Shown: positions 1 to 64,000, counted from the first letter of the stretch. The stretch is DNA of 64,000 nt from an uncultured Bacteroides sp. (GCA_964575865.1 CAZNSZ010000007.1:18931-82930), one strand, 5' to 3'. Notes: generated from the sequence alone by a model not told the origin. Numbers and translations: made by a program.

Positions 1-2646
1 CCGGACAGGAAGAGCCTGATCCTGGTGGAGCAGGAGAGGGGCACTCCCGCTTTCGGGGTGGTCGGGGAGGGGGATCTGGTCCGGCTCACCACCGGCAAAC
101 TGGAGGTTGTGGTCTCCAGGGAAACGGGACGGGTGGAGTTCCTGGATACGGAGGGGAATACCCTGCTGAGCGAACTCCCCGGTGGAGGAAAGAGCTTTGC
201 CCCCATCGAGGTGGAGGGGCGCAGGGGGTACAGTTTCCGGCAGGTCTTTGATTCCCCCGAAGATGAAGCATTCTTCGGTCTCGGCCAGCACCAGAGCGAC
301 GAATGGAACTACAAGGGAAAGAATGAGATCCTTTACCAGTACAACACCAAGGTCTCCATCCCATTCGTGGTCTCCAGCAAGAACTACGGGATCCTCTGGG
401 ACAACTACTCCCTGACCAAATTCGGGGATGTGCGCGATTACGGTGAACTATCCCAGTTCACCCTCTACAACCTCGATGGGGAGGAGGGTGGATTGACCGC
501 TACCTATGTCACTGCGGAAGGGGAGACGTATTTGCGGCGCGACGAAGCCGCAGTCGATTATGAAAACCTGACCACCATTGAAAAATTTCCCCGGGACTTC
601 CCCTTTTTCGAATCCACCATCACCTGGGAAGGCGAGATCGAGGCACCCCGTTCAGGGGAATATGAATTCAAACTCTATTATGCCGGGTATACCACCGTGT
701 GGATGAACGGTGAAGAGGTGGTGGCCGAGCGGTGGCGGACGGCCTGGAATCCCAACACCTATAAGTTCAGGGTGAAACTGGAGGCAGGAGAGCGGGTACC
801 TGTGAAGCTGCACTGGAGGCCGGACGGCGGAGTGTCCTATATCGGACTGAAGGCGCTGGGCCCCCTGGATCCGGAAGAGCAGGGAAGGCTTTCCCTCTGG
901 TCCGAAATGGGGCAGGAACTGGATTACTACTTTATTCACGGGGAAAACCTGGACGAGGTGATCGGAGGATACCGGTCACTGACCGGAAAGGCCCCCATCA
1001 TGCCCGAATGGGCTTACGGTTTCTGGCAGAGCCGGGAAAGGTACAGGACCCAGGAGGAGATCGTGGCCACCCTGGGGGAATTCCGCAGGAGGGGAATTGG
1101 GATCGACAACATCGTCCAGGACTGGTTCTACTGGGAGGAGGAGCGCTGGGGGAGCCATGAATTCGATCCTGCCCGTTTCCCCGATCCGGCAGGGATGATC
1201 CGGGACATTCATGACATGAATGCCCATGTGATGATCTCGGTCTGGCCCAAATTCTATATCACCACCGGTCACTTTAAAGAATTCGACAGGAACGGATGGA
1301 TGTACCGGCAGGCGGTGGAAGACAGCATCAGGGACTGGGTCGGGCGCGGATATATCGGCTCATTCTATGACGCCTATGCAGAGGAGGCCCGGACGCTGTT
1401 CTGGGAGCAGATGAACGACCACCTGTTTCCGCTGGGCATCGATGCGTGGTGGATGGATGCCTCCGAGCCCGATATCCTGTCCAATGCCAGCCTGGAGTAC
1501 CGCAAGGCGCTTACCGGCCCCACCGCACTGGGGCCTTCCACGGAATTTCTCAATACCTATTCCCTGGTCAATGCCGAAGCCATCTATAACGGGCAGAGGG
1601 GAGTCAGTCCAGACCAGCGCGTATTCCTGCTGACCCGCTCGGGTTTTTCAGGGCTGCAAAGATACAGCACGGCCACGTGGAGCGGCGACATCGGGACCCG
1701 TTGGGAGGATATGAAGGCCCAGATCTCCGCAGGTCTGAATTTTGCCCTGTCGGGGATTCCTTACTGGACCATGGACATCGGGGGATTCTGCGTGGAGCGC
1801 AGGTACGAAAGGGCACCCGAGGGCAGCGAGGACCTTGAGGAGTGGCGCGAGCTGAATGCGCGGTGGTACCAGTTCGGAGCCTTCGTCCCCCTTTACAGGG
1901 CGCACGGACAATTCCCATACAGGGAGCCGTTTCACATTGCTCCCGACAACCACCCGGCATACCGTTCGATCCTTCGCTACAACCGGTTGCGCTATCAGCT
2001 GATGCCCTACATCTATTCCCTGGGAGGAATGGTCCACCTTGAGGATTACACCATCATGCGGGCACTGGTGATGGATTTTCCCGGGGATACGGAGGTGACC
2101 AACATCAGCGATCAGTACATGTTCGGTCCGGGACTGATGATCTGCCCGGTCTACCGCTATAAGGCAAGGGAAAGGGAAGTCAGGTTTCCTGCCGGATCCG
2201 GATGGTACGATATCTATTCGGGCAGCCATTTCCAGGGGGGGCAGAGCCGGATCGTGGCCGCTCCTTATGAACAGATGCCCGTCTATGCCAGGGCGGGATC
2301 GGTTATTCCTTTAGGACCCCGGATCGAATACGTCGGGCACAAACCGGATGAGCCGGTGACATTGTTTGTCTTTGCGGGTGCGGATGGGACCTTCTCCCTC
2401 TATGGCGATGAAGGGGTGAACTACAATTATGAGAAGGGGGAGTTTTCCCTCATACCGGTCCGTTATGACGACAGCCAGCGGACGCTGACCATCGGTCAGC
2501 GGCAGGGGACCTATGAGGGGATGCGCGAACAGCGCAGTTTCAATGTGGTGTTTGTCACCCCGGATAACCCGGCCCCGCTGGAATATGGCGGAAAGGTCAC
2601 CCGCACGGTCGAATACGACGGAAGTGAAATAACCATTACTTTATAG
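1..2646 (+). CDS. GH31 alpha-xylosidase-like glycosidase with PA14 insertion (5'-truncated by window edge)
   Basis: Frame is open from position 1. WWMDASEP nucleophile and TMDIGGF acid/base motifs; PA14-like block (TITWEGEIEAPRSGEYEFKLYYAG); layout like CjXyl31A/BoGH31A. Confidence 0.9.
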   Translation, partial: PDRKSLILVEQERGTPAFGVVGEGDLVRLTTGKLEVVVSRETGRVEFLDTEGNTLLSELPGGGKSFAPIEVEGRRGYSFRQVFDSPEDEAFFGLGQHQSDEWNYKGKNEILYQYNTKVSIPFVVSSKNYGILWDNYSLTKFGDVRDYGELSQFTLYNLDGEEGGLTATYVTAEGETYLRRDEAAVDYENLTTIEKFPRDFPFFESTITWEGEIEAPRSGEYEFKLYYAGYTTVWMNGEEVVAERWRTAWNPNTYKFRVKLEAGERVPVKLHWRPDGGVSYIGLKALGPLDPEEQGRLSLWSEMGQELDYYFIHGENLDEVIGGYRSLTGKAPIMPEWAYGFWQSRERYRTQEEIVATLGEFRRRGIGIDNIVQDWFYWEEERWGSHEFDPARFPDPAGMIRDIHDMNAHVMISVWPKFYITTGHFKEFDRNGWMYRQAVEDSIRDWVGRGYIGSFYDAYAEEARTLFWEQMNDHLFPLGIDAWWMDASEPDILSNASLEYRKALTGPTALGPSTEFLNTYSLVNAEAIYNGQRGVSPDQRVFLLTRSGFSGLQRYSTATWSGDIGTRWEDMKAQISAGLNFALSGIPYWTMDIGGFCVERRYERAPEGSEDLEEWRELNARWYQFGAFVPLYRAHGQFPYREPFHIAPDNHPAYRSILRYNRLRYQLMPYIYSLGGMVHLEDYTIMRALVMDFPGDTEVTNISDQYMFGPGLMICPVYRYKAREREVRFPAGSGWYDIYSGSHFQGGQSRIVAAPYEQMPVYARAGSVIPLGPRIEYVGHKPDEPVTLFVFAGADGTFSLYGDEGVNYNYEKGEFSLIPVRYDDSQRTLTIGQRQGTYEGMREQRSFNVVFVTPDNPAPLEYGGKVTRTVEYDGSEITITL

Positions 2647-2648
2647 CC

Positions 2649-3992
2649 ATGAAAACCGAATTGATCAGACAACTGAGAACCGCAGTCCTTCTCGTAATCG
2701 CTGCTGGCATGGGTACTGCCTGCACCACCAACTGGCCCCAGTACAGGGGACCCGGCCAGAACCTGGTGGTCGAACAGACCAACCTCCCTTCGGAATGGGG
2801 CGAGGGAGAGAATATCCGCTGGGCCACCTCCATTGAAGGGGACAGCTGGTCATCCCCGGTGGTCTGGGGGGACAGGATTTTTGTGACGGCCGCCGTGCCT
2901 GTTAAGGTGAATCCGCCTGCACAGCAACAGGGTCCGCCTCAGGGGAATCAGGAGGAGGACCAGAGCTGGAGGAATGATGTGTACCGCTGGCAGGTGGCCT
3001 GCTACGATGCAGAGACCGGGGCCGAACTGTGGAAGGTCGTTACCCGGGAGGGGAATCCCAGGACCAAGAAACACCCTGCCACCAATTATGCCTCCGAGAC
3101 CCCGGTGGTGGATGCGGACCGGCTCTATGTGCAGTTTGGAATGATCGGCCTCTTTTGTTACGATCACGAGGGCAACCTGGTCTGGGAGAAGGACCTGGGT
3201 GCCTATGAGACCCTGAACGGGTGGGGAACGGGAAGTTCGCCGGTCCTCTTTGACGGGGTGCTCTATCAGCAGGTGGATAACGAGGAGAATTCGTTCCTGG
3301 TGGCACTTGAAGCTGCCACCGGAGAGGAGGTATGGAGGGTGAGCAGGGATGAAAAGACCAATTACAGCACCCCCGTGATCTGGAAGAACAGCGAAAGGAC
3401 CGAACTGGTCACCGGGGGAAAACGGTACAGGGCCTATGATCCGGCCACCGGTGAATTGTACTGGGAACTGCAGGCCGACGGATTCTATAACATCCCATCC
3501 GCAGTACCGGGCGGGGACATGCTCTACCTGGGCAATGCAGGATTCCGGGACACCCCGGGTACCATGTTTGCCGTGATGGCAGGGGCGGAAGGGGACATCA
3601 CCCCGGCCGAAGGAGCCACCACCAGCGACGGGGTGGCCTGGTCCAATCCGGACGCCCCCACACAGAACCCGACACCGCTCCTCTATAACGGTTTGCTCTA
3701 CGTTCTGGCCAGCCGGGGTGGGGTTCTCACCTGTATCGATGCCCGGACCGGTGAACAGCTTTACCAGGAAAAAGTGGACGGTGTGGGGGCTTGCTGGGCT
3801 TCCCCGTGGGCCAACGGCGACAGGATATACTTCTATGACGAGAACGGAAAGACCAGCGTCGTCAAAGCGGGCACGGAATACGAACTGCTTCACCAGAACA
3901 GCCTTGAAGGTAAGTTCTGGGCATCGGTGGCCGTGGCCGGCGATACCTATATCCTGAAGGCAGTGGAAAAACTCTACTGCGTCGGGTTATGA
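2649..3992 (+). CDS. PQQ-like beta-propeller repeat lipoprotein
   Basis: Signal ending GTAC; WPQYRGP start, SSPVVWGD, GTGSSP, YSTPVIW and ASPWA repeats. Confidence 0.85.
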   Translation: MKTELIRQLRTAVLLVIAAGMGTACTTNWPQYRGPGQNLVVEQTNLPSEWGEGENIRWATSIEGDSWSSPVVWGDRIFVTAAVPVKVNPPAQQQGPPQGNQEEDQSWRNDVYRWQVACYDAETGAELWKVVTREGNPRTKKHPATNYASETPVVDADRLYVQFGMIGLFCYDHEGNLVWEKDLGAYETLNGWGTGSSPVLFDGVLYQQVDNEENSFLVALEAATGEEVWRVSRDEKTNYSTPVIWKNSERTELVTGGKRYRAYDPATGELYWELQADGFYNIPSAVPGGDMLYLGNAGFRDTPGTMFAVMAGAEGDITPAEGATTSDGVAWSNPDAPTQNPTPLLYNGLLYVLASRGGVLTCIDARTGEQLYQEKVDGVGACWASPWANGDRIYFYDENGKTSVVKAGTEYELLHQNSLEGKFWASVAVAGDTYILKAVEKLYCVGL

Positions 3993-4023
3993 TCCGGCCG
4001 GGTTCCTTGGTTCACACCGGGAA

Positions 4024-5691
4024 TTAATCCGGAATGGTCATCCTGGCCTCGCGGTCAGGATCGTTCTGCACTTCAGAGACGTCATTAAGGACCATGACCT
4101 CTCCCTTTTCAACGGTATAAGCCGGCCATTGGGGAAGGGTGCTGACATTGGGATCCCCTGTGCGCATGAATTGCAGCAGGGCATCCGACATTTTCTCCGC
4201 CAGTGCCATGGGGCGTTCACCACCACCGGTGTGGCTCCACATCAGGTCCGTATTGTAGTACCAGAAGCAGATGTCGAGGCAGTGGAATGCGCGCAGCCGC
4301 TCATTGAACAGGGGCGGTTCCCATCCGAACCACGCCACATACACCGGGGCATGTTGCACCGATTTGGCATCGGCGGTACTGACCACACCTTTCCGGTTGC
4401 TGGAGATCAGGGTCATGACCTCAATGGGCGTGGCTTCCGGGAACGCGGCCGCATAGGCCCGGTAAATCTCCCCTGCGGCATCGCCGAAATTGCCCCTGAA
4501 TCCTGACTGGCCGGACAGCATCTCGATGGCCTGCTCCGCGGTGATTGATTCTAAATCCGGGTTGGTCCAGGCCGCCGACCACTCGTGAAAGGTGCTGCTG
4601 ATCAGCATGGGGACATCCGTAGAGGGCCCTTCCGGATCGGAAAAGAATGTTCCCGAGGGAATGTGGATGCCGTCCGCCACCGGGCCGAAGCTGCCCCGCC
4701 TCATTCCGCTCCCGCCATGCTCTTCGGCGCATTTCCGCGAAGCCCTGTTGGCCAGGTGGATGTAGGCTTCCCAGGGCATCTCCTGTAGCTGGCCGATCTG
4801 TGAAGCGTTCAATCCCGCCTCGCGAAGGATGTATGCTCCCACCAGCCTGGTGTACTCCTGGTCGAAGCCCTGAGTGGTCGATCCGCTCAGGGGGACGGCC
4901 CTGTGGATCAGCCCCTCGGTGGCAGGCATGGCCAGAAGGGTGCATACCTTGGCACCCCCGCCCGATTGTCCCATGATGGTGACATTCCCCGGATCACCTC
5001 CGAAACCTTCAATGTTGTTGTGTACCCATTCAAGGGCGGCCACCATATCCAGTGCCCCCGCATTCCCTGAGTGGGCATATTCCGGTCCCCCCACCCCCGA
5101 CAGGTCGGAGAATCCGATGGGGCCCAGCCGGTGATTGACCGAAACGAAAACGATATCCCCCTTGCGGCTCAGGTTCTCTCCCATGTAGCCGTTCTGTTCG
5201 ATCCCGTTGCCGTTGGTATACCCCCCGCCATGGAACCAGACCATCACGGGCCTTTTCTTTCCATCGGCGATCGCCGGGGTCCACACATTCAGTTTCAGGC
5301 AGTCTTCGCTCACATCGTCGTAATTCCAGTTGTCCCTGAACGATGCCCAGGCGTTGGCATACCGGTTGTCCATCAGCTGCGGGGCCGTGTTCCCCCACCA
5401 GACCGCCGGGTAGACGTCCTCCCAGGGCTCAGGCGGCTGCGGTGGCATGAACCTGTTCTTCCCGCCGGTATCCGCCCCGTAGGGGATCCCGCGGAACTGG
5501 TAGATCCCCCGAAGGATGAATCCCTGGACCTTTCCGTATTGTGTCTCGGCGATGGCAATGTCATCGCCGATGTAAAGCAGTTGTTCACCGCCGGTATCCT
5601 GTTCCGTGGAACCGGACCCGCCTGTGCAGGCCCGGGCAGCAAAGAATACGGCAATAAGGATCCAGGCATGGTGCAGTTTGTGTGTTTTCAT
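4024..5691 (-). CDS. Carboxylesterase type B family protein
   Basis: FRGIPYG, SEDCLKLNVW, WFHGGG, GQSGGG nucleophile elbow, C-terminal FH; N-terminal signal. Confidence 0.9.
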   Translation of the reverse strand: MKTHKLHHAWILIAVFFAARACTGGSGSTEQDTGGEQLLYIGDDIAIAETQYGKVQGFILRGIYQFRGIPYGADTGGKNRFMPPQPPEPWEDVYPAVWWGNTAPQLMDNRYANAWASFRDNWNYDDVSEDCLKLNVWTPAIADGKKRPVMVWFHGGGYTNGNGIEQNGYMGENLSRKGDIVFVSVNHRLGPIGFSDLSGVGGPEYAHSGNAGALDMVAALEWVHNNIEGFGGDPGNVTIMGQSGGGAKVCTLLAMPATEGLIHRAVPLSGSTTQGFDQEYTRLVGAYILREAGLNASQIGQLQEMPWEAYIHLANRASRKCAEEHGGSGMRRGSFGPVADGIHIPSGTFFSDPEGPSTDVPMLISSTFHEWSAAWTNPDLESITAEQAIEMLSGQSGFRGNFGDAAGEIYRAYAAAFPEATPIEVMTLISSNRKGVVSTADAKSVQHAPVYVAWFGWEPPLFNERLRAFHCLDICFWYYNTDLMWSHTGGGERPMALAEKMSDALLQFMRTGDPNVSTLPQWPAYTVEKGEVMVLNDVSEVQNDPDREARMTIPD

Positions 5692-5790
5692 GGGTAATGT
5701 AGATTGGTTCTAAATCAAATAAAATGTTCATTCAAGTTAAACTTTATTTTACGAAATTCATCCAACCCTCGTGTGAGATTTCCGCGGTAC

Positions 5791-8130
5791 ATGAATACCC
5801 GATACCCCCTGCGCCAGAAGCTGCTGATCCCGAAAAGGGACCTGGCCGGCCTGGCCATCATTGTCGCCGGATTGCTTCATGCGGCCATGCTTTCCGGGCA
5901 GCCTTCCCCGGAGCATCAGCAACAGCCGCTTGCGATACATGAAAAGCCCGGGCAGCAACTGCCGATGCAGAATGAACCGCTGACTTATTACATCGTACAG
6001 ACGACCGGGGAGATCCGGATCGACGGCCGGCTGACCGAGCCCGTATGGCAGGAAGCCCGGGTTGCGGAACATTTCTGGATGAGTTTTCCGGTGGATGACC
6101 GGAGGGTGGAGGATCCGCTGCGCACAGAGGTCCGTTTGGTGTCTGACCGGGAAAACCTCTACATCGCTGCAATCTGCTACGGATCGCCCGATTATGTGAT
6201 CAAGACCCTGAAGAGGGACAAGGAGTTCGAGGAGGGCGATGGTTTCGGGGTGGTGATCGATCCGGTGAATGAACGTACCAACGGATTTACCTTCGCGGTG
6301 AATCCTGCAGGGGTGCAGACCGAATACCTGATCACCGGACAGACCGGGCGCCGTCAGGCGCTGGAGCCGGGCCGCCTTCCCCAGGGGGTCAACATCGCAT
6401 GGGACAACCGGTGGTATTCGGAAGTGACCAACCATGAGGACCACTGGGTGGCTGAAATAGCGATCCCGTTTAAATCCCTGCGGTTCGAGGCCGGAAAGCA
6501 AAGCTGGGGCATCAATTTTTTCAGGCTGGATGCGGGGAGCAACAGCATCCATACCTGGGCTCCTGTCCCCATTGAGTTCAAGGAGATCGACCTGGGATAT
6601 ACGGGCCAGCTGGTGTGGGAAGATCCGCCTGAGAAGACCCGGGGAAACGTGGCCATCATTCCCTACGTGAAGGGATCGGTGGCCAGGGATTTTGAAGCAG
6701 GGACCGGTCCGGCGTATGATTTTCAGCCGGGTGTGGACGCCAAGGTGCCGGTCACCTCAAGCCTCAACCTCGACCTGACGGTCAATCCTGACTTTTCGCA
6801 GGTGGAGGTGGACCAGCAGGTGCTCAACCTGACCCTGTTCGATATCCGGCTTCCGGAGAAACGCCTGTTTTTCCTGGAGAACAGTGATATATTCGAGGAT
6901 TTCGGCATCCCCCCCATGCGGCCGTTTTTCTCGCGCCGCATCGGACTGGACGAGGAGGGGAACGCGATCCCGATCCTTTACGGCGCCCGCCTCAGCGGCA
7001 ACGTGAACAAGGACCTGCGCATCGGGCTGATGAACCTGCAGACCAGGGAGACCGATCTGTTCCTCTCCCAGAATTATACGGTGGCTTCCTTCCACCAGCA
7101 GGTGCTTGCCCGATCCGTGATCAAGGGATATTTCCACAACCGCGAAGCCATCGGGAATGAAGATCCCGATTACAACCGGAACATGGGACTCGAGTTTCAG
7201 TACCGTTCCGGGGATGGCCGTTTCCAAAGCTTCGCAGGGTACTCCAAATCATTCACGCCCGGTATGAAGCAGAAAGATTACTTCTACAATGTGGGGATCG
7301 GATATGACAACAGGAACCTCAGCCTTTACACCAATCTGGCGGGACTGGGTGAGAATTACCGGGCCGACCTGGGATACATCAGGGGTCAGGAGTATTATGA
7401 CGCCAGCCGTGACACCTCGGTATATGTGGGGCTTCACCACAGCCATTCGAGGGCTTTCTATACCCATTATGCGGAGGACAGTGAGAAGATCCTTTCGCAC
7501 GAGTTCGGCGCCAGGCAAACCTTCGATGTGGATACGGACCTCTCCCTGCTGCTCAGTGAGACGGAACTGAGCTACACCCTTGTCTTTACCTCCACCAGCC
7601 GGCTGCAGGGTTCCTTCGGTTACAACGTGGTCAACCTGCTGTATCCCTTCACTTTCCTTGACACAGAACCCCTGCCTGCGGGAATCTACCGGTACAGCCT
7701 GGGGGAGGTGCGCTACGAATCGGATCAGCGCCGTCTGCTCAGTTTCAAGGCCGGGGTATCTTACGGTGGATTCTACAACGGGACCAGGGCTCAGTACATG
7801 GCCGAGGTCAGGTTCAGGGCACAGCCCTGGGGTAGCTTCTCTATCAACTTCGAGCAGAACGACCTCCGGTTCCCTGAACCTTACGGGACCGGCAACCTGC
7901 TCCTCATCGGACCGCGGATCGAGATCAACTTTTCAAGGGCGCTTTTCTGGACCACCTTCCTCCAATACAATACCCAGGAGGATAATTTTAACATCAATTC
8001 CAGGTTCCAGTGGCGTTTTGCCCCCATGTCCGACCTCTATGTGGTGTACACCGACAATTATGCGGTGGAGTTCTGGGGCCCCAAACACCGTGCACTGGTC
8101 CTGAAACTGAATTACTGGTTCAATTTCTGA
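5791..8130 (+). CDS. CBM9-like / DUF5916 outer-membrane protein
   Basis: IDGRLTEPVW sugar-binding-like N-domain, LDLTVNPDFSQVEVD motif, alternating beta-strands ending LNYWFNF. Start moved from ORF-track 5704 to ATG 5791. Confidence 0.75.
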   Translation: MNTRYPLRQKLLIPKRDLAGLAIIVAGLLHAAMLSGQPSPEHQQQPLAIHEKPGQQLPMQNEPLTYYIVQTTGEIRIDGRLTEPVWQEARVAEHFWMSFPVDDRRVEDPLRTEVRLVSDRENLYIAAICYGSPDYVIKTLKRDKEFEEGDGFGVVIDPVNERTNGFTFAVNPAGVQTEYLITGQTGRRQALEPGRLPQGVNIAWDNRWYSEVTNHEDHWVAEIAIPFKSLRFEAGKQSWGINFFRLDAGSNSIHTWAPVPIEFKEIDLGYTGQLVWEDPPEKTRGNVAIIPYVKGSVARDFEAGTGPAYDFQPGVDAKVPVTSSLNLDLTVNPDFSQVEVDQQVLNLTLFDIRLPEKRLFFLENSDIFEDFGIPPMRPFFSRRIGLDEEGNAIPILYGARLSGNVNKDLRIGLMNLQTRETDLFLSQNYTVASFHQQVLARSVIKGYFHNREAIGNEDPDYNRNMGLEFQYRSGDGRFQSFAGYSKSFTPGMKQKDYFYNVGIGYDNRNLSLYTNLAGLGENYRADLGYIRGQEYYDASRDTSVYVGLHHSHSRAFYTHYAEDSEKILSHEFGARQTFDVDTDLSLLLSETELSYTLVFTSTSRLQGSFGYNVVNLLYPFTFLDTEPLPAGIYRYSLGEVRYESDQRRLLSFKAGVSYGGFYNGTRAQYMAEVRFRAQPWGSFSINFEQNDLRFPEPYGTGNLLLIGPRIEINFSRALFWTTFLQYNTQEDNFNINSRFQWRFAPMSDLYVVYTDNYAVEFWGPKHRALVLKLNYWFNF

Positions 8131-8268
8131 GGGCAGGCAGGATGCAAACAAAGAATTCGCACATATGGATGGAATTCCCGGATAAAATGAACAGGGACAC
8201 GACAAACCATCCATTGCACATTGAAACGATTGTATTGTACATCACTATATTTTAAACCTATCTGAAAA

Positions 8269-9450
8269 ATGAAACACCACCACAAACGAATTCTTTTGGC
8301 ATGGCTCCTGGTTTCAGGAGGGGTATGCTTCAATGCCCGCCTGGATGCCCAGGAACTGCCCTTTATGAGGACCAGGGTACAATCTCCGGAACTGCACCAG
8401 GATAACAGTGTAACGTTCAGGATTTTTCTTCCGGATGCGGAAGAGGTGACACTGAGCGGCGGATGGATGGAGGGGTGGGGAACCCGGGAGCCCATGGTCA
8501 GGAACGACACCGGGCTGTGGACCCTGACTGTCGGACCGCTGGAACCGGAAATCTATACCTATTCCATGTGGGTTCATGGGGCAAAAGTGCTCGACGCGGC
8601 CAACACGGATGTGATGCGCGACGGGAGAAGGTATGAAAGCATGCTGCTTGTTCCCGGGCCTGCCTCTGAAGTGTACATGGTGAACGAGGTGCCACACGGA
8701 ACCCTTTCCAAGGTGTGGTACCCCTCTCCGACCCTGGGCATGGACCGGCGCATGTATGTTTACACCCCCGCAGGTTACGAGGGGGGGTATGATACCTATC
8801 CGGTACTCTACCTGTTGCACGGCGGAGGCGGTGATGAGGATGCCTGGAGTACCCTTGGCCGCTGCAGCCAGATCATGGATAACCTGATTGCGCAGCGCAA
8901 GGCGCGGCCCATGATTGTGGTCATGACCAACGGGAATCCCGGAGAGGCAGCCGCTCCGGGTGCAGCCCCCCCCAGGGAGGTCCCCGAAGGAGAGGTGTTC
9001 AGGATGGGGATGGGGCTCTTCGAGAAGAGCCTGGTGGACGATGTGATCCCCTTTGTGGAGGAGCACTACCGTACCAGGGACGGCAAGGCCAACCGGGCGG
9101 TGGCAGGCCTTTCCATGGGAGGGATGCAGACCATGAACCTGGCCTTCGACCACAGCATGGTCTTTGATTACTACGGGGTGATGAGCATGGGGATCACGCC
9201 GCCCGGCCCCGATGGAAGGACCTGGTTCAACAATGTGGATGCGAGGTTGAGCAGCTTGAAAACCAGTGGATATAAGCTCTACTGGATCGGATGCGGCACG
9301 GACGATTTTCTCTACGATGCGGCCAAAAACCTGGTCAGCAAGATGGAAGAAGCAGGATTGCCCTTTACCTACAGGGAAAGTACGGGCGGCCATACATGGA
9401 GCAACTGGCGGATCTACCTGTCCGAGCTGGCCCCGCTCCTGTTCAGGTAG
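8269..9450 (+). CDS. CE1-type esterase with N-terminal Ig/CBM48-like domain
   Basis: Signal peptide; YPVLYLLHGGGG, AGLSMGG, GGHTW motifs. Confidence 0.88.
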   Translation: MKHHHKRILLAWLLVSGGVCFNARLDAQELPFMRTRVQSPELHQDNSVTFRIFLPDAEEVTLSGGWMEGWGTREPMVRNDTGLWTLTVGPLEPEIYTYSMWVHGAKVLDAANTDVMRDGRRYESMLLVPGPASEVYMVNEVPHGTLSKVWYPSPTLGMDRRMYVYTPAGYEGGYDTYPVLYLLHGGGGDEDAWSTLGRCSQIMDNLIAQRKARPMIVVMTNGNPGEAAAPGAAPPREVPEGEVFRMGMGLFEKSLVDDVIPFVEEHYRTRDGKANRAVAGLSMGGMQTMNLAFDHSMVFDYYGVMSMGITPPGPDGRTWFNNVDARLSSLKTSGYKLYWIGCGTDDFLYDAAKNLVSKMEEAGLPFTYRESTGGHTWSNWRIYLSELAPLLFR

Positions 9451-9490
9451 GCGTCCCGGTGCCATACCGGCCCGCTGAAGGTATGCCGGC

Positions 9491-11941
9491 TCAGGAAGGG
9501 GAATACCGGTCTTCCGGATCCATGCGAAGGGTCCGGATGCCGAAAACTGGTCCGGCATAATGGTTTTCGGTGGCCCGGAAGGTGATGGTCACATAACCTG
9601 AGGCGGTGAGCGGGGCAGGGATGGTGTACCATACCTCCCCTGGTTCATTGTAGGGTATCCCGGTCAGGTCCTCGGTGGCTATGGTGGTCCCGTTGACCTG
9701 GATCAGGAATTCCCTGGGGCCCCGGAACCCTCCCCAGTATACGACCTGCAGTCCGGTATCCTTTCCCCGGTCCGTTTTCATCCGGACCGAAAACCAGCCA
9801 TACCTGGACTCGATGGAGGGGTATCCGTTGAACCTGTAAAAGCCCGGATTCTCAGACCTGAAGTGATGCCCCTGTTCCCTGGGGTTATCAGCCGGGACCA
9901 CCCGGTCAATGGTCCGGGCCCTGATGGTTTCCAGCGCCCGTTCCTCTTCCATGATCTCGCGGAGACGGGATTTCCATCCTTCCTGGCTGTAAAGGTCCCA
10001 GTAGACGGTAAATTTCCTGTCATGGAGGGCATACAGCGGGGCCAGGAGAGCGGGTTCCGGACGGGTGGCCGTACAGCGGAACCGGTGCGTTCCTTCCGGT
10101 AGGGGCTCCAGCCAGCCGGACGGGTCCTTTTCCATGGTGACCAGACCGGGGATCCGGGCCTTTACAGGGGCATCCGGGTCGCTTTCGGAGCGATGCATTC
10201 CGGATCCCGCTGAATCTGAGGCCGGCCCCAGGTCCCCCGCCAGGACCAGCGGCCCGCAGAACACCGCCATGCGGGAAGGATTGTCGGGCATCTCCTCCGT
10301 CCTCAGCGCAAAAGGCATGTCCAGTTCCACCATATCGCCCTTCCTCCACTTACCGCGAAGAGAGATGAACGCACCCGGAGTGACCGATTTCCGTACAGGT
10401 TTTCCGTTGACCCTTACCATCAACCCTTCTCCGGCCCATTCAGGGATCCTCAGCCGGAGGGTCAGCCTGACAGGCCGTTCGTTCATGAACCGCAGCAGGG
10501 TTGCCTCCTCTTCCGGGAACAGGGTTTCCTGCCGGAGGATTATCCCCTTTTCCCGCCAGCTGAGTTCCGAGGCGATGAACTGGGTGACGAAAAGCTCCGA
10601 TTCTCCGTGAAAGTAAATGGCCTCCCCGTATTTGGAATGGTTTTCCATCCCGGTCCCGATGCAGCAGGTGAAATCATGGGGATCCTGGTACTCCTTGCTT
10701 CCCCCCATCTGCAGCGAATGAAAATAGAGCACCTCCCCGCTGAGCGGATGCTGTGAGGAGAGGATGTGATTGATCAGGGCCTTTTCATAAAAACCGGCCA
10801 CTTCCGGCGATGCGGACCACTGGAAGAGGTGTTTGGAAAGCTTCAGCATGTTGTATACGTTGCAGCTTTCGGAGGTGGCACTACCCAGCCGGTCACTGAG
10901 GCTGTCCGCAGGCCCGAAATATTCATGGAATCCGTGCGACCCGTTGGCATAGGAGTGGTGGTTCACCACCCGGTCCCAGAAGTACCGGGAGGTCGTCTCT
11001 TTCACCGGGTCCCCTGTGACCTCATAGAGCCTGGCCAGCCCGATCACTTTGGGGATCTGTGTATTCCCGTGTTTCCCGGGAAGAATGTCCTCGCCCCTTG
11101 AAAGGGGTTCAAGGATCTCCCGGTGGAAGAAGCGTTCAGCCAGCTCCAGGTATGTTCCGTTCCCGGTATCGCAATAAAGGTCGGCCAGCACCTCATTCAT
11201 TCCCCCGTGCTCGCACTTCAGCATCTCCTGTACCTGTGCTTCCGACAATTCCCCGAGTGTTACATCCAGCCAGTCCGCCAGCCCCTTTTCAACCTCCAGT
11301 GCTTCCGTAATGCCGCAGAGCCGGTATGCATCCCTCAGGCCCGCCATGATCTTATGCATGGTGTAGAACGGCGCCCAGATCCCGTTCAGGTAAAAGGAGG
11401 CGGCGCGGATCTGTCCCCCGCCAACCTCCTCCCGCAGGACCTTTTCTCCGCCGGTGAAGGCACCGATGTACCCCGTTCCGTTGTGCTGCTGGCAAAAGGC
11501 AAGTTCAGCGGTGATGTACCGGACCCTGTTCAGGAACGCACTGTCGCCGGTGGTCAGATACATCAGGGAGCAGCCGCTCAGGTAGTGCCCCAGGCTGTGG
11601 CCCGCCAGGCTCATGGCTTCCCAGCCGCCATAAGCGTCATCCCGGGGATCCAGACCCGCCTCCGTTCTGAATCCGGACAGCAACCGGTCGGGATCGTACC
11701 GGAGCAGCGAGCGGGCATTGGTGCGGGTTGCCTCCAGGAAGGGGCCTTCCAGGAGGGTCACCTCACCGAGGGAGAAGGGCATGCACCGGAGCACGATCCC
11801 GCCTTCCGTCACCATGTGTCCTGAGCGCAGGGGCATTCGGGGCGGCGCTTCCCGGCAGCCAGCCAGGAGTAAAAGAAACAGGGTTGCGGGCAGCCATGGC
11901 AGACATGGCAGGGATGTTGAAGCAAGCCGGAAGGGATGCAT
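9491..11941 (-). CDS. GH127/GH146 beta-L-arabinofuranosidase-like lipoprotein
   Basis: LAGC lipobox; EHGGMNE, HGNTQIPK, ESCNVYNMLKL, FTCCIGTGMENH motifs. Confidence 0.9.
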   Translation of the reverse strand: MHPFRLASTSLPCLPWLPATLFLLLLAGCREAPPRMPLRSGHMVTEGGIVLRCMPFSLGEVTLLEGPFLEATRTNARSLLRYDPDRLLSGFRTEAGLDPRDDAYGGWEAMSLAGHSLGHYLSGCSLMYLTTGDSAFLNRVRYITAELAFCQQHNGTGYIGAFTGGEKVLREEVGGGQIRAASFYLNGIWAPFYTMHKIMAGLRDAYRLCGITEALEVEKGLADWLDVTLGELSEAQVQEMLKCEHGGMNEVLADLYCDTGNGTYLELAERFFHREILEPLSRGEDILPGKHGNTQIPKVIGLARLYEVTGDPVKETTSRYFWDRVVNHHSYANGSHGFHEYFGPADSLSDRLGSATSESCNVYNMLKLSKHLFQWSASPEVAGFYEKALINHILSSQHPLSGEVLYFHSLQMGGSKEYQDPHDFTCCIGTGMENHSKYGEAIYFHGESELFVTQFIASELSWREKGIILRQETLFPEEEATLLRFMNERPVRLTLRLRIPEWAGEGLMVRVNGKPVRKSVTPGAFISLRGKWRKGDMVELDMPFALRTEEMPDNPSRMAVFCGPLVLAGDLGPASDSAGSGMHRSESDPDAPVKARIPGLVTMEKDPSGWLEPLPEGTHRFRCTATRPEPALLAPLYALHDRKFTVYWDLYSQEGWKSRLREIMEEERALETIRARTIDRVVPADNPREQGHHFRSENPGFYRFNGYPSIESRYGWFSVRMKTDRGKDTGLQVVYWGGFRGPREFLIQVNGTTIATEDLTGIPYNEPGEVWYTIPAPLTASGYVTITFRATENHYAGPVFGIRTLRMDPEDRYSPS

Positions 11942-12058
11942 GCGGAGAAGGGTGTACGGTTGAGTAAAGGTACTAAAATATACGGAGCGCCCGGGAAGGA
12001 TGAATATCCCCCTGGTTTTTTGTATTATTGCGGACTACAAATGGTCAAATAAAGCAAA

Positions 12059-13159
12059 GTGGGGAAGAGTAAAACCATTTTCATCATTTTAACCGCCTTC
12101 CTCTGGCAGGGCATTGCGAACGCCCAGGGGTGGGAACTGGTCTGGTCGGATGAATTTGACGGAGTGGAACTCAATACGGACAAATGGTCCATAATGACCG
12201 GTGATGGTACCGAGTACGGGATCCCCGGATGGGGGAACAACGAACTGCAATACTACCGGGCAGAGAATGTGAAGGTAAGTGAAGGGAACCTGGTGATCAC
12301 TGCCAGAAGGGAATCATTCGGAGGGAAGGGGTACACTTCCGGCCGGATCCGCTCCCTCGGGAAAGGGGACTGGACCTATGCACGGGTTGAATTCCGGGCC
12401 AGAATGGCACTGGGACAGGGCATGTGGTCGGCCATATGGATGCTTCCCTCCGAGGAAGTCTACGGAGGATGGGCCGCCAGCGGGGAAATCGATATCGTGG
12501 AGTGCATCGGCCACGAGCCCATGGTGGTGCACGGGACCCTGCATTATGGCGGGCAGTGGCCCAACAATACCCAGAGCGGGATGGGCTACACCACCGACGG
12601 CTGGTCCTTTGCCCAGCAGTTCCATGACTTTGCCCTGGAGTGGGAAGAGGGGGAAATGAGGTGGTATGTGGACGGAAACCTTTACCAGACACAATCCAGC
12701 TGGAGGACCTCTGCCGGGGCCCCGTTCCCTGCCCCGTTTGACCAGGAGTTCCACCTGCTGATCAACCTGGCCGTGGGAGGGAACTGGCCCGGGGCACCCG
12801 ATGCCACCACCCGGTTCCCGCAGGAGCTGACCGTCGATTATATCCGGGTCTACCAGCGGACCAGCACCGGATTAAAAAAAACGGACGGCGGATCCGCTCC
12901 CGGGATCAGGCTGGAGCAAAATCTTCCCAATCCCTTCACAGAGAACACCACCATCACTTTTCACCTTCCGGCAGCACAGCAGATCTCCCTTGAATTGTTC
13001 GATTCCCTTGGCCGGTCCATGGGCGTATTGAGGGAGGGGATGCACCAGCCAGGAACCTACACCCACCAGCTTGACGGGAAGGAACTTTCCAGGGGACTCT
13101 ATTATATCCGGCTTCGCAGCGGGGAGTCGGACCTGGTTCGCCGGCTGGTCAGGTATTGA
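12059..13159 (+). CDS. GH16 laminarinase-type beta-glucanase with T9SS type A sorting domain
   Basis: WSDEFDG, WGNNELQYY, EIDIVE catalytic motif; C-terminal QNLPNPFTENTTI...GLYYIRL. Confidence 0.92.
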   Translation: MGKSKTIFIILTAFLWQGIANAQGWELVWSDEFDGVELNTDKWSIMTGDGTEYGIPGWGNNELQYYRAENVKVSEGNLVITARRESFGGKGYTSGRIRSLGKGDWTYARVEFRARMALGQGMWSAIWMLPSEEVYGGWAASGEIDIVECIGHEPMVVHGTLHYGGQWPNNTQSGMGYTTDGWSFAQQFHDFALEWEEGEMRWYVDGNLYQTQSSWRTSAGAPFPAPFDQEFHLLINLAVGGNWPGAPDATTRFPQELTVDYIRVYQRTSTGLKKTDGGSAPGIRLEQNLPNPFTENTTITFHLPAAQQISLELFDSLGRSMGVLREGMHQPGTYTHQLDGKELSRGLYYIRLRSGESDLVRRLVRY

Positions 13160-13162
13160 TGG

Positions 13163-16021
13163 TCAGCCTGCCATGCACCGGTGCACCAGGTACATGACCG
13201 AGCGGTAATCGATCCCGCCGTTCCGGGAGAGTCCGATCTCACAGGTCCGGCTGTTGGAAAATCCCTCGCTGATCCCGTTGAGGGCGGGGCGGAGGTTTCG
13301 CAGGGCATAGCTGTTGAGGGCAGGATCGGAGATCCCCTTATCCCCTGCAAATCCGCAGCAGCCTACCTCTTCGGGGAACAGGGGATGTTCGCAGCAGGCC
13401 TTCGCCACGCGGATAAATTTTTCCTGCAGTCCCATCCGGGTGCTGCTGCAGGTGACATGGAACGCCATCTGTCTGGCCGAGGGTATGAGCTCCAGTTTAC
13501 CGAGCAGGTGATCGTGGATGAACTCCACAGGCTCATACAGCTTCAGTTTGCCTGAAAACACCTTCTTCATCCGGTGGATGCAGGGGCTGGTATCGCAAAG
13601 CACCGGGAGCCTCCCTCCATCGCTGGCCTTCAGCAGCGCTTCTTCAAGCCGGGCGGACATGGCATCGGCCAGGGTGTGGAATCCCTTGCTCTCCCACGGG
13701 GTGCCGCAGCAGAGCGACCGCATCCCCTCCGGGAACACCACCCGGTATCCCGCCCTGCCCAGCACCTCAAGGGTGATCTCGGTCAGCGGTCTTTTCTCCC
13801 TGTCCCTGCCCGAGGGCCCCATGCTCTGGTTGATGCAGCTGGGGAAATAGACCACTCCGGGAGGCTCCCCTGATTCCACCCTTCCATGGATAACGGTCAC
13901 AGGATCCACATTTTCACTCCCGGCATGCACGGAATCCCCGCTTTGCGGGAGGATATTCAGCGAGATCTTTCCAGGGATGCGTTTGCTGCGCACCGGCCGC
14001 GGCATGTGCCTGTCCCAGAAAAGGAATTTCCGCACCGGGATCACGCGTCCCGCCAGGGTCATGAAACCCAGTCCCAGTTCCACGGCCCCGTGCAGGGTAT
14101 CCAGGTGCCTGGAGGCCCATCCTGCAACGGGAAAGGCCCATCTTTTCCGCTCCTTCTCCGCTGCCCGGATCTTTTTAATCAGGGTACCCGTATCGATGGA
14201 GAGCGGGCAGGTTACGGCACAGAGCCCGTCCCCCGCACAGGAACCCTCGCCCTGGTACCGGAACCCCCTGGTCAGGTTCCGGGTTCTGGGGTTGTTGTTC
14301 CCACCCGAACGGAGCAGCGCCAGCTCCCGCTGGACCACGATCCGCTGCCGGGCCGAAAGGGTATAGCCCGTTGTGAGACAGTTCACCTCGCAGAACCCGC
14401 ATTCGATGCATCCGTCCACCGATTCATCCACCACCGGCATGGGTTTGAAGTGCTTCAGGTGGAGCTCCGGATCATCGCTGATGATCACCTGCGGGTTGAG
14501 GATCCCCTCCGGATCGAACGCCGATTTGATTCTCTTCATGACCCGGTAGAGCTTCTCCCCCCATTCATAGGCAACAAAAGGGGCCATGTTCAGCCCGGTC
14601 CCGTGTTCCGCTTTCAGCGAACCGTCATATTTTTCCACCACCATCCGCGTGAGCCTGTCGATCATCTCCCGGTATCTGGCCAGTTCGGCAGGATCCTGGA
14701 AATCCTGGGAGAAGATGAAATGGAGGTTTCCGTCCAGCACGTGACCGTAAATGACGGCTTCCCTGTAATCCAGTTCATCCAGCATGCTCCTCATCTCCAG
14801 AACCGCTTCGGTGAGCCTGTCGGCATGGACGGCAATATCTTCGATGATCACGCTGGTCCCTGGCCGCCGCATCCCTCCCACAGAGGGGAATACGCCCTTG
14901 CGTACATTCCAGTAACCGGCGATCTGCCGCGGATCGGCGGTGACTTCAAAATCGCGGACCAGTTTGAAACCGGCCAGGGCCTTTTTCGTGTCTCCGGTGA
15001 GCTGTTCCAGGTGCTCCTTCGACTCCGATTCCAGGTCGATGAGCAGTGCGGTCACCTCCTTCCCGAATTCCCGGATGTAGGACGGAATCCCCGGTTGTTC
15101 CTGAACGGACCGCAGGGCCTCCCGGTCCATGATCTCGATGGCCGGCACGGCTGCTGCGCGCAGGCGGGGCACCGCTTCGCATGCCGACGCCAGGTCTCTG
15201 AAGTAGATCAGTGAGGAGGCGCGGTAAGGCTTGACGGGGATGGTCCTGAAGGTGGCCTCGGAGACAAATCCCAGGGTTCCTTCCGATCCCACCATCAGGT
15301 GGAGGATCATCTCGATGGGATCGTCGCAGTCGGTCAGGGCATTGAGGCTGTACCCCGTGGTGTTCTTGATGCTGTATTTCTCCCTGATCCTGGCCAGCAG
15401 GGAAGGATCGGAGAGGATCCCGAACCGCAGGCCCGTCAGGGTGTCGATCAGTTCCGGTTTGCTTTCCCGGAAAGCGGTGCGGCTGGCAGGATCGCCCGTA
15501 TCCAGCAGGGTCCCGTCCGCAAAAATGATTCTGGCCGAGGCTATGGTAGCGAAACTGTTGGCGTGAATACCGCAGCTCATCCCGCTGGCATTGTTGGCAA
15601 TGATCCCCCCGACCATGGCAGAATTGATGGAGGCAGGATCGGGACCGAACTTCCGGCCGTACGGGGCCAGTACCTGGTTGAGCCTGGCGCCTGTGATGCC
15701 CGGTCCGGTCCGGATCAGCCGTCCCTGCTCCAGGACCTCGCAACGGTTCCAGTGGTCCCCCCTGGCCTGAAGGAGCACAGAATCGGAAATGGATTGTCCG
15801 GAGAGGCTGGTCCCGGCTGCCCTGAACGTGACGGGCACCTTTTTTTCGTGAAGGATCTTCAGGGCCCGGATGACCTCCTCCTCACTGCGGGGTTTCAGGA
15901 CCATTTTCGGGACCTTGCGGTAACATCCGGCATCGGCTGCCGTGGCAACCAGGGTCATGTCATCGGTAAAGACCCGATCAGGGCCGAGGGCCCGGGTGAG
16001 CTGATCAACCAGGTCGTGCAT
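13163..16021 (-). CDS. FAD- and Fe-S-binding D-lactate dehydrogenase (Dld-II type)
   Basis: FRAAGTSLSGQ, GPDPAS, LKAEHGTG, CIECGFCEVNC, CAGDGLC and two CCG motifs. Confidence 0.85.
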   Translation of the reverse strand: MHDLVDQLTRALGPDRVFTDDMTLVATAADAGCYRKVPKMVLKPRSEEEVIRALKILHEKKVPVTFRAAGTSLSGQSISDSVLLQARGDHWNRCEVLEQGRLIRTGPGITGARLNQVLAPYGRKFGPDPASINSAMVGGIIANNASGMSCGIHANSFATIASARIIFADGTLLDTGDPASRTAFRESKPELIDTLTGLRFGILSDPSLLARIREKYSIKNTTGYSLNALTDCDDPIEMILHLMVGSEGTLGFVSEATFRTIPVKPYRASSLIYFRDLASACEAVPRLRAAAVPAIEIMDREALRSVQEQPGIPSYIREFGKEVTALLIDLESESKEHLEQLTGDTKKALAGFKLVRDFEVTADPRQIAGYWNVRKGVFPSVGGMRRPGTSVIIEDIAVHADRLTEAVLEMRSMLDELDYREAVIYGHVLDGNLHFIFSQDFQDPAELARYREMIDRLTRMVVEKYDGSLKAEHGTGLNMAPFVAYEWGEKLYRVMKRIKSAFDPEGILNPQVIISDDPELHLKHFKPMPVVDESVDGCIECGFCEVNCLTTGYTLSARQRIVVQRELALLRSGGNNNPRTRNLTRGFRYQGEGSCAGDGLCAVTCPLSIDTGTLIKKIRAAEKERKRWAFPVAGWASRHLDTLHGAVELGLGFMTLAGRVIPVRKFLFWDRHMPRPVRSKRIPGKISLNILPQSGDSVHAGSENVDPVTVIHGRVESGEPPGVVYFPSCINQSMGPSGRDREKRPLTEITLEVLGRAGYRVVFPEGMRSLCCGTPWESKGFHTLADAMSARLEEALLKASDGGRLPVLCDTSPCIHRMKKVFSGKLKLYEPVEFIHDHLLGKLELIPSARQMAFHVTCSSTRMGLQEKFIRVAKACCEHPLFPEEVGCCGFAGDKGISDPALNSYALRNLRPALNGISEGFSNSRTCEIGLSRNGGIDYRSVMYLVHRCMAG

Positions 16022-16037
16022 GTCTAAAGTTAAATAT

Positions 16038-16045
16038 TATCTTTG
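16038..16045 (+). promoter_or_regulatory. Bacteroidota -7 promoter box (TATCTTTG) for the namZ operon
   Basis: Exact TAnnTTTG match 20 nt upstream of ATG 16066 in an AT-rich divergent gap. Confidence 0.7.
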
Positions 16046-16065
16046 TATTTCAAACGGATCCCTTC

Positions 16066-17307
16066 ATGAGAAAAATGCCTCGCGGATCGCATTTCGCCTT
16101 GATTTTCTTGATGTTACCTTGGGCCATACAGGCCACCGGACAGGTCAAACCAGGCATCGAGGTCCTCAGGGAGCGCGGATTTGACATCCTGCAGGGCAAA
16201 CGGGTGGGGCTGGTCACCAATCCCACCGGGGTGGACAGCAGGCTTAGGTCGACCATCGATATACTTTACGGGAACGTGGACCTCAGGCTCCTTTTTGCGC
16301 CGGAACACGGGGTGCGGGGAGAATTCTCAGCCGGCGACCATGTGGGTGACCGGGTGGACGACCGGACAGGGATCCCGGTGGTCTCGCTCTACGGAAGCAG
16401 CCGGAAGCCGGACGCAGAAGCCCTCGGCCAGGTGGACGTGATCGTCTACGACATACAGGATCTGGGAGTCCGCTCCTACACTTACATCAGCACCATGGGT
16501 CTGGTCATGGAGGCTGCGGCCGGGCATGACAAAGAGGTGGTGATCCTGGACAGGCCCAATCCCCTGGGGGGGCTCCGGGTGGAAGGCCCTCCGGTGGAAG
16601 AGGGATATCACTCTTTCGTCAGCCAGTACAACATTCCCTACGTGTACGGACTCACCTGCGGTGAGCTGGCCAGGTACCTGAACGGGGAGGGTCTGCTGGC
16701 CGGCGGGGTGCACTGCAATCTCCATGTAGTCCCCATGGAGGGATGGACCCGTTCCATGACCTTCGGCGATACGAAACTGCCCTGGGTACCCACCTCCCCG
16801 CATATTCCTTCAAAGGAAGCTGCTTTTGGCTATCCCGCCACCGGGATCATCGGGGAACTGGACGGCAGCATGATCGGTATCGGCTATACGCTTCCCTTCC
16901 AGGTGCTCGTCACCGACGCGGTTCCCGCAGAGGCGCTTGCCGATGCCATGAACGGGCTCGGCCTGAACGGCCTGATCTTCCGTCCCATCCATCTCCGGCC
17001 CTATTATACGGACCGGAAGGGCCAGACGCTTCAGGGGGTGCAGGTGCACATCACTGATCCGGCAAGGGCCCCCCTGACCGAGGTGCAATTCTGGTTCCTT
17101 CAGGAGGCGCACCGGCTCGATCCGGAATTCGATCCATTCCGGGGCAGGGAGGACCGTTACCGGATGTTCGACCAGGTGTGCGGCTCCGACCGCATGAGGA
17201 CCTCCCTGATGAAGGATTACAATTTCAAACCGTTAACCACCTACTGGAACGGACAGGCCCGGAACTTCAGAGAACGGGCCGCAGGCTATACCCTCTATAA
17301 ACAGTGA
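16066..17307 (+). CDS. namZ: DUF1343 exo-beta-N-acetylmuramidase (GH171)
   Basis: GLVTNPTG, FAPEHGVRG, DIQDLGVRSYTYI, LDRPNP motifs; signal peptide. Confidence 0.9.
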   Translation: MRKMPRGSHFALIFLMLPWAIQATGQVKPGIEVLRERGFDILQGKRVGLVTNPTGVDSRLRSTIDILYGNVDLRLLFAPEHGVRGEFSAGDHVGDRVDDRTGIPVVSLYGSSRKPDAEALGQVDVIVYDIQDLGVRSYTYISTMGLVMEAAAGHDKEVVILDRPNPLGGLRVEGPPVEEGYHSFVSQYNIPYVYGLTCGELARYLNGEGLLAGGVHCNLHVVPMEGWTRSMTFGDTKLPWVPTSPHIPSKEAAFGYPATGIIGELDGSMIGIGYTLPFQVLVTDAVPAEALADAMNGLGLNGLIFRPIHLRPYYTDRKGQTLQGVQVHITDPARAPLTEVQFWFLQEAHRLDPEFDPFRGREDRYRMFDQVCGSDRMRTSLMKDYNFKPLTTYWNGQARNFRERAAGYTLYKQ

Positions 17308-20300
17308 TGCATATGGACAGGATGCTGCGCGGATGCTCTATTCTTCTTTTATTTTTCCTTGGATGTCATGATGCCGTCGGCCAGATCCGCGGGGAATGGA
17401 CCGATTCGCTTGTGGCCGTTGAGACCAGGCGGGTGGCCGATTCGCTGCTGAACAGTGACTGGTTCAGCCGGATGACCGGGTATCAGAAAGCCGACAGTAC
17501 AGAGATCGACACGGTCCTGGTGTTCCATAAATCGGAGCAGATCCGGATCCGGGCCGACGAACAGCTGGCATTTGCACCCGTGAGGAGGAGTCTGCTGGAC
17601 AGCCTTGAGGGGGCAGTGTGCGCGGGGCTGGGGGAGCCTTACCGTGCATACAGCGTGGTGGTCTTCAGCGGCAACAGGGACCTCAGGGATTTGATCCCCA
17701 ACGCGTTCCGTGATAATCAAAGGGAGATCGACAGCGACCGTTCACCGGGAAGGCTGAAGAGGAAATCACCTCCCCTGGTGAGGAACCTCTCCAGGGAATT
17801 CCTTCCCGACGCCGCTCTCTATCACATGAACATCGCCCTCTGGCACAGCCACGGATGGTATTACGAACCGAAACTGAACAGGTGGGAATGGCAGCGGGCC
17901 AGGATCTTCCAGACCGTGGAGGATATCTATCCCATGTCCTATACCCTTCCCTTTCTGATCCCGATGCTTGAAAATGCCGGCGCCACCGTGCTGGTTCCCA
18001 GGGAAAGGGACTGGCAGGTCAATGAGGTGGTGGTCGATAACAATGGCAGCCACGGGAACAGCATATTCCTGGCGGCCGGAGAAGTGAAGCAGGGGCCGGA
18101 CAGTTCCGGTTTCGCTCTCGGCGAACCCCCTTATGTGGAAGAGAATCCGTTCAGGATCGGGACGTACCTGGAGATGGATTCGGACCGGCAGGGAAGCAGT
18201 ACCGTGCAGTACATTCCCGATATTCCCGACGATGGCGAATATGCGGTATATATCTCCTACCATGCCTCGCCCGATAATGCGGACGAAGTCATTTACACCG
18301 TTTACCATGACGGGGGAGTGACCGAATTTGCTGTCAACCAGCAGATGGGGGGAGGGACCTGGGTGTACCTGGGAAGATTCCGGTTCGGCAGCGGGCTCGA
18401 TCCCGAAAAGGGCAAGGTGGTGGTCTCCAACCGCTACGGCAGCTGGCGGCCGAAACGCATCACCACCGACGCCGTCCGTTTCGGGGGGGGCATGGGCAAC
18501 ATTGCACGGAACGGGATGACCAGTCTCCGTCCGCGGTACCAGGAGGCCGCGCGGTACAGCATGCAGTACGCCGGATTCCCGGACTCCCTTGTCTGGAAGC
18601 TCAATCCTGAAAATGACTACAACGATGATTACCAGTCCCGTGGCGAATGGGTCAATTACCTCATGGGGGCCCCCAGGGGACCGGCGGCGGACAGGAACGC
18701 TGCCGGGCTGGGGATCCCGGTGGACCTGTCCCTCGGATTCCATACCGATGCGGGCATTACCGGTAACGACACGGTAATCGGTACCCTGGGGATCTACAGC
18801 ACCAACCGGGACCGCGGGGTATTTCCCGGCGGGCTCTCCAGGATGGCCTCCCGTGACCTGACCGACCTGGTCCAGTCACAGATCGTGGAAGACCTCAGGA
18901 GCCTATATGATCCCGCCTGGACCCGTCGCGCCATGTGGGACCGGGGGTACAGCGAAGCCTACCGCCCCAATACCCCTGCCATGCTGCTGGAACTCTTCTC
19001 TCACCAGAACTTTATCGACATGCGGTTCGGACAGGAGCCCATGTTCCGCTTCCATGTCAGCCGGGCCATCTACAAGGGCATGCTCCGGTTCCTGGATGCA
19101 TTTTACGGTACCGGTTATGTGGTGCAGCCGCTGCCGGTGGGCCATCTCACGGGCACCATCCTTGATAAGGGGGAGATCTCCCTCAGCTGGCGTCCTGTGG
19201 CTGATCCGCTGGAGCCCACTGCAGTTGCCGGTTCATACCGGGTCTACACGCGGGTAAACGGCGGGGGGTACGACAACGGCACCCCGGTGACCGGGCCCCG
19301 TTTCGTGCTGGAGGCTCCCCATCCCGATTCGGTCTATTCCTTCAGGGTGACCGCGGTCAACGGAGGGGGGGAGAGCTTCCCTTCCGAAGAGGTTTCCGTC
19401 TGCATCGCGTCGGAGGGATCGGGGACCGTATTGATCGTGAACGCCTTTGACCGCGTATCCGGGCCCGCCTGGTTCGACGATACCGGGCATGCCGGATTCC
19501 TGGACATGGTCGATCAGGGGGTCCCCTTCGGCATGGATCTCCATACGGTGGGATCGCAGTTCGATTTCAGGAAAGATTCCCCCTGGCTGGACGATGATTC
19601 TCCCGGACACGGGGCATCCTACGCCGACATGGAGCCCTTTATCATCCCCGGCAACAGCTTCGATTTCAGCCGGATCCATGGAAATTCCATCCTGCAGGCG
19701 GGGTATTCCTTCGTCACGGTAAGCGATGAGGCGGTCCTGGACAGCCTGGTGGAACTTTCCGCATATGAGGTGGTGGATTACCTGGCCGGGGAGGAGCGGA
19801 CCACCTTCCTGCCAAAGAACGACTCGGTTCCCCTTTATGCGGTCTTTCCCGGCAGGATGCTGTTCCTGCTGGAGGATTACCTGGAAGGTGGCGGGAGTCT
19901 TTTTCTGTCAGGGGCCCACGTGGCCACCGATGTGCACCTTCAGGGACAGGATTCGCTGGCAGCTTCGGTGCTCGGGTACCGGTGGCGGACCAGCAATGCC
20001 TCACGAACCGGCTCCTTTTACTTCATGGACGGGCAGTTTGCAGCCCGGGGTGACCGGTTCCTGTTCAATACCGGGTACGATCCCGTGATCTACACCGTGG
20101 AAGGGGCCGATGCACTTGAACCGGCGGACTCTTCCGCATTTACACTGATCAGGTATTCCGAAAACAACATGAGTGCCGGGGTGGCCCGGACGGGCAATGG
20201 CCGGGTGGTCTCCATGGGATTTCCGTTCGAGGCGGTCAGGGACCAGGGATCCCGCGACCTGATCATGCGCAGGACACTGGAGTTTTTAACCAACCGCAAA

Positions 20301-20312
20301 GAGAATGAATAG
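17304..20312 (+). CDS. Amidase_3-like / golvesin-like / FN3 multidomain protein (commonly annotated xanthan lyase)
   Basis: WHSHG, TVED, FHTDAG, LLELFSH motifs; [12 protein letters not shown]...TDAVRFGGG block; FN3-like [17 protein letters not shown]. Confidence 0.7.
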
Positions 20313-21768
20313 GATCAGTTGCTTTGTACCATGGTCGCCCTCCTCCGGACTGGAGGAGCCTTTGAGGGAACTGGCGGATCATCCCCTGGTCAGCAGGGTA
20401 ACCCTCATGGGGAGGGAGGAGCCTTTACAGCTGCCCGGAGATTTCCATTTCCTGGTCACCGACGGCCGGTTCAGCACCGCATCGGTCAGGCAGATCGCAG
20501 CGCATAGCAGAGAAGCGGAATATACCCTGCTGTTCACAGGAACCTCCAGGATCACACTGGGGCTGCTCACACTGGAACGGATGGTCCGGGTGGCAGAGGA
20601 TACCGGTGCGGGAATGATCTATTCCGATTACAGGGAGCTGGCGGACGGCATTGCAACGCCGCATCCGGTCATCGATTACCAGGAGGGTAGCCTGCGGGAT
20701 GACTTTGATTTTGGTCCCCTTTTGTTTTTCAACAGCCGGGAACTGACCGCCGCCGTATCGGGGATCAATGGATCCTTTGATTATGCGGGACTTTACCGGA
20801 CCAGGCTGAAGCTGAGCCTGCGCAGGCTTCCTGTCCGGATCCCGGAAATCCTCTATACGGCTGAGAGAACCGACAGGCGCCTGTCCGGAGAGAAGATGTT
20901 CGATTACGTGGATCCGAAGAACCGGGAAGTCCAGATTGAAATGGAGCGGGCGGTCACGGAACACCTGAAAGAGGCGGGCGGCTATCTTCCCCCGCCCACC
21001 CGGAAGGTCTCCCTGGAAGAGGGCGCTTTCCCGGTGGAAGCCACGGTGATCATCCCGGTGCTGAACCGGGTGAGGACCATCCGGGATGCCGTTGAATCGG
21101 TCATGTCCCAGAAGACAGGGTTTGCATTCAATCTGATCGTGGTGGATAACCACTCCACCGACGGGACCACGGAACTGGTCCGCGATCTGGCCGGCCGCCA
21201 TGAAAACCTGATCCACCTGATCCCCGAAAGGAACGACCTGGGTATCGGGGGGTGCTGGAACCTGGGGGTGCACCATCCAGGCTGCGGCAGGTTTGCCGTG
21301 CAGCTGGACAGCGACGACCTCTACGCCGGTGACGATACCCTGGAGCAGATGGTAGCGGCATTTTACGAGCAGCAATGCGCCATGGTGGTGGGAAGCTACC
21401 GGATGACCAACTTCCAGCTGGAGGAGATCCCTCCGGGAGTGATCGATCACAGGGAGTGGAGCCCGGAGAACGGGCACAACAATGCCCTCCGGATCAACGG
21501 CCTGGGTGCCCCAAGGGCATTTTTCACTCCTGTGCTGAGAGCTTTTCCCGTTCCCAATGTGAGTTACGGGGAGGATTATGCGGTGGGACTCTCCATCAGC
21601 AGGCATTATCCCATCGGGAGGATCTACCAACCCCTCTACCTTTGCCGCCGGTGGGAAGACAACACCGATGCCTCCCTGAACATCGATGCGCTGAACCGCC
21701 ATAACCTCTATAAGGACCGGCTCAGGACCATTGAGCTCCAGGCCAGAATCAGGATGAACCGGGAATGA
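20305..21768 (+). CDS. Two-domain glycosyltransferase family 2
   Basis: [27 protein letters not shown] in the C-terminal half; degenerate GT-A-like N-terminal half. Confidence 0.85.
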
Positions 21769-22724
21769 TGACCCTGCAGGAACAGGTATCGGCATTGTTC
21801 GAAGAACAGAAACAGGGCTGGCCCCTGCTGGGCAGCAACTGGGCCCTGCTGGATCAGGTTCGCGTCCGGGAGTTCCGGTTTGACGGAACTGTGATCAGGG
21901 TACAGTACAATCCCAGGCGCATCGTCTCATCCGCAGCCAAAGTGGATAAAGCGTCCATCGAACAGCGGAGCTGTTTCCTGTGTCCTGAAAACCGCCCCCC
22001 GGAAGAGCAGGGGGTCTGGTTCGGCGGGGATTACGAGATCCTGTGCAATCCATTTCCCATTTTCAGGCAGCATTTCACCATTGCCCACAGGGTGCATACC
22101 CCCCAGGTGATCCGGTCCGAGATCACCAGCTTCCTGGAGCTGGCGCGGGAGTTGCCCGGTCTGGTGGTTTTCTACAATGCCCCCGCCTGCGGGGCCTCGG
22201 CACCCGACCACCTCCATTTCCAGGCAGGGAACCGCGGGCTGATGCCCATAGAAGAGGAGCTGGCAACCCTGAAGAAAAGGTACGGCCGCCGGCTGACCGG
22301 ATCGGAAGCGCCCGCCGTCACTGCCATCTCCGATGGCCTGCGGAATTTTTTCCTGCTGGAGTCGGGCGACAGGGAAGCATTGGAAAACGCCTTTTACCTG
22401 ATTTTCGACCACATGGAGGTGTACCAGGAGGCCGAACCGATGCTCAACCTGCTGGCCTATTTCGACGGGTCATGGCAGCTGCTCCTGTTTCCCAGGGAAA
22501 AACACAGGCCGTGGCAATATTTCGAGGAGGGCGAGCGCAATATTTTGCTGAGCCCTGCCGCAGTGGACATGGGGGGGACGCTGATCATCCCGCTGGAGAA
22601 GGACTTTAACGCCATCACAGGGGAGGCGATCAGCGATATTTTTGCCCAGGTCACCTGTTCCGCCGCGCATTTTGACCAGATCTCCCGGCTGATACAAACC
22701 AAACTGAATCACCATGCCATCTGA
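21765..22724 (+). CDS. DUF4922 family GalT/HIT-like nucleotidyltransferase or phosphorylase
   Basis: [32 protein letters not shown] motifs. Confidence 0.8.
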
Positions 22725-24165
22725 CAACGCACCCCTGCTGGAGGTCGGAATTATGCACAGCGATGCCATCCGGTTCCGGCTGGAGGGGAATTTCCACCTA
22801 AAGGAAGGGGGGACGAGAAAGGCGCCTGGATCCACGCTCCACGGAGGATCCACGCTCAACGGAGGATCCACGCTCCACGGAGGATCCGCCCTCACCGGAG
22901 AAGCCACGGCTGTGCTGCATGGTGGTACCATCCGGATCAAAGCGGACGACCGGACCCTGGCGGAAGGGGAGGAGCTTCTGCTTGAACCTGCCGATCCGGC
23001 CACGTGCCGTTTCATCCTGCAGGAAGTGGTCATCGGAGTGGGGTTCCACTGGGAGCAGAAGGAGCAACAGGTGTTCAGGGGAGCGCTCAGGTTCATGGTC
23101 AGCCAGGGGAACCTCCAGGCGGTCAATATCATCCCGCTGGAGGAGTACCTGGTCAGCGTCATCTCCTCTGAGATGAGGGGGGACAGCTCCCCGGAGCTGC
23201 TGAAGGCGCACACGATCATCTCCCGCAGCTGGCTGCTGGCACAGATGGAGAAACAGCAATCGCTCAGGAAGGCCGGGAAAGCCGGCAACCTGCAGCCGGC
23301 CGGATCCTCACGCGGCCCTGGCCTGCAGGGGGAGGAGGAACACATCCGCTGGTATGACCGGGAGGATCACCACGATTTTCATGTATGTGCCGACGATCAC
23401 TGTCAGCGGTACCAGGGCATCACCAGGGCGGGCAGGCCCCGGGTGGAGCAGGCGGTGAGGGAGACCGCCGGGCAGGTGCTGGTCTACGGGGGAGGCCTTT
23501 GCGACGCCAGGTATTCCAAATGTTGCGGGGGCGTCAGCGAGACCTTTGAATCCTGCTGGGAACCGGTGGCGCATCCATACCTCCGGCGGGTGGACGACAA
23601 TCCGGCCGGTCACCCTGTCAATACCGCGGACCTGACCCGGGAGACCCATGCGGAGGCCTTCATCCGGGAATCCCCGGAGGCCTTCTGCAATACTTCCGAT
23701 GCCAGGCTCCTCCGGCAGGTGCTGAACGATTACGACCAGGTTTCGGCCGATTTTTACAGGTGGGAGGTACACTACAGCCAGGAAGAACTGGCCATGCTGA
23801 TCAGGGAAAAATCGGGATCGGACTTCGGGCATATCCTCGACCTGGTTCCCGTGGAAAGGGGGGTGTCCGGCCGGCTGATCAGGCTGAGGATCGTCGGGAG
23901 CCTGAAGGAACTGGTCATTGGCAAGGAGCTGGAGATCAGGCGGTGGCTCAGCCGGTCACACCTCTACAGTTCGGCATTCGTGGTGAAGAAGTCCGCAGTC
24001 CGGGACGGTATTCCCGGTCGTTTCACCCTCCGGGGCGCCGGCTGGGGGCACGGGGTGGGGCTCTGTCAGATCGGTGCGGCGGTGATGGCGGACCGGGGGT
24101 ACACCTACCGGCAGATCCTGGAACACTATTTTCGAGGGACCAAACTGGAAAAAAGATATGAATAA
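22714..24165 (+). CDS. SpoIID/LytB domain protein (putative lytic transglycosylase)
   Basis: LEEYLVSVISSEM, LKAHTIISRSW, VCADDHCQRYQG, GAGWGHGVGLCQIGA. Confidence 0.9.
   Translation: MPSDNAPLLEVGIMHSDAIRFRLEGNFHLKEGGTRKAPGSTLHGGSTLNGGSTLHGGSALTGEATAVLHGGTIRIKADDRTLAEGEELLLEPADPATCRFILQEVVIGVGFHWEQKEQQVFRGALRFMVSQGNLQAVNIIPLEEYLVSVISSEMRGDSSPELLKAHTIISRSWLLAQMEKQQSLRKAGKAGNLQPAGSSRGPGLQGEEEHIRWYDREDHHDFHVCADDHCQRYQGITRAGRPRVEQAVRETAGQVLVYGGGLCDARYSKCCGGVSETFESCWEPVAHPYLRRVDDNPAGHPVNTADLTRETHAEAFIRESPEAFCNTSDARLLRQVLNDYDQVSADFYRWEVHYSQEELAMLIREKSGSDFGHILDLVPVERGVSGRLIRLRIVGSLKELVIGKELEIRRWLSRSHLYSSAFVVKKSAVRDGIPGRFTLRGAGWGHGVGLCQIGAAVMADRGYTYRQILEHYFRGTKLEKRYE
22828..22899 (+). repeat. In-frame 18-bp tandem repeat x4 (GGATCCACGCTCCACGGA) encoding GSTLHG-like units
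   Basis: Units start at 22828, 22846, 22864 and 22882 with 0, 1, 0 and 3 mismatches to the consensus. Confidence 0.95.
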
Positions 24166-25951
24166 CAGCGGTTCAAAGCCCCCGGGGGGCAGGAAACAGG
24201 CGGGGCCCTGGCTGTGGGTCCCCAGCCTCTATTTCGCTGAAGGGATCCCCTATGTGATCGTCATGACCCTTTCGGTGATCTTTTATAAGCGGATGGGGAT
24301 CTCCAATACCGACATTGCCCTCTATACCAGCTGGCTTTACCTGCCATGGGTGATCAAGCCCCTGTGGGGTCCCGTGGTGGATATCCTCAAAACCAAGCGC
24401 TTCTGGATACTCATCATGCAATTGCTCATCGGGGCCGGGCTGGCCGGGGTGGCGCTGACCATCCCCGGCCCTCGTTTTTTTCAGCTTACCCTCGCCTTTT
24501 TCTGGCTGCTGGCCTTCAGTTCGGCCACCCATGACATTGCGGCGGACGGATTCTACATGCTGGGACTGTCCAGGCACGACCAGGCCTTCTTCGTGGGGAT
24601 CAGGAGCACATTTTACCGGCTGGCCATGCTCACCGGTCAGGGTTTGCTGGTGATCCTCGCCGGGTATTTCGAGGCCCGCACCGGACTTCCGAAGGTGGAG
24701 GTGGAGGTGGTCACGGAGGAAGGACGCTCCGACCTGGATTTTCAGCCGCTCAGGATGACCTTCTCCGCCGATACGGGGTCCACCTATTTCCTCCATCCGG
24801 AAACCGTGCGGATCGGACTGGGGAAAATCCCCGCCGCAAAGGCCGACAGCCTGTTGGCCCTGGTGGATGCCTGGAACAGCGGGAACGGCTTTTACGATGC
24901 GGGGGAGGCGACCAGTTCGGCTTCTCCGGCGGGAGAAGCGGGGAACCTGGGCTGGACCTGGTTCCGGCTCAGCAAACCACCGGAGGCGGGGGAGAACATC
25001 GTCCTCAATTTCAGTTTCGAACGGGGGGACCAGAGCATTTCACTGGCCCGCAGCTACCGCTTCAATTTTAACCGGGACAACTGGGACCAGCCGGCTTTTG
25101 CCGTCTTCCGCCTCGACCCGAAACTCCAGAAGGATACTTCGGCCTCCTTCGCGGGACTGAGCGGAAACATCCGCTTTGCCTGGACCATGGTCTTTGTGGT
25201 CATTGCCGTGGTGTTTGCAGGATTCTTCGTCTATCACCGGTTTATCCTTCCACGGCCGGCGGAGGATGTGGCCGCCCGCCACACGGAAGGCAGTTTTTTA
25301 AAGGAGTTTTTCGCCACCTTCGCTGAATTCTTCCGGAAAAAGAACATTGTGGTGATCCTCCTCTTTCTGCTGGTTTACCGGCTGGGGGAATCCCAGCTGG
25401 TGAAACTGGCCTCCCCCTTTCTGCTCGATTCCCGTGAAGCCAGCGGGCTGGGGCTCACCACCGGTGATCTGGGGCTGATCTACGGCACCATAGGGATCAT
25501 TGCCCTGTCGCTGGGAGGGATACTCGGGGGGATCGCCGCTTCGAGGAAAGGGCTCAAATACTGGCTCTGGTGGATGGTGGCGGCCATGAACCTGCCCAAC
25601 CTGGTCTACGTGTTCCTCTCCTATGCCATGCCCTCCTCCCTCTGGATCGTGGGGGCCTCGGTGGCGGTGGAGCAGTTCGGTTACGGATTCGGATTCACCG
25701 CCTATATGCTTTACATGATCTATGTGTCCGAAGGGAAACATAAGACAGCGCATTTCGCACTGACCACGGGATTCATGGCGCTGGGGATGATGCTGCCCGG
25801 CATGGTGAGCGGATGGCTCCAGGAGCAGATCGGGTACCAGCACTTTTTTATCTGGGTGATGATCTGTACCATCCCGGGCTTTGTACTGATACCGTTCCTG
25901 AGGATCGATCCCGCTTTCGGGAGGAAGCAGAAGAAGAATCCTGCACCATGA
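24158..25951 (+). CDS. ampG: AmpG-like MFS muropeptide transporter with a soluble insertion
   Basis: LYFAEGIPY, KPLWGPVVD, SATHDIAADGFY, QFGYGFGF; 597 aa, longer than a simple 12-TM MFS. Confidence 0.8.
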   Translation: MNNSGSKPPGGRKQAGPWLWVPSLYFAEGIPYVIVMTLSVIFYKRMGISNTDIALYTSWLYLPWVIKPLWGPVVDILKTKRFWILIMQLLIGAGLAGVALTIPGPRFFQLTLAFFWLLAFSSATHDIAADGFYMLGLSRHDQAFFVGIRSTFYRLAMLTGQGLLVILAGYFEARTGLPKVEVEVVTEEGRSDLDFQPLRMTFSADTGSTYFLHPETVRIGLGKIPAAKADSLLALVDAWNSGNGFYDAGEATSSASPAGEAGNLGWTWFRLSKPPEAGENIVLNFSFERGDQSISLARSYRFNFNRDNWDQPAFAVFRLDPKLQKDTSASFAGLSGNIRFAWTMVFVVIAVVFAGFFVYHRFILPRPAEDVAARHTEGSFLKEFFATFAEFFRKKNIVVILLFLLVYRLGESQLVKLASPFLLDSREASGLGLTTGDLGLIYGTIGIIALSLGGILGGIAASRKGLKYWLWWMVAAMNLPNLVYVFLSYAMPSSLWIVGASVAVEQFGYGFGFTAYMLYMIYVSEGKHKTAHFALTTGFMALGMMLPGMVSGWLQEQIGYQHFFIWVMICTIPGFVLIPFLRIDPAFGRKQKKNPAP

Positions 25952-25984
25952 TGCACCTGTTGGTGCAGCGGTCGATCCCCTGCA

Positions 25985-26668
25985 TCAGGCTTCGTCCAGG
26001 ATCACTGCTGCGGCCAGCCGCACGGCCTTTTTTACAACTTCCGTGCAATGCCCGGTGGCATCGGCTTCCTGGAACTCCCTCAGTTCGTCCGGATCGGTGA
26101 GGTGGTAGCACCTGCCGAACTCCCCCTTCTGGATCTCATGGCACATGGTGCTTCCGAATTCTTTTTCAAAGGCGGTGCAGAACGCTCCGGCAGGGACCAG
26201 TGAGGCCCTGTAGGTATCCCAGTCGCTCAGCTGGTGTTGGTTCCTTCCGAATATCAGTCCCAAGGCCATCAGCGGGCCTGTGACGGCACCGCAGGTCTCC
26301 CCCCGTTCAGCAATCCCGGTGACCGGTGTCAGCGCCCTGATCACCTCTTCCCCGCCCAGCCCGAATTGCTCCTTCAGGGCCATGAAGCTGCTCTGTGCAC
26401 AATGGTGTGACAGGTTCATGTACCGTTCCACCTTCTGATCGAGGAGCTGCATTACCAGGTCCCTGGGGAGCTCCCGGCTGGCATCCAGTTCCCTTTGGAA
26501 CGAGATTTGAGGGTCTGGAGGAGGCCCTGCTTCCGGAGTGGAAGGCTCACCGGTACCACGGCCGTCTTCCGGGGAGGGTGTGCTGCGCACGCACCCTCCC
26601 GGAAAAACGCCCGCAACCATTGCCGCAACCAGGCGTTCCGCAAACCTGCGCCGGTTCATTGGTGCCAT
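25985..26668 (-). CDS. C-GCAxxG-C-C family putative redox protein with Tat-like signal
   Basis: MNRRRF signal; HCAQS, ETCGAVTG, TMCHEI, HCTEVV. Confidence 0.8.
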   Translation of the reverse strand: MAPMNRRRFAERLVAAMVAGVFPGGCVRSTPSPEDGRGTGEPSTPEAGPPPDPQISFQRELDASRELPRDLVMQLLDQKVERYMNLSHHCAQSSFMALKEQFGLGGEEVIRALTPVTGIAERGETCGAVTGPLMALGLIFGRNQHQLSDWDTYRASLVPAGAFCTAFEKEFGSTMCHEIQKGEFGRCYHLTDPDELREFQEADATGHCTEVVKKAVRLAAAVILDEA

Positions 26669-26675
26669 CTTTTAT

Positions 26676-27719
26676 TTACAGCAGGATCTGCCGGCAGTAC
26701 TCCCGGCAGGTTTTCACCTCTTTCACCGAGCTGGACCACGGTTTCACCTCATACTCCAGTTCGATGTCGCAATAGATGGGCCAGCCATTCTCCCGGACCA
26801 GCAGAAGGACCTCGCTGATGGGGGTCTCTCCCTGTCCCCACACCTGGTTGGCATTGGGCTCCACGGCATTGCCGGGTCCCGTCTTGTCCTTCAGGTGAAT
26901 GCTGACGATCTGGTCATGGTACTTCTCAATAAAGGCACACGGGTCTTTCCCGGTGGACCCGTAATAGTGGCCCGCATCAAAGTTGAGCCTGTTGGCGGGT
27001 GACAGGGCCAGCAGGCGGTCCACATCAAACCCCTCCTCGGCGAACTGGAAGTGGTTGTGGAAAATGGCCAGCATCCCGGCCCTTTCGGCAGCAGCCCCCA
27101 GGTTCCTGCAGTTCTCCTCGTTCAGCTCGGCGGTGATCCCGATGGCCCCCAGTTCCCGCGCCACCCGGAAGGAGTAATCAAGCTCCTCATCACTGCTTCC
27201 CGCGGTCCATTTGTAGATGTGGATGTTGACGCCCGCATCATTGAACTTCCTTCGCAGCTCCCGGTACTTCTCCATGATCCCGTCGGAATGTCGCCATGCC
27301 TCCAGGTCCTCCCGGTACTGTTCCAGTGCGGCCTGCTGCTCTTCGGTCAGTGCAGGCCTTCCGGACCTGCCTCCGGGAGGCGGGCCCATCCACCTCCTCG
27401 GTACAGGGTTTTCAGGAGCGCCCAGGTACTCTTCCACGCCTGTCCCCATGAGTTCCACGGAGCTGATGCCCGCATCCACGCATGCCTGAAGCACTGCGTC
27501 CACCCCGCCTTCAAGTCCCCGGAAACTGTAAGTGATGGTCCCGATCTGCACCCCGCCGTATCTTGAATCGGGCAGTGCCGGCGTTTCACCGGAATCTTCC
27601 GACGGAGCGGTTTCGCCTCCTGTTGAACAGGAGAGAAGCAGGGCCATGGCCAGGAAGGCCATGACCGCTCCCCGGACTGTGCGTCCGGGAATGTTGCATA
27701 AATGAGTTCGTTTTTTCAT
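26676..27719 (-). CDS. Sugar phosphate isomerase/epimerase (AP-endonuclease-2 TIM barrel) lipoprotein
   Basis: GTITYSFR, FHNH, LNFDAGHY, IHLKDK, DIELEY; LLSC lipobox. Start moved to ATG 27719. Confidence 0.85.
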   Translation of the reverse strand: MKKRTHLCNIPGRTVRGAVMAFLAMALLLSCSTGGETAPSEDSGETPALPDSRYGGVQIGTITYSFRGLEGGVDAVLQACVDAGISSVELMGTGVEEYLGAPENPVPRRWMGPPPGGRSGRPALTEEQQAALEQYREDLEAWRHSDGIMEKYRELRRKFNDAGVNIHIYKWTAGSSDEELDYSFRVARELGAIGITAELNEENCRNLGAAAERAGMLAIFHNHFQFAEEGFDVDRLLALSPANRLNFDAGHYYGSTGKDPCAFIEKYHDQIVSIHLKDKTGPGNAVEPNANQVWGQGETPISEVLLLVRENGWPIYCDIELEYEVKPWSSSVKEVKTCREYCRQILL

Positions 27720-27757
27720 AGGATCCCATTTAAAAATATACGCTTCTCCCATGAGCA

Positions 27758-29239
27758 CTACAGGCTCCATCCCTGCCTGTATTCGTAGTGGAAATATTGA
27801 TCCGCTTCCGGAAGGTTGGTGATCTTCATGTTCCCGGCATCATATTCCAGGGTTTTATTCACCTGCTGGGACATGACAGCGATGTTGGTCAGCAGCATGA
27901 TCTCGGTCAGTTTCGACGCGATCTCGAAATCGTTGGCCGCTTTCCTTCCTTCCTTGATGGCCTCGATGAAGTCCACATAGACGCTCTTCGGCCTGGGCAG
28001 CCACTGGTCGGGGGCCTTGAAGCCCGGATCCTGGGGGATCAGCTCGGGCATGGCCCCGTGGGTCCCGTGCATGAGCATCCCCTTGGTGCCGATGTAAAGC
28101 GCTTCGGCAAGCTGGCGGTCCGCTTCCAGCTGGGCCGGACGGAAGGGCTTGATCCCGCCGTCGCTCCAGGTGACCTTCACCGGGGGCATTCCGTCCCTGG
28201 CTGCGAATTCATACTGTACATTTTCGGCCTGCGGCAGGTAATCCAGCGTAAAGGGGGAGGTGGTGGCCTGGATTTTTACGGGCATGCCCAGCTTCAATGC
28301 CCAGATGGGGGCGTCGAAGGTATGGGCGCCCATGTCCCCCATGGCGCCGGTTCCGTAGTCCCAGAGCCCGCGCCATGCGAAATGCACCACGTCGGGGTGG
28401 TAGGGTTTCTCTGGAGCGGGACCGAGCCACAGGTCGTACTTGAGGTTGTCCGGAACGGGAACCCCCCCGGGCCTGGTCAGGGCGCCCTGGGCCCAGACGG
28501 GCCGGTTGGACCACATGTGGACCTCGGTCACATCGCCAATAACGCCTGACTGGATCCATTCCACCGTCTGCATGGTGCCCTCGATGTTGTGTCCCTGGTT
28601 CCCCATCTGGGTGACCAGGCCGGTCTTCTTGGCCAGGTCCCGCAGGAACCGTACCTCATGAATGGTCTTGGCCATGGGCTTCTCCACGAACACGTGCTTG
28701 CCCGCATTCATGGCGTAGGCGGCGATCACGGCATGGGTATGGTCGGGGGTCCCGATGACCACGGCATCCAGTTCTTTCTCCTTGTCGATCATTTCCCGGA
28801 AATCGTGGTATGCCTTGGCTTTGGGGTAACCTGCAAAGATGTGGCCCGCATACTCATGGTCCACGTCACACAGGGCATAGATGTTGGCATGTTTGAAGGT
28901 CTCCGGGCCTCCGGCATCGCCCATCTGGTTGGCAGCCATTTGCCTCGGGGGGCGGGGAGGGGTGAGCCCGGGCATGCGGTTCCAGCGCAACCCCGGCAGC
29001 ATCCCCCTTCTCTGGATGGGCACATCGGGGGTGGCGATGTTCTGGATGTCGCTTCCTCCCTGGTTGCCCAGCCCGATCCCGGCCACGTTCACCATGTCGC
29101 TGGGTGCGGTATATCCTTTTCCTCCCAGCACATGGCGGGGGACAATGGTGAATGCGACCGCCGCGGCCGTGGTTTTGCCGATGAAGTCCCTCCGGGAGAG
29201 ACCCGTTGGGGATTTTTTGTCAGTGTGTTGCTGTTTCAT
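27758..29239 (-). CDS. Tat-exported Gfo/Idh/MocA oxidoreductase
   Basis: LSRRDFI twin-arginine; GIGLG, TPDHTHA, HVFVEKP, GAMGDMGAHTFD. Confidence 0.9.
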   Translation of the reverse strand: MKQQHTDKKSPTGLSRRDFIGKTTAAAVAFTIVPRHVLGGKGYTAPSDMVNVAGIGLGNQGGSDIQNIATPDVPIQRRGMLPGLRWNRMPGLTPPRPPRQMAANQMGDAGGPETFKHANIYALCDVDHEYAGHIFAGYPKAKAYHDFREMIDKEKELDAVVIGTPDHTHAVIAAYAMNAGKHVFVEKPMAKTIHEVRFLRDLAKKTGLVTQMGNQGHNIEGTMQTVEWIQSGVIGDVTEVHMWSNRPVWAQGALTRPGGVPVPDNLKYDLWLGPAPEKPYHPDVVHFAWRGLWDYGTGAMGDMGAHTFDAPIWALKLGMPVKIQATTSPFTLDYLPQAENVQYEFAARDGMPPVKVTWSDGGIKPFRPAQLEADRQLAEALYIGTKGMLMHGTHGAMPELIPQDPGFKAPDQWLPRPKSVYVDFIEAIKEGRKAANDFEIASKLTEIMLLTNIAVMSQQVNKTLEYDAGNMKITNLPEADQYFHYEYRQGWSL

Positions 29240-29420
29240 GGATCAAATGGTTTTATGGTTCGAATGGGTAATAAGTTAGTCATGCTGAACGAATTTCTAT
29301 TGTTCCGCAGCTATAAAATGAATGGAAAAAATGAATTTCCACAAGAATGATCTTGCCCTGTTCACCTTTAGACTCCCCGTGGAGCCAAGGGTTTAAAGAT
29401 GCAGCCGGGGTGTGGAATCC

Positions 29421-32400
29421 CTACGGGGAATCGAATGAAAACACCCGCACACTGTCCCTGTTGAATCCCGCGATGATCAGCGAAGGCGCTCCGTCGATGC
29501 AGAGCAGCGATTCCACCATTCCCTGGAGGACGATCCCGCTCTCCGGAGGGGGCATCAGGACTGAAAGGGGATCCCCATCGCCGCTGGCCAGCAGGAATCC
29601 CTTGCTGGCATCGTAATACCCTGTGCTGATGTCGTAGGTATGGTCGTTGCCGGCCAGCAGGACATCAGGAAGCCCGTCATGGTTGAAATCCCTGACGATC
29701 ATTTTCTTAACCGGGGAGACCTGGGCCTCCCGGGGCAGGGGTTCCCATTCGAAGTTTCCATCCCTGTTCCAGAGGATCTGGCTCGAAGCGGTGTTGACAT
29801 GGAAGGTATAGTTGACCCTTTTCATCACCGTGGAGTCCATCATATCCTCAATGGTGGCATAACTGAAGGAAGTATAATCGGGATACTTTCTCACAAAATA
29901 CCGCGACTGCCCCGCCAGTTCATCCAGGTAGTTGATGGGATACTCCCGCATGGTGTTGTATTCATCCAGCCAGTATCCGGTTGAGATGGGATCCAGGGTG
30001 CCGTTCAGGTCCAGATCGAGCGCATAGATCCTGAGGGGGTACTGGTCGCTGATGGTAAACCGGTGGTTCTCTCCCAGGTTCCCCAGGATATAGTCGTCAT
30101 CCCCGTCCTGGTCGAAGTCCGCCGCACAGATGGAGTACCAGATCCCGTGCATTTGTTCGACCTCCGGAAATTCCTGGCTGGTGATCCTGTTGCCTCCGTC
30201 ATTTCTGAGCATGCTGATGGAATTCCATTCACGGGTAACGATCAGATCTTCCCACCCATCGGAATCGAAATCGCTCCATACGGCATCTGTGACCATCCCC
30301 AGGTTGAAACGGGTGGCGGACTCCTCCACAAAACGCCCGTTTTCATTGAACAGGATCCAGGAATCGTTGGCGAAAGGGAACATCCCGTGGGCGATCCGCG
30401 CCCCGATGAAGAGGTCCATGTCCCCGTCCCGGTCCATGTCGCAGGGCCTTACCACGGAAGCGGGGAAGGAGCCGACCGGGAGCTGTTCCCGGGTGAAACC
30501 ACCCTTGTTGTTGCGGTACAGGTAATGCATGTACTGGTCTTCGGGATACTCATACCCTCCGGCCAGGGCCACCACATCATTGTCGCCGTCACCGTCCACA
30601 TCCAGGATGGCAAAATCGGCTTCCGTATAAGATTTGTGGCCGCTCAGTCCACGAAATTCCCTTTCGGCATACCGTTCCCCGTTCCAGAGGAGAACGCGGG
30701 TGGGCAACAGGTTTGTCGCTCCAACAATCAGATCCGGGTGGCCGTCCCCGTCCAGGTCCCCCGATTGCATCCGCGGTCCCATCTGTGAGAACTTATGGGG
30801 AATGATGTTCTGTTTGAAATTGTAATCGATCAGGTCCTCTTCCTGGTGAAGGTAGGAAATCACCCCCGGTGCCCTCCTGAAAATGGATGCTGCCCGGCTG
30901 TCCGGGGGGAGAGGCAGTGGTGAGGTGCCTGTTTCTTCGGAGATCTCAACCATCCGGTCAGCTTCGACCGCTGTGATCAGGGTCGTGCGGTTTCCTGAGG
31001 GCCAGGTGATCCTCACAGAATCCACCAGTGTGTTTTCCCCCAGTCCGAAATGGACCACCGGATCCACCGAGGAGATGTACCCGCGGGAAAGGAACTGTTC
31101 ATGGTACTGATGGACCCCTCCGCTCCACAGATCGATCTTTGCCCCGAATGCATATGGATTGGTCTTCTTTCCGTTCAGTTTGATCCTCAAATAATGTCCC
31201 TGGTCCGGATGGTCCTCGATGGACCTGTTCCTGTAGAGGAAGGCCACATCGTTCAGGTTGTTGGTCACATAATCCAGGTCGCCGTCGTTGTCAAGGTCCG
31301 CGAATGCTGCACCGTAGGAGTAGGAGGGGATATACTCGAACCACTCCCCGTCCTGTTTTTTAATGAATTGAAGATTTCCCACATTTTCGTAGGAATGGTT
31401 GGGGACCCTCTGTGCCGGGGCCCTTTCGATCACATGGCGTGCATCTGCCACGCTCCCGTAGACCTCCACCTTGTAGCGGGTCCAGTCCTTGTCGGTCATA
31501 TCCACCGGATAGCCATTGGCGATGATCAGGTCTTTGTCCCCATCGTTGTCATAGTCGGCAAACAGGGGCGACCAGCTCCATTCACTGGCATAGATACCCA
31601 TCATCTGTCCCACCTCGCTGTAAGGGACCATCTCCCCTTCGACAAAACCATTGTGGAGGTGCAGCATATTTCTCAGGAACTGGTGTTCGTACCCGTATTT
31701 GGCGTCGTTGGTATAATAGATATAGCCGAATCCGTTGATGGTCTGTTTTCTCTTATACAGATATTCCGGAAACATATCCAGCGTGTACATGTCCCTGTTG
31801 CCGTCGTTGTTGATATCCGCCATGTCGTTCCCCATGGAGGATTTGGTCTGGTAGGACATATACCTGCTGATCTCGTTCCGGAAGGTGCCGTCTTTCTGAT
31901 TGATATAGAGCAGATCGTTGGATATGAAATCATTGGAAATATAGAGGTCCGGGTAACCGTCCCTGTTCACATCGCCCACTGCCAGCCCGAGACCGAATCC
32001 TTCATAGATAATCCCCGCATCAACCGTGACGTTTGTAAAGGTCCCGTCTCCGTTGTTCCTATACAGGTCATCATTACTGGCTGCAGTGCCGTCGTTGATC
32101 TTTGGCCTGTAGCTGGCAGACAGCCGGTCATTTACAAAGTTGTTGAGCAGGTAGAGGTCCAGGTCCCCGTCCAGGTCGTAGTCCAGAAAAGCCGCATGCA
32201 CGGTAAAGCTCTCATCTGCGATCCCGTACTGACCGGCCTCGTCCACATAGAAGGGTATTCCGTCTTCACCCGCTCCCCGGCAAACAAACAGCCGGTTCCT
32301 GTTCCGCACGCTGTCTTCATAGGCCGTACAGGTGAAGTAGAGGTCTTTCCATCCGTCCTGGTTGATATCCGTGAAGGTCACTCCGCTGTACCATTGCCCG

Positions 32401-32711
32401 TTATCGAGATCCTCGAACCTGTCAGAGATCTCTTCGAACTTGAAACCGCCCTTATTCAGGTAGATCCGGGGAGCGACCTGGTTTGCGGTAAACACCAGGT
32501 CCTGCAATCCGTCGTTATTGAGATCAAACACACCCACCCCTGCCCCGTTGTAGATGTACTCGAAATTGAGGACATGAAGGCTATCAGTCTCCTCCACCCG
32601 GTTGATAAAGGTAATCCCGGTCTGTTCGGGAGTCAGCAACTCAAAGCGGGGCTTCTGCCCGCACGAGGTGAGGAGAGCGGCCACGAGCAATGGGAAGGTG
32701 ATTTTTTGCAT
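29421..32711 (-). CDS. CRTAC1/ASPIC-UnbV type FG-GAP (VCBS) repeat lipoprotein
   Basis: LTSC lipobox; many DxDxDGxxD repeats; SRGYISSVDPVVHFGLG ASPIC-UnbV signature. Confidence 0.88.
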   Translation of the reverse strand: MQKITFPLLVAALLTSCGQKPRFELLTPEQTGITFINRVEETDSLHVLNFEYIYNGAGVGVFDLNNDGLQDLVFTANQVAPRIYLNKGGFKFEEISDRFEDLDNGQWYSGVTFTDINQDGWKDLYFTCTAYEDSVRNRNRLFVCRGAGEDGIPFYVDEAGQYGIADESFTVHAAFLDYDLDGDLDLYLLNNFVNDRLSASYRPKINDGTAASNDDLYRNNGDGTFTNVTVDAGIIYEGFGLGLAVGDVNRDGYPDLYISNDFISNDLLYINQKDGTFRNEISRYMSYQTKSSMGNDMADINNDGNRDMYTLDMFPEYLYKRKQTINGFGYIYYTNDAKYGYEHQFLRNMLHLHNGFVEGEMVPYSEVGQMMGIYASEWSWSPLFADYDNDGDKDLIIANGYPVDMTDKDWTRYKVEVYGSVADARHVIERAPAQRVPNHSYENVGNLQFIKKQDGEWFEYIPSYSYGAAFADLDNDGDLDYVTNNLNDVAFLYRNRSIEDHPDQGHYLRIKLNGKKTNPYAFGAKIDLWSGGVHQYHEQFLSRGYISSVDPVVHFGLGENTLVDSVRITWPSGNRTTLITAVEADRMVEISEETGTSPLPLPPDSRAASIFRRAPGVISYLHQEEDLIDYNFKQNIIPHKFSQMGPRMQSGDLDGDGHPDLIVGATNLLPTRVLLWNGERYAEREFRGLSGHKSYTEADFAILDVDGDGDNDVVALAGGYEYPEDQYMHYLYRNNKGGFTREQLPVGSFPASVVRPCDMDRDGDMDLFIGARIAHGMFPFANDSWILFNENGRFVEESATRFNLGMVTDAVWSDFDSDGWEDLIVTREWNSISMLRNDGGNRITSQEFPEVEQMHGIWYSICAADFDQDGDDDYILGNLGENHRFTISDQYPLRIYALDLDLNGTLDPISTGYWLDEYNTMREYPINYLDELAGQSRYFVRKYPDYTSFSYATIEDMMDSTVMKRVNYTFHVNTASSQILWNRDGNFEWEPLPREAQVSPVKKMIVRDFNHDGLPDVLLAGNDHTYDISTGYYDASKGFLLASGDGDPLSVLMPPPESGIVLQGMVESLLCIDGAPSLIIAGFNRDSVRVFSFDSP

Positions 32712-32732
32712 AGACGATTTGATGTGCCGTTT

Positions 32733-33446
32733 CTAATTATTTTTTACGCACCGGATGCTGAATCCGTTTGTCTTCTCGCTGATATGTCTGATCAGTGTGT
32801 TGTTGTCATGTTGTACGCTTCTGAAGATCACCCGTGCAGGAACCTGATCAGACACATGGTACCAGCTGGCTTCAGTAGCGCTCCACCAGTATCCGGAAGC
32901 CCTCATAAGATTGAAAGTCCCGTTATAACTCCGGTATCCTCCTGGCAGGGCTGTGAAACCAGACGCATTGGTAGCCCCGGTGTTGGGACTTCGCCAGTAT
33001 GAGGTCCCCGTTTCTTTGAGTGCACCCCCGATGTTGTTGTGATCAATCAGATGACCGACCATCTCATTCCACTCTTCATCAGTGGGCACATGCCAGCCTT
33101 CCGGACAGATCTTTTCGGTTTCGACCACGTACCAGTTGTAAAGTGCACCATAGGGTTCACCGTTCAGGGAGTCGTTGTTGTACCAGCAGTAGGCCGGGCT
33201 CTCCAGGTCAGCCCAGGCCCCGTAATCTGTGATCATTTCGATGGGGGTTCCGTCATTCAGCCTGGTGGTCTTCAGGTTCTCGGACATCCAGACCTGATCA
33301 CCGATCCTGACAGTATGGTAAGTGTTCCCGTCGATATCGCCGAGCCGTTCTTTTTGACATCCTCCGGTAAAAACAAATGAAAGGACCAGAAGGGTTGCCA
33401 CCAGGACCTGGTGGGATATGAATGGGATTCTCCGGCGCAATTCCAT
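32733..33446 (-). CDS. Fibrobacter succinogenes major paralogous domain (FISUMP) lipoprotein
   Basis: IGDQVWMSENL, YGALYNW, ICPEGWHVP, GFTALPGGYR, GFSIRCVK. Confidence 0.9.
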   Translation of the reverse strand: MELRRRIPFISHQVLVATLLVLSFVFTGGCQKERLGDIDGNTYHTVRIGDQVWMSENLKTTRLNDGTPIEMITDYGAWADLESPAYCWYNNDSLNGEPYGALYNWYVVETEKICPEGWHVPTDEEWNEMVGHLIDHNNIGGALKETGTSYWRSPNTGATNASGFTALPGGYRSYNGTFNLMRASGYWWSATEASWYHVSDQVPARVIFRSVQHDNNTLIRHISEKTNGFSIRCVKNN

Positions 33447-33467
33447 GTTGTTCGGTTTGTTTTGGGC

Positions 33468-34877
33468 TCAGGACGCTTCCGGCGATGTTCCCAGTGTCCC
33501 GTTGTTGATCCAGAGGGTGATTCTGCTGAGACGGTCAAAGGGGGGATAGGGGTACATCCCCCCGGAAACGAAATCGGTCAATCCGTCTCCGTTGAAATCC
33601 CCCTGGTCCAGAATGATCAGATGGGTGGGATCGTTGGTGACCGGCCGTTTGATGAAGTTCATTTCCCCTGTATTTTCAAGCCAGATGAAACTCTGAGCGG
33701 AGAGATCCTCCCAGAGGTTGAAGGCGCTCACTGCGAACAGGTCCTTGTCACCGTCGTTATCGATATCGGTTGCCTTCAGGCTGTAAGCGCCAACCAGGGT
33801 GGCCACCCTGTGGAATTCAAACACCAGCCCCCCTTTGTTCTCAAGCCACTGGAGCCCGTGCCAGGGCCTTCCCTGTGGCGGTATGTAATCGAAGGCATCG
33901 CCGTTGGCATAGAGGATGTCCACAAGTCCGTCCTGGTTGACGTCGTCCAGGGAGATTCCGCTGGAACCGAAGTCTTCATTATCCGATCCCCACACCAGTT
34001 TCATCCGGAATTCTCCCCGGCCATCATTGATGTAACAATAGATCTCCTCCCACTCCTGGCTCACCAGGGAGAATATATCCAGGTCGCCGTCACCATCAAT
34101 ATCCGTCAGTTCCACATTGATGGGGCCTGAAAGATTCTGCAGCATATGGGTCCGGAACTCCCAGTTTCCCAGGTTTTCCATCCAACGCGTTTCACCGTCA
34201 TCGTACCCGAATTGGGCAACGGCCAGGTCCATGTCCCCGTCACCATCCAGGTCACCTGCCCTGACATCCGACACCCTGGCAATATGAGAGATGATGGTAT
34301 GGGGCCTGAAATTGAATTCCCCGTCATTTTCCAGCACCACGACCGAACCGATCCTGTCGTTGGAGGGATAAAGCAGCCCGAGTACTGCGACCATCAGGTC
34401 CTTGTCCCCGTCCCCCTCGAAGTCGATAGCCTCCACATGGGCCGGGGCAATCAGGCCGGAGGCAAGGATCCGTTCGGTGAAACTGCCGTCCGAAGCCTGC
34501 CGGATCCAGGAGACAAAATTATCCTTGGCATCACATACCAGCACGTCCAGTAGTCCGTCCCCGTCCAGGTCGTCTGCAACGAGATGGGAGATCATCGGGG
34601 GATCTGAGAAAGGAAAACCGACAGAGACCGGGTGCAGGAAGTCCACCTTTTCACCGGAGGGTGCATCGGCCAGTTCCATAGTGGACGGATCCGTATTGGC
34701 CTCAGAGTTACCAAGCTTCCTTTGGAGGACTTCTCCGACGGTCAATCCGCTGTTTGAAGACTGGATCTTTAGAAAAATCCAGGGTAATCCAATGATGATC
34801 AGGAGGATCACCAGGACCATCACCAGGTTCCTCAGGCGTTTCCCCTTTATGTTGGTTGTTTTGCGGTCCGTCGTCAT
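33468..34877 (-). CDS. Membrane-anchored FG-GAP (VCBS) repeat protein
   Basis: N-terminal hydrophobic anchor; about seven DLDGDGxxD-type repeats. Confidence 0.85.
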   Translation of the reverse strand: MTTDRKTTNIKGKRLRNLVMVLVILLIIIGLPWIFLKIQSSNSGLTVGEVLQRKLGNSEANTDPSTMELADAPSGEKVDFLHPVSVGFPFSDPPMISHLVADDLDGDGLLDVLVCDAKDNFVSWIRQASDGSFTERILASGLIAPAHVEAIDFEGDGDKDLMVAVLGLLYPSNDRIGSVVVLENDGEFNFRPHTIISHIARVSDVRAGDLDGDGDMDLAVAQFGYDDGETRWMENLGNWEFRTHMLQNLSGPINVELTDIDGDGDLDIFSLVSQEWEEIYCYINDGRGEFRMKLVWGSDNEDFGSSGISLDDVNQDGLVDILYANGDAFDYIPPQGRPWHGLQWLENKGGLVFEFHRVATLVGAYSLKATDIDNDGDKDLFAVSAFNLWEDLSAQSFIWLENTGEMNFIKRPVTNDPTHLIILDQGDFNGDGLTDFVSGGMYPYPPFDRLSRITLWINNGTLGTSPEAS

Positions 34878-34900
34878 GGCCAAAAAGGTCCAAATGCCTA

Positions 34901-34908
34901 CAAAACTA
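34901..34908 (-). promoter_or_regulatory. -7 promoter box (TAGTTTTG on minus strand) for the FG-GAP gene
   Basis: CAAAACTA on the plus strand, in the divergent AT-rich gap. Confidence 0.6.
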
Positions 34909-34956
34909 AGAATTATTTGCTATTATTGGGTCTCTTAAACGGATCTGAAATCAGTC

Positions 34957-36903
34957 ATGGAGAAAGCCCGAAGAGGAATCATCCATCTGGTCATTATACT
35001 GGCATCTGGTCTTGTTCCTGCAGTTCTGATTCAGTTATCTCAGGGTGAGCCTGTAAACCGGTATTACCATATCAGGAATTTCAGGTACGGGAAAGATCCC
35101 TATGTGATCCGGTGCAACAGGGGGGATACGTTGCATTTCACTTTCTCATCCGACGATACCGGGCACTCTTTCTTCCTGGAAGAGTTTGACGTGGATGTGA
35201 AGGTAAGTCCGGCCAATAACGAGGTACTGGTATTCGGTGTGGAGGATCCTTCCGCCAGGCCATATGTCACTGAAGAGCTGGTGCTGGTGGCGGATTTCCA
35301 GGGGCCTGCCCGGTACCTGGTCTCAAAGAGCCATTACCGGTGCCACGTCTGGTGCGGACCCATGCATGCCTTTGAACAGGGGAAACTGGTGATCATGCCC
35401 AATACCCTGCTGAGCTTCAGCCTGGGAAGCCTGCTGGCGGTGATCGCCCTCTGGGTGTTTTCGTTGTTCAGAGCACCGGTGATCGAGGGCACATCCGGAA
35501 AGGAAGATCCGCGGGGGGCGGACCTGTTTTTAAAGTTCCCCTGGTTCCGGAGAGCAGCGCGTTCCAGGTGGCCCCAGGTAGTGTTGATGATCCTTGCCCT
35601 CTGTCTCATCTATGTGGTCATCATGACCTCCCTGTTCGGGACAAAAATGTCCGGCAGGAATCTCGGTGTCGTCCTGATGTGGATCGTCTGGCTGTTCCTG
35701 CTGATCGTTGTGATGACCCCCCTGGGAGGAAGGGTCTGGTGCACCATTTGTCCGCTCCCGCTCTTCGGGGACTGGATTCAGCGCGGATCCCTGTTCACCC
35801 CGAGGACGGGGAAAACGGGGAATTACAACAACCGTTTTGCAGGGCTGTCCCTAAAATGGCCGTCCGGGATGGATAACAACTGGCTGAGGGTAGTTATATT
35901 CCTATTGCTTGCCACTTTTTCAACCACCCTGGTGGCTTCCCCCAAGGTGTCGGGCTTTGTGCTATTGGCCCTTATCCTGGCGCCGACAGCCATGTCCATG
36001 GTATTTGAATTACGTGCCTTTTGTCGCTATGTCTGTCCCGTACACGCTTTCGTGGGACCGTTTTCCGGAATGAGCGTTGTCGCCCTCAGGAACCGGTCCC
36101 GGGAAGTATGTGAGCAGTGTAAACCACACTATTGCCAGAAGGGAAATGCGAGAGGGTGGGCGTGTCCTTACGGGCTCAATGTGGGGGAGATCAAAGAGAG
36201 CATGGATTGCGGCCTTTGCCTTGAATGCGTGCGCAGCTGCACCTATGAGAATGTTTCGATTTTTGCAAGGCCGTTTGCATCTGAACGGAAGGTGAGGCAT
36301 CCCAGTGACGGATGGCTGGTGATTGCCATTTTCACCATCGCCATTATCTATTCCATTCTCTACCTGGGCCCCTGGCCGGCCGTCCGGGATTATGTGAATA
36401 TCCTCGATAAGAAGAACTGGGACCTGTTCGGCGTATATGCCCTGTTTCTATGGGTGGCCGTGCTGGTGGTTGTTCCCGGGGTCATTTATCTGCTCACACT
36501 GGCAGGCAGGAACTGGTCCGGAATCAACATGAAAACATCCGAAGCATTCCTGGCCAATTCCGGTTCCCTGCTTCCCATGGGATTGTTCATGTGGATGTCC
36601 TTTGTGGTACCGATGCTGTTTGTGAATTTCACCTTCCTTCTGCAATCCCTCTCGGATCCGTTTGGCTGGGGTTGGGATTTTTTCGGCACCGCCAATACTC
36701 CCTGGCACCAGGTGCTTCCGGGTGCGATCCCCTGGATACAGGCTTTCCTGATGCTGATTGGTACGGGATTGAGCCTCAGGAACCTCAGGAGGAACTGGAG
36801 CGGTCAGGGAACAGAGAAAGGACAGTTGATGCGGGCAAGCCTGCCCATGGGGATTTTTATCGCCTCGGTCAGCGCAATGATGATCTTCTTCTTCACCAAT
36901 TAG
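34957..36903 (+). CDS. Cupredoxin (CuA-like) domain fused to a NapH/NosR-like polyferredoxin membrane protein
   Basis: GHSF and CHVWCGPMH; CTICP, CRYVCP, CEQC, ACPYG, CGLCLECVRSC; many TM helices. Confidence 0.78.
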   Translation: MEKARRGIIHLVIILASGLVPAVLIQLSQGEPVNRYYHIRNFRYGKDPYVIRCNRGDTLHFTFSSDDTGHSFFLEEFDVDVKVSPANNEVLVFGVEDPSARPYVTEELVLVADFQGPARYLVSKSHYRCHVWCGPMHAFEQGKLVIMPNTLLSFSLGSLLAVIALWVFSLFRAPVIEGTSGKEDPRGADLFLKFPWFRRAARSRWPQVVLMILALCLIYVVIMTSLFGTKMSGRNLGVVLMWIVWLFLLIVVMTPLGGRVWCTICPLPLFGDWIQRGSLFTPRTGKTGNYNNRFAGLSLKWPSGMDNNWLRVVIFLLLATFSTTLVASPKVSGFVLLALILAPTAMSMVFELRAFCRYVCPVHAFVGPFSGMSVVALRNRSREVCEQCKPHYCQKGNARGWACPYGLNVGEIKESMDCGLCLECVRSCTYENVSIFARPFASERKVRHPSDGWLVIAIFTIAIIYSILYLGPWPAVRDYVNILDKKNWDLFGVYALFLWVAVLVVVPGVIYLLTLAGRNWSGINMKTSEAFLANSGSLLPMGLFMWMSFVVPMLFVNFTFLLQSLSDPFGWGWDFFGTANTPWHQVLPGAIPWIQAFLMLIGTGLSLRNLRRNWSGQGTEKGQLMRASLPMGIFIASVSAMMIFFFTN

Positions 36904-37037
36904 CAGAGGCCGCCGGGATACTGCGGATAACATCTCTTTTGCTGAAAGTCTCCTGACCTGAGAGGGCCGGGAATGTAACCAACGGCATGCATGGCAACGG
37001 CTGCCGGCTATCGACTGCTGTTTAGTGGCTGATCCCG

Positions 37038-37078
37038 AAAAAAATAGAAGAGGCCATCCCGCAGGGGACAGCCTCTTC
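37038..37078 (-). terminator. Intrinsic terminator of the first susC/susD operon
   Basis: GAAGAGGC/GCCTCTTC stem with an inner TCCC/GGGA pair, followed by a T-run on the minus strand, 20 nt after the susD stop. Confidence 0.75.
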
Positions 37079-37098
37079 CGGGTATCAGAGGGTATCTT

Positions 37099-38853
37099 CT
37101 ATCTGTTCTGGATCAGTCTGCCCAGCATCAGGTCGATCTGGCGCTGCGGAACCGGGTAATTCACATCTTCCGGTCCGATGGAGGCGGGTCCGTACAGCAG
37201 GTCACCCCAGGGCATGGTCTTCTCATAGGCCATGATCCTGGAAAGTTCAGACTGGACATCTCCCCAGCGCTGCAGGTCATAATACCGGTGCCCTTCCTGA
37301 CCAAGTTCCAGCTTGCGCTCAAACTTGATGGCAGCCATGGCACTGGCCTGATCCGCAAACTGGCTGGCGGGATAGAGCCCGATCACATAATTGGCCGCCG
37401 GGGTAACCCCGTCATCTTCCATCACGAATCCTGCCGGGTTGGAAGCGCGCTCCCTGAGGGCGTTCACTTCTCCCATTCCCCGGTCATCTGCGCCTGTCAT
37501 GGCTTCACATTCGGCTTTCAGCAGCAATACATCGGCAAAGCGGGCCATTCTGTATCCGTTGGCGGTCCACCCTGAGGTCCAGTTCCCCACTTCGGTGTAG
37601 GTGCCTTCCTGCTCCTTTTTGTACACGGCCTTTTTGGGGCTGTAGGGTCCGGAATAGGTCTGGTCACGAATCCAGTCGGATCCGGTATGGGGGCCCCAGT
37701 CCCAGTAAGGGATCCCGCGGCGTCCCACCGACCAGTCAAGCCTCGGGTCAAGCTGTCCGCCATATTCCGTAAAAGGATCACTGGGAGTAAGTCCCTGGTC
37801 ATTGGTGACCATTTCGTCGTTATAGGAGAAATCCAGGAACGGCAATCCGTCACCATTGGTCCGGAACGAGTTCACGAACTCCTGGGTGGGATTGAAGAAA
37901 CCGCAGCATCCGCCGGGGGAGCCTCCGCCCTTGTAGGGGAAGTTCAGCACTTCTCCCCAGCTGGCATTGCGGGCACCGGAGTTGTCGTTCACCGAATACT
38001 GCACCGTGTAAATGGCTTCGATGAAGTTACGGTTCACAATATTGAAAATCTCCCCGTACTGGGGCGCCAGTCCGATGGGCTCTCCATTGGGTTTCACCCC
38101 TGACTCCTCAATCTCGGTGAGCAGCGCCAGTGCAGTGGAATAATCCCTGTACATCTGCATCTGTGCCTTGGCCAGGAAGAACTGGGCAACGGTTTTATTG
38201 AACCGGCCGATGGCACCCATATTCTGGGCCAGGTTGGTCCCGGCTTCCAGGTCGGCGATGATCATCGGACGTACATCCACATCATTGGTGAGTTCGTCCT
38301 GTACCGTGGTCTCATCCACGTAGGGAACATACATCCCGGTCTCCAGATCGCCCCACATCCTGAATGCTTCGAAATGGTACCATCCGCGAAGCGCCCGGGC
38401 CTGGTTGACAAAACTGTCGTGCTCCTCCTGGGAGATCGTTCCGGCCTCCAGGGCCTGCCCCGCCACCGAAATGGTGGAGTTGCAGCGGGAGATCCCTTCA
38501 TAGCAGGACCGCCATTTCGCGTTCAAATAAGGATTGGTGGCTGTTTCATTGTATCGCTGAATGGGATTGATGTCCGGCTGGTCACCGGTGTCGGTCCCTT
38601 TGTTGGCTTCCATCCCACGGATACTTCCGAATACCCATCCCGTGGTAGAGGCATCCCAGCTGAACTGGCTATCGATCCCGTCGAGAAAGGAATAGGCCCC
38701 GATGAGCAGGGCATCCACCCCTTCATAGGTCGCCAGCACCGCACCGTCCAGCGATCCCTTGGGAGTGATCTCCAGGAACTCCTCACTACAGGCGTTCATC
38801 ATCAGGAGCGCTGCAGTGACGGCTATTACTGTGAAATATTTTGACTTTTTCAT
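37099..38853 (-). CDS. SusD/RagB family lipoprotein
   Basis: MNAC lipobox; ARALRGWYHF, ARFADVLLLKAE, FERKLELGQEGHRYYDLQRWG. Start moved to ATG 38853. Confidence 0.93.
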   Translation of the reverse strand: MKKSKYFTVIAVTAALLMMNACSEEFLEITPKGSLDGAVLATYEGVDALLIGAYSFLDGIDSQFSWDASTTGWVFGSIRGMEANKGTDTGDQPDINPIQRYNETATNPYLNAKWRSCYEGISRCNSTISVAGQALEAGTISQEEHDSFVNQARALRGWYHFEAFRMWGDLETGMYVPYVDETTVQDELTNDVDVRPMIIADLEAGTNLAQNMGAIGRFNKTVAQFFLAKAQMQMYRDYSTALALLTEIEESGVKPNGEPIGLAPQYGEIFNIVNRNFIEAIYTVQYSVNDNSGARNASWGEVLNFPYKGGGSPGGCCGFFNPTQEFVNSFRTNGDGLPFLDFSYNDEMVTNDQGLTPSDPFTEYGGQLDPRLDWSVGRRGIPYWDWGPHTGSDWIRDQTYSGPYSPKKAVYKKEQEGTYTEVGNWTSGWTANGYRMARFADVLLLKAECEAMTGADDRGMGEVNALRERASNPAGFVMEDDGVTPAANYVIGLYPASQFADQASAMAAIKFERKLELGQEGHRYYDLQRWGDVQSELSRIMAYEKTMPWGDLLYGPASIGPEDVNYPVPQRQIDLMLGRLIQNR

Positions 38854-38881
38854 ATTGTATAGAAGTTTTAGCGCGTTGACA

Positions 38882-41800
38882 TTAGAATCCAAGGTTTACG
38901 CCTACTACGAACTGCTTGGGCGCAGGCAAACTTCCCTGGTCCACACCGAATACTGTCTCGTTGGGCTGGAACAGCTCGGGGTCGAGACCGGAGTACTTGG
39001 TAATGGTGAACAGGTTGGTGCCCTGTACGTAGATCCTCAGATTATCGAATACATTGCCTACCCGTCCGAAGTTGTAACCGATCTGCAGGTTCTTCAGCCG
39101 GAAGAATGAGCCGTCCTCGATGTAATAGCCGCTGAACTCCTGGTTGGTGGAGAAGTTGGCGTTATTGGAGGCCTTGGGTACCCTGGCGTCTGTATTTTCA
39201 GGCGTCCAGCTGTCGTACAGCAGATCCGTACTGCGCTGTCCCTGGAAGGACTGCCAGAAATCGAGCCACCAGAGGTTCTGGTTCAGGATATCGTTCCCCT
39301 GGGAACCATAGAAGAAGGCGGTCAGATCGAATCCCTTATACCCCAGCACCAGGTTCAGGCTGTAGGTGAAGTCGGGATTGGGATCGCCGATATGGATCCG
39401 GTCGTCCGGGGTGATCTCCCCGTCGCCGTCCACATCCCTGAACCGCATGAATCCGGGCTCCTGGTCTGCCTGAAGCGCCACACCGTCGTTGGCAGGAACA
39501 TAGATGGTGTTCCCGGACTCATCCGTGGTTTCGGTCAGGTCAGCCTCCTGGAACAGACCCATGTAGTCATACCCGAAGAATGAACCCACCGGGTAGCCCA
39601 CCTCGTTCCTGGAGGTGGATCCGATCCTGGCACCTCCCGACTGGGTGGCGTCGAAGTATTCGATCCCCTCGGCGATCTTGACGATCTCATTGTTATAGGT
39701 GGTGAGGGCAGCGGTGGCCTCGAAGCTGAAGTCGCTCCAGATCTGGCGGTAGATCAGCTGGAGGTCGATCCCGGTGTTCCTCATCTCACCCACGTTCACA
39801 TAGGGACGGGATGCATTTCCGGCTGTACCGGGCAGTTCCGGGTTGTAGAGCAGGTCCACGTTCTGTTTCATGTACCAGTCGAACACCACTTCGAACTTCC
39901 GGTTGAACAGTACGGCATCGAATCCCACGTTGGTGGAGATGTTGGTCTCCCATTTGGCATCCGGATTCCCGATCCTGGAGGGATGGAAGCCCAGTACCGA
40001 ACTGTTGAATGTACCGTTGATGTCATAGAATGAACGTCCGGGTGATCCGCTGAAGAGGTAGTACTGGTTGGCGGTGGACACCGGCAGCTGGTTCCCCATG
40101 GTTCCCCAGCCTCCCCTGATCTTCAGGTCGTTGATCACATCGGATCCGGCCAGGAAGGACTCCTCGCTGATCCTCCAGGCAGCCGAAACCGAGGGGAAGA
40201 TCCCGTAGCGGGTGTCGGGTCCGAAGACCGACGATCCGTCCCGGCGGACCGTTGCGCTCAGGTAGTACTTGCTGCGGAAGTTGTAATCAGCACGCAGGAA
40301 CTGTGAAACGATGGTCCTGGGCGTGTTGAACCACGAGGTACCCCCCTGGAGGCTCTCGGCGGTTCCGACGGTACGGAAAGCAAATGCGCTGGAGAAGTAT
40401 CCGGCGCCGGTGGCGTTCACCCCGCGTCCCAGGCCCAGTTTGTTGGCCTCGTAACCGGCCACTGCCAGCAGGCTGTGGTCACCCATCTGGCGGCTGAAGG
40501 TCAGGGTGTTGGTCCAGGTCCATTCCCCTCCGACAATCCCCTGCTCGGTGTAGGTGGGGGTTGCGGTGTTCTCGGCAGCCTCATAGGTGTCCGAGTTCCA
40601 GTTGGTCTGGTAGGAGTTGTTGATGGATCCGCCGAAAGAGGTCCTGAGGTTCAGTCCTTCGATAATCTTCAGGTCGGCGAAAACGTTTCCGAAGACCCTC
40701 ATATCCATCCATTTGTCCAGGGAGTTCCTGTTCTGGTTGGCCACATAGTTGCCGCCCTGGCCCAGCCTGGGCGCAATCCCGGTTCCACCCCAGTCCCCGT
40801 CTTCGAAGAAGTGGGTGAGACCCTGGTAGGGGCCGTTGTTCCAGATCACCGGAACAATAGCGGGCATGCGGTACACGGCGCCCATCACAGCGGTCTGCTC
40901 ACCCTGGTTGGCGATCCCGTTGTCCTGGCGGTTCACGATGTTGATGTTCTCCCCGATGGTCACCCTGTCCTTAATTTTGAACTCGGAGTTAAACCGTCCA
41001 CTGAACCGCTTGTACCAGCTTTCGATGACCGTACCCTTCTGGTCGAAATACCCCAGGCTGGCGTAGTAGTTGGCCGACTGGTTTCCGCCCGAGAGGGAGA
41101 GGTCATAGTTCTGGATCGGTCCGTTCTGTGTCACCTCGTCCCACCATTTGGTGTCTGCAGCCCAGAAGGGCAGGGTGGGTGAGGCATTGTTGGAATCCCC
41201 GTAGATGGGATGGACCTCGGAGGTGCCGTCATTATCGTAAACCAGCCACTGAATGTCGGCATACTCCTGTGTGTTGGCAACGTAGTCGATATCACCGCCC
41301 CTTGTCTGTGTTCCTGCGTAGGCGTTAAAATTGACCTTCATGCCGGAGGATCCTTTCTTGGTGGTGATCACGATCACCCCGTTGGAGGCGCGGGCACCGT
41401 ACATGGAGGCTGCACCGGCGTCCTTCAGGACGGACATCGATTCGACATCCTCCGGGTTAATGGTATTCACATCGGTGGTGGGAACCCCGTCCACAATGTA
41501 GAGCGGTTCGTTGTTCTGGAAGGAACCGAGCCCGCGGATCCGCACCTTGGCTGCCTGGCCCGGCCTGGCATCCTGCACCACGGTAACACCGGCAACCCTG
41601 CCCTGCATCTGCTGGGTGATGTTGCCCTGCGGCATCTGCACCAGCTGTTCTGAGTTCACGACCCCGACCGAACCGGTCAGGTCCTTCTTTTTCTGGGTGG
41701 CATAGGCGGTCACCACGATCTCATCCAGGGAGGTCACGTCAGGAGCCAGCACCACGTTGATGGTGTTCTGCGGCCCGACGGGAATCGCCTGGGTGGTGTA

Positions 41801-42046
41801 ACCCACGAATGAGAAAACTAGGACGGCATCCGGTCCCGGGACTACAATGCTGTAGTTCCCGTCCACATCGGTCACGGCACCCTGAACGGTGCCCTGGATC
41901 ACGATGTTCACCCCGGGTAGCGGTCCCTGCTCTTCGGAAGTTACTTGCCCTGTAACCGTTTTTTGCTGAGCGTAGGTAAGGCTAACCGCAAAGCAAAAGA
42001 GGAGAAGCGACATGAGGCCACTTTTCCACAAAGTAGATTTACGCAT
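38882..42046 (-). CDS. SusC/RagA TonB-dependent transporter
   Basis: GAVTDVDGNY, PLYIVDGVP, VLKDAGAASMYGARASNGVIVITTK, terminal VNLGF. Start moved to ATG 42046. Confidence 0.95.
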   Translation of the reverse strand: MRKSTLWKSGLMSLLLFCFAVSLTYAQQKTVTGQVTSEEQGPLPGVNIVIQGTVQGAVTDVDGNYSIVVPGPDAVLVFSFVGYTTQAIPVGPQNTINVVLAPDVTSLDEIVVTAYATQKKKDLTGSVGVVNSEQLVQMPQGNITQQMQGRVAGVTVVQDARPGQAAKVRIRGLGSFQNNEPLYIVDGVPTTDVNTINPEDVESMSVLKDAGAASMYGARASNGVIVITTKKGSSGMKVNFNAYAGTQTRGGDIDYVANTQEYADIQWLVYDNDGTSEVHPIYGDSNNASPTLPFWAADTKWWDEVTQNGPIQNYDLSLSGGNQSANYYASLGYFDQKGTVIESWYKRFSGRFNSEFKIKDRVTIGENINIVNRQDNGIANQGEQTAVMGAVYRMPAIVPVIWNNGPYQGLTHFFEDGDWGGTGIAPRLGQGGNYVANQNRNSLDKWMDMRVFGNVFADLKIIEGLNLRTSFGGSINNSYQTNWNSDTYEAAENTATPTYTEQGIVGGEWTWTNTLTFSRQMGDHSLLAVAGYEANKLGLGRGVNATGAGYFSSAFAFRTVGTAESLQGGTSWFNTPRTIVSQFLRADYNFRSKYYLSATVRRDGSSVFGPDTRYGIFPSVSAAWRISEESFLAGSDVINDLKIRGGWGTMGNQLPVSTANQYYLFSGSPGRSFYDINGTFNSSVLGFHPSRIGNPDAKWETNISTNVGFDAVLFNRKFEVVFDWYMKQNVDLLYNPELPGTAGNASRPYVNVGEMRNTGIDLQLIYRQIWSDFSFEATAALTTYNNEIVKIAEGIEYFDATQSGGARIGSTSRNEVGYPVGSFFGYDYMGLFQEADLTETTDESGNTIYVPANDGVALQADQEPGFMRFRDVDGDGEITPDDRIHIGDPNPDFTYSLNLVLGYKGFDLTAFFYGSQGNDILNQNLWWLDFWQSFQGQRSTDLLYDSWTPENTDARVPKASNNANFSTNQEFSGYYIEDGSFFRLKNLQIGYNFGRVGNVFDNLRIYVQGTNLFTITKYSGLDPELFQPNETVFGVDQGSLPAPKQFVVGVNLGF

Positions 42047-42327
42047 AACGAAGTAGTTTTGGGTTAGTAAAGAATACAAGTTGGTCTATTAGTCTGGTAT
42101 ATATTGATTTAAACCTTGTTGTAGTTAGTGCGGCACGTAGCAATACCATACAATTATAGTATTATTTTTGGCTTGGAAACCCTTTTAAACAGTGAATTTC
42201 GGGGGGATTGCCCAAATTTTTACAGAGTCTAAATAAACCCAGGAAGGGTCGAAGGAATAAAGACTGGCTAAAAACAGCTGACCTGCCGGTCGTTGACCTT
42301 GGATCAAAGATCGCCTGTGGCCAGGGA

Positions 42328-43518
42328 TCAACGGTCCCCGCTGAGGTTGCGGCGAATGGCATGTTCAAGGCCCCGGATCTCGGCCAGGCTCTTCATCCTT
42401 CCGTACAGGGAATAACCCGGGTAATGGTCAAGTCCGAAATCGCCCAGGATCCGCGCCCCGTGATCTGGACGGACCGGGATCCCAGTGTACCCGCGCACTT
42501 CTTTTTCCCGCCGGAGGTCCTCCCGCACCATGGTCTCCAGGATGGAATGGATGTCCACATCGCCTTCAAGCAGGTGGGTTTCGCTGAAGTTGCGCCCGGG
42601 ATCGCGTTTGACGTTCCTGAGATGCAGAAAATGGATGTGCCGGGCCAGCGAGGCGGCCATGGCCGGCATGTCATTGGTGGTTGAGGCCCCGAACGAACCG
42701 CTGCAGAAGGTGATCCCGTTGGCGGGGGAATCCACCGCACGGACAATGTACAGGGCATCCTCAAGGGTGCTCACGGCCCTGGGCAGTCCCAGCAGGGGCC
42801 AGGGGGGATCGTCGGGATGGATGGCCAGAAAGATGCCCGATTCCCCGGCAACGGGAACCACTTCCTGCAGGAAGCCGGTCAGGTGATCCTGAAAGGCAGC
42901 TTTGTCCATCCCTTTGTAGGCTTCGATCCGTTTCAGCACCTCCCGGGGGGTGAAAGCCTCTCCGGAACCGGGGAACCCCAGCAGGAAAGTTTTCAGCAGA
43001 TCTTCCTTTTCTTTTCGACCGGTCCGGTCATATAGGAGAGCGGCTTTGCGCACCACTTCTTCGGTATAATCCGATGCAGCTCCCGGTCGCTGCAGCAGGT
43101 ACATGTCGATCAGGGCAAAATGGACCAGGGTGAACGAGGAGAGTTCCGATCCGTCTGGCTGCCTGCTGTTCAGCCTGGTCCTGGACCAGTCCAGGGCCGG
43201 CATGAAATTGTAGCAGACCGTATGCACCCCCTCTTCTCCCAGGTGCTTCAGTGTCTGTTTGAAATTTTCAATGTGGAAGCGGAAATCGCCCGATCTTGTC
43301 TTTATGGATTCGTGCACCGGAACGCTTTCCACCACCCCCCAGCGCAATCCCGCTTTTTCGATGACTGCCTTCCGCTCCCTGATGGCTTCCCGCTCCCAGC
43401 ACGCACCCACAGGGATCTGGTGGAGGGCGGAGACCACGCTGACGGCCCCTGTCTGGACCACCTGGTCCAGGGTGACCGGATCACCCGGTCCGAACCATCG
43501 CCAGGAGGGGATCAGCAT
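42328..43518 (-). CDS. uxuA: Mannonate dehydratase
   Basis: WRWFGPGDPV, VCYNFMP, AIHPDDPP, HFLHLRN, RPDHG, YGRMKSLAEIRGL. Confidence 0.95.
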   Translation of the reverse strand: MLIPSWRWFGPGDPVTLDQVVQTGAVSVVSALHQIPVGACWEREAIRERKAVIEKAGLRWGVVESVPVHESIKTRSGDFRFHIENFKQTLKHLGEEGVHTVCYNFMPALDWSRTRLNSRQPDGSELSSFTLVHFALIDMYLLQRPGAASDYTEEVVRKAALLYDRTGRKEKEDLLKTFLLGFPGSGEAFTPREVLKRIEAYKGMDKAAFQDHLTGFLQEVVPVAGESGIFLAIHPDDPPWPLLGLPRAVSTLEDALYIVRAVDSPANGITFCSGSFGASTTNDMPAMAASLARHIHFLHLRNVKRDPGRNFSETHLLEGDVDIHSILETMVREDLRREKEVRGYTGIPVRPDHGARILGDFGLDHYPGYSLYGRMKSLAEIRGLEHAIRRNLSGDR

Positions 43519-43580
43519 GGGAGCGGGGATGGAAAGGAATGGAACATCGGTCTCACTTTCATTGATCTGTTCTTATTGGA

Positions 43581-44405
43581 TCACACCCCGCTGTGGAAGC
43601 TGAATCCGCCGTCCACCGGCAGGATCACCCCGGTCACGAAAGAGGCCGCATCGCCGGCAAGGAACAGCACGGCACCGATCAGCTCGTCGGCTTTCCCGAA
43701 CCTCCCCATGGGGGTTTTCCCGATCACCAGTCCGCCCCGTTCCGTAGGCGTGCCGTCCGGATTGGTCAGCAGTGCCCGGTTCTGATCCCCGATGAAGAAC
43801 CCCGGTGCAATGGCATTGACACGGATGCGGGGACTGTGTTTCATGGCCATCTCCATGGCCATCCACTGGGTGAAGTTGGAAACGGCCGCTTTGGCAGCGG
43901 AATACCCGACCACCCTGGTGATGGTCCGCATGGCAGCCATGGAGGAAATATTGATGATGGAACCGCTTTTTTGCCCGGCCATGATCCTGCCCACCTCCAG
44001 GGTGGGGAGCAGGGTACTCTTATAATTGAGGTCCGACACCCTGTCGAAATCAGCCAGGTTGAGATCGAAAATGGTCCGGTCGGGTGCAATGGTGGCCCCC
44101 GGGATATTCCCTCCGGCCGCATTGATCAGGATGTCGATCCTGGCATGTTCGTCCAGGATCTTTGCGCAGGTCCTGCGGATGCTTTCCATGTCCAGGGCAT
44201 CCATGTGCACCCCGTAAGCCGAGCAGCTTTTTCCGATGATGGTTTCCGCATTGGCCACCGCCTTTTCCAGGTTGATGTCTGCCAGGATGATCTTCACCCC
44301 CGCCTGTGCCAGCCCGCAGCCGATGGCGCCGGCCAGCACGCCCCCGCCGCCGGTGATCAGCGCGGTTTTTCCCTCCAGGTTGTATAATTTATCAATGTAT
44401 CCCAT
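43581..44405 (-). CDS. uxuB: SDR family D-mannonate oxidoreductase-like protein
   Basis: TGGGGVL, INAAGGN, YSAAKAA, NAIAPGFF, PVDGGFS; directly upstream of uxuA. Confidence 0.82.
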   Translation of the reverse strand: MGYIDKLYNLEGKTALITGGGGVLAGAIGCGLAQAGVKIILADINLEKAVANAETIIGKSCSAYGVHMDALDMESIRRTCAKILDEHARIDILINAAGGNIPGATIAPDRTIFDLNLADFDRVSDLNYKSTLLPTLEVGRIMAGQKSGSIINISSMAAMRTITRVVGYSAAKAAVSNFTQWMAMEMAMKHSPRIRVNAIAPGFFIGDQNRALLTNPDGTPTERGGLVIGKTPMGRFGKADELIGAVLFLAGDAASFVTGVILPVDGGFSFHSGV

Positions 44406-44483
44406 GATTTCTCTGAGCTTGTTGCATGGTCGGGATTTGACTGAATGATAAACAAAACAATGGCCTTCCTGTTCGGGCGGAGC

Positions 44484-44523
44484 AAAAAAAACTGCCTTCC
44501 GGCGGGCGGTTCCGGAAGGCAGT
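44484..44523 (-). terminator. Intrinsic terminator of the second susC/susD operon
   Basis: Perfect 12-bp stem ACTGCCTTCCGG/CCGGAAGGCAGT with 9-nt loop, followed by a T-tract on the minus strand. Confidence 0.88.
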
Positions 44524-44545
44524 CCTTCACTAACCTAAAACCATC

Positions 44546-46291
44546 CTAATAACCAGGATTTTGCCCATATTCGTTGGTGGTCCTTGTGATCTGGTTGACA
44601 GGGATGGGGCGCAGGGCATGGAAATCCTTGATGTTCTGCGCGTCCGGATTGTGCAGTTTCACCCGCTCTATGAGTTTCCCGGTCCGCTTGAGATCCAGCC
44701 AGCGCTGCTGTTCCCCGAAGGTCTCCCTGGACCATTCGTCCAGTATGAAATCCAGGTCCACCTCCCCGGCGGGCACTTCCATCTGTGACTCCATGCCCGG
44801 CCAGGCTGCCCGCCTGCGGATCGCATTGATATATTCCACCGCATTGCTCCCGTTTCCGTCCCTTCCCAGCATGGCCTCGGCTGCGACCAGGTAGGTCTCG
44901 CCCAGCCTGTAGACCGGGAAATCCCTTGACCCCCTGGTCTCGTTCAGCGAGGGCCTCAGGTTGTCCTCCCACTTCCAGGGAACCGGGAAGATGTTGATGT
45001 TCGGATTGTTGGCCGAGACGTCGGTCTTCCAGAGGCACCAGTCCTGGTCGATCTCATCCAGGTTCCAGGTGAAAAGCTGCACCCCGGGAAGGCGGGCCCT
45101 GATGGCCGCCGTATCGAACTCGGCAGCCGTTTTATCGGTGATCCATATGGCCGTGTCGCCCACAGCCGCCCCTTCCGGGATGTTCCGGTCGGTGTTGTAA
45201 AGCCATACGATCTGGAACGATTTCTCGAACCGGGAATCCACATCCAGCGGCCTGAAGCTTTCCAGCAGCCAGGGGGTGGGCCTGAACCGGATCCAGGGGC
45301 GGCCGTACCCGTGCCCCAGGGCGCGGTCCAGGCCGTTGCTGTAGACCTCGTACCACGCCCTGAAGTAGAGGTGGTTCCTGTTCCCCTCATCGTTCAGCAG
45401 CATGTCCTGGTCATACTGGATCGACCAGAGGATCTCGTTGTTCTGTTCCGATTCGGTGGTATGCACGAGTCCCCCGGCACCGTCATCCGAATTGTAGATC
45501 CGCTGGTAATCCGCCAGCAGCTCGTGCCCGGAATTCTGGATCACGTCCACGGCCAGGTCGGCGGCTTCGCTGAAATCAGCCGTGCCGTTCCCAAATGACT
45601 GGTAGGCGCGGGTCAGATACACAAGGGCCAGTCCGTGCTGCGCCGCCGGCCTGGTGATCCGTCCGAATTCCGACTGGCGGTCGGGAAGCACCGCGATGGC
45701 ATCCTCCAGGTCCTGGATGATCGCATTATAGATCTCGGCTTCCGAATCCCTGCGGGCCTCGGTCTCCACACCCACGGTCTCCTCCAGGGTCAGGTGCACC
45801 GGTCCCCAGAACTGGACCAGCAGGAAGTAGTAATGGGCGCGCAGGAATTTCACCTCTCCCACCAGCCGTGCTTTCTCATCCTCGGGGATATCGGCATCAG
45901 GTGCCCTGCCGATCACGGCATTGCAGGTGTTGATCCCCTCATAAAAGCGCTGCCACGGATCCCAGAAAGTGGCCGATTCTCCGTTGAGTCCTGCGATATA
46001 CTTGTTGATATAGTGGGCACCCCCGTGCCCGCCGTTGGTGTACTCATCGGTACCGAACACGGTGATCTCGCATCCGTCCTCGTCACCGTAAAAGTCCCGG
46101 AACCGTTCGTAAGCTGCGTTGACTGCATCCCTGAATCCGTCAGGTGTGTTGTAGTGGGTATCCACTGTGACCCCGGAAATGATCTCCTCCTCCAGGACGT
46201 CACACGAGACACCGGTGATCAGGGTTGCGGCAACTGCGATAAACAGATATTTGATTGTTTTCATAGCTCTCATGTTTTTATCCGTTACCAA
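44546..46291 (-). CDS. SusD/RagB family lipoprotein
   Basis: VSC lipobox; FLRAHYYFLLVQFWG, YRLGETYLVAAEA, EQQRWLDLKRTG. Confidence 0.93.
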   Translation of the reverse strand: MVTDKNMRAMKTIKYLFIAVAATLITGVSCDVLEEEIISGVTVDTHYNTPDGFRDAVNAAYERFRDFYGDEDGCEITVFGTDEYTNGGHGGAHYINKYIAGLNGESATFWDPWQRFYEGINTCNAVIGRAPDADIPEDEKARLVGEVKFLRAHYYFLLVQFWGPVHLTLEETVGVETEARRDSEAEIYNAIIQDLEDAIAVLPDRQSEFGRITRPAAQHGLALVYLTRAYQSFGNGTADFSEAADLAVDVIQNSGHELLADYQRIYNSDDGAGGLVHTTESEQNNEILWSIQYDQDMLLNDEGNRNHLYFRAWYEVYSNGLDRALGHGYGRPWIRFRPTPWLLESFRPLDVDSRFEKSFQIVWLYNTDRNIPEGAAVGDTAIWITDKTAAEFDTAAIRARLPGVQLFTWNLDEIDQDWCLWKTDVSANNPNINIFPVPWKWEDNLRPSLNETRGSRDFPVYRLGETYLVAAEAMLGRDGNGSNAVEYINAIRRRAAWPGMESQMEVPAGEVDLDFILDEWSRETFGEQQRWLDLKRTGKLIERVKLHNPDAQNIKDFHALRPIPVNQITRTTNEYGQNPGY

Positions 46292-49228
46292 TTAAAAATC
46301 AACCATTAACCCGAAGGAATACATGCGGGTCGCCGGAACATCCGCCGTGATCTCACCCCCGTACTTTTCGGGATCAAGTCCCTTTTCCAGGTGTGACCAG
46401 ATGAAGAAGGTGTCCAGGTTGAGGTAGACCCTCAGCTTCTTCATCCCGGCCTTGGAAACCATTCCGGTCGGGAAGTTGTAACCCAGCTGGATGTTCTTGA
46501 TCTTGAAGAAATCCCCCGCGTAATATCCCCTGGTGGAGCTGTAGAGCGGGTACTCCCTCGAACCGTCGGGTTTGGGATGCACATTGGTTGGATTGGTCTC
46601 GGTCCAGTAATCCACATTCAGGTTGTTGTAGCGGCCCTGAAGGGTGGTCCTGGATACCAGGTAGTTGTTGTAGACGGTATGGCCGAAGACGCCCAGCAGC
46701 ATAAAGGAGAAGTCGATCCCCTTGTATTCGAACCGCTGGCCGAGCCCCAGGGTGATGGAGGGCATGTCCGATCCCAGGATCACCTGGTCTTCCTGGTTGA
46801 TCAAACCGTCATCGTTCTGGTCCATGACGTGGATCTCGCCCGGGTACTGGGAGTAAATGGCCGCATCGTCCTCCTCGCCCAGCTGCCAGACGCCCACTTT
46901 CTCGTAATCGTACCAGACGGTGAGCGGCTCCCCGATGAACCATTCGTTCCCCACGTCATCCTCCTCGGTCCCGTACAGGTCGAGGATCTCCTCCTTGTTT
47001 CCGAACAGGTTCAGGTTGGTTTCCCAGCTGAAATCGCCGCTGGCGAAGTTCATGAAGGTCACCCCCAGTTCCCATCCCCGGTTCCTGGTCTCGCCGATGT
47101 TCTCGAACACCGAGCTGAATCCGGAGGTGATGGGAAGCTGCCTTTCCAGCAGCAGGTCGGTGGTGTGGGTCTGGTATACCTCGAAACTACCGAAGATCCG
47201 GCCTTCCAGCAATCCGAAATCGAGACCGATATTGGCGGTGGCAGATGATTCCCAGCGGAGTTCCGGGTTGGCCAGGCTTTCCGGCCTGAATCCGAGCCCG
47301 GAGAGGCCTCCGAAGGAGTAGTAGGACCTGGCCAGGGCACCCCTGGTCTGGTAGGGATCGATCCCCGTGTTCCCTGTCACCCCGTAGCTCACCCTCAGGC
47401 GAAGGTCCGAGAAGAGATCCTGTCCCTGCATGAAATCCTCGCTGCTGATGCGCCACATGGCTGCGGCCGAAGGGAAGAACCCCCATTTGTTGCCTTCCGC
47501 CAGCCGGGACGACCCGTCCCACCGGCCCGTCAGCGTGAGCATATATTTGCCGAGCAGCTCATAGTTCACCCGCCCCATGATCGACATGATGCCCCATTCA
47601 CTGAGGTAGCTGCCCATGTCGTTGACCGTTTCGGCCGTTCCCAGGTTATGGTACAACTGCGATTCATAGGGAATGTCCTCCACCTCTATGTGGGTGAGTT
47701 CGCTGTTGGATTCCTGGATACTGTACAACCCGGTGAAATTGAGGTTGTGGTCCCCGGTCTCCAGGGTGTAGGTCAGGATGTTCTCAAAGGTATATTCAAA
47801 GACCCTTTCATGCTCTTTGCGTACCAGGGCATTGCCTCCCTGCCGGGCGCCCGAATTGGATCCCTGGAACAGTCCCCTCCTGTACGTGGTCAGGCTGGGC
47901 CCGTAGTTCATCCGGTAGCTCAGGTTGTCCAGGATGTCGATCTCGGCGAAAATATTGCTGAACACCCTGAACGCTTCCCGCTCATCGGCATAGACCCCCT
48001 CCTCGTAATCGGCCAGCGGATTCCACAACAATGGATCAGCCCCGGGCCTGAAGATCAGGTTCCCGTCCGCATCGTAGGGTTCGGCCAGCGGGGAGATGTT
48101 CACCGCTCCACCGTATGCATTCCCGCCCACGTTCCGGAGTCCGCTCAGTACCTGCGTGGAGGTTCCCACCTTGATCCGCTTGGTGGCCTGGTGGTCCAGG
48201 TTGACCCGGAATGTTTTCCTGGTGTAGTCCTGTGTTTCAATGACCCCCCCTTCCTTGAAATAGTTGGCGGAGATGGCGAAGCCCGTGGTGGAGTTCCCGC
48301 CCCGGACCGCCAGCTGGTTGTTGGTCTGGAATCCGTTGCCGAGGACAAGGTCCACCCAGTCGGTGGAGACTCCCGCTGCATAGGCGTCCAGTTCATCCTG
48401 GGTAAATGCGCGTCCACCCACTTCCTTGAGCCGGTAATACTGCTCACCGTTCATGAGGTCGGGCACTGCCAGAACACTCGATATCCCGTAATGTCCCGAA
48501 TAGGAGATGGTGGTGGGCATGTTCCCGCCCCGGTTGGTGGTGATCAGGATCACCCCATTGGCGCCACGGGATCCGTAAATCGCCGTGGCCGAGGCGTCTT
48601 TCAGGACCTCCATGGACCGGATGTCCTTTGGATTCAGGCCAGTGATGGAACCGGTCCACGGTATCCCGTCTACGACGAACAGGGGGTCGTTGGTGGCGGT
48701 CAGGGATCTGCGCCCCCTGATCCGGATGGTCACATCGGTTCCGGGTGTGCTTCCGCCATCGGAGAGAGCCACTACCCCGGTGGCCCTGCCCTGCAGCGCC
48801 TGGCCTGCATTCATCACCGGCCTTTCCTGGATCTCATCGGAAGAAACCGAGGAGATGGCCCCCGTGATGCTTCCCCTTCGCTGCGTACCATATCCGACCA
48901 CCACCAGTTCGTCGAGCCCCACCGTAGAGGGAGCCAGTTGAACGTCGATGGTGGTCCGGTTGCCCACAGGGATCGCCTGGACTTCATAGCCCACGAAAGA
49001 AAACAGCAGAACGGCATCGGTTCCGGGAACCTGGATGCTGTATGCTCCGTCAGGATCTGTGATCGCTCCGGTGGTGGTTCCCTGGACCACGATGTTGACC
49101 CCCACAAGGGGTTCACCGGTAGTCTCATCGGAGACCGTTCCCGTGACCGTCCTTGCCTGTGCGAACAGGTTCAGACTGCATAAGGAACAGCATGCTCCGA
49201 AGAAAAAGAATAGCAGTGTTTTTTTCAT
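46292..49228 (-). CDS. SusC/RagA TonB-dependent transporter
   Basis: PLFVVDGIP, VLKDASATAIYGSRGANGVILITT, terminal LMVDF. Confidence 0.95.
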   Translation of the reverse strand: MKKTLLFFFFGACCSLCSLNLFAQARTVTGTVSDETTGEPLVGVNIVVQGTTTGAITDPDGAYSIQVPGTDAVLLFSFVGYEVQAIPVGNRTTIDVQLAPSTVGLDELVVVGYGTQRRGSITGAISSVSSDEIQERPVMNAGQALQGRATGVVALSDGGSTPGTDVTIRIRGRRSLTATNDPLFVVDGIPWTGSITGLNPKDIRSMEVLKDASATAIYGSRGANGVILITTNRGGNMPTTISYSGHYGISSVLAVPDLMNGEQYYRLKEVGGRAFTQDELDAYAAGVSTDWVDLVLGNGFQTNNQLAVRGGNSTTGFAISANYFKEGGVIETQDYTRKTFRVNLDHQATKRIKVGTSTQVLSGLRNVGGNAYGGAVNISPLAEPYDADGNLIFRPGADPLLWNPLADYEEGVYADEREAFRVFSNIFAEIDILDNLSYRMNYGPSLTTYRRGLFQGSNSGARQGGNALVRKEHERVFEYTFENILTYTLETGDHNLNFTGLYSIQESNSELTHIEVEDIPYESQLYHNLGTAETVNDMGSYLSEWGIMSIMGRVNYELLGKYMLTLTGRWDGSSRLAEGNKWGFFPSAAAMWRISSEDFMQGQDLFSDLRLRVSYGVTGNTGIDPYQTRGALARSYYSFGGLSGLGFRPESLANPELRWESSATANIGLDFGLLEGRIFGSFEVYQTHTTDLLLERQLPITSGFSSVFENIGETRNRGWELGVTFMNFASGDFSWETNLNLFGNKEEILDLYGTEEDDVGNEWFIGEPLTVWYDYEKVGVWQLGEEDDAAIYSQYPGEIHVMDQNDDGLINQEDQVILGSDMPSITLGLGQRFEYKGIDFSFMLLGVFGHTVYNNYLVSRTTLQGRYNNLNVDYWTETNPTNVHPKPDGSREYPLYSSTRGYYAGDFFKIKNIQLGYNFPTGMVSKAGMKKLRVYLNLDTFFIWSHLEKGLDPEKYGGEITADVPATRMYSFGLMVDF

Positions 49229-49378
49229 AGTAGTTAGTTAGGAGTTAGTAGTTAGAGGTTAGATATCAACTATAAATAAAAAAGGGCTTGTTTGACGGTG
49301 AGGGCTGCCGGGATCGGCAGCGGGGATTGCGCACAGGAAAAACTGGTTCGGGCATAACGGGTTGAATTGTCCGGACAT

Positions 49379-49392
49379 TGCAATCGGTTGCA
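49379..49392. promoter_or_regulatory. LacI-type operator TGCAATCGGTTGCA upstream of susC
   Basis: Near-palindrome with central CG, identical to 53165-53178; abuts a TAACTTTA -7-like box (49393-49400, minus strand). Confidence 0.8.
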
Positions 49393-49512
49393 TAAAGTTA
49401 TAAAAAAAATGCGATAACCTGGCTGCGTATTGCCGATTAATTTATGGTTGCAGCAATGAAACCCCTCCTGACGGACCCCATCGAGCGTGAAGGAGGGGCC
49501 GGTATGATCGGA

Positions 49513-50889
49513 TCAGAGGTTCAGGTAATCCGTCCCGTAAGGATAGCGCTGGGGCCTGCTCAGCATGGCGTTGGCCGCTTCATTTCCGATGAAGCGCTCC
49601 TTTTCCGGATCCCACTGCAATGCCCCGGGAATTTTCATGGCGATATGGCTCAGCAGGCAGACGGAGCATGCCCGGTGACCGATCTCGATGGGGGAGATGG
49701 GTTCTTTCCTGCTCTGGATGCAGTCCAGCCAGTTTCCGTGCTGATCTTCGCTCACATACAGGTGGAGTTCTTCTTCGCCGATGGGTGACTTAAGGATCCC
49801 CGGATCGCTGGCATTCAGCGCCTGGTTGCTCCTTTCCTGGGCCACAGGGTCGCTGGCGGTGGCCACATAGTTGCCCCGGGAGACGAATATCCAGCCGTCG
49901 GTCCCTTCATACCGGATCCCGTTCGGGAATCCACCGCTGGTATACATGGTGATCCCGTTCTCATATTCGGCTTTAACCATGAAGTCGCCATGGACATCCC
50001 AGAGCCCGGATTTGGGGAACTCGGCCACCGCTTCCAGCGAGATGGGTCCCGTATGTTCGGTGTCCATGCCCCAGGCTGCCGAGTCGAAATGGTGCTGTCC
50101 CCAGCCGGTGATCATGCCCGCCCCGAACTGTTCCCGCCTCAACCAGCCGGGTCTTCCGTAACCCTCCCGGGGATGCACCCCGATCTCCGTATAATACACC
50201 CAGGGGGTCTCTCCCAGCCACATGTCATAATTGAGGTTGACGGGGACGGGCATCTCTTCGGCTTCCGGTCCGGAAGGATCCCCCGGGAGGCCGATCTTGA
50301 CCGTATGCAGCTTCCCGATGCGCCCGTTCCTCACCAGTTCTGCTGCAAGGCGGAATTGTTCCGAGGAGCGCTGCTGGGTCCCCATCTGCAGGATGATGCC
50401 CTTTTTACGCACCACGTCGCTGACCAGCCTGCCTTCTGCAATGGTCAGGGAGGTGGGCTTCTGCAGGTAGATGTCCTTCCCTGCAAGTGCAGCTTCGATG
50501 GCGGGCTGGGCATGCCAGTGGTCGGGAGTGGAAATGATCACGGCATCGATCTCCGGATTGAGCAGCATTTCACGGTAATCCTCATACATGGCCACATCGG
50601 GCACGCCCTGTCCGTTCAGCTTCTCCCGGTAATACCCTTCCACCAGTTCCCTGCCTTCCTGCATGCGTTTGCTGTCCACGTCGCTGACTGCGATCACACG
50701 GGCGATGTCGTATTTCATGGTGTCGGGGAGATCGTGTCCGCGGGCAATGCGGCCGCAACCGATCTGTCCGATCTGTATCCTGTTGCTCGGGGCGCTTTTG
50801 CCAAATACCGAGGATGGTACAATGGTGGGCACGGTAAATGCACCTGCGGCGGCCGCCGAGGCGTTTTTAATGAAGGTCCTTCGTTTCAT
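49513..50889 (-). CDS. Tat-exported Gfo/Idh/MocA oxidoreductase
   Basis: MKRRTFI; GQIGCG, TPDHWHA, YLQKP, GWGQHHFD. Confidence 0.9.
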   Translation of the reverse strand: MKRRTFIKNASAAAAGAFTVPTIVPSSVFGKSAPSNRIQIGQIGCGRIARGHDLPDTMKYDIARVIAVSDVDSKRMQEGRELVEGYYREKLNGQGVPDVAMYEDYREMLLNPEIDAVIISTPDHWHAQPAIEAALAGKDIYLQKPTSLTIAEGRLVSDVVRKKGIILQMGTQQRSSEQFRLAAELVRNGRIGKLHTVKIGLPGDPSGPEAEEMPVPVNLNYDMWLGETPWVYYTEIGVHPREGYGRPGWLRREQFGAGMITGWGQHHFDSAAWGMDTEHTGPISLEAVAEFPKSGLWDVHGDFMVKAEYENGITMYTSGGFPNGIRYEGTDGWIFVSRGNYVATASDPVAQERSNQALNASDPGILKSPIGEEELHLYVSEDQHGNWLDCIQSRKEPISPIEIGHRACSVCLLSHIAMKIPGALQWDPEKERFIGNEAANAMLSRPQRYPYGTDYLNL

Positions 50890-50929
50890 GGTCTGGTTTT
50901 TTTTTTTGGTTCAATCATTCCAGTGGGAT

Positions 50930-51838
50930 TTATTCTTTGCTGTAGGATTCATACAGGGTTGCGATACCCGCCTCGAGGTGGTCCCCCGCATGGACCACTA
51001 CCCGGTATTTCAGCCGGATGGTGCTCCCTTTTTCAAGCTGGATATGCGTCCCGTTTTCTGGCCAGTACATGGGGGTGGGGGAGAAGAACCCATAATCCCT
51101 CGTGAACCACGGGGCAGGGAACCAGTCACTGGAGGGATGCTGCAAAATGGCGATCCCTTCCGTGCCGCCCATTCGCGTTCCATGGTAATCCATCCAGGGG
51201 GACCGTTTCCCGAAGGTCCCCGCTTCGCCCAGCTCCCCTTCGGCATTCACCATCACCCCCCCGTTGATCACCGCCAGATCGGGATCCATCCGGATGCTCA
51301 GCAGCGAGTGATTGGTTTTTTCGATGGTCACATCCGTCAGCATTTCCATGGAAATGTCAAAATCGATCAGGTAGAGCGCCTCCGATGGAGCGGTCACCGT
51401 GATGATCCGGATATCCCTGACCGGGGACATGGCCCCGGGTCGTTTCCAGATATTCTCGTTCTCTATGACGACCCGGTCATGACCCGATTCCAGTATATCG
51501 GCCCTGAGGGGCACGATCTGCCCCCTCTCGGTCCCTTCCTGCCAGTAGTTTCCCCCGTTGACCCGGTCACACCCGAAGAACAGGGAGCTGTGGTGCGGGT
51601 AATTGCCGTTCCTCATGGAGGTGACCCCGGCCCCCGAGGGTCCGTTGACGGGAAAGAAGAACGGATACTTGTCGTGCTCCGACAGCATGTAGCTGGTCAG
51701 CAGGGTGCCGTCCCGCCTGATCTCGATCCGGTCCCCCAGGCGCTCTGCAGTCAATGGTTGCTGTGCCGGGGCACCCGTCGCCGCCAAGGAGCAGAGGAGT
51801 CCCAGCCAGGCCGTTTTGGGAATGGAGGATTTCATCAT
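50930..51838 (-). CDS. DUF6807 / PmoA-like family protein
   Basis: KYPFFFPV, YPHHSSLFFG, WFTRDYG, LKYRVVVHAG; signal peptide. Confidence 0.75.
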   Translation of the reverse strand: MMKSSIPKTAWLGLLCSLAATGAPAQQPLTAERLGDRIEIRRDGTLLTSYMLSEHDKYPFFFPVNGPSGAGVTSMRNGNYPHHSSLFFGCDRVNGGNYWQEGTERGQIVPLRADILESGHDRVVIENENIWKRPGAMSPVRDIRIITVTAPSEALYLIDFDISMEMLTDVTIEKTNHSLLSIRMDPDLAVINGGVMVNAEGELGEAGTFGKRSPWMDYHGTRMGGTEGIAILQHPSSDWFPAPWFTRDYGFFSPTPMYWPENGTHIQLEKGSTIRLKYRVVVHAGDHLEAGIATLYESYSKE

Positions 51839-53106
51839 GGGTATTGTTCGTTGGATTCACGAGCGTTGATTTCCACCTGCGGAGGCTCGCCGAATGCCCG
51901 CCAGTACTGTTCCGGCGCTTCTTCGGAGAGACTGCCGTCAAAAACCAGCAGCCGGTATTTCAGGGCATAATCCTTCCCTTTTTCAAGGACCCAGGGGTTG
52001 TGGCGTATGGGGCAGAATTCGAAGTAGAGGTCCCCCCGGCCCCCGTTGGCATCCACCGGCCAGACGCGCATGGGCTCCGGAAATTCACGGTTGGAAGGGT
52101 GTCCCATAAACAGGATCCCGCTCCTTCCGGCACCGCTCCCCGACTCTCCTTCCACCATGCACCAGCGCGCCTTGGTGCCGTCTGCCGTGAGCCGGTCATT
52201 TTGTTCCGAGGTGAGCACCGTGCTGTTGTCCCTGTGCCAGCGTTCTGTGGCCCGGAAACCGATGCCTCCGCCGTAACGGTATGCATCCAGAATGATCCCG
52301 GAATCCAGGGGGGTATTCAGGGTGGTGGTGTAGTCGATCAGCCATACCTGTTCGTTTCCCGTATTCCAGACCCTCACATCAAGCACCTCGCTGATGGCCA
52401 GCCGGTCCTCACCGGGCGCACCGAAATCAACGTGCTCCTGGAGCGCCCTGAATCCCGAATAGACCGGTCCCTCCTGCCGGGAGATGAACCCGCTGAACCT
52501 CACGGTACCCTCTCCCTTGTTCAGGTTCCAGAAGTCCACTTCCCTCCCGTTGATATGTGTTTTGGTCCACGGTCCCCAGATCCCGTAATGGTGGTAATGG
52601 TCCGGGGGCTGGATCCGTGTCAGCACCTCGCCTCCGGGTGACCAGAGGGGATGGATGAAACCGGAACGTTTGAAGAGGGGGCTGATCCCTTCGGGTGGCC
52701 AGACCGTTCGGAACTGGTAACCGAGCACCGGCCGGCCTTCTTTTTCCATTTGCAGCAATCCATGTTTTTCTTCCAGACTGACCGGTCCCTCCGGTGGTGC
52801 GGCATCCCCCCTTTCAATGATGTACTGCCTGCTGCTTCCTGCAGGCGTCATTCCCCCCAGGATGAACCAGAGGGTGGCCGAGTGACCGTATTCCATCTGG
52901 CACGGGACGGGAACTGTCCCGTCATTCCGGATTTCCTTCAGGACCAGGGGCCCCTGGTCCTCGTTATAATCAATCGTGCTGAGCGGGATCCCCACCGGGC
53001 AATCGGCACGGTCCGATGCTCCTGCGTGGACCGTGATGGTTGCCACAGGTTGTCCGGACAGTGAAAGATTAAGCAAGAGCAGGGGGATCAGTGAAAGGAA
53101 TCTCAT
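51835..53106 (-). CDS. DUF6807 / PmoA-like family protein with extra N-terminal domain
   Basis: RSGFIHPL, DHYHHYGIWGPW, VDFWN, YRYGGGIGFRA, LKYRLLVFDG; signal peptide. Confidence 0.75.
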   Translation of the reverse strand: MRFLSLIPLLLLNLSLSGQPVATITVHAGASDRADCPVGIPLSTIDYNEDQGPLVLKEIRNDGTVPVPCQMEYGHSATLWFILGGMTPAGSSRQYIIERGDAAPPEGPVSLEEKHGLLQMEKEGRPVLGYQFRTVWPPEGISPLFKRSGFIHPLWSPGGEVLTRIQPPDHYHHYGIWGPWTKTHINGREVDFWNLNKGEGTVRFSGFISRQEGPVYSGFRALQEHVDFGAPGEDRLAISEVLDVRVWNTGNEQVWLIDYTTTLNTPLDSGIILDAYRYGGGIGFRATERWHRDNSTVLTSEQNDRLTADGTKARWCMVEGESGSGAGRSGILFMGHPSNREFPEPMRVWPVDANGGRGDLYFEFCPIRHNPWVLEKGKDYALKYRLLVFDGSLSEEAPEQYWRAFGEPPQVEINARESNEQYP

Positions 53107-53164
53107 GGGGTCGGGTCAGGAATTTGTATACAGGTTTAAAACTGTAGATAAAAATAGGGGAAAA

Positions 53165-53178
53165 TGCAATCGGTTGCA
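53165..53178. promoter_or_regulatory. LacI-type operator TGCAATCGGTTGCA between the divergent DUF6807 operon and lacI
   Basis: Identical to 49379-49392; 12 nt upstream of a TATATTTG box. Confidence 0.8.
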
Positions 53179-53190
53179 AATAATAATCTT

Positions 53191-53198
53191 TATATTTG
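53191..53198 (+). promoter_or_regulatory. -7 promoter box (TATATTTG) of the LacI-family gene
   Basis: Exact TAnnTTTG match 44 nt upstream of ATG 53243. Confidence 0.7.
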
Positions 53199-53242
53199 AA
53201 ATTCACAATCCGTTTGACAGCCCTTGCACCACCCTTCCGACC

Positions 53243-54295
53243 ATGACCCATAAAAAGGAAGTGACCATTTACGATATCGCCGAGGCACTGAAAATTTCGG
53301 CTTCAACCGTCAGCCGGGGCCTCAGGGACCATCCTGCCCTCCGCAGGGAGACGGTCCGGCGGATCAAGGAAGTGGCCAGGGAAATGGGTTATCAGCAGAA
53401 CGCTTTCGCCAGCAACCTGCGGAGCAACCGTTCCAATACCATCGGTGTGATTCTTCCGAGGCTGGACAGCAATTTCCAGTCCTCGGTGGTGGCCGGCATC
53501 GAAAAAAAGGTGAACCAGCATGGGTACAACCTGATCATCAGCCAGTCGCGGGAAAGCAAGGCGAAGGAAAACGCCAACATCGACACCATGTTCAACAGCA
53601 GGGTGGACGGACTGCTGGTTTCGCTGGCGTGCGATACCTGCGACCTTTCCCACTTCAACAACATGCTGCGCAAGGGGATCCCGGTGGTGCTCTTCGACAG
53701 GGTCAAGGAGCATCCCGATTACAGTTGTTCACGGGTGGTGATCGACAATGTGAAAGCCGGCCGCGATGCAGTGGCCCATCTGCTGGATGAAGGATGCTGC
53801 CGGATCATGTACGTGGGGGATAACCTGACAGGCAGTGTATATGCCGACCGGCACCGGGGGTACATGGAAGCCCTTGCGGAAAGGAAGATCCCCTATGATC
53901 CGGACCTCTCTTACATCACACCCCTGGATGAAAGGTCCGGTGAAAGGGTGGTGGAGCGGATCCGGGAACTGGATGCCCTCCCGGATGGCATCTTCGCCGC
54001 CAATGACACCTCGGCCGTTTCGATCATCTGCGAGCTGAAGCAGAACGGGTACAGGGTCCCGGAGGATGTGGCCGTGGTGGGATTCAACGATGTGCATATT
54101 GCCCGGGTGATCGATCCCCCCCTGACCACCATCCGGTATCCCGGGGAGGAGATGGGAGAAGTGGCCGCCACCACACTGATCGAGATCCTCACCGGCGGCG
54201 AGGCGGTGACCAGGAAGACCGTGGTGCTGGACCACCAGCTGGTGGTCCGTAAGTCATCCATGAAGCACCTGAATGAACCGCATGCGGTCTCCTGA
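53243..54295 (+). CDS. LacI family transcriptional regulator
   Basis: VTIYDIAEALKISASTVSRGL HTH; sugar-binding domain with VVGFND. Start moved to ATG 53243. Confidence 0.95.
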   Translation: MTHKKEVTIYDIAEALKISASTVSRGLRDHPALRRETVRRIKEVAREMGYQQNAFASNLRSNRSNTIGVILPRLDSNFQSSVVAGIEKKVNQHGYNLIISQSRESKAKENANIDTMFNSRVDGLLVSLACDTCDLSHFNNMLRKGIPVVLFDRVKEHPDYSCSRVVIDNVKAGRDAVAHLLDEGCCRIMYVGDNLTGSVYADRHRGYMEALAERKIPYDPDLSYITPLDERSGERVVERIRELDALPDGIFAANDTSAVSIICELKQNGYRVPEDVAVVGFNDVHIARVIDPPLTTIRYPGEEMGEVAATTLIEILTGGEAVTRKTVVLDHQLVVRKSSMKHLNEPHAVS

Positions 54296-54335
54296 TTGCG
54301 GGCTATTTTCATTATCTTGGGGGCTCATTTCATCT

Positions 54336-55343
54336 ATGATGGATCATCATCTCCCTTTCCATCCGATCCTGATGCATTTTGCAGCCAGATATGCCGGATA
54401 CAGCTACGGTGCATTTGCCGCTGACCACCGGGTACTGGTGGAGAGCAACCTGCGATGCCAGGAAGCCTTCGGCCTTGATGCGGTGGGCCTCATCTCCGAT
54501 CCATACCGGGAGACCGCCGCCTTCGGCGCCCGGATCACCTTCCCGGAGGAGGCAGTCCCCCGTTGCCACGGTCCCGTCGTCAGAAACATGGAGGATCTGA
54601 AGGGATTGAAAAATCCCGACGTGTACAGGGCAGAACGCACCCGGGACCGGATCCTGGCGGGAAAAGCGCTGCGAAAAGCGGCGGATCCCTCCATCCCCGT
54701 GATCGGCTGGATCGAGGGCCCGCTGGCCGAATCGTGCAACCTGGCCGGCGTCAACGAGGTGCTGCTCCGGCTCTACATGGATCCCGGTTTTGTCCGTATG
54801 CTGATCGACAGGGTGATGGTCACTGCAAAGGAGTTCGCCAGGGCACAGGTGGAAGCCGGGTGCGGGATCATCGGGGTAGGGGATGCCATCTGCTCACAGA
54901 TCTCCGCAGAGAATTACCGTGAGTTTGTCCGCGAGAAGCACCGGGAACTCTTCGGATATATCCACTCCCTGGGGGCCAGGGTGAAACTGCATATCTGCGG
55001 GAACATCACCCACCTGCTGGAGGAACTGCCTTACTCAGGGCCGGATATCGTAGACCTGGACTGGATGGTGGATATGGATAAAGCCAGGGAGTTACTGGGT
55101 CCGGGGATCACCAGGTGCGGCAACCTGGATCCTGTGGGAGTCATCCAGGAGAAAAAGCAGGAGGAGGTCTATGCGGCGACCAGGGGGCTGTGCGAGCGCG
55201 AGGAGGGACGGGATTTCATTCTGTCGGGAGGGTGCGAGATCACCGTGAACACGCCCCCCGGCCACCTGCGGGCCATGCGTGATGCCTCCCTTTCAGGCGG
55301 CGCCGAATCCGGCCGAAAACAAGCCAATCACTCATTTAAATGA
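54336..55343 (+). CDS. Uroporphyrinogen decarboxylase / MtaA-CmuA superfamily protein
   Basis: PVIGWIEGPLA, KLHICGN, CGNLDPV, ILSGGCEI. Start uncertain (54273 or 54336). Confidence 0.8.
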   Translation: MMDHHLPFHPILMHFAARYAGYSYGAFAADHRVLVESNLRCQEAFGLDAVGLISDPYRETAAFGARITFPEEAVPRCHGPVVRNMEDLKGLKNPDVYRAERTRDRILAGKALRKAADPSIPVIGWIEGPLAESCNLAGVNEVLLRLYMDPGFVRMLIDRVMVTAKEFARAQVEAGCGIIGVGDAICSQISAENYREFVREKHRELFGYIHSLGARVKLHICGNITHLLEELPYSGPDIVDLDWMVDMDKARELLGPGITRCGNLDPVGVIQEKKQEEVYAATRGLCEREEGRDFILSGGCEITVNTPPGHLRAMRDASLSGGAESGRKQANHSFK

Positions 55344-56113
55344 AACATCCTATGAGACCTTACATGCTTACAGAATCCTACTGGCCGGAGGTCAGGGAAC
55401 GTGACTACCGGCTGGCCGTGCTGCCCTGGGGAGCCACAGAGGCCCATAACCTGCACCTTCCTTACGGCACCGACAATTTCGAAACCGATGCCCTGGTGCA
55501 GGAGGCCGCACGGATGGCATGGGAACGCGGTGCGGGAGTGATCGTGCTTCCCACCATCCCCGTCGGGGTCAATACCGGCCAGCACGATATCAGGCTGACC
55601 CTCAATTTTCACCCCTCCACACAGCAGGCGATCCTGGAGGACCTGGCCGAAAGCCTGGACAACCACGGGATCGACAAGCTGCTGGTGGTGAACGGGCACG
55701 GAGGAAACGATTTCAGGCAGATGATCAGGGAGGTGGGGAGCCACTTTCCGGACCTGCTCATCGCCACCTGCAACTGGTTCCAGTCGGTGGACAAGACGGC
55801 AATCTTCGAGAACGGGGGGGACCATGCCGATGAGATGGAGACCAGCCTGATGATGTTTGCCCATCCCGAAAAGGTGAAACCGCCGGAGACGGCAGGAGAA
55901 GGCAGGTCCAAACGGTTCAGTGTGGAGGCGCTCAATGAATCATGGGCCTGGACCGAGCGGAAATGGAGCCGGACCACCGCGGACACCGGGATCGGTAACC
56001 CGAGAAAAGCCACCCGCGAGAAGGGGGAGCGCTATTTCAGCGAGGTTACCAAAAAGCTTGCTGACCTCATGACCGGCCTGGCGGCCACCGACGCGTCTGA
56101 CCTGTACCGGTAA
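55340..56113 (+). CDS. Creatininase family amidohydrolase
   Basis: LPWGATEAHNLHLPYGTD, NGHGGN, HADEMETS, GIGNP. Confidence 0.9.
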   Translation: MKHPMRPYMLTESYWPEVRERDYRLAVLPWGATEAHNLHLPYGTDNFETDALVQEAARMAWERGAGVIVLPTIPVGVNTGQHDIRLTLNFHPSTQQAILEDLAESLDNHGIDKLLVVNGHGGNDFRQMIREVGSHFPDLLIATCNWFQSVDKTAIFENGGDHADEMETSLMMFAHPEKVKPPETAGEGRSKRFSVEALNESWAWTERKWSRTTADTGIGNPRKATREKGERYFSEVTKKLADLMTGLAATDASDLYR

Positions 56114-56128
56114 TCCGGCAGATCAGTT

Positions 56129-56136
56129 TAGTTTTG
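56129..56136 (+). promoter_or_regulatory. -7 promoter box (TAGTTTTG) for the GMC operon
   Basis: Exact TAnnTTTG match in the AT-rich gap before ATG 56190. Confidence 0.6.
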
Positions 56137-56189
56137 TTCTAAAGGGATAATTCTTCAATTTGGTGACGGAACCCACCCGGTCGAACCAG

Positions 56190-56747
56190 ATGGCACTCAC
56201 CCGGAGAACATTCATCAGGACAGGGATGGCAGGCTTCGGCAGCCTGCTCCTGATGCCTTCCTGCTTCAGACAGGAACGGTCACCCTACCTTTTTTTCACG
56301 CCCGCCGAAGCGGCCTGCCTGATCCCGCTCTGCGAGCAGATCATTCCGGCCGATGACCATGGCGGAGGGGCCACCGAGGCAGGTGTCATCCATTACATCG
56401 ACCGGCAGCTGCTGGCGGTTTTTGATTATGACCAGGTGGTCTACCAGCGCGGCATCGATGCCCTGCAGGCCACCTGCCTGGAACGTTTCGGAAGGAGGTA
56501 TGAACAGCTGGATGCGGAAAGCCAGCTCCGGCTTGCCGAACAGATGGACACGGGCACCATCGGGGGGGAAGGCTGGGAGGGAACGGATCCCCGGCGTTTC
56601 TTCGGGCTGGTCAGGGACCACACCATGCAGGGCTTTTACGGGCCGCCCCGGCACGGGGGGAACCGGGACTATATGAGCTACCGGATGATGGACCTGGATT
56701 TTCCGCTGGTGGTGGGACGCAACCATTACCAACACCTCACACCCTGA
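56190..56747 (+). CDS. Gluconate-2-dehydrogenase subunit 3 family (Tat small subunit)
   Basis: LTRRTFI; IIPADD.GGGA.EAGV..YIDRQL; HTMQGFYG..RHGGNRD. Confidence 0.88.
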   Translation: MALTRRTFIRTGMAGFGSLLLMPSCFRQERSPYLFFTPAEAACLIPLCEQIIPADDHGGGATEAGVIHYIDRQLLAVFDYDQVVYQRGIDALQATCLERFGRRYEQLDAESQLRLAEQMDTGTIGGEGWEGTDPRRFFGLVRDHTMQGFYGPPRHGGNRDYMSYRMMDLDFPLVVGRNHYQHLTP

Positions 56748-56750
56748 ACC

Positions 56751-58406
56751 ATGGCGGCACAACATGTCAACGCAGTGATCGTAGGCGCCGGTGCAGGCGG
56801 GGGGGTGGTGGCCAAGGAGCTGGCCACCAACGGCCTGTCGGTTGTGCTCCTGGAACGGGGCGGATGGCCGGACTATGACAGGCACATCAACGATGAGCTG
56901 ATCTCGCAGCGGACCCAGGTGCTCGGTTCCGCATTCGGACCCGACCACAGGCTGCACCCCCGCGTCCGCATATACGGAGAAGGGAACCGGCAGGTGGTGA
57001 CCCCCATCCGGGGGGACTACGGCCACAATGCAGCGTGCGTGGGTTCCGGAACGGTCAGCTACGGGGCCATGGCGTGGCGCTTCATGCCGGAAGATTTCAG
57101 GATGAAATCCACCTATGGCCACGTGGAGGGATCCACCCTGGAGGACTGGCCCATTTCCTATGAGGAACTGGAACCCTATTATGAACAGGCCGAATGGGAA
57201 ATCGGGGTTGCCGGGGAGGCCCGGGACAATCCCTTTGCAGCACCCAGGGAAAGGGAGTATCCCATGCCCGCGTTCGAGAACAACAAGGAGGGAAAGGTGC
57301 TGGCAGCCGCCTGCAGAAGGCTCGGACTGCACCCTTTCCCCATTCCCATGCTCCGCAACTCGGTCCCCTACAATGGAAGGCCCGCCTGTATCAGGAACAG
57401 GACCTGCGTGGGATATGCCTGCCCGGTGGACGGAAAGAACGGAACCCACAACACGGTGATCCCCGTGGCCATGGCCACAGGCAACTGTGAGGTCAGGGTG
57501 CACTGCCAGGTGGCCGAGGTGATGAGCAACGACCGGGGCAGGGTGACCGGGGTAAGGTACTTCGATGAAAACAACCGGGAGCAGGTCCAGACCGCCGACC
57601 TGGTGGTGCTGGCCGCCTCCGCCACGGAGACTGCCAGGCTGCTGCTGAACTCCACCAGCAAATTGTTCCCCAACGGGCTGGGGAACAACCATGACTGGGT
57701 GGGGCGCAACCTCCAGGGCCATGCCTATACCGGCGCTCACGGGCTCTTCGATCATGAGGTCACTGACTATGCGGGACCGGGGGCCACCTTCGGGTTCTGC
57801 GACTACAACCACCACAACGAAGGGATTATCGGCGGCGGCCTTCTCTGCAATGAATTCAACGCGCTTCCCTACCTCTTTACCGGGATCAGGCCCCCTGGAG
57901 CGGCAAGGTGGGGCAGGGAGCACAAGGATTTCCAGATGCGGAACATCAAACGGATCGCGGCCCTCCACGGGCCCATCCAGGAGATGCCCAACTTTGAGGC
58001 CCGTGTCACGGTCGACCCCACGGTGAAGGACCACTGGGGAATCCCCGTGGCGGCGCTCTCCGGTGAGCGCCATGCCCTGGACCGGGTGCACTGCCAGTGG
58101 CTTTCGGAGCGTGCCGAGGAGGTGATCAGGGAAGCGGGAGCGGTAAAAACCTGGCTCAGTGTGGGGGGAAGGGGTCTCAGCGGGGGTCAGCATCAGTGCG
58201 GAACAGCCAGGATGGGTGATGATCCCCGTACCTCGGTGACCAACCGCTACGGACAGGTCCATGACATCGACAACCTCTTTGTGGCAGACGGCAGTGTTTT
58301 TGTGACCGGCGGAGGATTCAATCCGGTGCTGACCATCATGGCCGTTGCCTACCGCACCGGGGCCTACATCAACAGCACCTGGAAGGGAACCCGCTTAAAA
58401 TCCTGA
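56751..58406 (+). CDS. GMC family FAD oxidoreductase large subunit
   Basis: VIVGAGAGGG, VGSGTVSYGA, HQCGTARMG, NLFVADGS, FNPVLT; no signal peptide. Confidence 0.92.
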   Translation: MAAQHVNAVIVGAGAGGGVVAKELATNGLSVVLLERGGWPDYDRHINDELISQRTQVLGSAFGPDHRLHPRVRIYGEGNRQVVTPIRGDYGHNAACVGSGTVSYGAMAWRFMPEDFRMKSTYGHVEGSTLEDWPISYEELEPYYEQAEWEIGVAGEARDNPFAAPREREYPMPAFENNKEGKVLAAACRRLGLHPFPIPMLRNSVPYNGRPACIRNRTCVGYACPVDGKNGTHNTVIPVAMATGNCEVRVHCQVAEVMSNDRGRVTGVRYFDENNREQVQTADLVVLAASATETARLLLNSTSKLFPNGLGNNHDWVGRNLQGHAYTGAHGLFDHEVTDYAGPGATFGFCDYNHHNEGIIGGGLLCNEFNALPYLFTGIRPPGAARWGREHKDFQMRNIKRIAALHGPIQEMPNFEARVTVDPTVKDHWGIPVAALSGERHALDRVHCQWLSERAEEVIREAGAVKTWLSVGGRGLSGGQHQCGTARMGDDPRTSVTNRYGQVHDIDNLFVADGSVFVTGGGFNPVLTIMAVAYRTGAYINSTWKGTRLKS

Positions 58407-59467
58407 TGCGATCCATGAAGAAACGAAAGGGCATACTCCTCCTGATCACCATCCCGGTTCTGGCCGTTATCCTGCTGACGGGGTACGCAGGATGGAATGC
58501 GGCCAACCCGGAGCGGACCTGTGCCTCCTGCCATGAGATCGTTCCATCCATGGAGCTGTGGCAGCAATCGGCCCACCGGGAGGTCAGTTGCGCGGACTGC
58601 CACGGAACCGCCCTTTCCAACGGATTCCACAGCCTCAGGGAGAAAGCCGGGATGCTTTTCGGTCATTTCGGGAGAAGGCAGGATGCCGCTCCCGTCCGGC
58701 TGGACGAGGCCGGGGTGCTGGAGGTGATGGAAGCGTGCGTGGAGTGCCACATGGAAGAGTACCGGAGCTGGCTCTCAGGGGGGCATTCGGCCACCTATGC
58801 CGACATCTTTCTGAATGAAGCGCACAACCGCAAGGAGCAGCTGTACCCGGACTGCTTCCGGTGCCACGGGATGTATTACGGGGGCACCATCGGGGAGCTG
58901 GTACAGCCCATTTCCACAGCGGGCCCATGGACCATGACGGAGCGTGCAATGGAATCCCGGGCGGTGATCCCCTGCCTGGCCTGTCATCCCATCCATATGG
59001 AAAACCGGTTGCGGGGCAGGGCCGGATCCCTGGACGATCCCGGTGCCATCTTCTATGAACGGGAGGAAAGGGACCCCCTGATGGGGCTCTACCTGAGATC
59101 GGACCGGATGCACCTGAGGGCCGACATGCTGCCCAAGCCCGACATGTTCCGGCAGGGCGAGGCGGTCCATGTATCGGATGACCCGGCACAGCGGCTATGT
59201 GTTCAATGCCATGCCCCCAACTGGGCCCATGAGGCGGGTACAGAGGATGACCGGACGCCCGTTGGGGTCCATGAGGGTCTCAGCTGCCTGGCCTGTCACC
59301 AGGGTCATTCCAATGATCCCAGGGGCTCCTGTGCCCGCTGTCACCCTGCCCTCTCCAACTGTGGCCTGGATGTGGAGACCATGAACACCACGTATGCCAA
59401 ACGGGAGAGTCCCCACGATATTCATTTTGTAGCCTGCACAGATTGCCACGATCCGGTACCGGAATGA
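58406..59467 (+). CDS. Membrane-anchored multiheme cytochrome c (9 CxxCH)
   Basis: CASCH, CADCH, CVECH, CFRCH, CLACH, CVQCH, CLACH, CARCH, CTDCH; N-terminal TM helix. Confidence 0.9.
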   Translation: MRSMKKRKGILLLITIPVLAVILLTGYAGWNAANPERTCASCHEIVPSMELWQQSAHREVSCADCHGTALSNGFHSLREKAGMLFGHFGRRQDAAPVRLDEAGVLEVMEACVECHMEEYRSWLSGGHSATYADIFLNEAHNRKEQLYPDCFRCHGMYYGGTIGELVQPISTAGPWTMTERAMESRAVIPCLACHPIHMENRLRGRAGSLDDPGAIFYEREERDPLMGLYLRSDRMHLRADMLPKPDMFRQGEAVHVSDDPAQRLCVQCHAPNWAHEAGTEDDRTPVGVHEGLSCLACHQGHSNDPRGSCARCHPALSNCGLDVETMNTTYAKRESPHDIHFVACTDCHDPVPE

Positions 59468-59485
59468 TGACCCATCAAAGAGACA

Positions 59486-60769
59486 ATGAAACGACGACAG
59501 TTTCTCAACCAGTCGGCCGGCCTTGCCCTGGGAACCCTTGGAGGACCGGGGCTCTATCAGGAGACGAACGCTGCGGAACAAAGGGAAAGGACCAACCCGA
59601 TGCGTAACCGGGAACCCTTTCCGCTGGCCATCACCATGTGGGAATTCTCCTGGCTGGAGCGGAGATGGCCCGGAGCGGGGTATGAGGATTGGGACCGGGC
59701 GCTCACGGAGCTCACAGAGCGGGGATACGATGCGGTCCGCATCGATGCCTTCCCGCACCTGATCAGCCACGATCCCGAAAAAGAGTACCTGTTGCTGCCC
59801 CACTGGAGCGTGCAGGACTGGGGGAGCCCGGCCATTAACCGGGTCCGGGTCCAGCCCCACCTTAACCGGTTCCTCGAACGGTGCAGGGCACACGGTATCA
59901 AAGCGGGGCTCTCTTCCTGGTTCCGGCAGGACGAAGAGGACCTGCGCATGAAGCTGGACACTCCCGAAAAGCTGGGAGCGGCATGGCTGGCCGTCCTGGA
60001 TTCCATCCGGGAGGGCGGGGTGCTGGATGCGGTCTGCTATGTGGATCTTTGCAATGAATGGACGGGGCCGGCCTGGTGTCCTTTCTTTGTCAACGATCCG
60101 CCGGAAGCGGTATGGACGGGATGGGACACTGCGAAATCAAAGCAGTGGATGGAACGCGCCATTGCCGTCATCAAAGAGAAATACCCGGAGATTCCCGCCA
60201 CCTTCTCCTTCACGGGGGAGGTCACCCCGGACACCCCGGGCAAGGGGCCGTTCCCCATGCTGGATTTCCTGGAGCCGCACATCTGGATGTCCGCTTCCAA
60301 CGGGGATGAGTACTACCGGGAGGTGGGCTATACCTACGACAGGTTCGAACTGGAGAGTTACAGGAACCTGGCCCTCAAGGGAAAAGGGGTGTATGAGAAC
60401 CGCAAAGCATACTGGCAGGAGGGATTGAAGCGGCAGATCCGCCTGGCGGCAGAATGGTCGGAAAAGCTGAACACCGGACTGGTCACCACCGAATGCTGGG
60501 GGGTGGTTGATTTCAAGGACGGACCGCTGCTGGACTGGGGGTATGTGAAGGAGCTGTGTGCACTGGGCACGGAGGAGGCTGCCGGAACGGGAAGATGGAT
60601 CGCTCTGGCCACCAGTAATTTCTGTGGTCCCCAGTTCGTCGGGATGTGGCGGGATGTGGAATGGCACAGGAGATTAACGGATACCATCCACCGGGCCACG
60701 CTGGCCCCTGACCTGATGGCCTCACCGCTGGTGAGGCGGCTGGCCGGTACAGGGGCCTATTCGCGATAA
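59486..60769 (+). CDS. Tat-exported cellulase-like (clan GH-A) protein
   Basis: MKRRQFL; DLCNEW and LVTTECWG as putative acid/base and nucleophile. Confidence 0.7.
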   Translation: MKRRQFLNQSAGLALGTLGGPGLYQETNAAEQRERTNPMRNREPFPLAITMWEFSWLERRWPGAGYEDWDRALTELTERGYDAVRIDAFPHLISHDPEKEYLLLPHWSVQDWGSPAINRVRVQPHLNRFLERCRAHGIKAGLSSWFRQDEEDLRMKLDTPEKLGAAWLAVLDSIREGGVLDAVCYVDLCNEWTGPAWCPFFVNDPPEAVWTGWDTAKSKQWMERAIAVIKEKYPEIPATFSFTGEVTPDTPGKGPFPMLDFLEPHIWMSASNGDEYYREVGYTYDRFELESYRNLALKGKGVYENRKAYWQEGLKRQIRLAAEWSEKLNTGLVTTECWGVVDFKDGPLLDWGYVKELCALGTEEAAGTGRWIALATSNFCGPQFVGMWRDVEWHRRLTDTIHRATLAPDLMASPLVRRLAGTGAYSR

Positions 60770-60808
60770 AATATCCGCCCCCCGGTGCGGGGAGTTGAAC
60801 AAATGGCT

Positions 60809-60816
60809 TATTTTTG
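60809..60816 (+). promoter_or_regulatory. -7 promoter box (TATTTTTG) for nagB
   Basis: Exact TAnnTTTG match about 95 nt upstream of ATG 60912. Confidence 0.55.
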
Positions 60817-60911
60817 TTCTGAAATCACTCAGTGACCGGAACCGCGACCGCAATGGCAACCGTTACTGAAACCGCAATTTAGCTACCGATAAGAACCACA
60901 ACACTGCTGCC

Positions 60912-63233
60912 ATGAATTTTAGATCAGAAGTCGAAAAGGCGTTTTTCCATCTTTCCGGTTCTCCTGAACCAACCACCCGCATCCCTTATATTGTGGTGGA
61001 TAATTTCCCACTGCTGGGATTGATGACCTCGCTGCGTTTCCTTGAATGGGCAGGAGAGAATCCGGAGGGGGTGATCAGCCTGCCCACCGGCAAGACCCCT
61101 GAATATTTCATCAAGTGGACCGGGTACCTGCTGGAGAACTGGGAAGGAAAGAAGGTCAAAGAACTGAGAAGCAAATACGGGATCGGAGGCATGGCCAAAC
61201 CGAGCCTTAAAAAGCTGCAGTTCGTGCAGATCGATGAATTCTATCCCATCAGCTCCAAGCAGCACAACAGTTTCTTTAACTATGTCAGAAAATATTATAT
61301 CGGAGGTTTCGGACTCGATCCGAAAAAATCCCTGCTGATCAATTCCGATGAGATCCGGCTGGAAGGGGGAATGCATTTTAAGGAGGTCTTTCCTGAGAGC
61401 AGGGTCGACCTTTCACTGCGTTACCGGGAACCCAAGAGCCAGTTCGAGCGGATCCAGCAGCAGTCCATCTTTGCTATCGACGACTGGTGCACCGAATACG
61501 AGCAGCAGGTAAGGGAGAAAGGCGGGATTGGCTTCTTCCTGGGAGGGATAGGCCCCGACGGGCACATCGCCTTCAATACCCGGGGCTCGGACCACTACTC
61601 CACCACAAGGCTCACCGAAACCAACTTTGAAACCCAGGCGGTTGCAGCCTCCGACCTGGGGGGGATCGAGATCTCACGCAACCGGCTGGTGATCACCATC
61701 GGGCTGGAGACCATCACCCATAACCCGGAGGCCGTCGCCCTGATCTTTGCTGCGGGTGAAGCCAAGGCCCCCATGGTGCGCGACGCGCTGGAGCAGGAGC
61801 CCTCCAACCTCTATCCGGCCAGTGTGCTGGGCAAGCTGCCCAATGCACGTTTCTACCTCACCACGGGAGCTGCTTCCATGCTGCAGGCTTCCGTGGACGC
61901 ATTTTACAAGCACGGCGACTGGTCCCAGGATAAGACCGACCGGGCGGTCATCGACCTCTGCGTAAAGCTGCAGAAATACGGACACCACCTGACCCTGGCC
62001 GACCTGAGGGATGACCGCTACTGCCGGATGATCCCCGGGCTGGGGGAGGAGACCGTCTCCTCGGTGATCGAATCCACCGTCGGAAAATTCCAGAAAGGGA
62101 TGTTCGCCGAACAGAACCAGGTCTACTACCATACCGGTCCCCACCACGACGACATTATGCTGGGCCTCAATCCGCATATCCACAGGCTGATGAGGAACGA
62201 AACCAATTCCAATTACTTTTCTGTTCTCACGTCAGGATTTACCGCGGTGACCAATAAGTTCGTCATCGATGCCCTGGAAGATACCCGGCATTTCCTGGAT
62301 GCGGGGCTCATCTCCATGACCCGCTACCCCGATTTTTTTGAAAAGGGATACCTCTACAAGCGGGACAAGGACGTGAACCACTACCTGCTGAAGGTAGCTT
62401 CCGGAGAGCATTACGAACTGCGCAGGGGACTGGCCCACCGGCTGGTCAGGGACATAGTGGGCCTCTACAAGGTGAAGAGCATCGAGCAGCTCAGGGACCG
62501 GATCAACACCATCCTTCACATACTGAACGACAGCTATGACGGGGAGATCAACACCCCCGACATACAGAAGCTGAAGGGGATGATCCGGGAGTTCGAAGAA
62601 GAGCTGGTGTGGGCCTGTTTCGGGATCCAGACCAAAAACGTGCACCACCTCCGCCTGGGATTCTATACGGGCGATATCTTTACGGAACAGCCCAAAAGGG
62701 ACCGGGACGTGGCGCCGATCCTGGAGAATCTGAGGGAGATCAAGCCCACGGTGGTGAGCCTGGCCTTCGATCCCGAGGGAAGCGGGCCGGATACACACTA
62801 CAAGGTGCTGCAGGTGATCGCAGAAGCGCTGCGGATGTGGAGCCAGGAGGAGGACCTCTCCAAACTCCGCATCTGGGGGTACCGGAACGTATGGTACCGT
62901 TTCCATCCGGCGGAGGCCAATCGCATCGTTCCGGTATCGCTGAATGCCATGGGGGTGATGGACAATGCGTTCACGTACAGCTATCTGAGCCAGGTGGACG
63001 CCTCATTCCCCAGCTACCAGCATGACGGGAAATTCTCCGACCTCACACAGCGGATATGGGTGGAACAGCTGAAGACAGTGCAGCTGCTGCTGGGAAAAAA
63101 TTATTTCTACCAGAACGACAGCCCGCGGGTCCGCACGACCCATGGCCTGCTCTTTTTCAAGGAGATGAACCTGGAAGAGTTCCTCGGGCACGCCAGGGAA
63201 CTGGAAAAATCCATGGAGGGCGTGGTCTTTTGA
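60912..63233 (+). CDS. nagB: Long-form glucosamine-6-phosphate deaminase fused to a PIG-L/LmbE-like domain
   Basis: LPTGKTP, QIDEFYP, GGIGPDGHIAFN; C-terminal PHHDDIMLG and PDTHYK. Confidence 0.8.
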   Translation: MNFRSEVEKAFFHLSGSPEPTTRIPYIVVDNFPLLGLMTSLRFLEWAGENPEGVISLPTGKTPEYFIKWTGYLLENWEGKKVKELRSKYGIGGMAKPSLKKLQFVQIDEFYPISSKQHNSFFNYVRKYYIGGFGLDPKKSLLINSDEIRLEGGMHFKEVFPESRVDLSLRYREPKSQFERIQQQSIFAIDDWCTEYEQQVREKGGIGFFLGGIGPDGHIAFNTRGSDHYSTTRLTETNFETQAVAASDLGGIEISRNRLVITIGLETITHNPEAVALIFAAGEAKAPMVRDALEQEPSNLYPASVLGKLPNARFYLTTGAASMLQASVDAFYKHGDWSQDKTDRAVIDLCVKLQKYGHHLTLADLRDDRYCRMIPGLGEETVSSVIESTVGKFQKGMFAEQNQVYYHTGPHHDDIMLGLNPHIHRLMRNETNSNYFSVLTSGFTAVTNKFVIDALEDTRHFLDAGLISMTRYPDFFEKGYLYKRDKDVNHYLLKVASGEHYELRRGLAHRLVRDIVGLYKVKSIEQLRDRINTILHILNDSYDGEINTPDIQKLKGMIREFEEELVWACFGIQTKNVHHLRLGFYTGDIFTEQPKRDRDVAPILENLREIKPTVVSLAFDPEGSGPDTHYKVLQVIAEALRMWSQEEDLSKLRIWGYRNVWYRFHPAEANRIVPVSLNAMGVMDNAFTYSYLSQVDASFPSYQHDGKFSDLTQRIWVEQLKTVQLLLGKNYFYQNDSPRVRTTHGLLFFKEMNLEEFLGHARELEKSMEGVVF

Positions 63234-63305
63234 CCGGCAGTCAGGGTATTGCAACTGTTTTCCCAGGCCATCAGGAAGGCCGGGGAATGATTCCCGTTGG
63301 GAAAG

Positions 63306-64000
63306 TCATCGCAAGGGAACGATCCGGACCGGATCCTGGTTGGGTTGCGCCTCAAAGGTAATGAAACCTCCCCCGCTGTCTGAACCCTCAAGGTGGGCCA
63401 GCTCCTTTCCGTCCTGGGTCACCCGGACCCTTTCCCAGTCTTCGGGAAGCCGGGTCCTGACGGTGAGGGGAAACGCATAGCGCTCCGGATCCAGGGAGTG
63501 GGTGATGCTCACCAGGATCTCTTTTCTTCTCATGGTGGTTTCTGCCTTCCCGTTCATGCGTTCCCTCATGTACCTGGTCACATCCCGGAAAGGGGCCACC
63601 CATAGGTCCTCACCATGGGTATGGAGCTTGCCGAAATAGTGGTGGAGGGTATCCCCGGGAATGGCCTCCCAGCCGATGCCGTCCACCCCGTGAAATACCA
63701 GCACCAGCCAAATGTTGTCATGGGACAGGCAGGTATCGATCCAGGATTCCATGAGCGACAGCGGTGTGCGGGAAAGGGGCCCCCGCTGCCATTGTACATA
63801 GGCCCTTTCACTGTCACCGGGAGCCGCCCTGCTGCTGCGGTTCAGCTCCTCCAGCCAGGGGTGCGGCATGCGGTTGCGAAGGGCAGGGTAGAGGGACAGG
63901 GCAATTTCCATCACCCTTTCATTTTCAGTGCCATATGGGCACTCGCAGGAGAAGGTGTGCTCCGTTCCCAGCCGGGCGGCGATCTCCTCTTTGCATTTTT
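63306..64000 (-). CDS. Polysaccharide deacetylase family protein (5' end outside window)
   Basis: Frame stays open to the window edge (...HTFSCECPYGTENERVMEIA...); WLVLVFHGVDGIGWE motif. Confidence 0.7.
   Translation of the reverse strand, partial: KCKEEIAARLGTEHTFSCECPYGTENERVMEIALSLYPALRNRMPHPWLEELNRSSRAAPGDSERAYVQWQRGPLSRTPLSLMESWIDTCLSHDNIWLVLVFHGVDGIGWEAIPGDTLHHYFGKLHTHGEDLWVAPFRDVTRYMRERMNGKAETTMRRKEILVSITHSLDPERYAFPLTVRTRLPEDWERVRVTQDGKELAHLEGSDSGGGFITFEAQPNQDPVRIVPLR

What the first reader, a model, noticed from the sequence alone, without database searches (positions are those of the whole stretch)
56190..59467. GMC dehydrogenase complex with a nine-heme NapC/NrfH-like cytochrome as electron exit
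Seen: Tat small subunit, signal-less GMC subunit with a Cys cluster (CIRNRTCVGYAC), and a cytochrome coupled through a TGATG overlap at 58404-58408. It has 9 CxxCH motifs and starts with a TM helix and CASCH..W..SAH..VSCADCH, resembling NapC/NrfH quinol dehydrogenases. Known: LacABC and gluconate or sorbitol dehydrogenase complexes use mono- to tri-heme subunits, and the flavoprotein hitch-hikes on the Tat subunit. Inference: a nonaheme wire links periplasmic sugar oxidation to menaquinone or an external acceptor.
Basis: partly seen in the sequence, partly recalled or inferred. Interest (0 to 1): 0.75.

Follow-up and report, generated by a model that had tools for sequence, protein, structure and literature searches.

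The report
Sugar dehydrogenase wired to nine-heme cytochrome
Three tightly linked genes encode a periplasmic flavin and iron-sulfur dehydrogenase whose usual three-heme partner is replaced by a membrane-anchored nine-heme cytochrome; this trio is conserved in hundreds of Bacteroidota and soil or peat bacteria, and I found no description of it.

Summary
Window 56190-59467 (+) encodes three proteins:
- a twin-arginine (Tat) small subunit (PF13618);
- a signal-less GMC flavoprotein homologous to the catalytic subunits of Burkholderia FAD-glucose dehydrogenase and Gluconobacter fructose dehydrogenase, with all three 3Fe-4S cysteines present;
- a 353-aa cytochrome joined to the GMC gene by a TGATG overlap. 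It has an N-terminal membrane helix and nine CxxCH motifs. Its first ~150 residues resemble NrfH (NapC/NirT type) and its C-terminal part resembles c7-type cytochromes.

The partnership is real. The cytochrome gene lies next to a GMC gene in all 158 of 160 related loci that hold flanking DNA, and nothing else is conserved around the trio. The loci come from Bacteroidota, Ignavibacteriota, Gemmatimonadota, Verrucomicrobiota and a distant peat/soil subfamily.

The cytochrome reaches no curated family threshold except a generic c7 domain, has no close solved structure, and appeared in none of my literature searches.

Best reading (inferred, not shown): a periplasmic sugar or polyol dehydrogenase passes electrons FAD -> 3Fe-4S -> nine hemes -> menaquinone. 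It is a new variant of the known flavoprotein-cytochrome dehydrogenase complexes. The substrate, the acceptor and the reason for nine hemes remain open.

The parts
56190..56747 (+). Small subunit (185 aa from ATG 56190; the mechanical ORF starts at TTG 56160): Gluconate_2-dh3 family, Tat-exported, predicted lipoprotein 'hitchhiker' carrier for the flavoprotein
   Evidence: PF13618 E 4.5e-25. Sequence read. RR.F motif and Cys25 invariant in 15/15 aligned homologues. RR motif found in 60 of the 64 called small subunits; 2 of the other 4 are miscalled or cut ORFs.
56199..56219 (+). Twin-arginine motif TRRTFIR of the small subunit
   Evidence: Direct reading; R5, R6 and F8 invariant.
56262..56264 (+). 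Cys25 of the small subunit, the +1 cysteine of a lipobox-like LMPSC: predicted lipid attachment site
   Evidence: Invariant column C25 in alignment A4. Same position in nearly all of 64 homologues. Lipoprotein status is inferred from the motif only.
56751..58406 (+). Catalytic subunit: signal-less GMC flavoprotein of the FADGDH/FDH type (551 aa)
   Evidence: PF00732 and PF05199. PDB 6a2u_B E 3.5e-53 and 7w2j_A E 4.5e-52, both near full length. H481 (GGQHQxGTxRMG) and N524 invariant in 69 sequences.
57387..57422 (+). Cys cluster C213-x5-C219-x4-C224 (CIRNRTCVGYAC): predicted 3Fe-4S ligands
   Evidence: Aligns with Cys212, Cys218 and Cys222 of B. cepacia FADGDH alpha, with one inserted residue. 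Those three ligate the 3Fe-4S cluster (PMC6719666). All three invariant in 69/69. The Cys213 equivalent (inter-subunit disulfide in FADGDH) is Ile here.
58404..58408 (+). TGATG stop/start overlap coupling the GMC and cytochrome genes
   Evidence: The estimated gap between GMC stop and cytochrome start is <=0 nt in 97 and 1-30 nt in 38 of 157 related loci.
58406..59467 (+). Nine-heme c-type cytochrome (353 aa), predicted membrane-anchored electron-transfer subunit
   Evidence: Nine CxxCH motifs. More than 2000 homologues of ~350 aa. 97 of 99 have nine motifs.
58430..58489 (+). Predicted N-terminal transmembrane signal-anchor helix (about residues 9-28), preceded by MRSMKKRK
   Evidence: Best 19-residue Kyte-Doolittle mean is 2.5 at the median and at least 1.45 in 99/99 relatives. 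Net positive charge lies before the helix. Heme-1 Cys follows about 11 residues after it. AF2 helix 4-32.
58439..58867 (+). NrfH (NapC/NirT-type) tetraheme module (residues 12-154, hemes 1-4)
   Evidence: TIGR03153 E 8.6e-12, model positions 4-133 of 138, 45 bits, below the equivalog cut-off of 134. 100/101 relatives hit it. PF03264 scores 23.4 bits against a cut-off of 24.1. PDB NrfH 2j7a_C E 1.4e-3 with the family profile.
59168..59344 (+). c7/c3-type multiheme segment (residues 255-313, hemes 6-8); heme 9 follows at C344
   Evidence: PF14522 E 1.6e-9, 37.9 bits against a cut-off of 24.8. PDB 3oue_A E 7e-8 over residues 264-351. Partial matches to the DmsE decaheme and NrfB models.
53240..56113 (+). 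Context, not core: LacI-type regulator (53240-54295), URO-D/MtaA-like protein (54273-55343), creatininase-family amidohydrolase (55340-56113), directly upstream on the same strand
   Evidence: Conserved only in the closest relatives L001-L008.
59486..63233 (+). Context, not core: Tat-signal PF12876 'sugar-binding cellulase-like' protein (59486-60769) and NagB/LmbE-like 773-aa protein (60912-63233), directly downstream on the same strand
   Evidence: The PF12876 gene starts 19 nt after the cytochrome stop. Conserved only in close relatives.

Best explanation
The three genes encode one periplasm-facing, membrane-bound dehydrogenase complex.

Assembly. The GMC flavoprotein folds in the cytoplasm with FAD and a 3Fe-4S cluster. 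It is then carried across the membrane by the Tat signal of the small subunit, which is itself probably lipid-anchored.

Catalysis and electron path. The enzyme oxidises a hydroxyl group of a sugar, glycoside or polyol. Electrons pass FAD -> 3Fe-4S -> the heme chain of the nine-heme cytochrome. That cytochrome is held in the cytoplasmic membrane by its N-terminal helix. Its NrfH-like tetraheme module sits at the membrane surface and reduces menaquinone, the quinone of Bacteroidota, feeding the respiratory chain.

Relation to known enzymes. The nine-heme protein replaces, without homology, the three-heme class-I cytochrome c subunit of the proteobacterial enzymes.

Shown: gene content, homologies, conserved cofactor ligands, strict co-occurrence and tight gene coupling.
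Inferred: complex formation, substrate class, direction of electron flow, and menaquinone as acceptor.
For: - The GMC subunit is homologous over nearly its full length to FADGDH alpha and the FDH large subunit.
- The three 3Fe-4S cysteines, the catalytic His481 and Asn524 are invariant in 69 orthologues.
- The small subunit belongs to PF13618 and has an invariant RR.F motif.
- The cytochrome has nine invariant CxxCH motifs. Nine further His are invariant in the 15-sequence alignment A1; six of them stay invariant in 101 sequences and H140, H275 and H340 are nearly so. That is enough for bis-His ligation.
- A hydrophobic N-terminal helix is present in 99/99 relatives, with heme 1 about 11 residues beyond it, as expected for an NrfH-type anchor.
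- The NrfH model matches across all four N-terminal hemes.
- Synteny: 157 of 160 loci have the GMC C-terminus immediately upstream of the cytochrome. One more has the GMC gene immediately downstream. The other two have no upstream DNA. This holds down to 36-44% cytochrome identity.
- Only these three genes are conserved around each other. There is no fourth membrane subunit and no outer-membrane conduit.
- NapC/NirT-type cytochromes have been proposed as quinone reductases elsewhere, namely ImoA (PMC9600427); the same proposal for Nitrosomonas membrane c552 is from my own knowledge.
- From my own knowledge of redox potentials, alcohol/carbonyl couples lie well below menaquinone, so the oxidative direction is the favourable one.
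Against: - No experiment exists, and the substrate is unknown. Identity to characterised glucose and fructose dehydrogenases is low (full-length alignment at E ~1e-53, percent identity not computed), and the neighbouring genes vary between lineages.
- NapC/NrfH proteins normally oxidise quinol rather than reduce quinone (PMC9600427).
- NrfH residues Met49, Lys82 and Asp89 align with Ile45, His75 and Gly82 here. Their role at the NrfH quinol site is recalled from the NrfH structure papers. A quinone site is therefore not demonstrable.
- Pfam PF03264 and NCBIfam NrfH are matched only below their cut-offs.
- Nine hemes are more than a simple quinone reductase needs.
- The AF2 model is weak exactly over residues 31-97, where a quinone site would lie.
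Confidence: 0.6

Rival explanations
1. Same complex, different acceptor. The N-terminal helix is only an anchor, or a cleaved signal. The nine-heme chain passes electrons to periplasmic or extracellular acceptors instead of the quinone pool. Candidates are soluble cytochromes, terminal reductases or oxidases, and metals or humics.
For: Nine hemes exceed what quinone reduction needs. NrfH residues Met49, Lys82 and Asp89 are not conserved. The C-terminal part resembles c7, NrfB and MtrA-type wire segments. Some loci have a monoheme cytochrome c lipoprotein a few genes away, in 7 of 80.
Against: No outer-membrane porin-cytochrome and no other redox partner is conserved near the trio in 160 loci. 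The N-terminal tetraheme module with a membrane helix is conserved throughout the family. That is hard to explain if the membrane end has no redox role.
Confidence: 0.2
2. Reverse direction. The NrfH-like cytochrome oxidises menaquinol, as NapC, NrfH and CymA do, and delivers electrons to the flavoprotein. The flavoprotein then acts as a periplasmic respiratory reductase for an unknown oxidised organic substrate.
For: The canonical role of the NapC/NirT/NrfH family is quinol oxidation (PMC9600427). Many hosts are facultative or anaerobic Bacteroidales.
Against: All characterised relatives of the flavoprotein are dehydrogenases (PMC6719666). The catalytic His/Asn pair is invariant. From my own knowledge of redox potentials, carbonyl reduction by menaquinol is uphill.
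Confidence: 0.1
3. No functional link. The cytochrome merely lies next to a two-subunit GMC dehydrogenase and serves another pathway.
For: Many GMC plus small-subunit pairs in Bacteroidota are annotated without a cytochrome (my own knowledge, not tested here).
Against: Adjacency in 158 of 158 informative loci across several phyla and down to ~38% cytochrome identity. The estimated gap is at most 30 nt in 135 of 157 loci.
Confidence: 0.03

Closest known systems
FAD-dependent dehydrogenase complexes of Proteobacteria: Burkholderia cepacia glucose dehydrogenase (gamma-alpha-beta; PDB 6A2U, 8GRJ) and Gluconobacter japonicus fructose dehydrogenase (PDB 7W2J). The wider group of gluconate, 2-ketogluconate, sorbitol and lactose (LacABC) dehydrogenases is from my own knowledge.
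   Same: GMC catalytic subunit without a signal peptide, E ~1e-53 over its full length. Three Cys ligands of a surface 3Fe-4S cluster. Tat 'hitchhiker' small subunit of PF13618. A c-type cytochrome gene in the same operon.
   Different: The known enzymes use a ~45-50 kDa three-heme class-I cytochrome c (PMC6719666, PMC5979317). Here the partner is an unrelated 353-aa nine-heme protein with an N-terminal membrane helix. The small subunit carries an invariant lipobox cysteine. The inter-subunit disulfide cysteine (Cys213) is absent. The hosts are Bacteroidota, which use menaquinone rather than ubiquinone (my own knowledge).
NrfH / NapC / NirT / CymA tetraheme quinol dehydrogenases (PF03264, TIGR03153; PDB 2J7A)
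   Same: N-terminal membrane helix followed by four CxxCH motifs in ~150 residues. The match spans model positions 4-133 of 138 of the NrfH model and is seen in 100/101 relatives.
   Different: Scores lie below the curated cut-offs (45 against 134 bits; 23.4 against 24.1 bits). The NrfH CxxCHxM methionine, Lys82 and Asp89 are not conserved. Five further hemes are appended. The partner is a flavoprotein dehydrogenase, not a reductase, so the expected direction is quinone reduction.
NapC/NirT-type cytochromes proposed to reduce quinone: Nitrosomonas membrane cytochrome c552 (cM552) and Sideroxydans ImoA
   Same: They are precedents for electrons entering the quinone pool through a NapC/NirT-type anchor from a periplasmic oxidation (ImoA: PMC9600427; cM552: my own knowledge).
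   Different: Those are tetrahemes fed by soluble cytochromes. ImoA itself was shown to oxidise quinol. No flavoprotein partner is involved.
Extended NapC/NirT relatives: TorC/DorC (five hemes) and Geobacter ImcH (seven hemes) (my own knowledge; ImcH preprint listed)
   Same: A NapC/NirT-like membrane module extended by further hemes within one polypeptide.
   Different: They serve TMAO/DMSO reductases or extracellular electron transfer as quinol oxidases. None of the listed NCBIfam models names TorC, DorC or ImcH. They have a different number of hemes and a different partner.
c7-type multidomain cytochromes of Geobacter (GSU1996 fragment, PDB 3OUE; PF14522)
   Same: Residues 264-351 (hemes 6-9) align with c7-type repeats at E 7e-8. 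PF14522 is matched above its cut-off.
   Different: Those are soluble periplasmic wires made of repeated triheme domains. Here there is a single such segment, fused to an NrfH-like anchor.
Desulfovibrio nine-heme cytochrome c (9HcA) (my own knowledge)
   Same: Nine hemes.
   Different: It gave no match in PDB sequence searches at E <= 1. It is soluble, built of c3-like domains, and part of a different transmembrane complex.

Membership tests
FADGDH/FDH-type flavoprotein-cytochrome dehydrogenase complexes | GMC catalytic subunit homologous to FADGDH alpha or the FDH large subunit | tested here: met
   6a2u_B E 3.5e-53 (residues 4-537) and 7w2j_A E 4.5e-52. PF00732 and PF05199 above their cut-offs.
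FADGDH/FDH-type flavoprotein-cytochrome dehydrogenase complexes | Three cysteines ligating a 3Fe-4S cluster (Cys212, Cys218, Cys222 in B. cepacia) | tested here: met
   C213, C219 and C224 align with them (ligands from PMC6719666). Invariant in 69/69 orthologues. The presence of the cluster itself is not testable here.
FADGDH/FDH-type flavoprotein-cytochrome dehydrogenase complexes | Small Tat-signal 'hitchhiker' subunit (PF13618) together with a catalytic subunit that has no signal peptide | tested here: met
   PF13618 at 89 bits. RR.F invariant. The GMC protein starts at its FAD-binding motif. There was no sequence-level match to the solved gamma subunit.
FADGDH/FDH-type flavoprotein-cytochrome dehydrogenase complexes | Three-heme class-I cytochrome c subunit as electron-transfer and membrane subunit | tested here: not met
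   The operon's cytochrome has nine hemes. It matches NrfH, c7 and c3-type models, and no class-I cytochrome c family appears among its matches.
NapC/NirT/NrfH quinol dehydrogenases | N-terminal transmembrane helix followed by a tetraheme domain | tested here: met
   Hydrophobic helix in 99/99 relatives. Four CxxCH motifs within residues 39-154 are covered by the TIGR03153 alignment.
NapC/NirT/NrfH quinol dehydrogenases | Score above the curated family thresholds (PF03264; TIGR03153) | tested here: not met
   PF03264 scores 23.4 against 24.1 bits, N-terminal 66 residues only. TIGR03153 scores 45.3 against 134.2 bits. Some relatives carry a precomputed PF03264 hit.
NapC/NirT/NrfH quinol dehydrogenases | NrfH-specific heme-1 CxxCHxM ligation, with Lys82 and Asp89 at the quinol site (roles recalled from the NrfH structure papers) | tested here: not met
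   The profile alignment to 2j7a_C places Ile45, His75 and Gly82 at those positions. The alignment is weak (E 1.4e-3), so shifts of a residue or two are possible. Invariant Met83 and near-invariant Lys80 lie close by.
NapC/NirT/NrfH quinol dehydrogenases | Binds and exchanges electrons with quinol or quinone | not testable with these tools
   This needs biochemistry. The AF2 model has pLDDT below 50 over residues 31-97.
c7/c3-type multiheme cytochromes (PF14522) | Score above the Pfam gathering threshold | tested here: met
   37.9 against 24.8 bits, residues 255-313. This covers a domain only, not the whole protein.
Desulfovibrio nine-heme cytochrome c (9HcA) | Sequence similarity to the solved nine-heme cytochrome | tested here: not met
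   It is absent from PDB matches at E <= 1 with either the single sequence or the 101-sequence profile.

The most novel reading that the evidence does not exclude
The nine-heme subunit may be more than a quinone-reducing anchor. It could be a long periplasmic wire and docking hub. The flavoprotein is tethered by a lipoprotein small subunit, possibly away from the cytoplasmic membrane. Several GMC paralogues can share one cytochrome, as the tandem GMC genes in L028 suggest. Electrons could then flow either into menaquinone or outward to periplasmic or extracellular acceptors. That would give Bacteroidota, Ignavibacteriota and peat/soil bacteria an unrecognised respiratory entry or exit point for periplasmic glycan oxidation.
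Probability: 0.2. Interest if true: 0.75.

Novelty: new variant of a known kind. Interest (0 to 1): 0.55.

Why it matters
Flavoprotein-cytochrome sugar dehydrogenases are known almost only from Proteobacteria. There they couple periplasmic sugar oxidation to ubiquinone, and they are the basis of direct-electron-transfer glucose and fructose biosensors.

This module shows that a large, ecologically important set of glycan degraders uses the same catalytic core with a completely different electron-transfer subunit:
- at least 567 relatives among the species-representative genomes scanned;
- at least 521 metagenome contigs of a distant subfamily.

Three consequences would follow if the proposed function is confirmed. 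Bacteroidota would gain a defined route from periplasmic carbohydrate oxidation into the menaquinone pool, which matters for energy budgets in sediments, peat and wastewater. The NapC/NrfH fold would gain a clear case of working as a quinone reductase. And a naturally nine-heme-wired FAD dehydrogenase would become available for bioelectrocatalysis.

Public annotation currently says only 'multiheme c-type cytochrome' or 'cytochrome c3 family protein'.

Tried and rejected
- AF2 with a 15-sequence alignment gave an unusable model (pLDDT 45). With 101 sequences the model reached pLDDT 72 and pTM 0.67, but residues 31-97 stayed below 50.
- Foldseek of that model against the PDB found nothing. The best E was 3, to spliceosome chains. 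Fold-level classification therefore failed, as often happens with heme-free models of multiheme cytochromes.
- PDB sequence searches with the small subunit, alone and as a 15-sequence profile, found no relative. Its family assignment rests on Pfam only.
- Seven literature searches found no description of this gene trio. They combined GMC, gluconate 2-dehydrogenase subunit 3, multiheme, NapC, NrfH, nonaheme, Bacteroidetes, Ignavibacteria, hitchhiker and polysaccharide utilisation. The library lacks most subscription journals, so this is absence of evidence only.
- The promoter and terminator scan of 52800-64000 gave fewer sites than shuffled controls and is uninformative for Bacteroidota.
- A search for paralogues of the three genes inside the window found none.
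- I looked for a conserved fourth gene, such as an NrfD-like protein, cytochrome b or an outer-membrane conduit. None was found. The next most frequent neighbour family, Gfo/Idh/MocA, occurs in only 18 of 80 loci.
- I rejected relatedness to the Desulfovibrio nine-heme cytochrome (no PDB hit).
- I rejected chance adjacency.


Full report
**1. What is in the sequence**

On the + strand, three reading frames follow each other almost without spacing.

The first is listed as 56160-56747, but it most likely starts at the ATG at 56190, giving MALTRRTFIRTGMAGFGSLLLMPSCF.... It matches Pfam PF13618, 'Gluconate 2-dehydrogenase subunit 3', at E 4.5e-25 and 89 bits against a cut-off of 23.4.

The second, 56751-58406 (551 aa), begins directly with the dinucleotide-binding motif VIVGAGAGGG and has no signal peptide. 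It matches both GMC oxidoreductase domains.

The third, 58406-59467 (353 aa), starts with the A of the GMC stop codon: TGA at 58404-58406 and ATG at 58406-58408. It has nine CxxCH motifs, at C39, C62, C111, C150, C190, C265, C294, C309 and C344.

**2. The flavoprotein and its carrier**

Against solved structures, the GMC protein aligns over nearly its whole length with two catalytic subunits:
- Burkholderia cepacia FAD-glucose dehydrogenase (6a2u_B, E 3.5e-53, residues 4-537);
- Gluconobacter japonicus fructose dehydrogenase (7w2j_A, E 4.5e-52).

Other GMC enzymes score at E 5.5e-8 or weaker.

In the B. cepacia enzyme, Cys212, Cys218 and Cys222 bind a surface 3Fe-4S cluster that hands electrons to the cytochrome subunit. 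Cys213 forms a disulfide with the small subunit (PMC6719666). In the alignment, window residues C213, C219 and C224 (CIRNRTCVGYAC) take the places of the three cluster ligands, with one inserted residue. The Cys213 equivalent is Ile.

In 69 orthologues from related loci the three cysteines are invariant. So are His481 (motif GGQHQxGTxRMG) and Asn524, which I take to be the GMC catalytic His/Asn pair.

The small subunits almost all have a twin-arginine motif. In a 15-sequence alignment R5, R6, F8 and Cys25 are invariant. Cys25 follows a lipobox-like L/F-P/S-S/A/G, so the carrier is probably a Tat-exported lipoprotein. That differs from the soluble gamma subunit of the Burkholderia enzyme.

Sequence searches of the PDB with the small subunit found nothing, so its assignment rests on Pfam.

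**3. The cytochrome**

The cytochrome passes the threshold of only one curated family, the c7-type domain PF14522 (residues 255-313, 37.9 bits against 24.8).

The N-terminal part matches the NrfH model TIGR03153 across nearly the whole model: residues 12-154 against positions 4-133 of 138, E 8.6e-12. The score of 45 bits is far below the equivalog cut-off of 134. Pfam's NapC/NirT family scores 23.4 bits against a cut-off of 24.1. Of 101 relatives scanned one by one, 100 match the NrfH model (best E 1.9e-15). All 101 match part of the DmsE decaheme model and 99 match NrfB, always partially.

In the PDB, the single sequence is closest to a Geobacter c7-type fragment (3oue_A, E 7e-8, residues 264-351). 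The 101-sequence profile is closest to Desulfovibrio NrfH (2j7a_C, E 1.4e-3, residues 19-112). That alignment puts Ile45, His75 and Gly82 at the positions of NrfH Met49, Lys82 and Asp89. I recall those three residues as the heme-1 ligand and quinol-site residues of NrfH, and their numbering fits the chain. The NrfH-specific site is therefore not conserved, although invariant Met83 and near-invariant Lys80 and His87 lie in the same helix.

All relatives with an intact N-terminus have a hydrophobic 19-residue segment (median Kyte-Doolittle mean 2.5, minimum 1.45). It is preceded by net positive charge and followed about 11 residues later by the first heme cysteine. This is the layout of a signal-anchored NrfH-type protein.

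Besides the nine CxxCH histidines, nine further histidines are invariant in the 15-sequence alignment. That is enough for bis-His ligation of every heme.

Structure prediction reached pLDDT 72 with 101 sequences but stayed poor for residues 31-97. Foldseek against the PDB found nothing.

**4. How widespread is it, and is the partnership real?**

The protein search found more than 2000 relatives of about 350 aa. The best 120 are 52-99% identical. The few names given are 'multiheme c-type cytochrome' or 'cytochrome c3 family protein', from Bacteroidales and Bacteroidota assemblies.

At 50% clustering the family is compact: 90 representatives at E <= 1e-30, most of them fragments.

The best 80 come from Bacteroidota (including the cultured Draconibacterium mangrovi GM2-18), Ignavibacteriota, Gemmatimonadota and a Puniceicoccaceae genome. 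One bin is labelled Anaerolinea (L037). Its coordinates and identities are the same as those of a Prolixibacteraceae locus (L039), so it may be mis-binned.

A second scan used a distant subfamily, 36-44% identical to the window protein. It returned 80 loci from peat, bog and soil metagenomes.

Searching all 160 loci with the window's proteins gave this result:
- 157 loci have the C-terminal end of a GMC gene immediately upstream of the cytochrome gene.
- One locus (L025) has the order small subunit - cytochrome - GMC.
- The remaining two have no upstream DNA.

So every one of the 158 informative loci has a GMC gene next to the cytochrome gene. The estimated distance between GMC stop and cytochrome start is at most 0 nt in 97 loci and 1-30 nt in 38.

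Median identity to the window proteins is 58% for the GMC subunit, 42% for the cytochrome and 39% for the small subunit.

I clustered all flanking reading frames of the first 80 loci. Only the three genes are generally conserved: the cytochrome in 80 loci, the GMC in 75 and the small subunit in at least 64. The next family, Gfo/Idh/MocA, occurs in 18. There is no fourth membrane subunit and no outer-membrane conduit.

**5. Context in this window**

The window is from a Bacteroidota genome. It holds two SusC/SusD pairs, UxuA and FG-GAP/ASPIC proteins. Next to the trio lie a Tat-signal Gfo/Idh/MocA oxidoreductase and two DUF6807 proteins on the opposite strand.

On the same strand as the trio, the run is: a LacI regulator, a URO-D/MtaA-like protein, a creatininase-family hydrolase, the trio itself, a Tat-signal PF12876 'cellulase-like' protein starting 19 nt after the cytochrome stop, and a NagB/LmbE-like 773-aa protein.

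This extended run is kept only in the closest relatives, L001-L008. It suggests a carbohydrate, possibly amino-sugar, substrate in this lineage, but it does not define the substrate of the family.

**6. Most likely mechanism**

By analogy with the solved proteobacterial enzymes, the flavoprotein folds with FAD and 3Fe-4S in the cytoplasm and is exported bound to the Tat-signal small subunit. It then oxidises a sugar, glycoside or polyol hydroxyl group and passes electrons from FAD through 3Fe-4S to the cytochrome.

Here the cytochrome is a nine-heme chain anchored by an N-terminal helix. Its NrfH-like module is placed to reduce menaquinone.

Shown: homologies, conserved ligands, topology signals and strict gene linkage.
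Inferred: physical complex, substrate class, direction and acceptor.

The direction is supported in two ways. All characterised relatives of the flavoprotein are dehydrogenases. From my own knowledge of redox potentials, alcohol/carbonyl couples lie below the menaquinone couple.

NapC/NirT proteins normally oxidise quinol, but quinone-reducing roles have been proposed for Sideroxydans ImoA (PMC9600427) and, from my own knowledge, for Nitrosomonas membrane c552. I put this model at about 0.6.

Rivals:
- The same complex discharges to periplasmic or external acceptors rather than quinone (0.2). The excess of hemes and the unconserved NrfH site favour this. The lack of any conserved downstream partner speaks against it.
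- A menaquinol-driven reductase (0.1).
- No functional link (0.03). This is contradicted by synteny.

**7. Comparison and novelty**

The catalytic core meets the tested defining features of the FADGDH/FDH-type complexes. The defining three-heme class-I cytochrome subunit is absent and is replaced by an unrelated protein.

That protein works like, and is distantly related to, NapC/NrfH anchors. It fails their curated thresholds and lacks the NrfH site residues, so I do not file it as an NrfH or NapC. It is not related to the Desulfovibrio nine-heme cytochrome.

Seven full-text searches found no description of the trio, within the limits of that library.

I rate it a new variant of a known kind. 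It is widespread, strictly conserved and functionally unannotated, but it is built from recognisable parts with a predictable role.

**8. Side observations**

- One locus, L028, has two GMC genes in tandem sharing one small subunit and one cytochrome.
- Rare relatives of the cytochrome are fused to glycoside-hydrolase-like or DUF11 domains. Each is a single cluster representative and may be a gene-calling artefact.

Noticed in passing
window 56190-56264; loci L002-L080 small-subunit genes: The small 'hitchhiker' subunit has an invariant cysteine (Cys25) after a lipobox-like L/F-P/S-S/A/G, about 19 residues beyond the twin-arginine motif. It is therefore predicted to be a Tat-exported lipoprotein, unlike the soluble gamma subunit of the Burkholderia enzyme. 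No acidic surface-export signal follows the cysteine.
   Followed up: partly
L028 4022-9044; L035 11717-13348; L083 3517-4116; L025 7450-10769: Variants of the module. L028 has small subunit - GMC - GMC - cytochrome, with tandem GMC paralogues at 65-66% identity to the window GMC. L035 and L083 carry a second GMC gene nearby. L025 has the order small subunit - cytochrome - GMC. This hints that several catalytic subunits may share one cytochrome.
   Followed up: partly
proteins P0237, P0163, P0201 (representative library): Rare relatives of the cytochrome have other architectures. P0237 has a GH42-like N-terminal domain plus about seven hemes. P0163 has a GH129-like C-terminal extension. P0201 has a signal peptide, about seven hemes and a DUF11 domain. 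Each is a single cluster representative and may be a gene-call or assembly fusion.
   Followed up: partly
window 53240-56113 and 59486-63233 (+): A same-strand run surrounds the trio: LacI regulator, URO-D/MtaA-like protein, creatininase-family hydrolase (weak similarity to the 3-dehydro-scyllo-inosose hydrolase IolN), the trio itself, a Tat-signal PF12876 'cellulase-like' protein, and a 773-aa NagB/LmbE-like protein. The run is conserved only in the closest relatives (L001-L008). Its pathway is unknown, possibly for an amino sugar or a modified sugar.
   Followed up: partly
window 49513-53106 (-): A Tat-signal Gfo/Idh/MocA oxidoreductase is followed by two DUF6807 proteins that are 21% identical to each other. 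They are divergently placed next to the LacI gene. Gfo/Idh/MocA plus DUF6807 pairs also recur downstream of the module in L021, L047 and L049.
   Followed up: no
window 29421-49228: This is a PUL-like region with two SusC/SusD pairs (38882-42079 with 37099-38892, and 46292-49228 with 44546-46291). It also holds UxuA (42328-43518), large FG-GAP/ASPIC-UnbV proteins (29421-32711 and 33468-34883) and a 648-aa protein with a Fer4_5 4Fe-4S motif (34957-36903).
   Followed up: no
L037 versus L039: A bin labelled 'uncultured Anaerolinea' (L037) gives the same gene coordinates and identities as a Prolixibacteraceae locus (L039). It is probably a mis-binned Bacteroidota contig, so the presence of the module in Chloroflexota is doubtful.
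   Followed up: no
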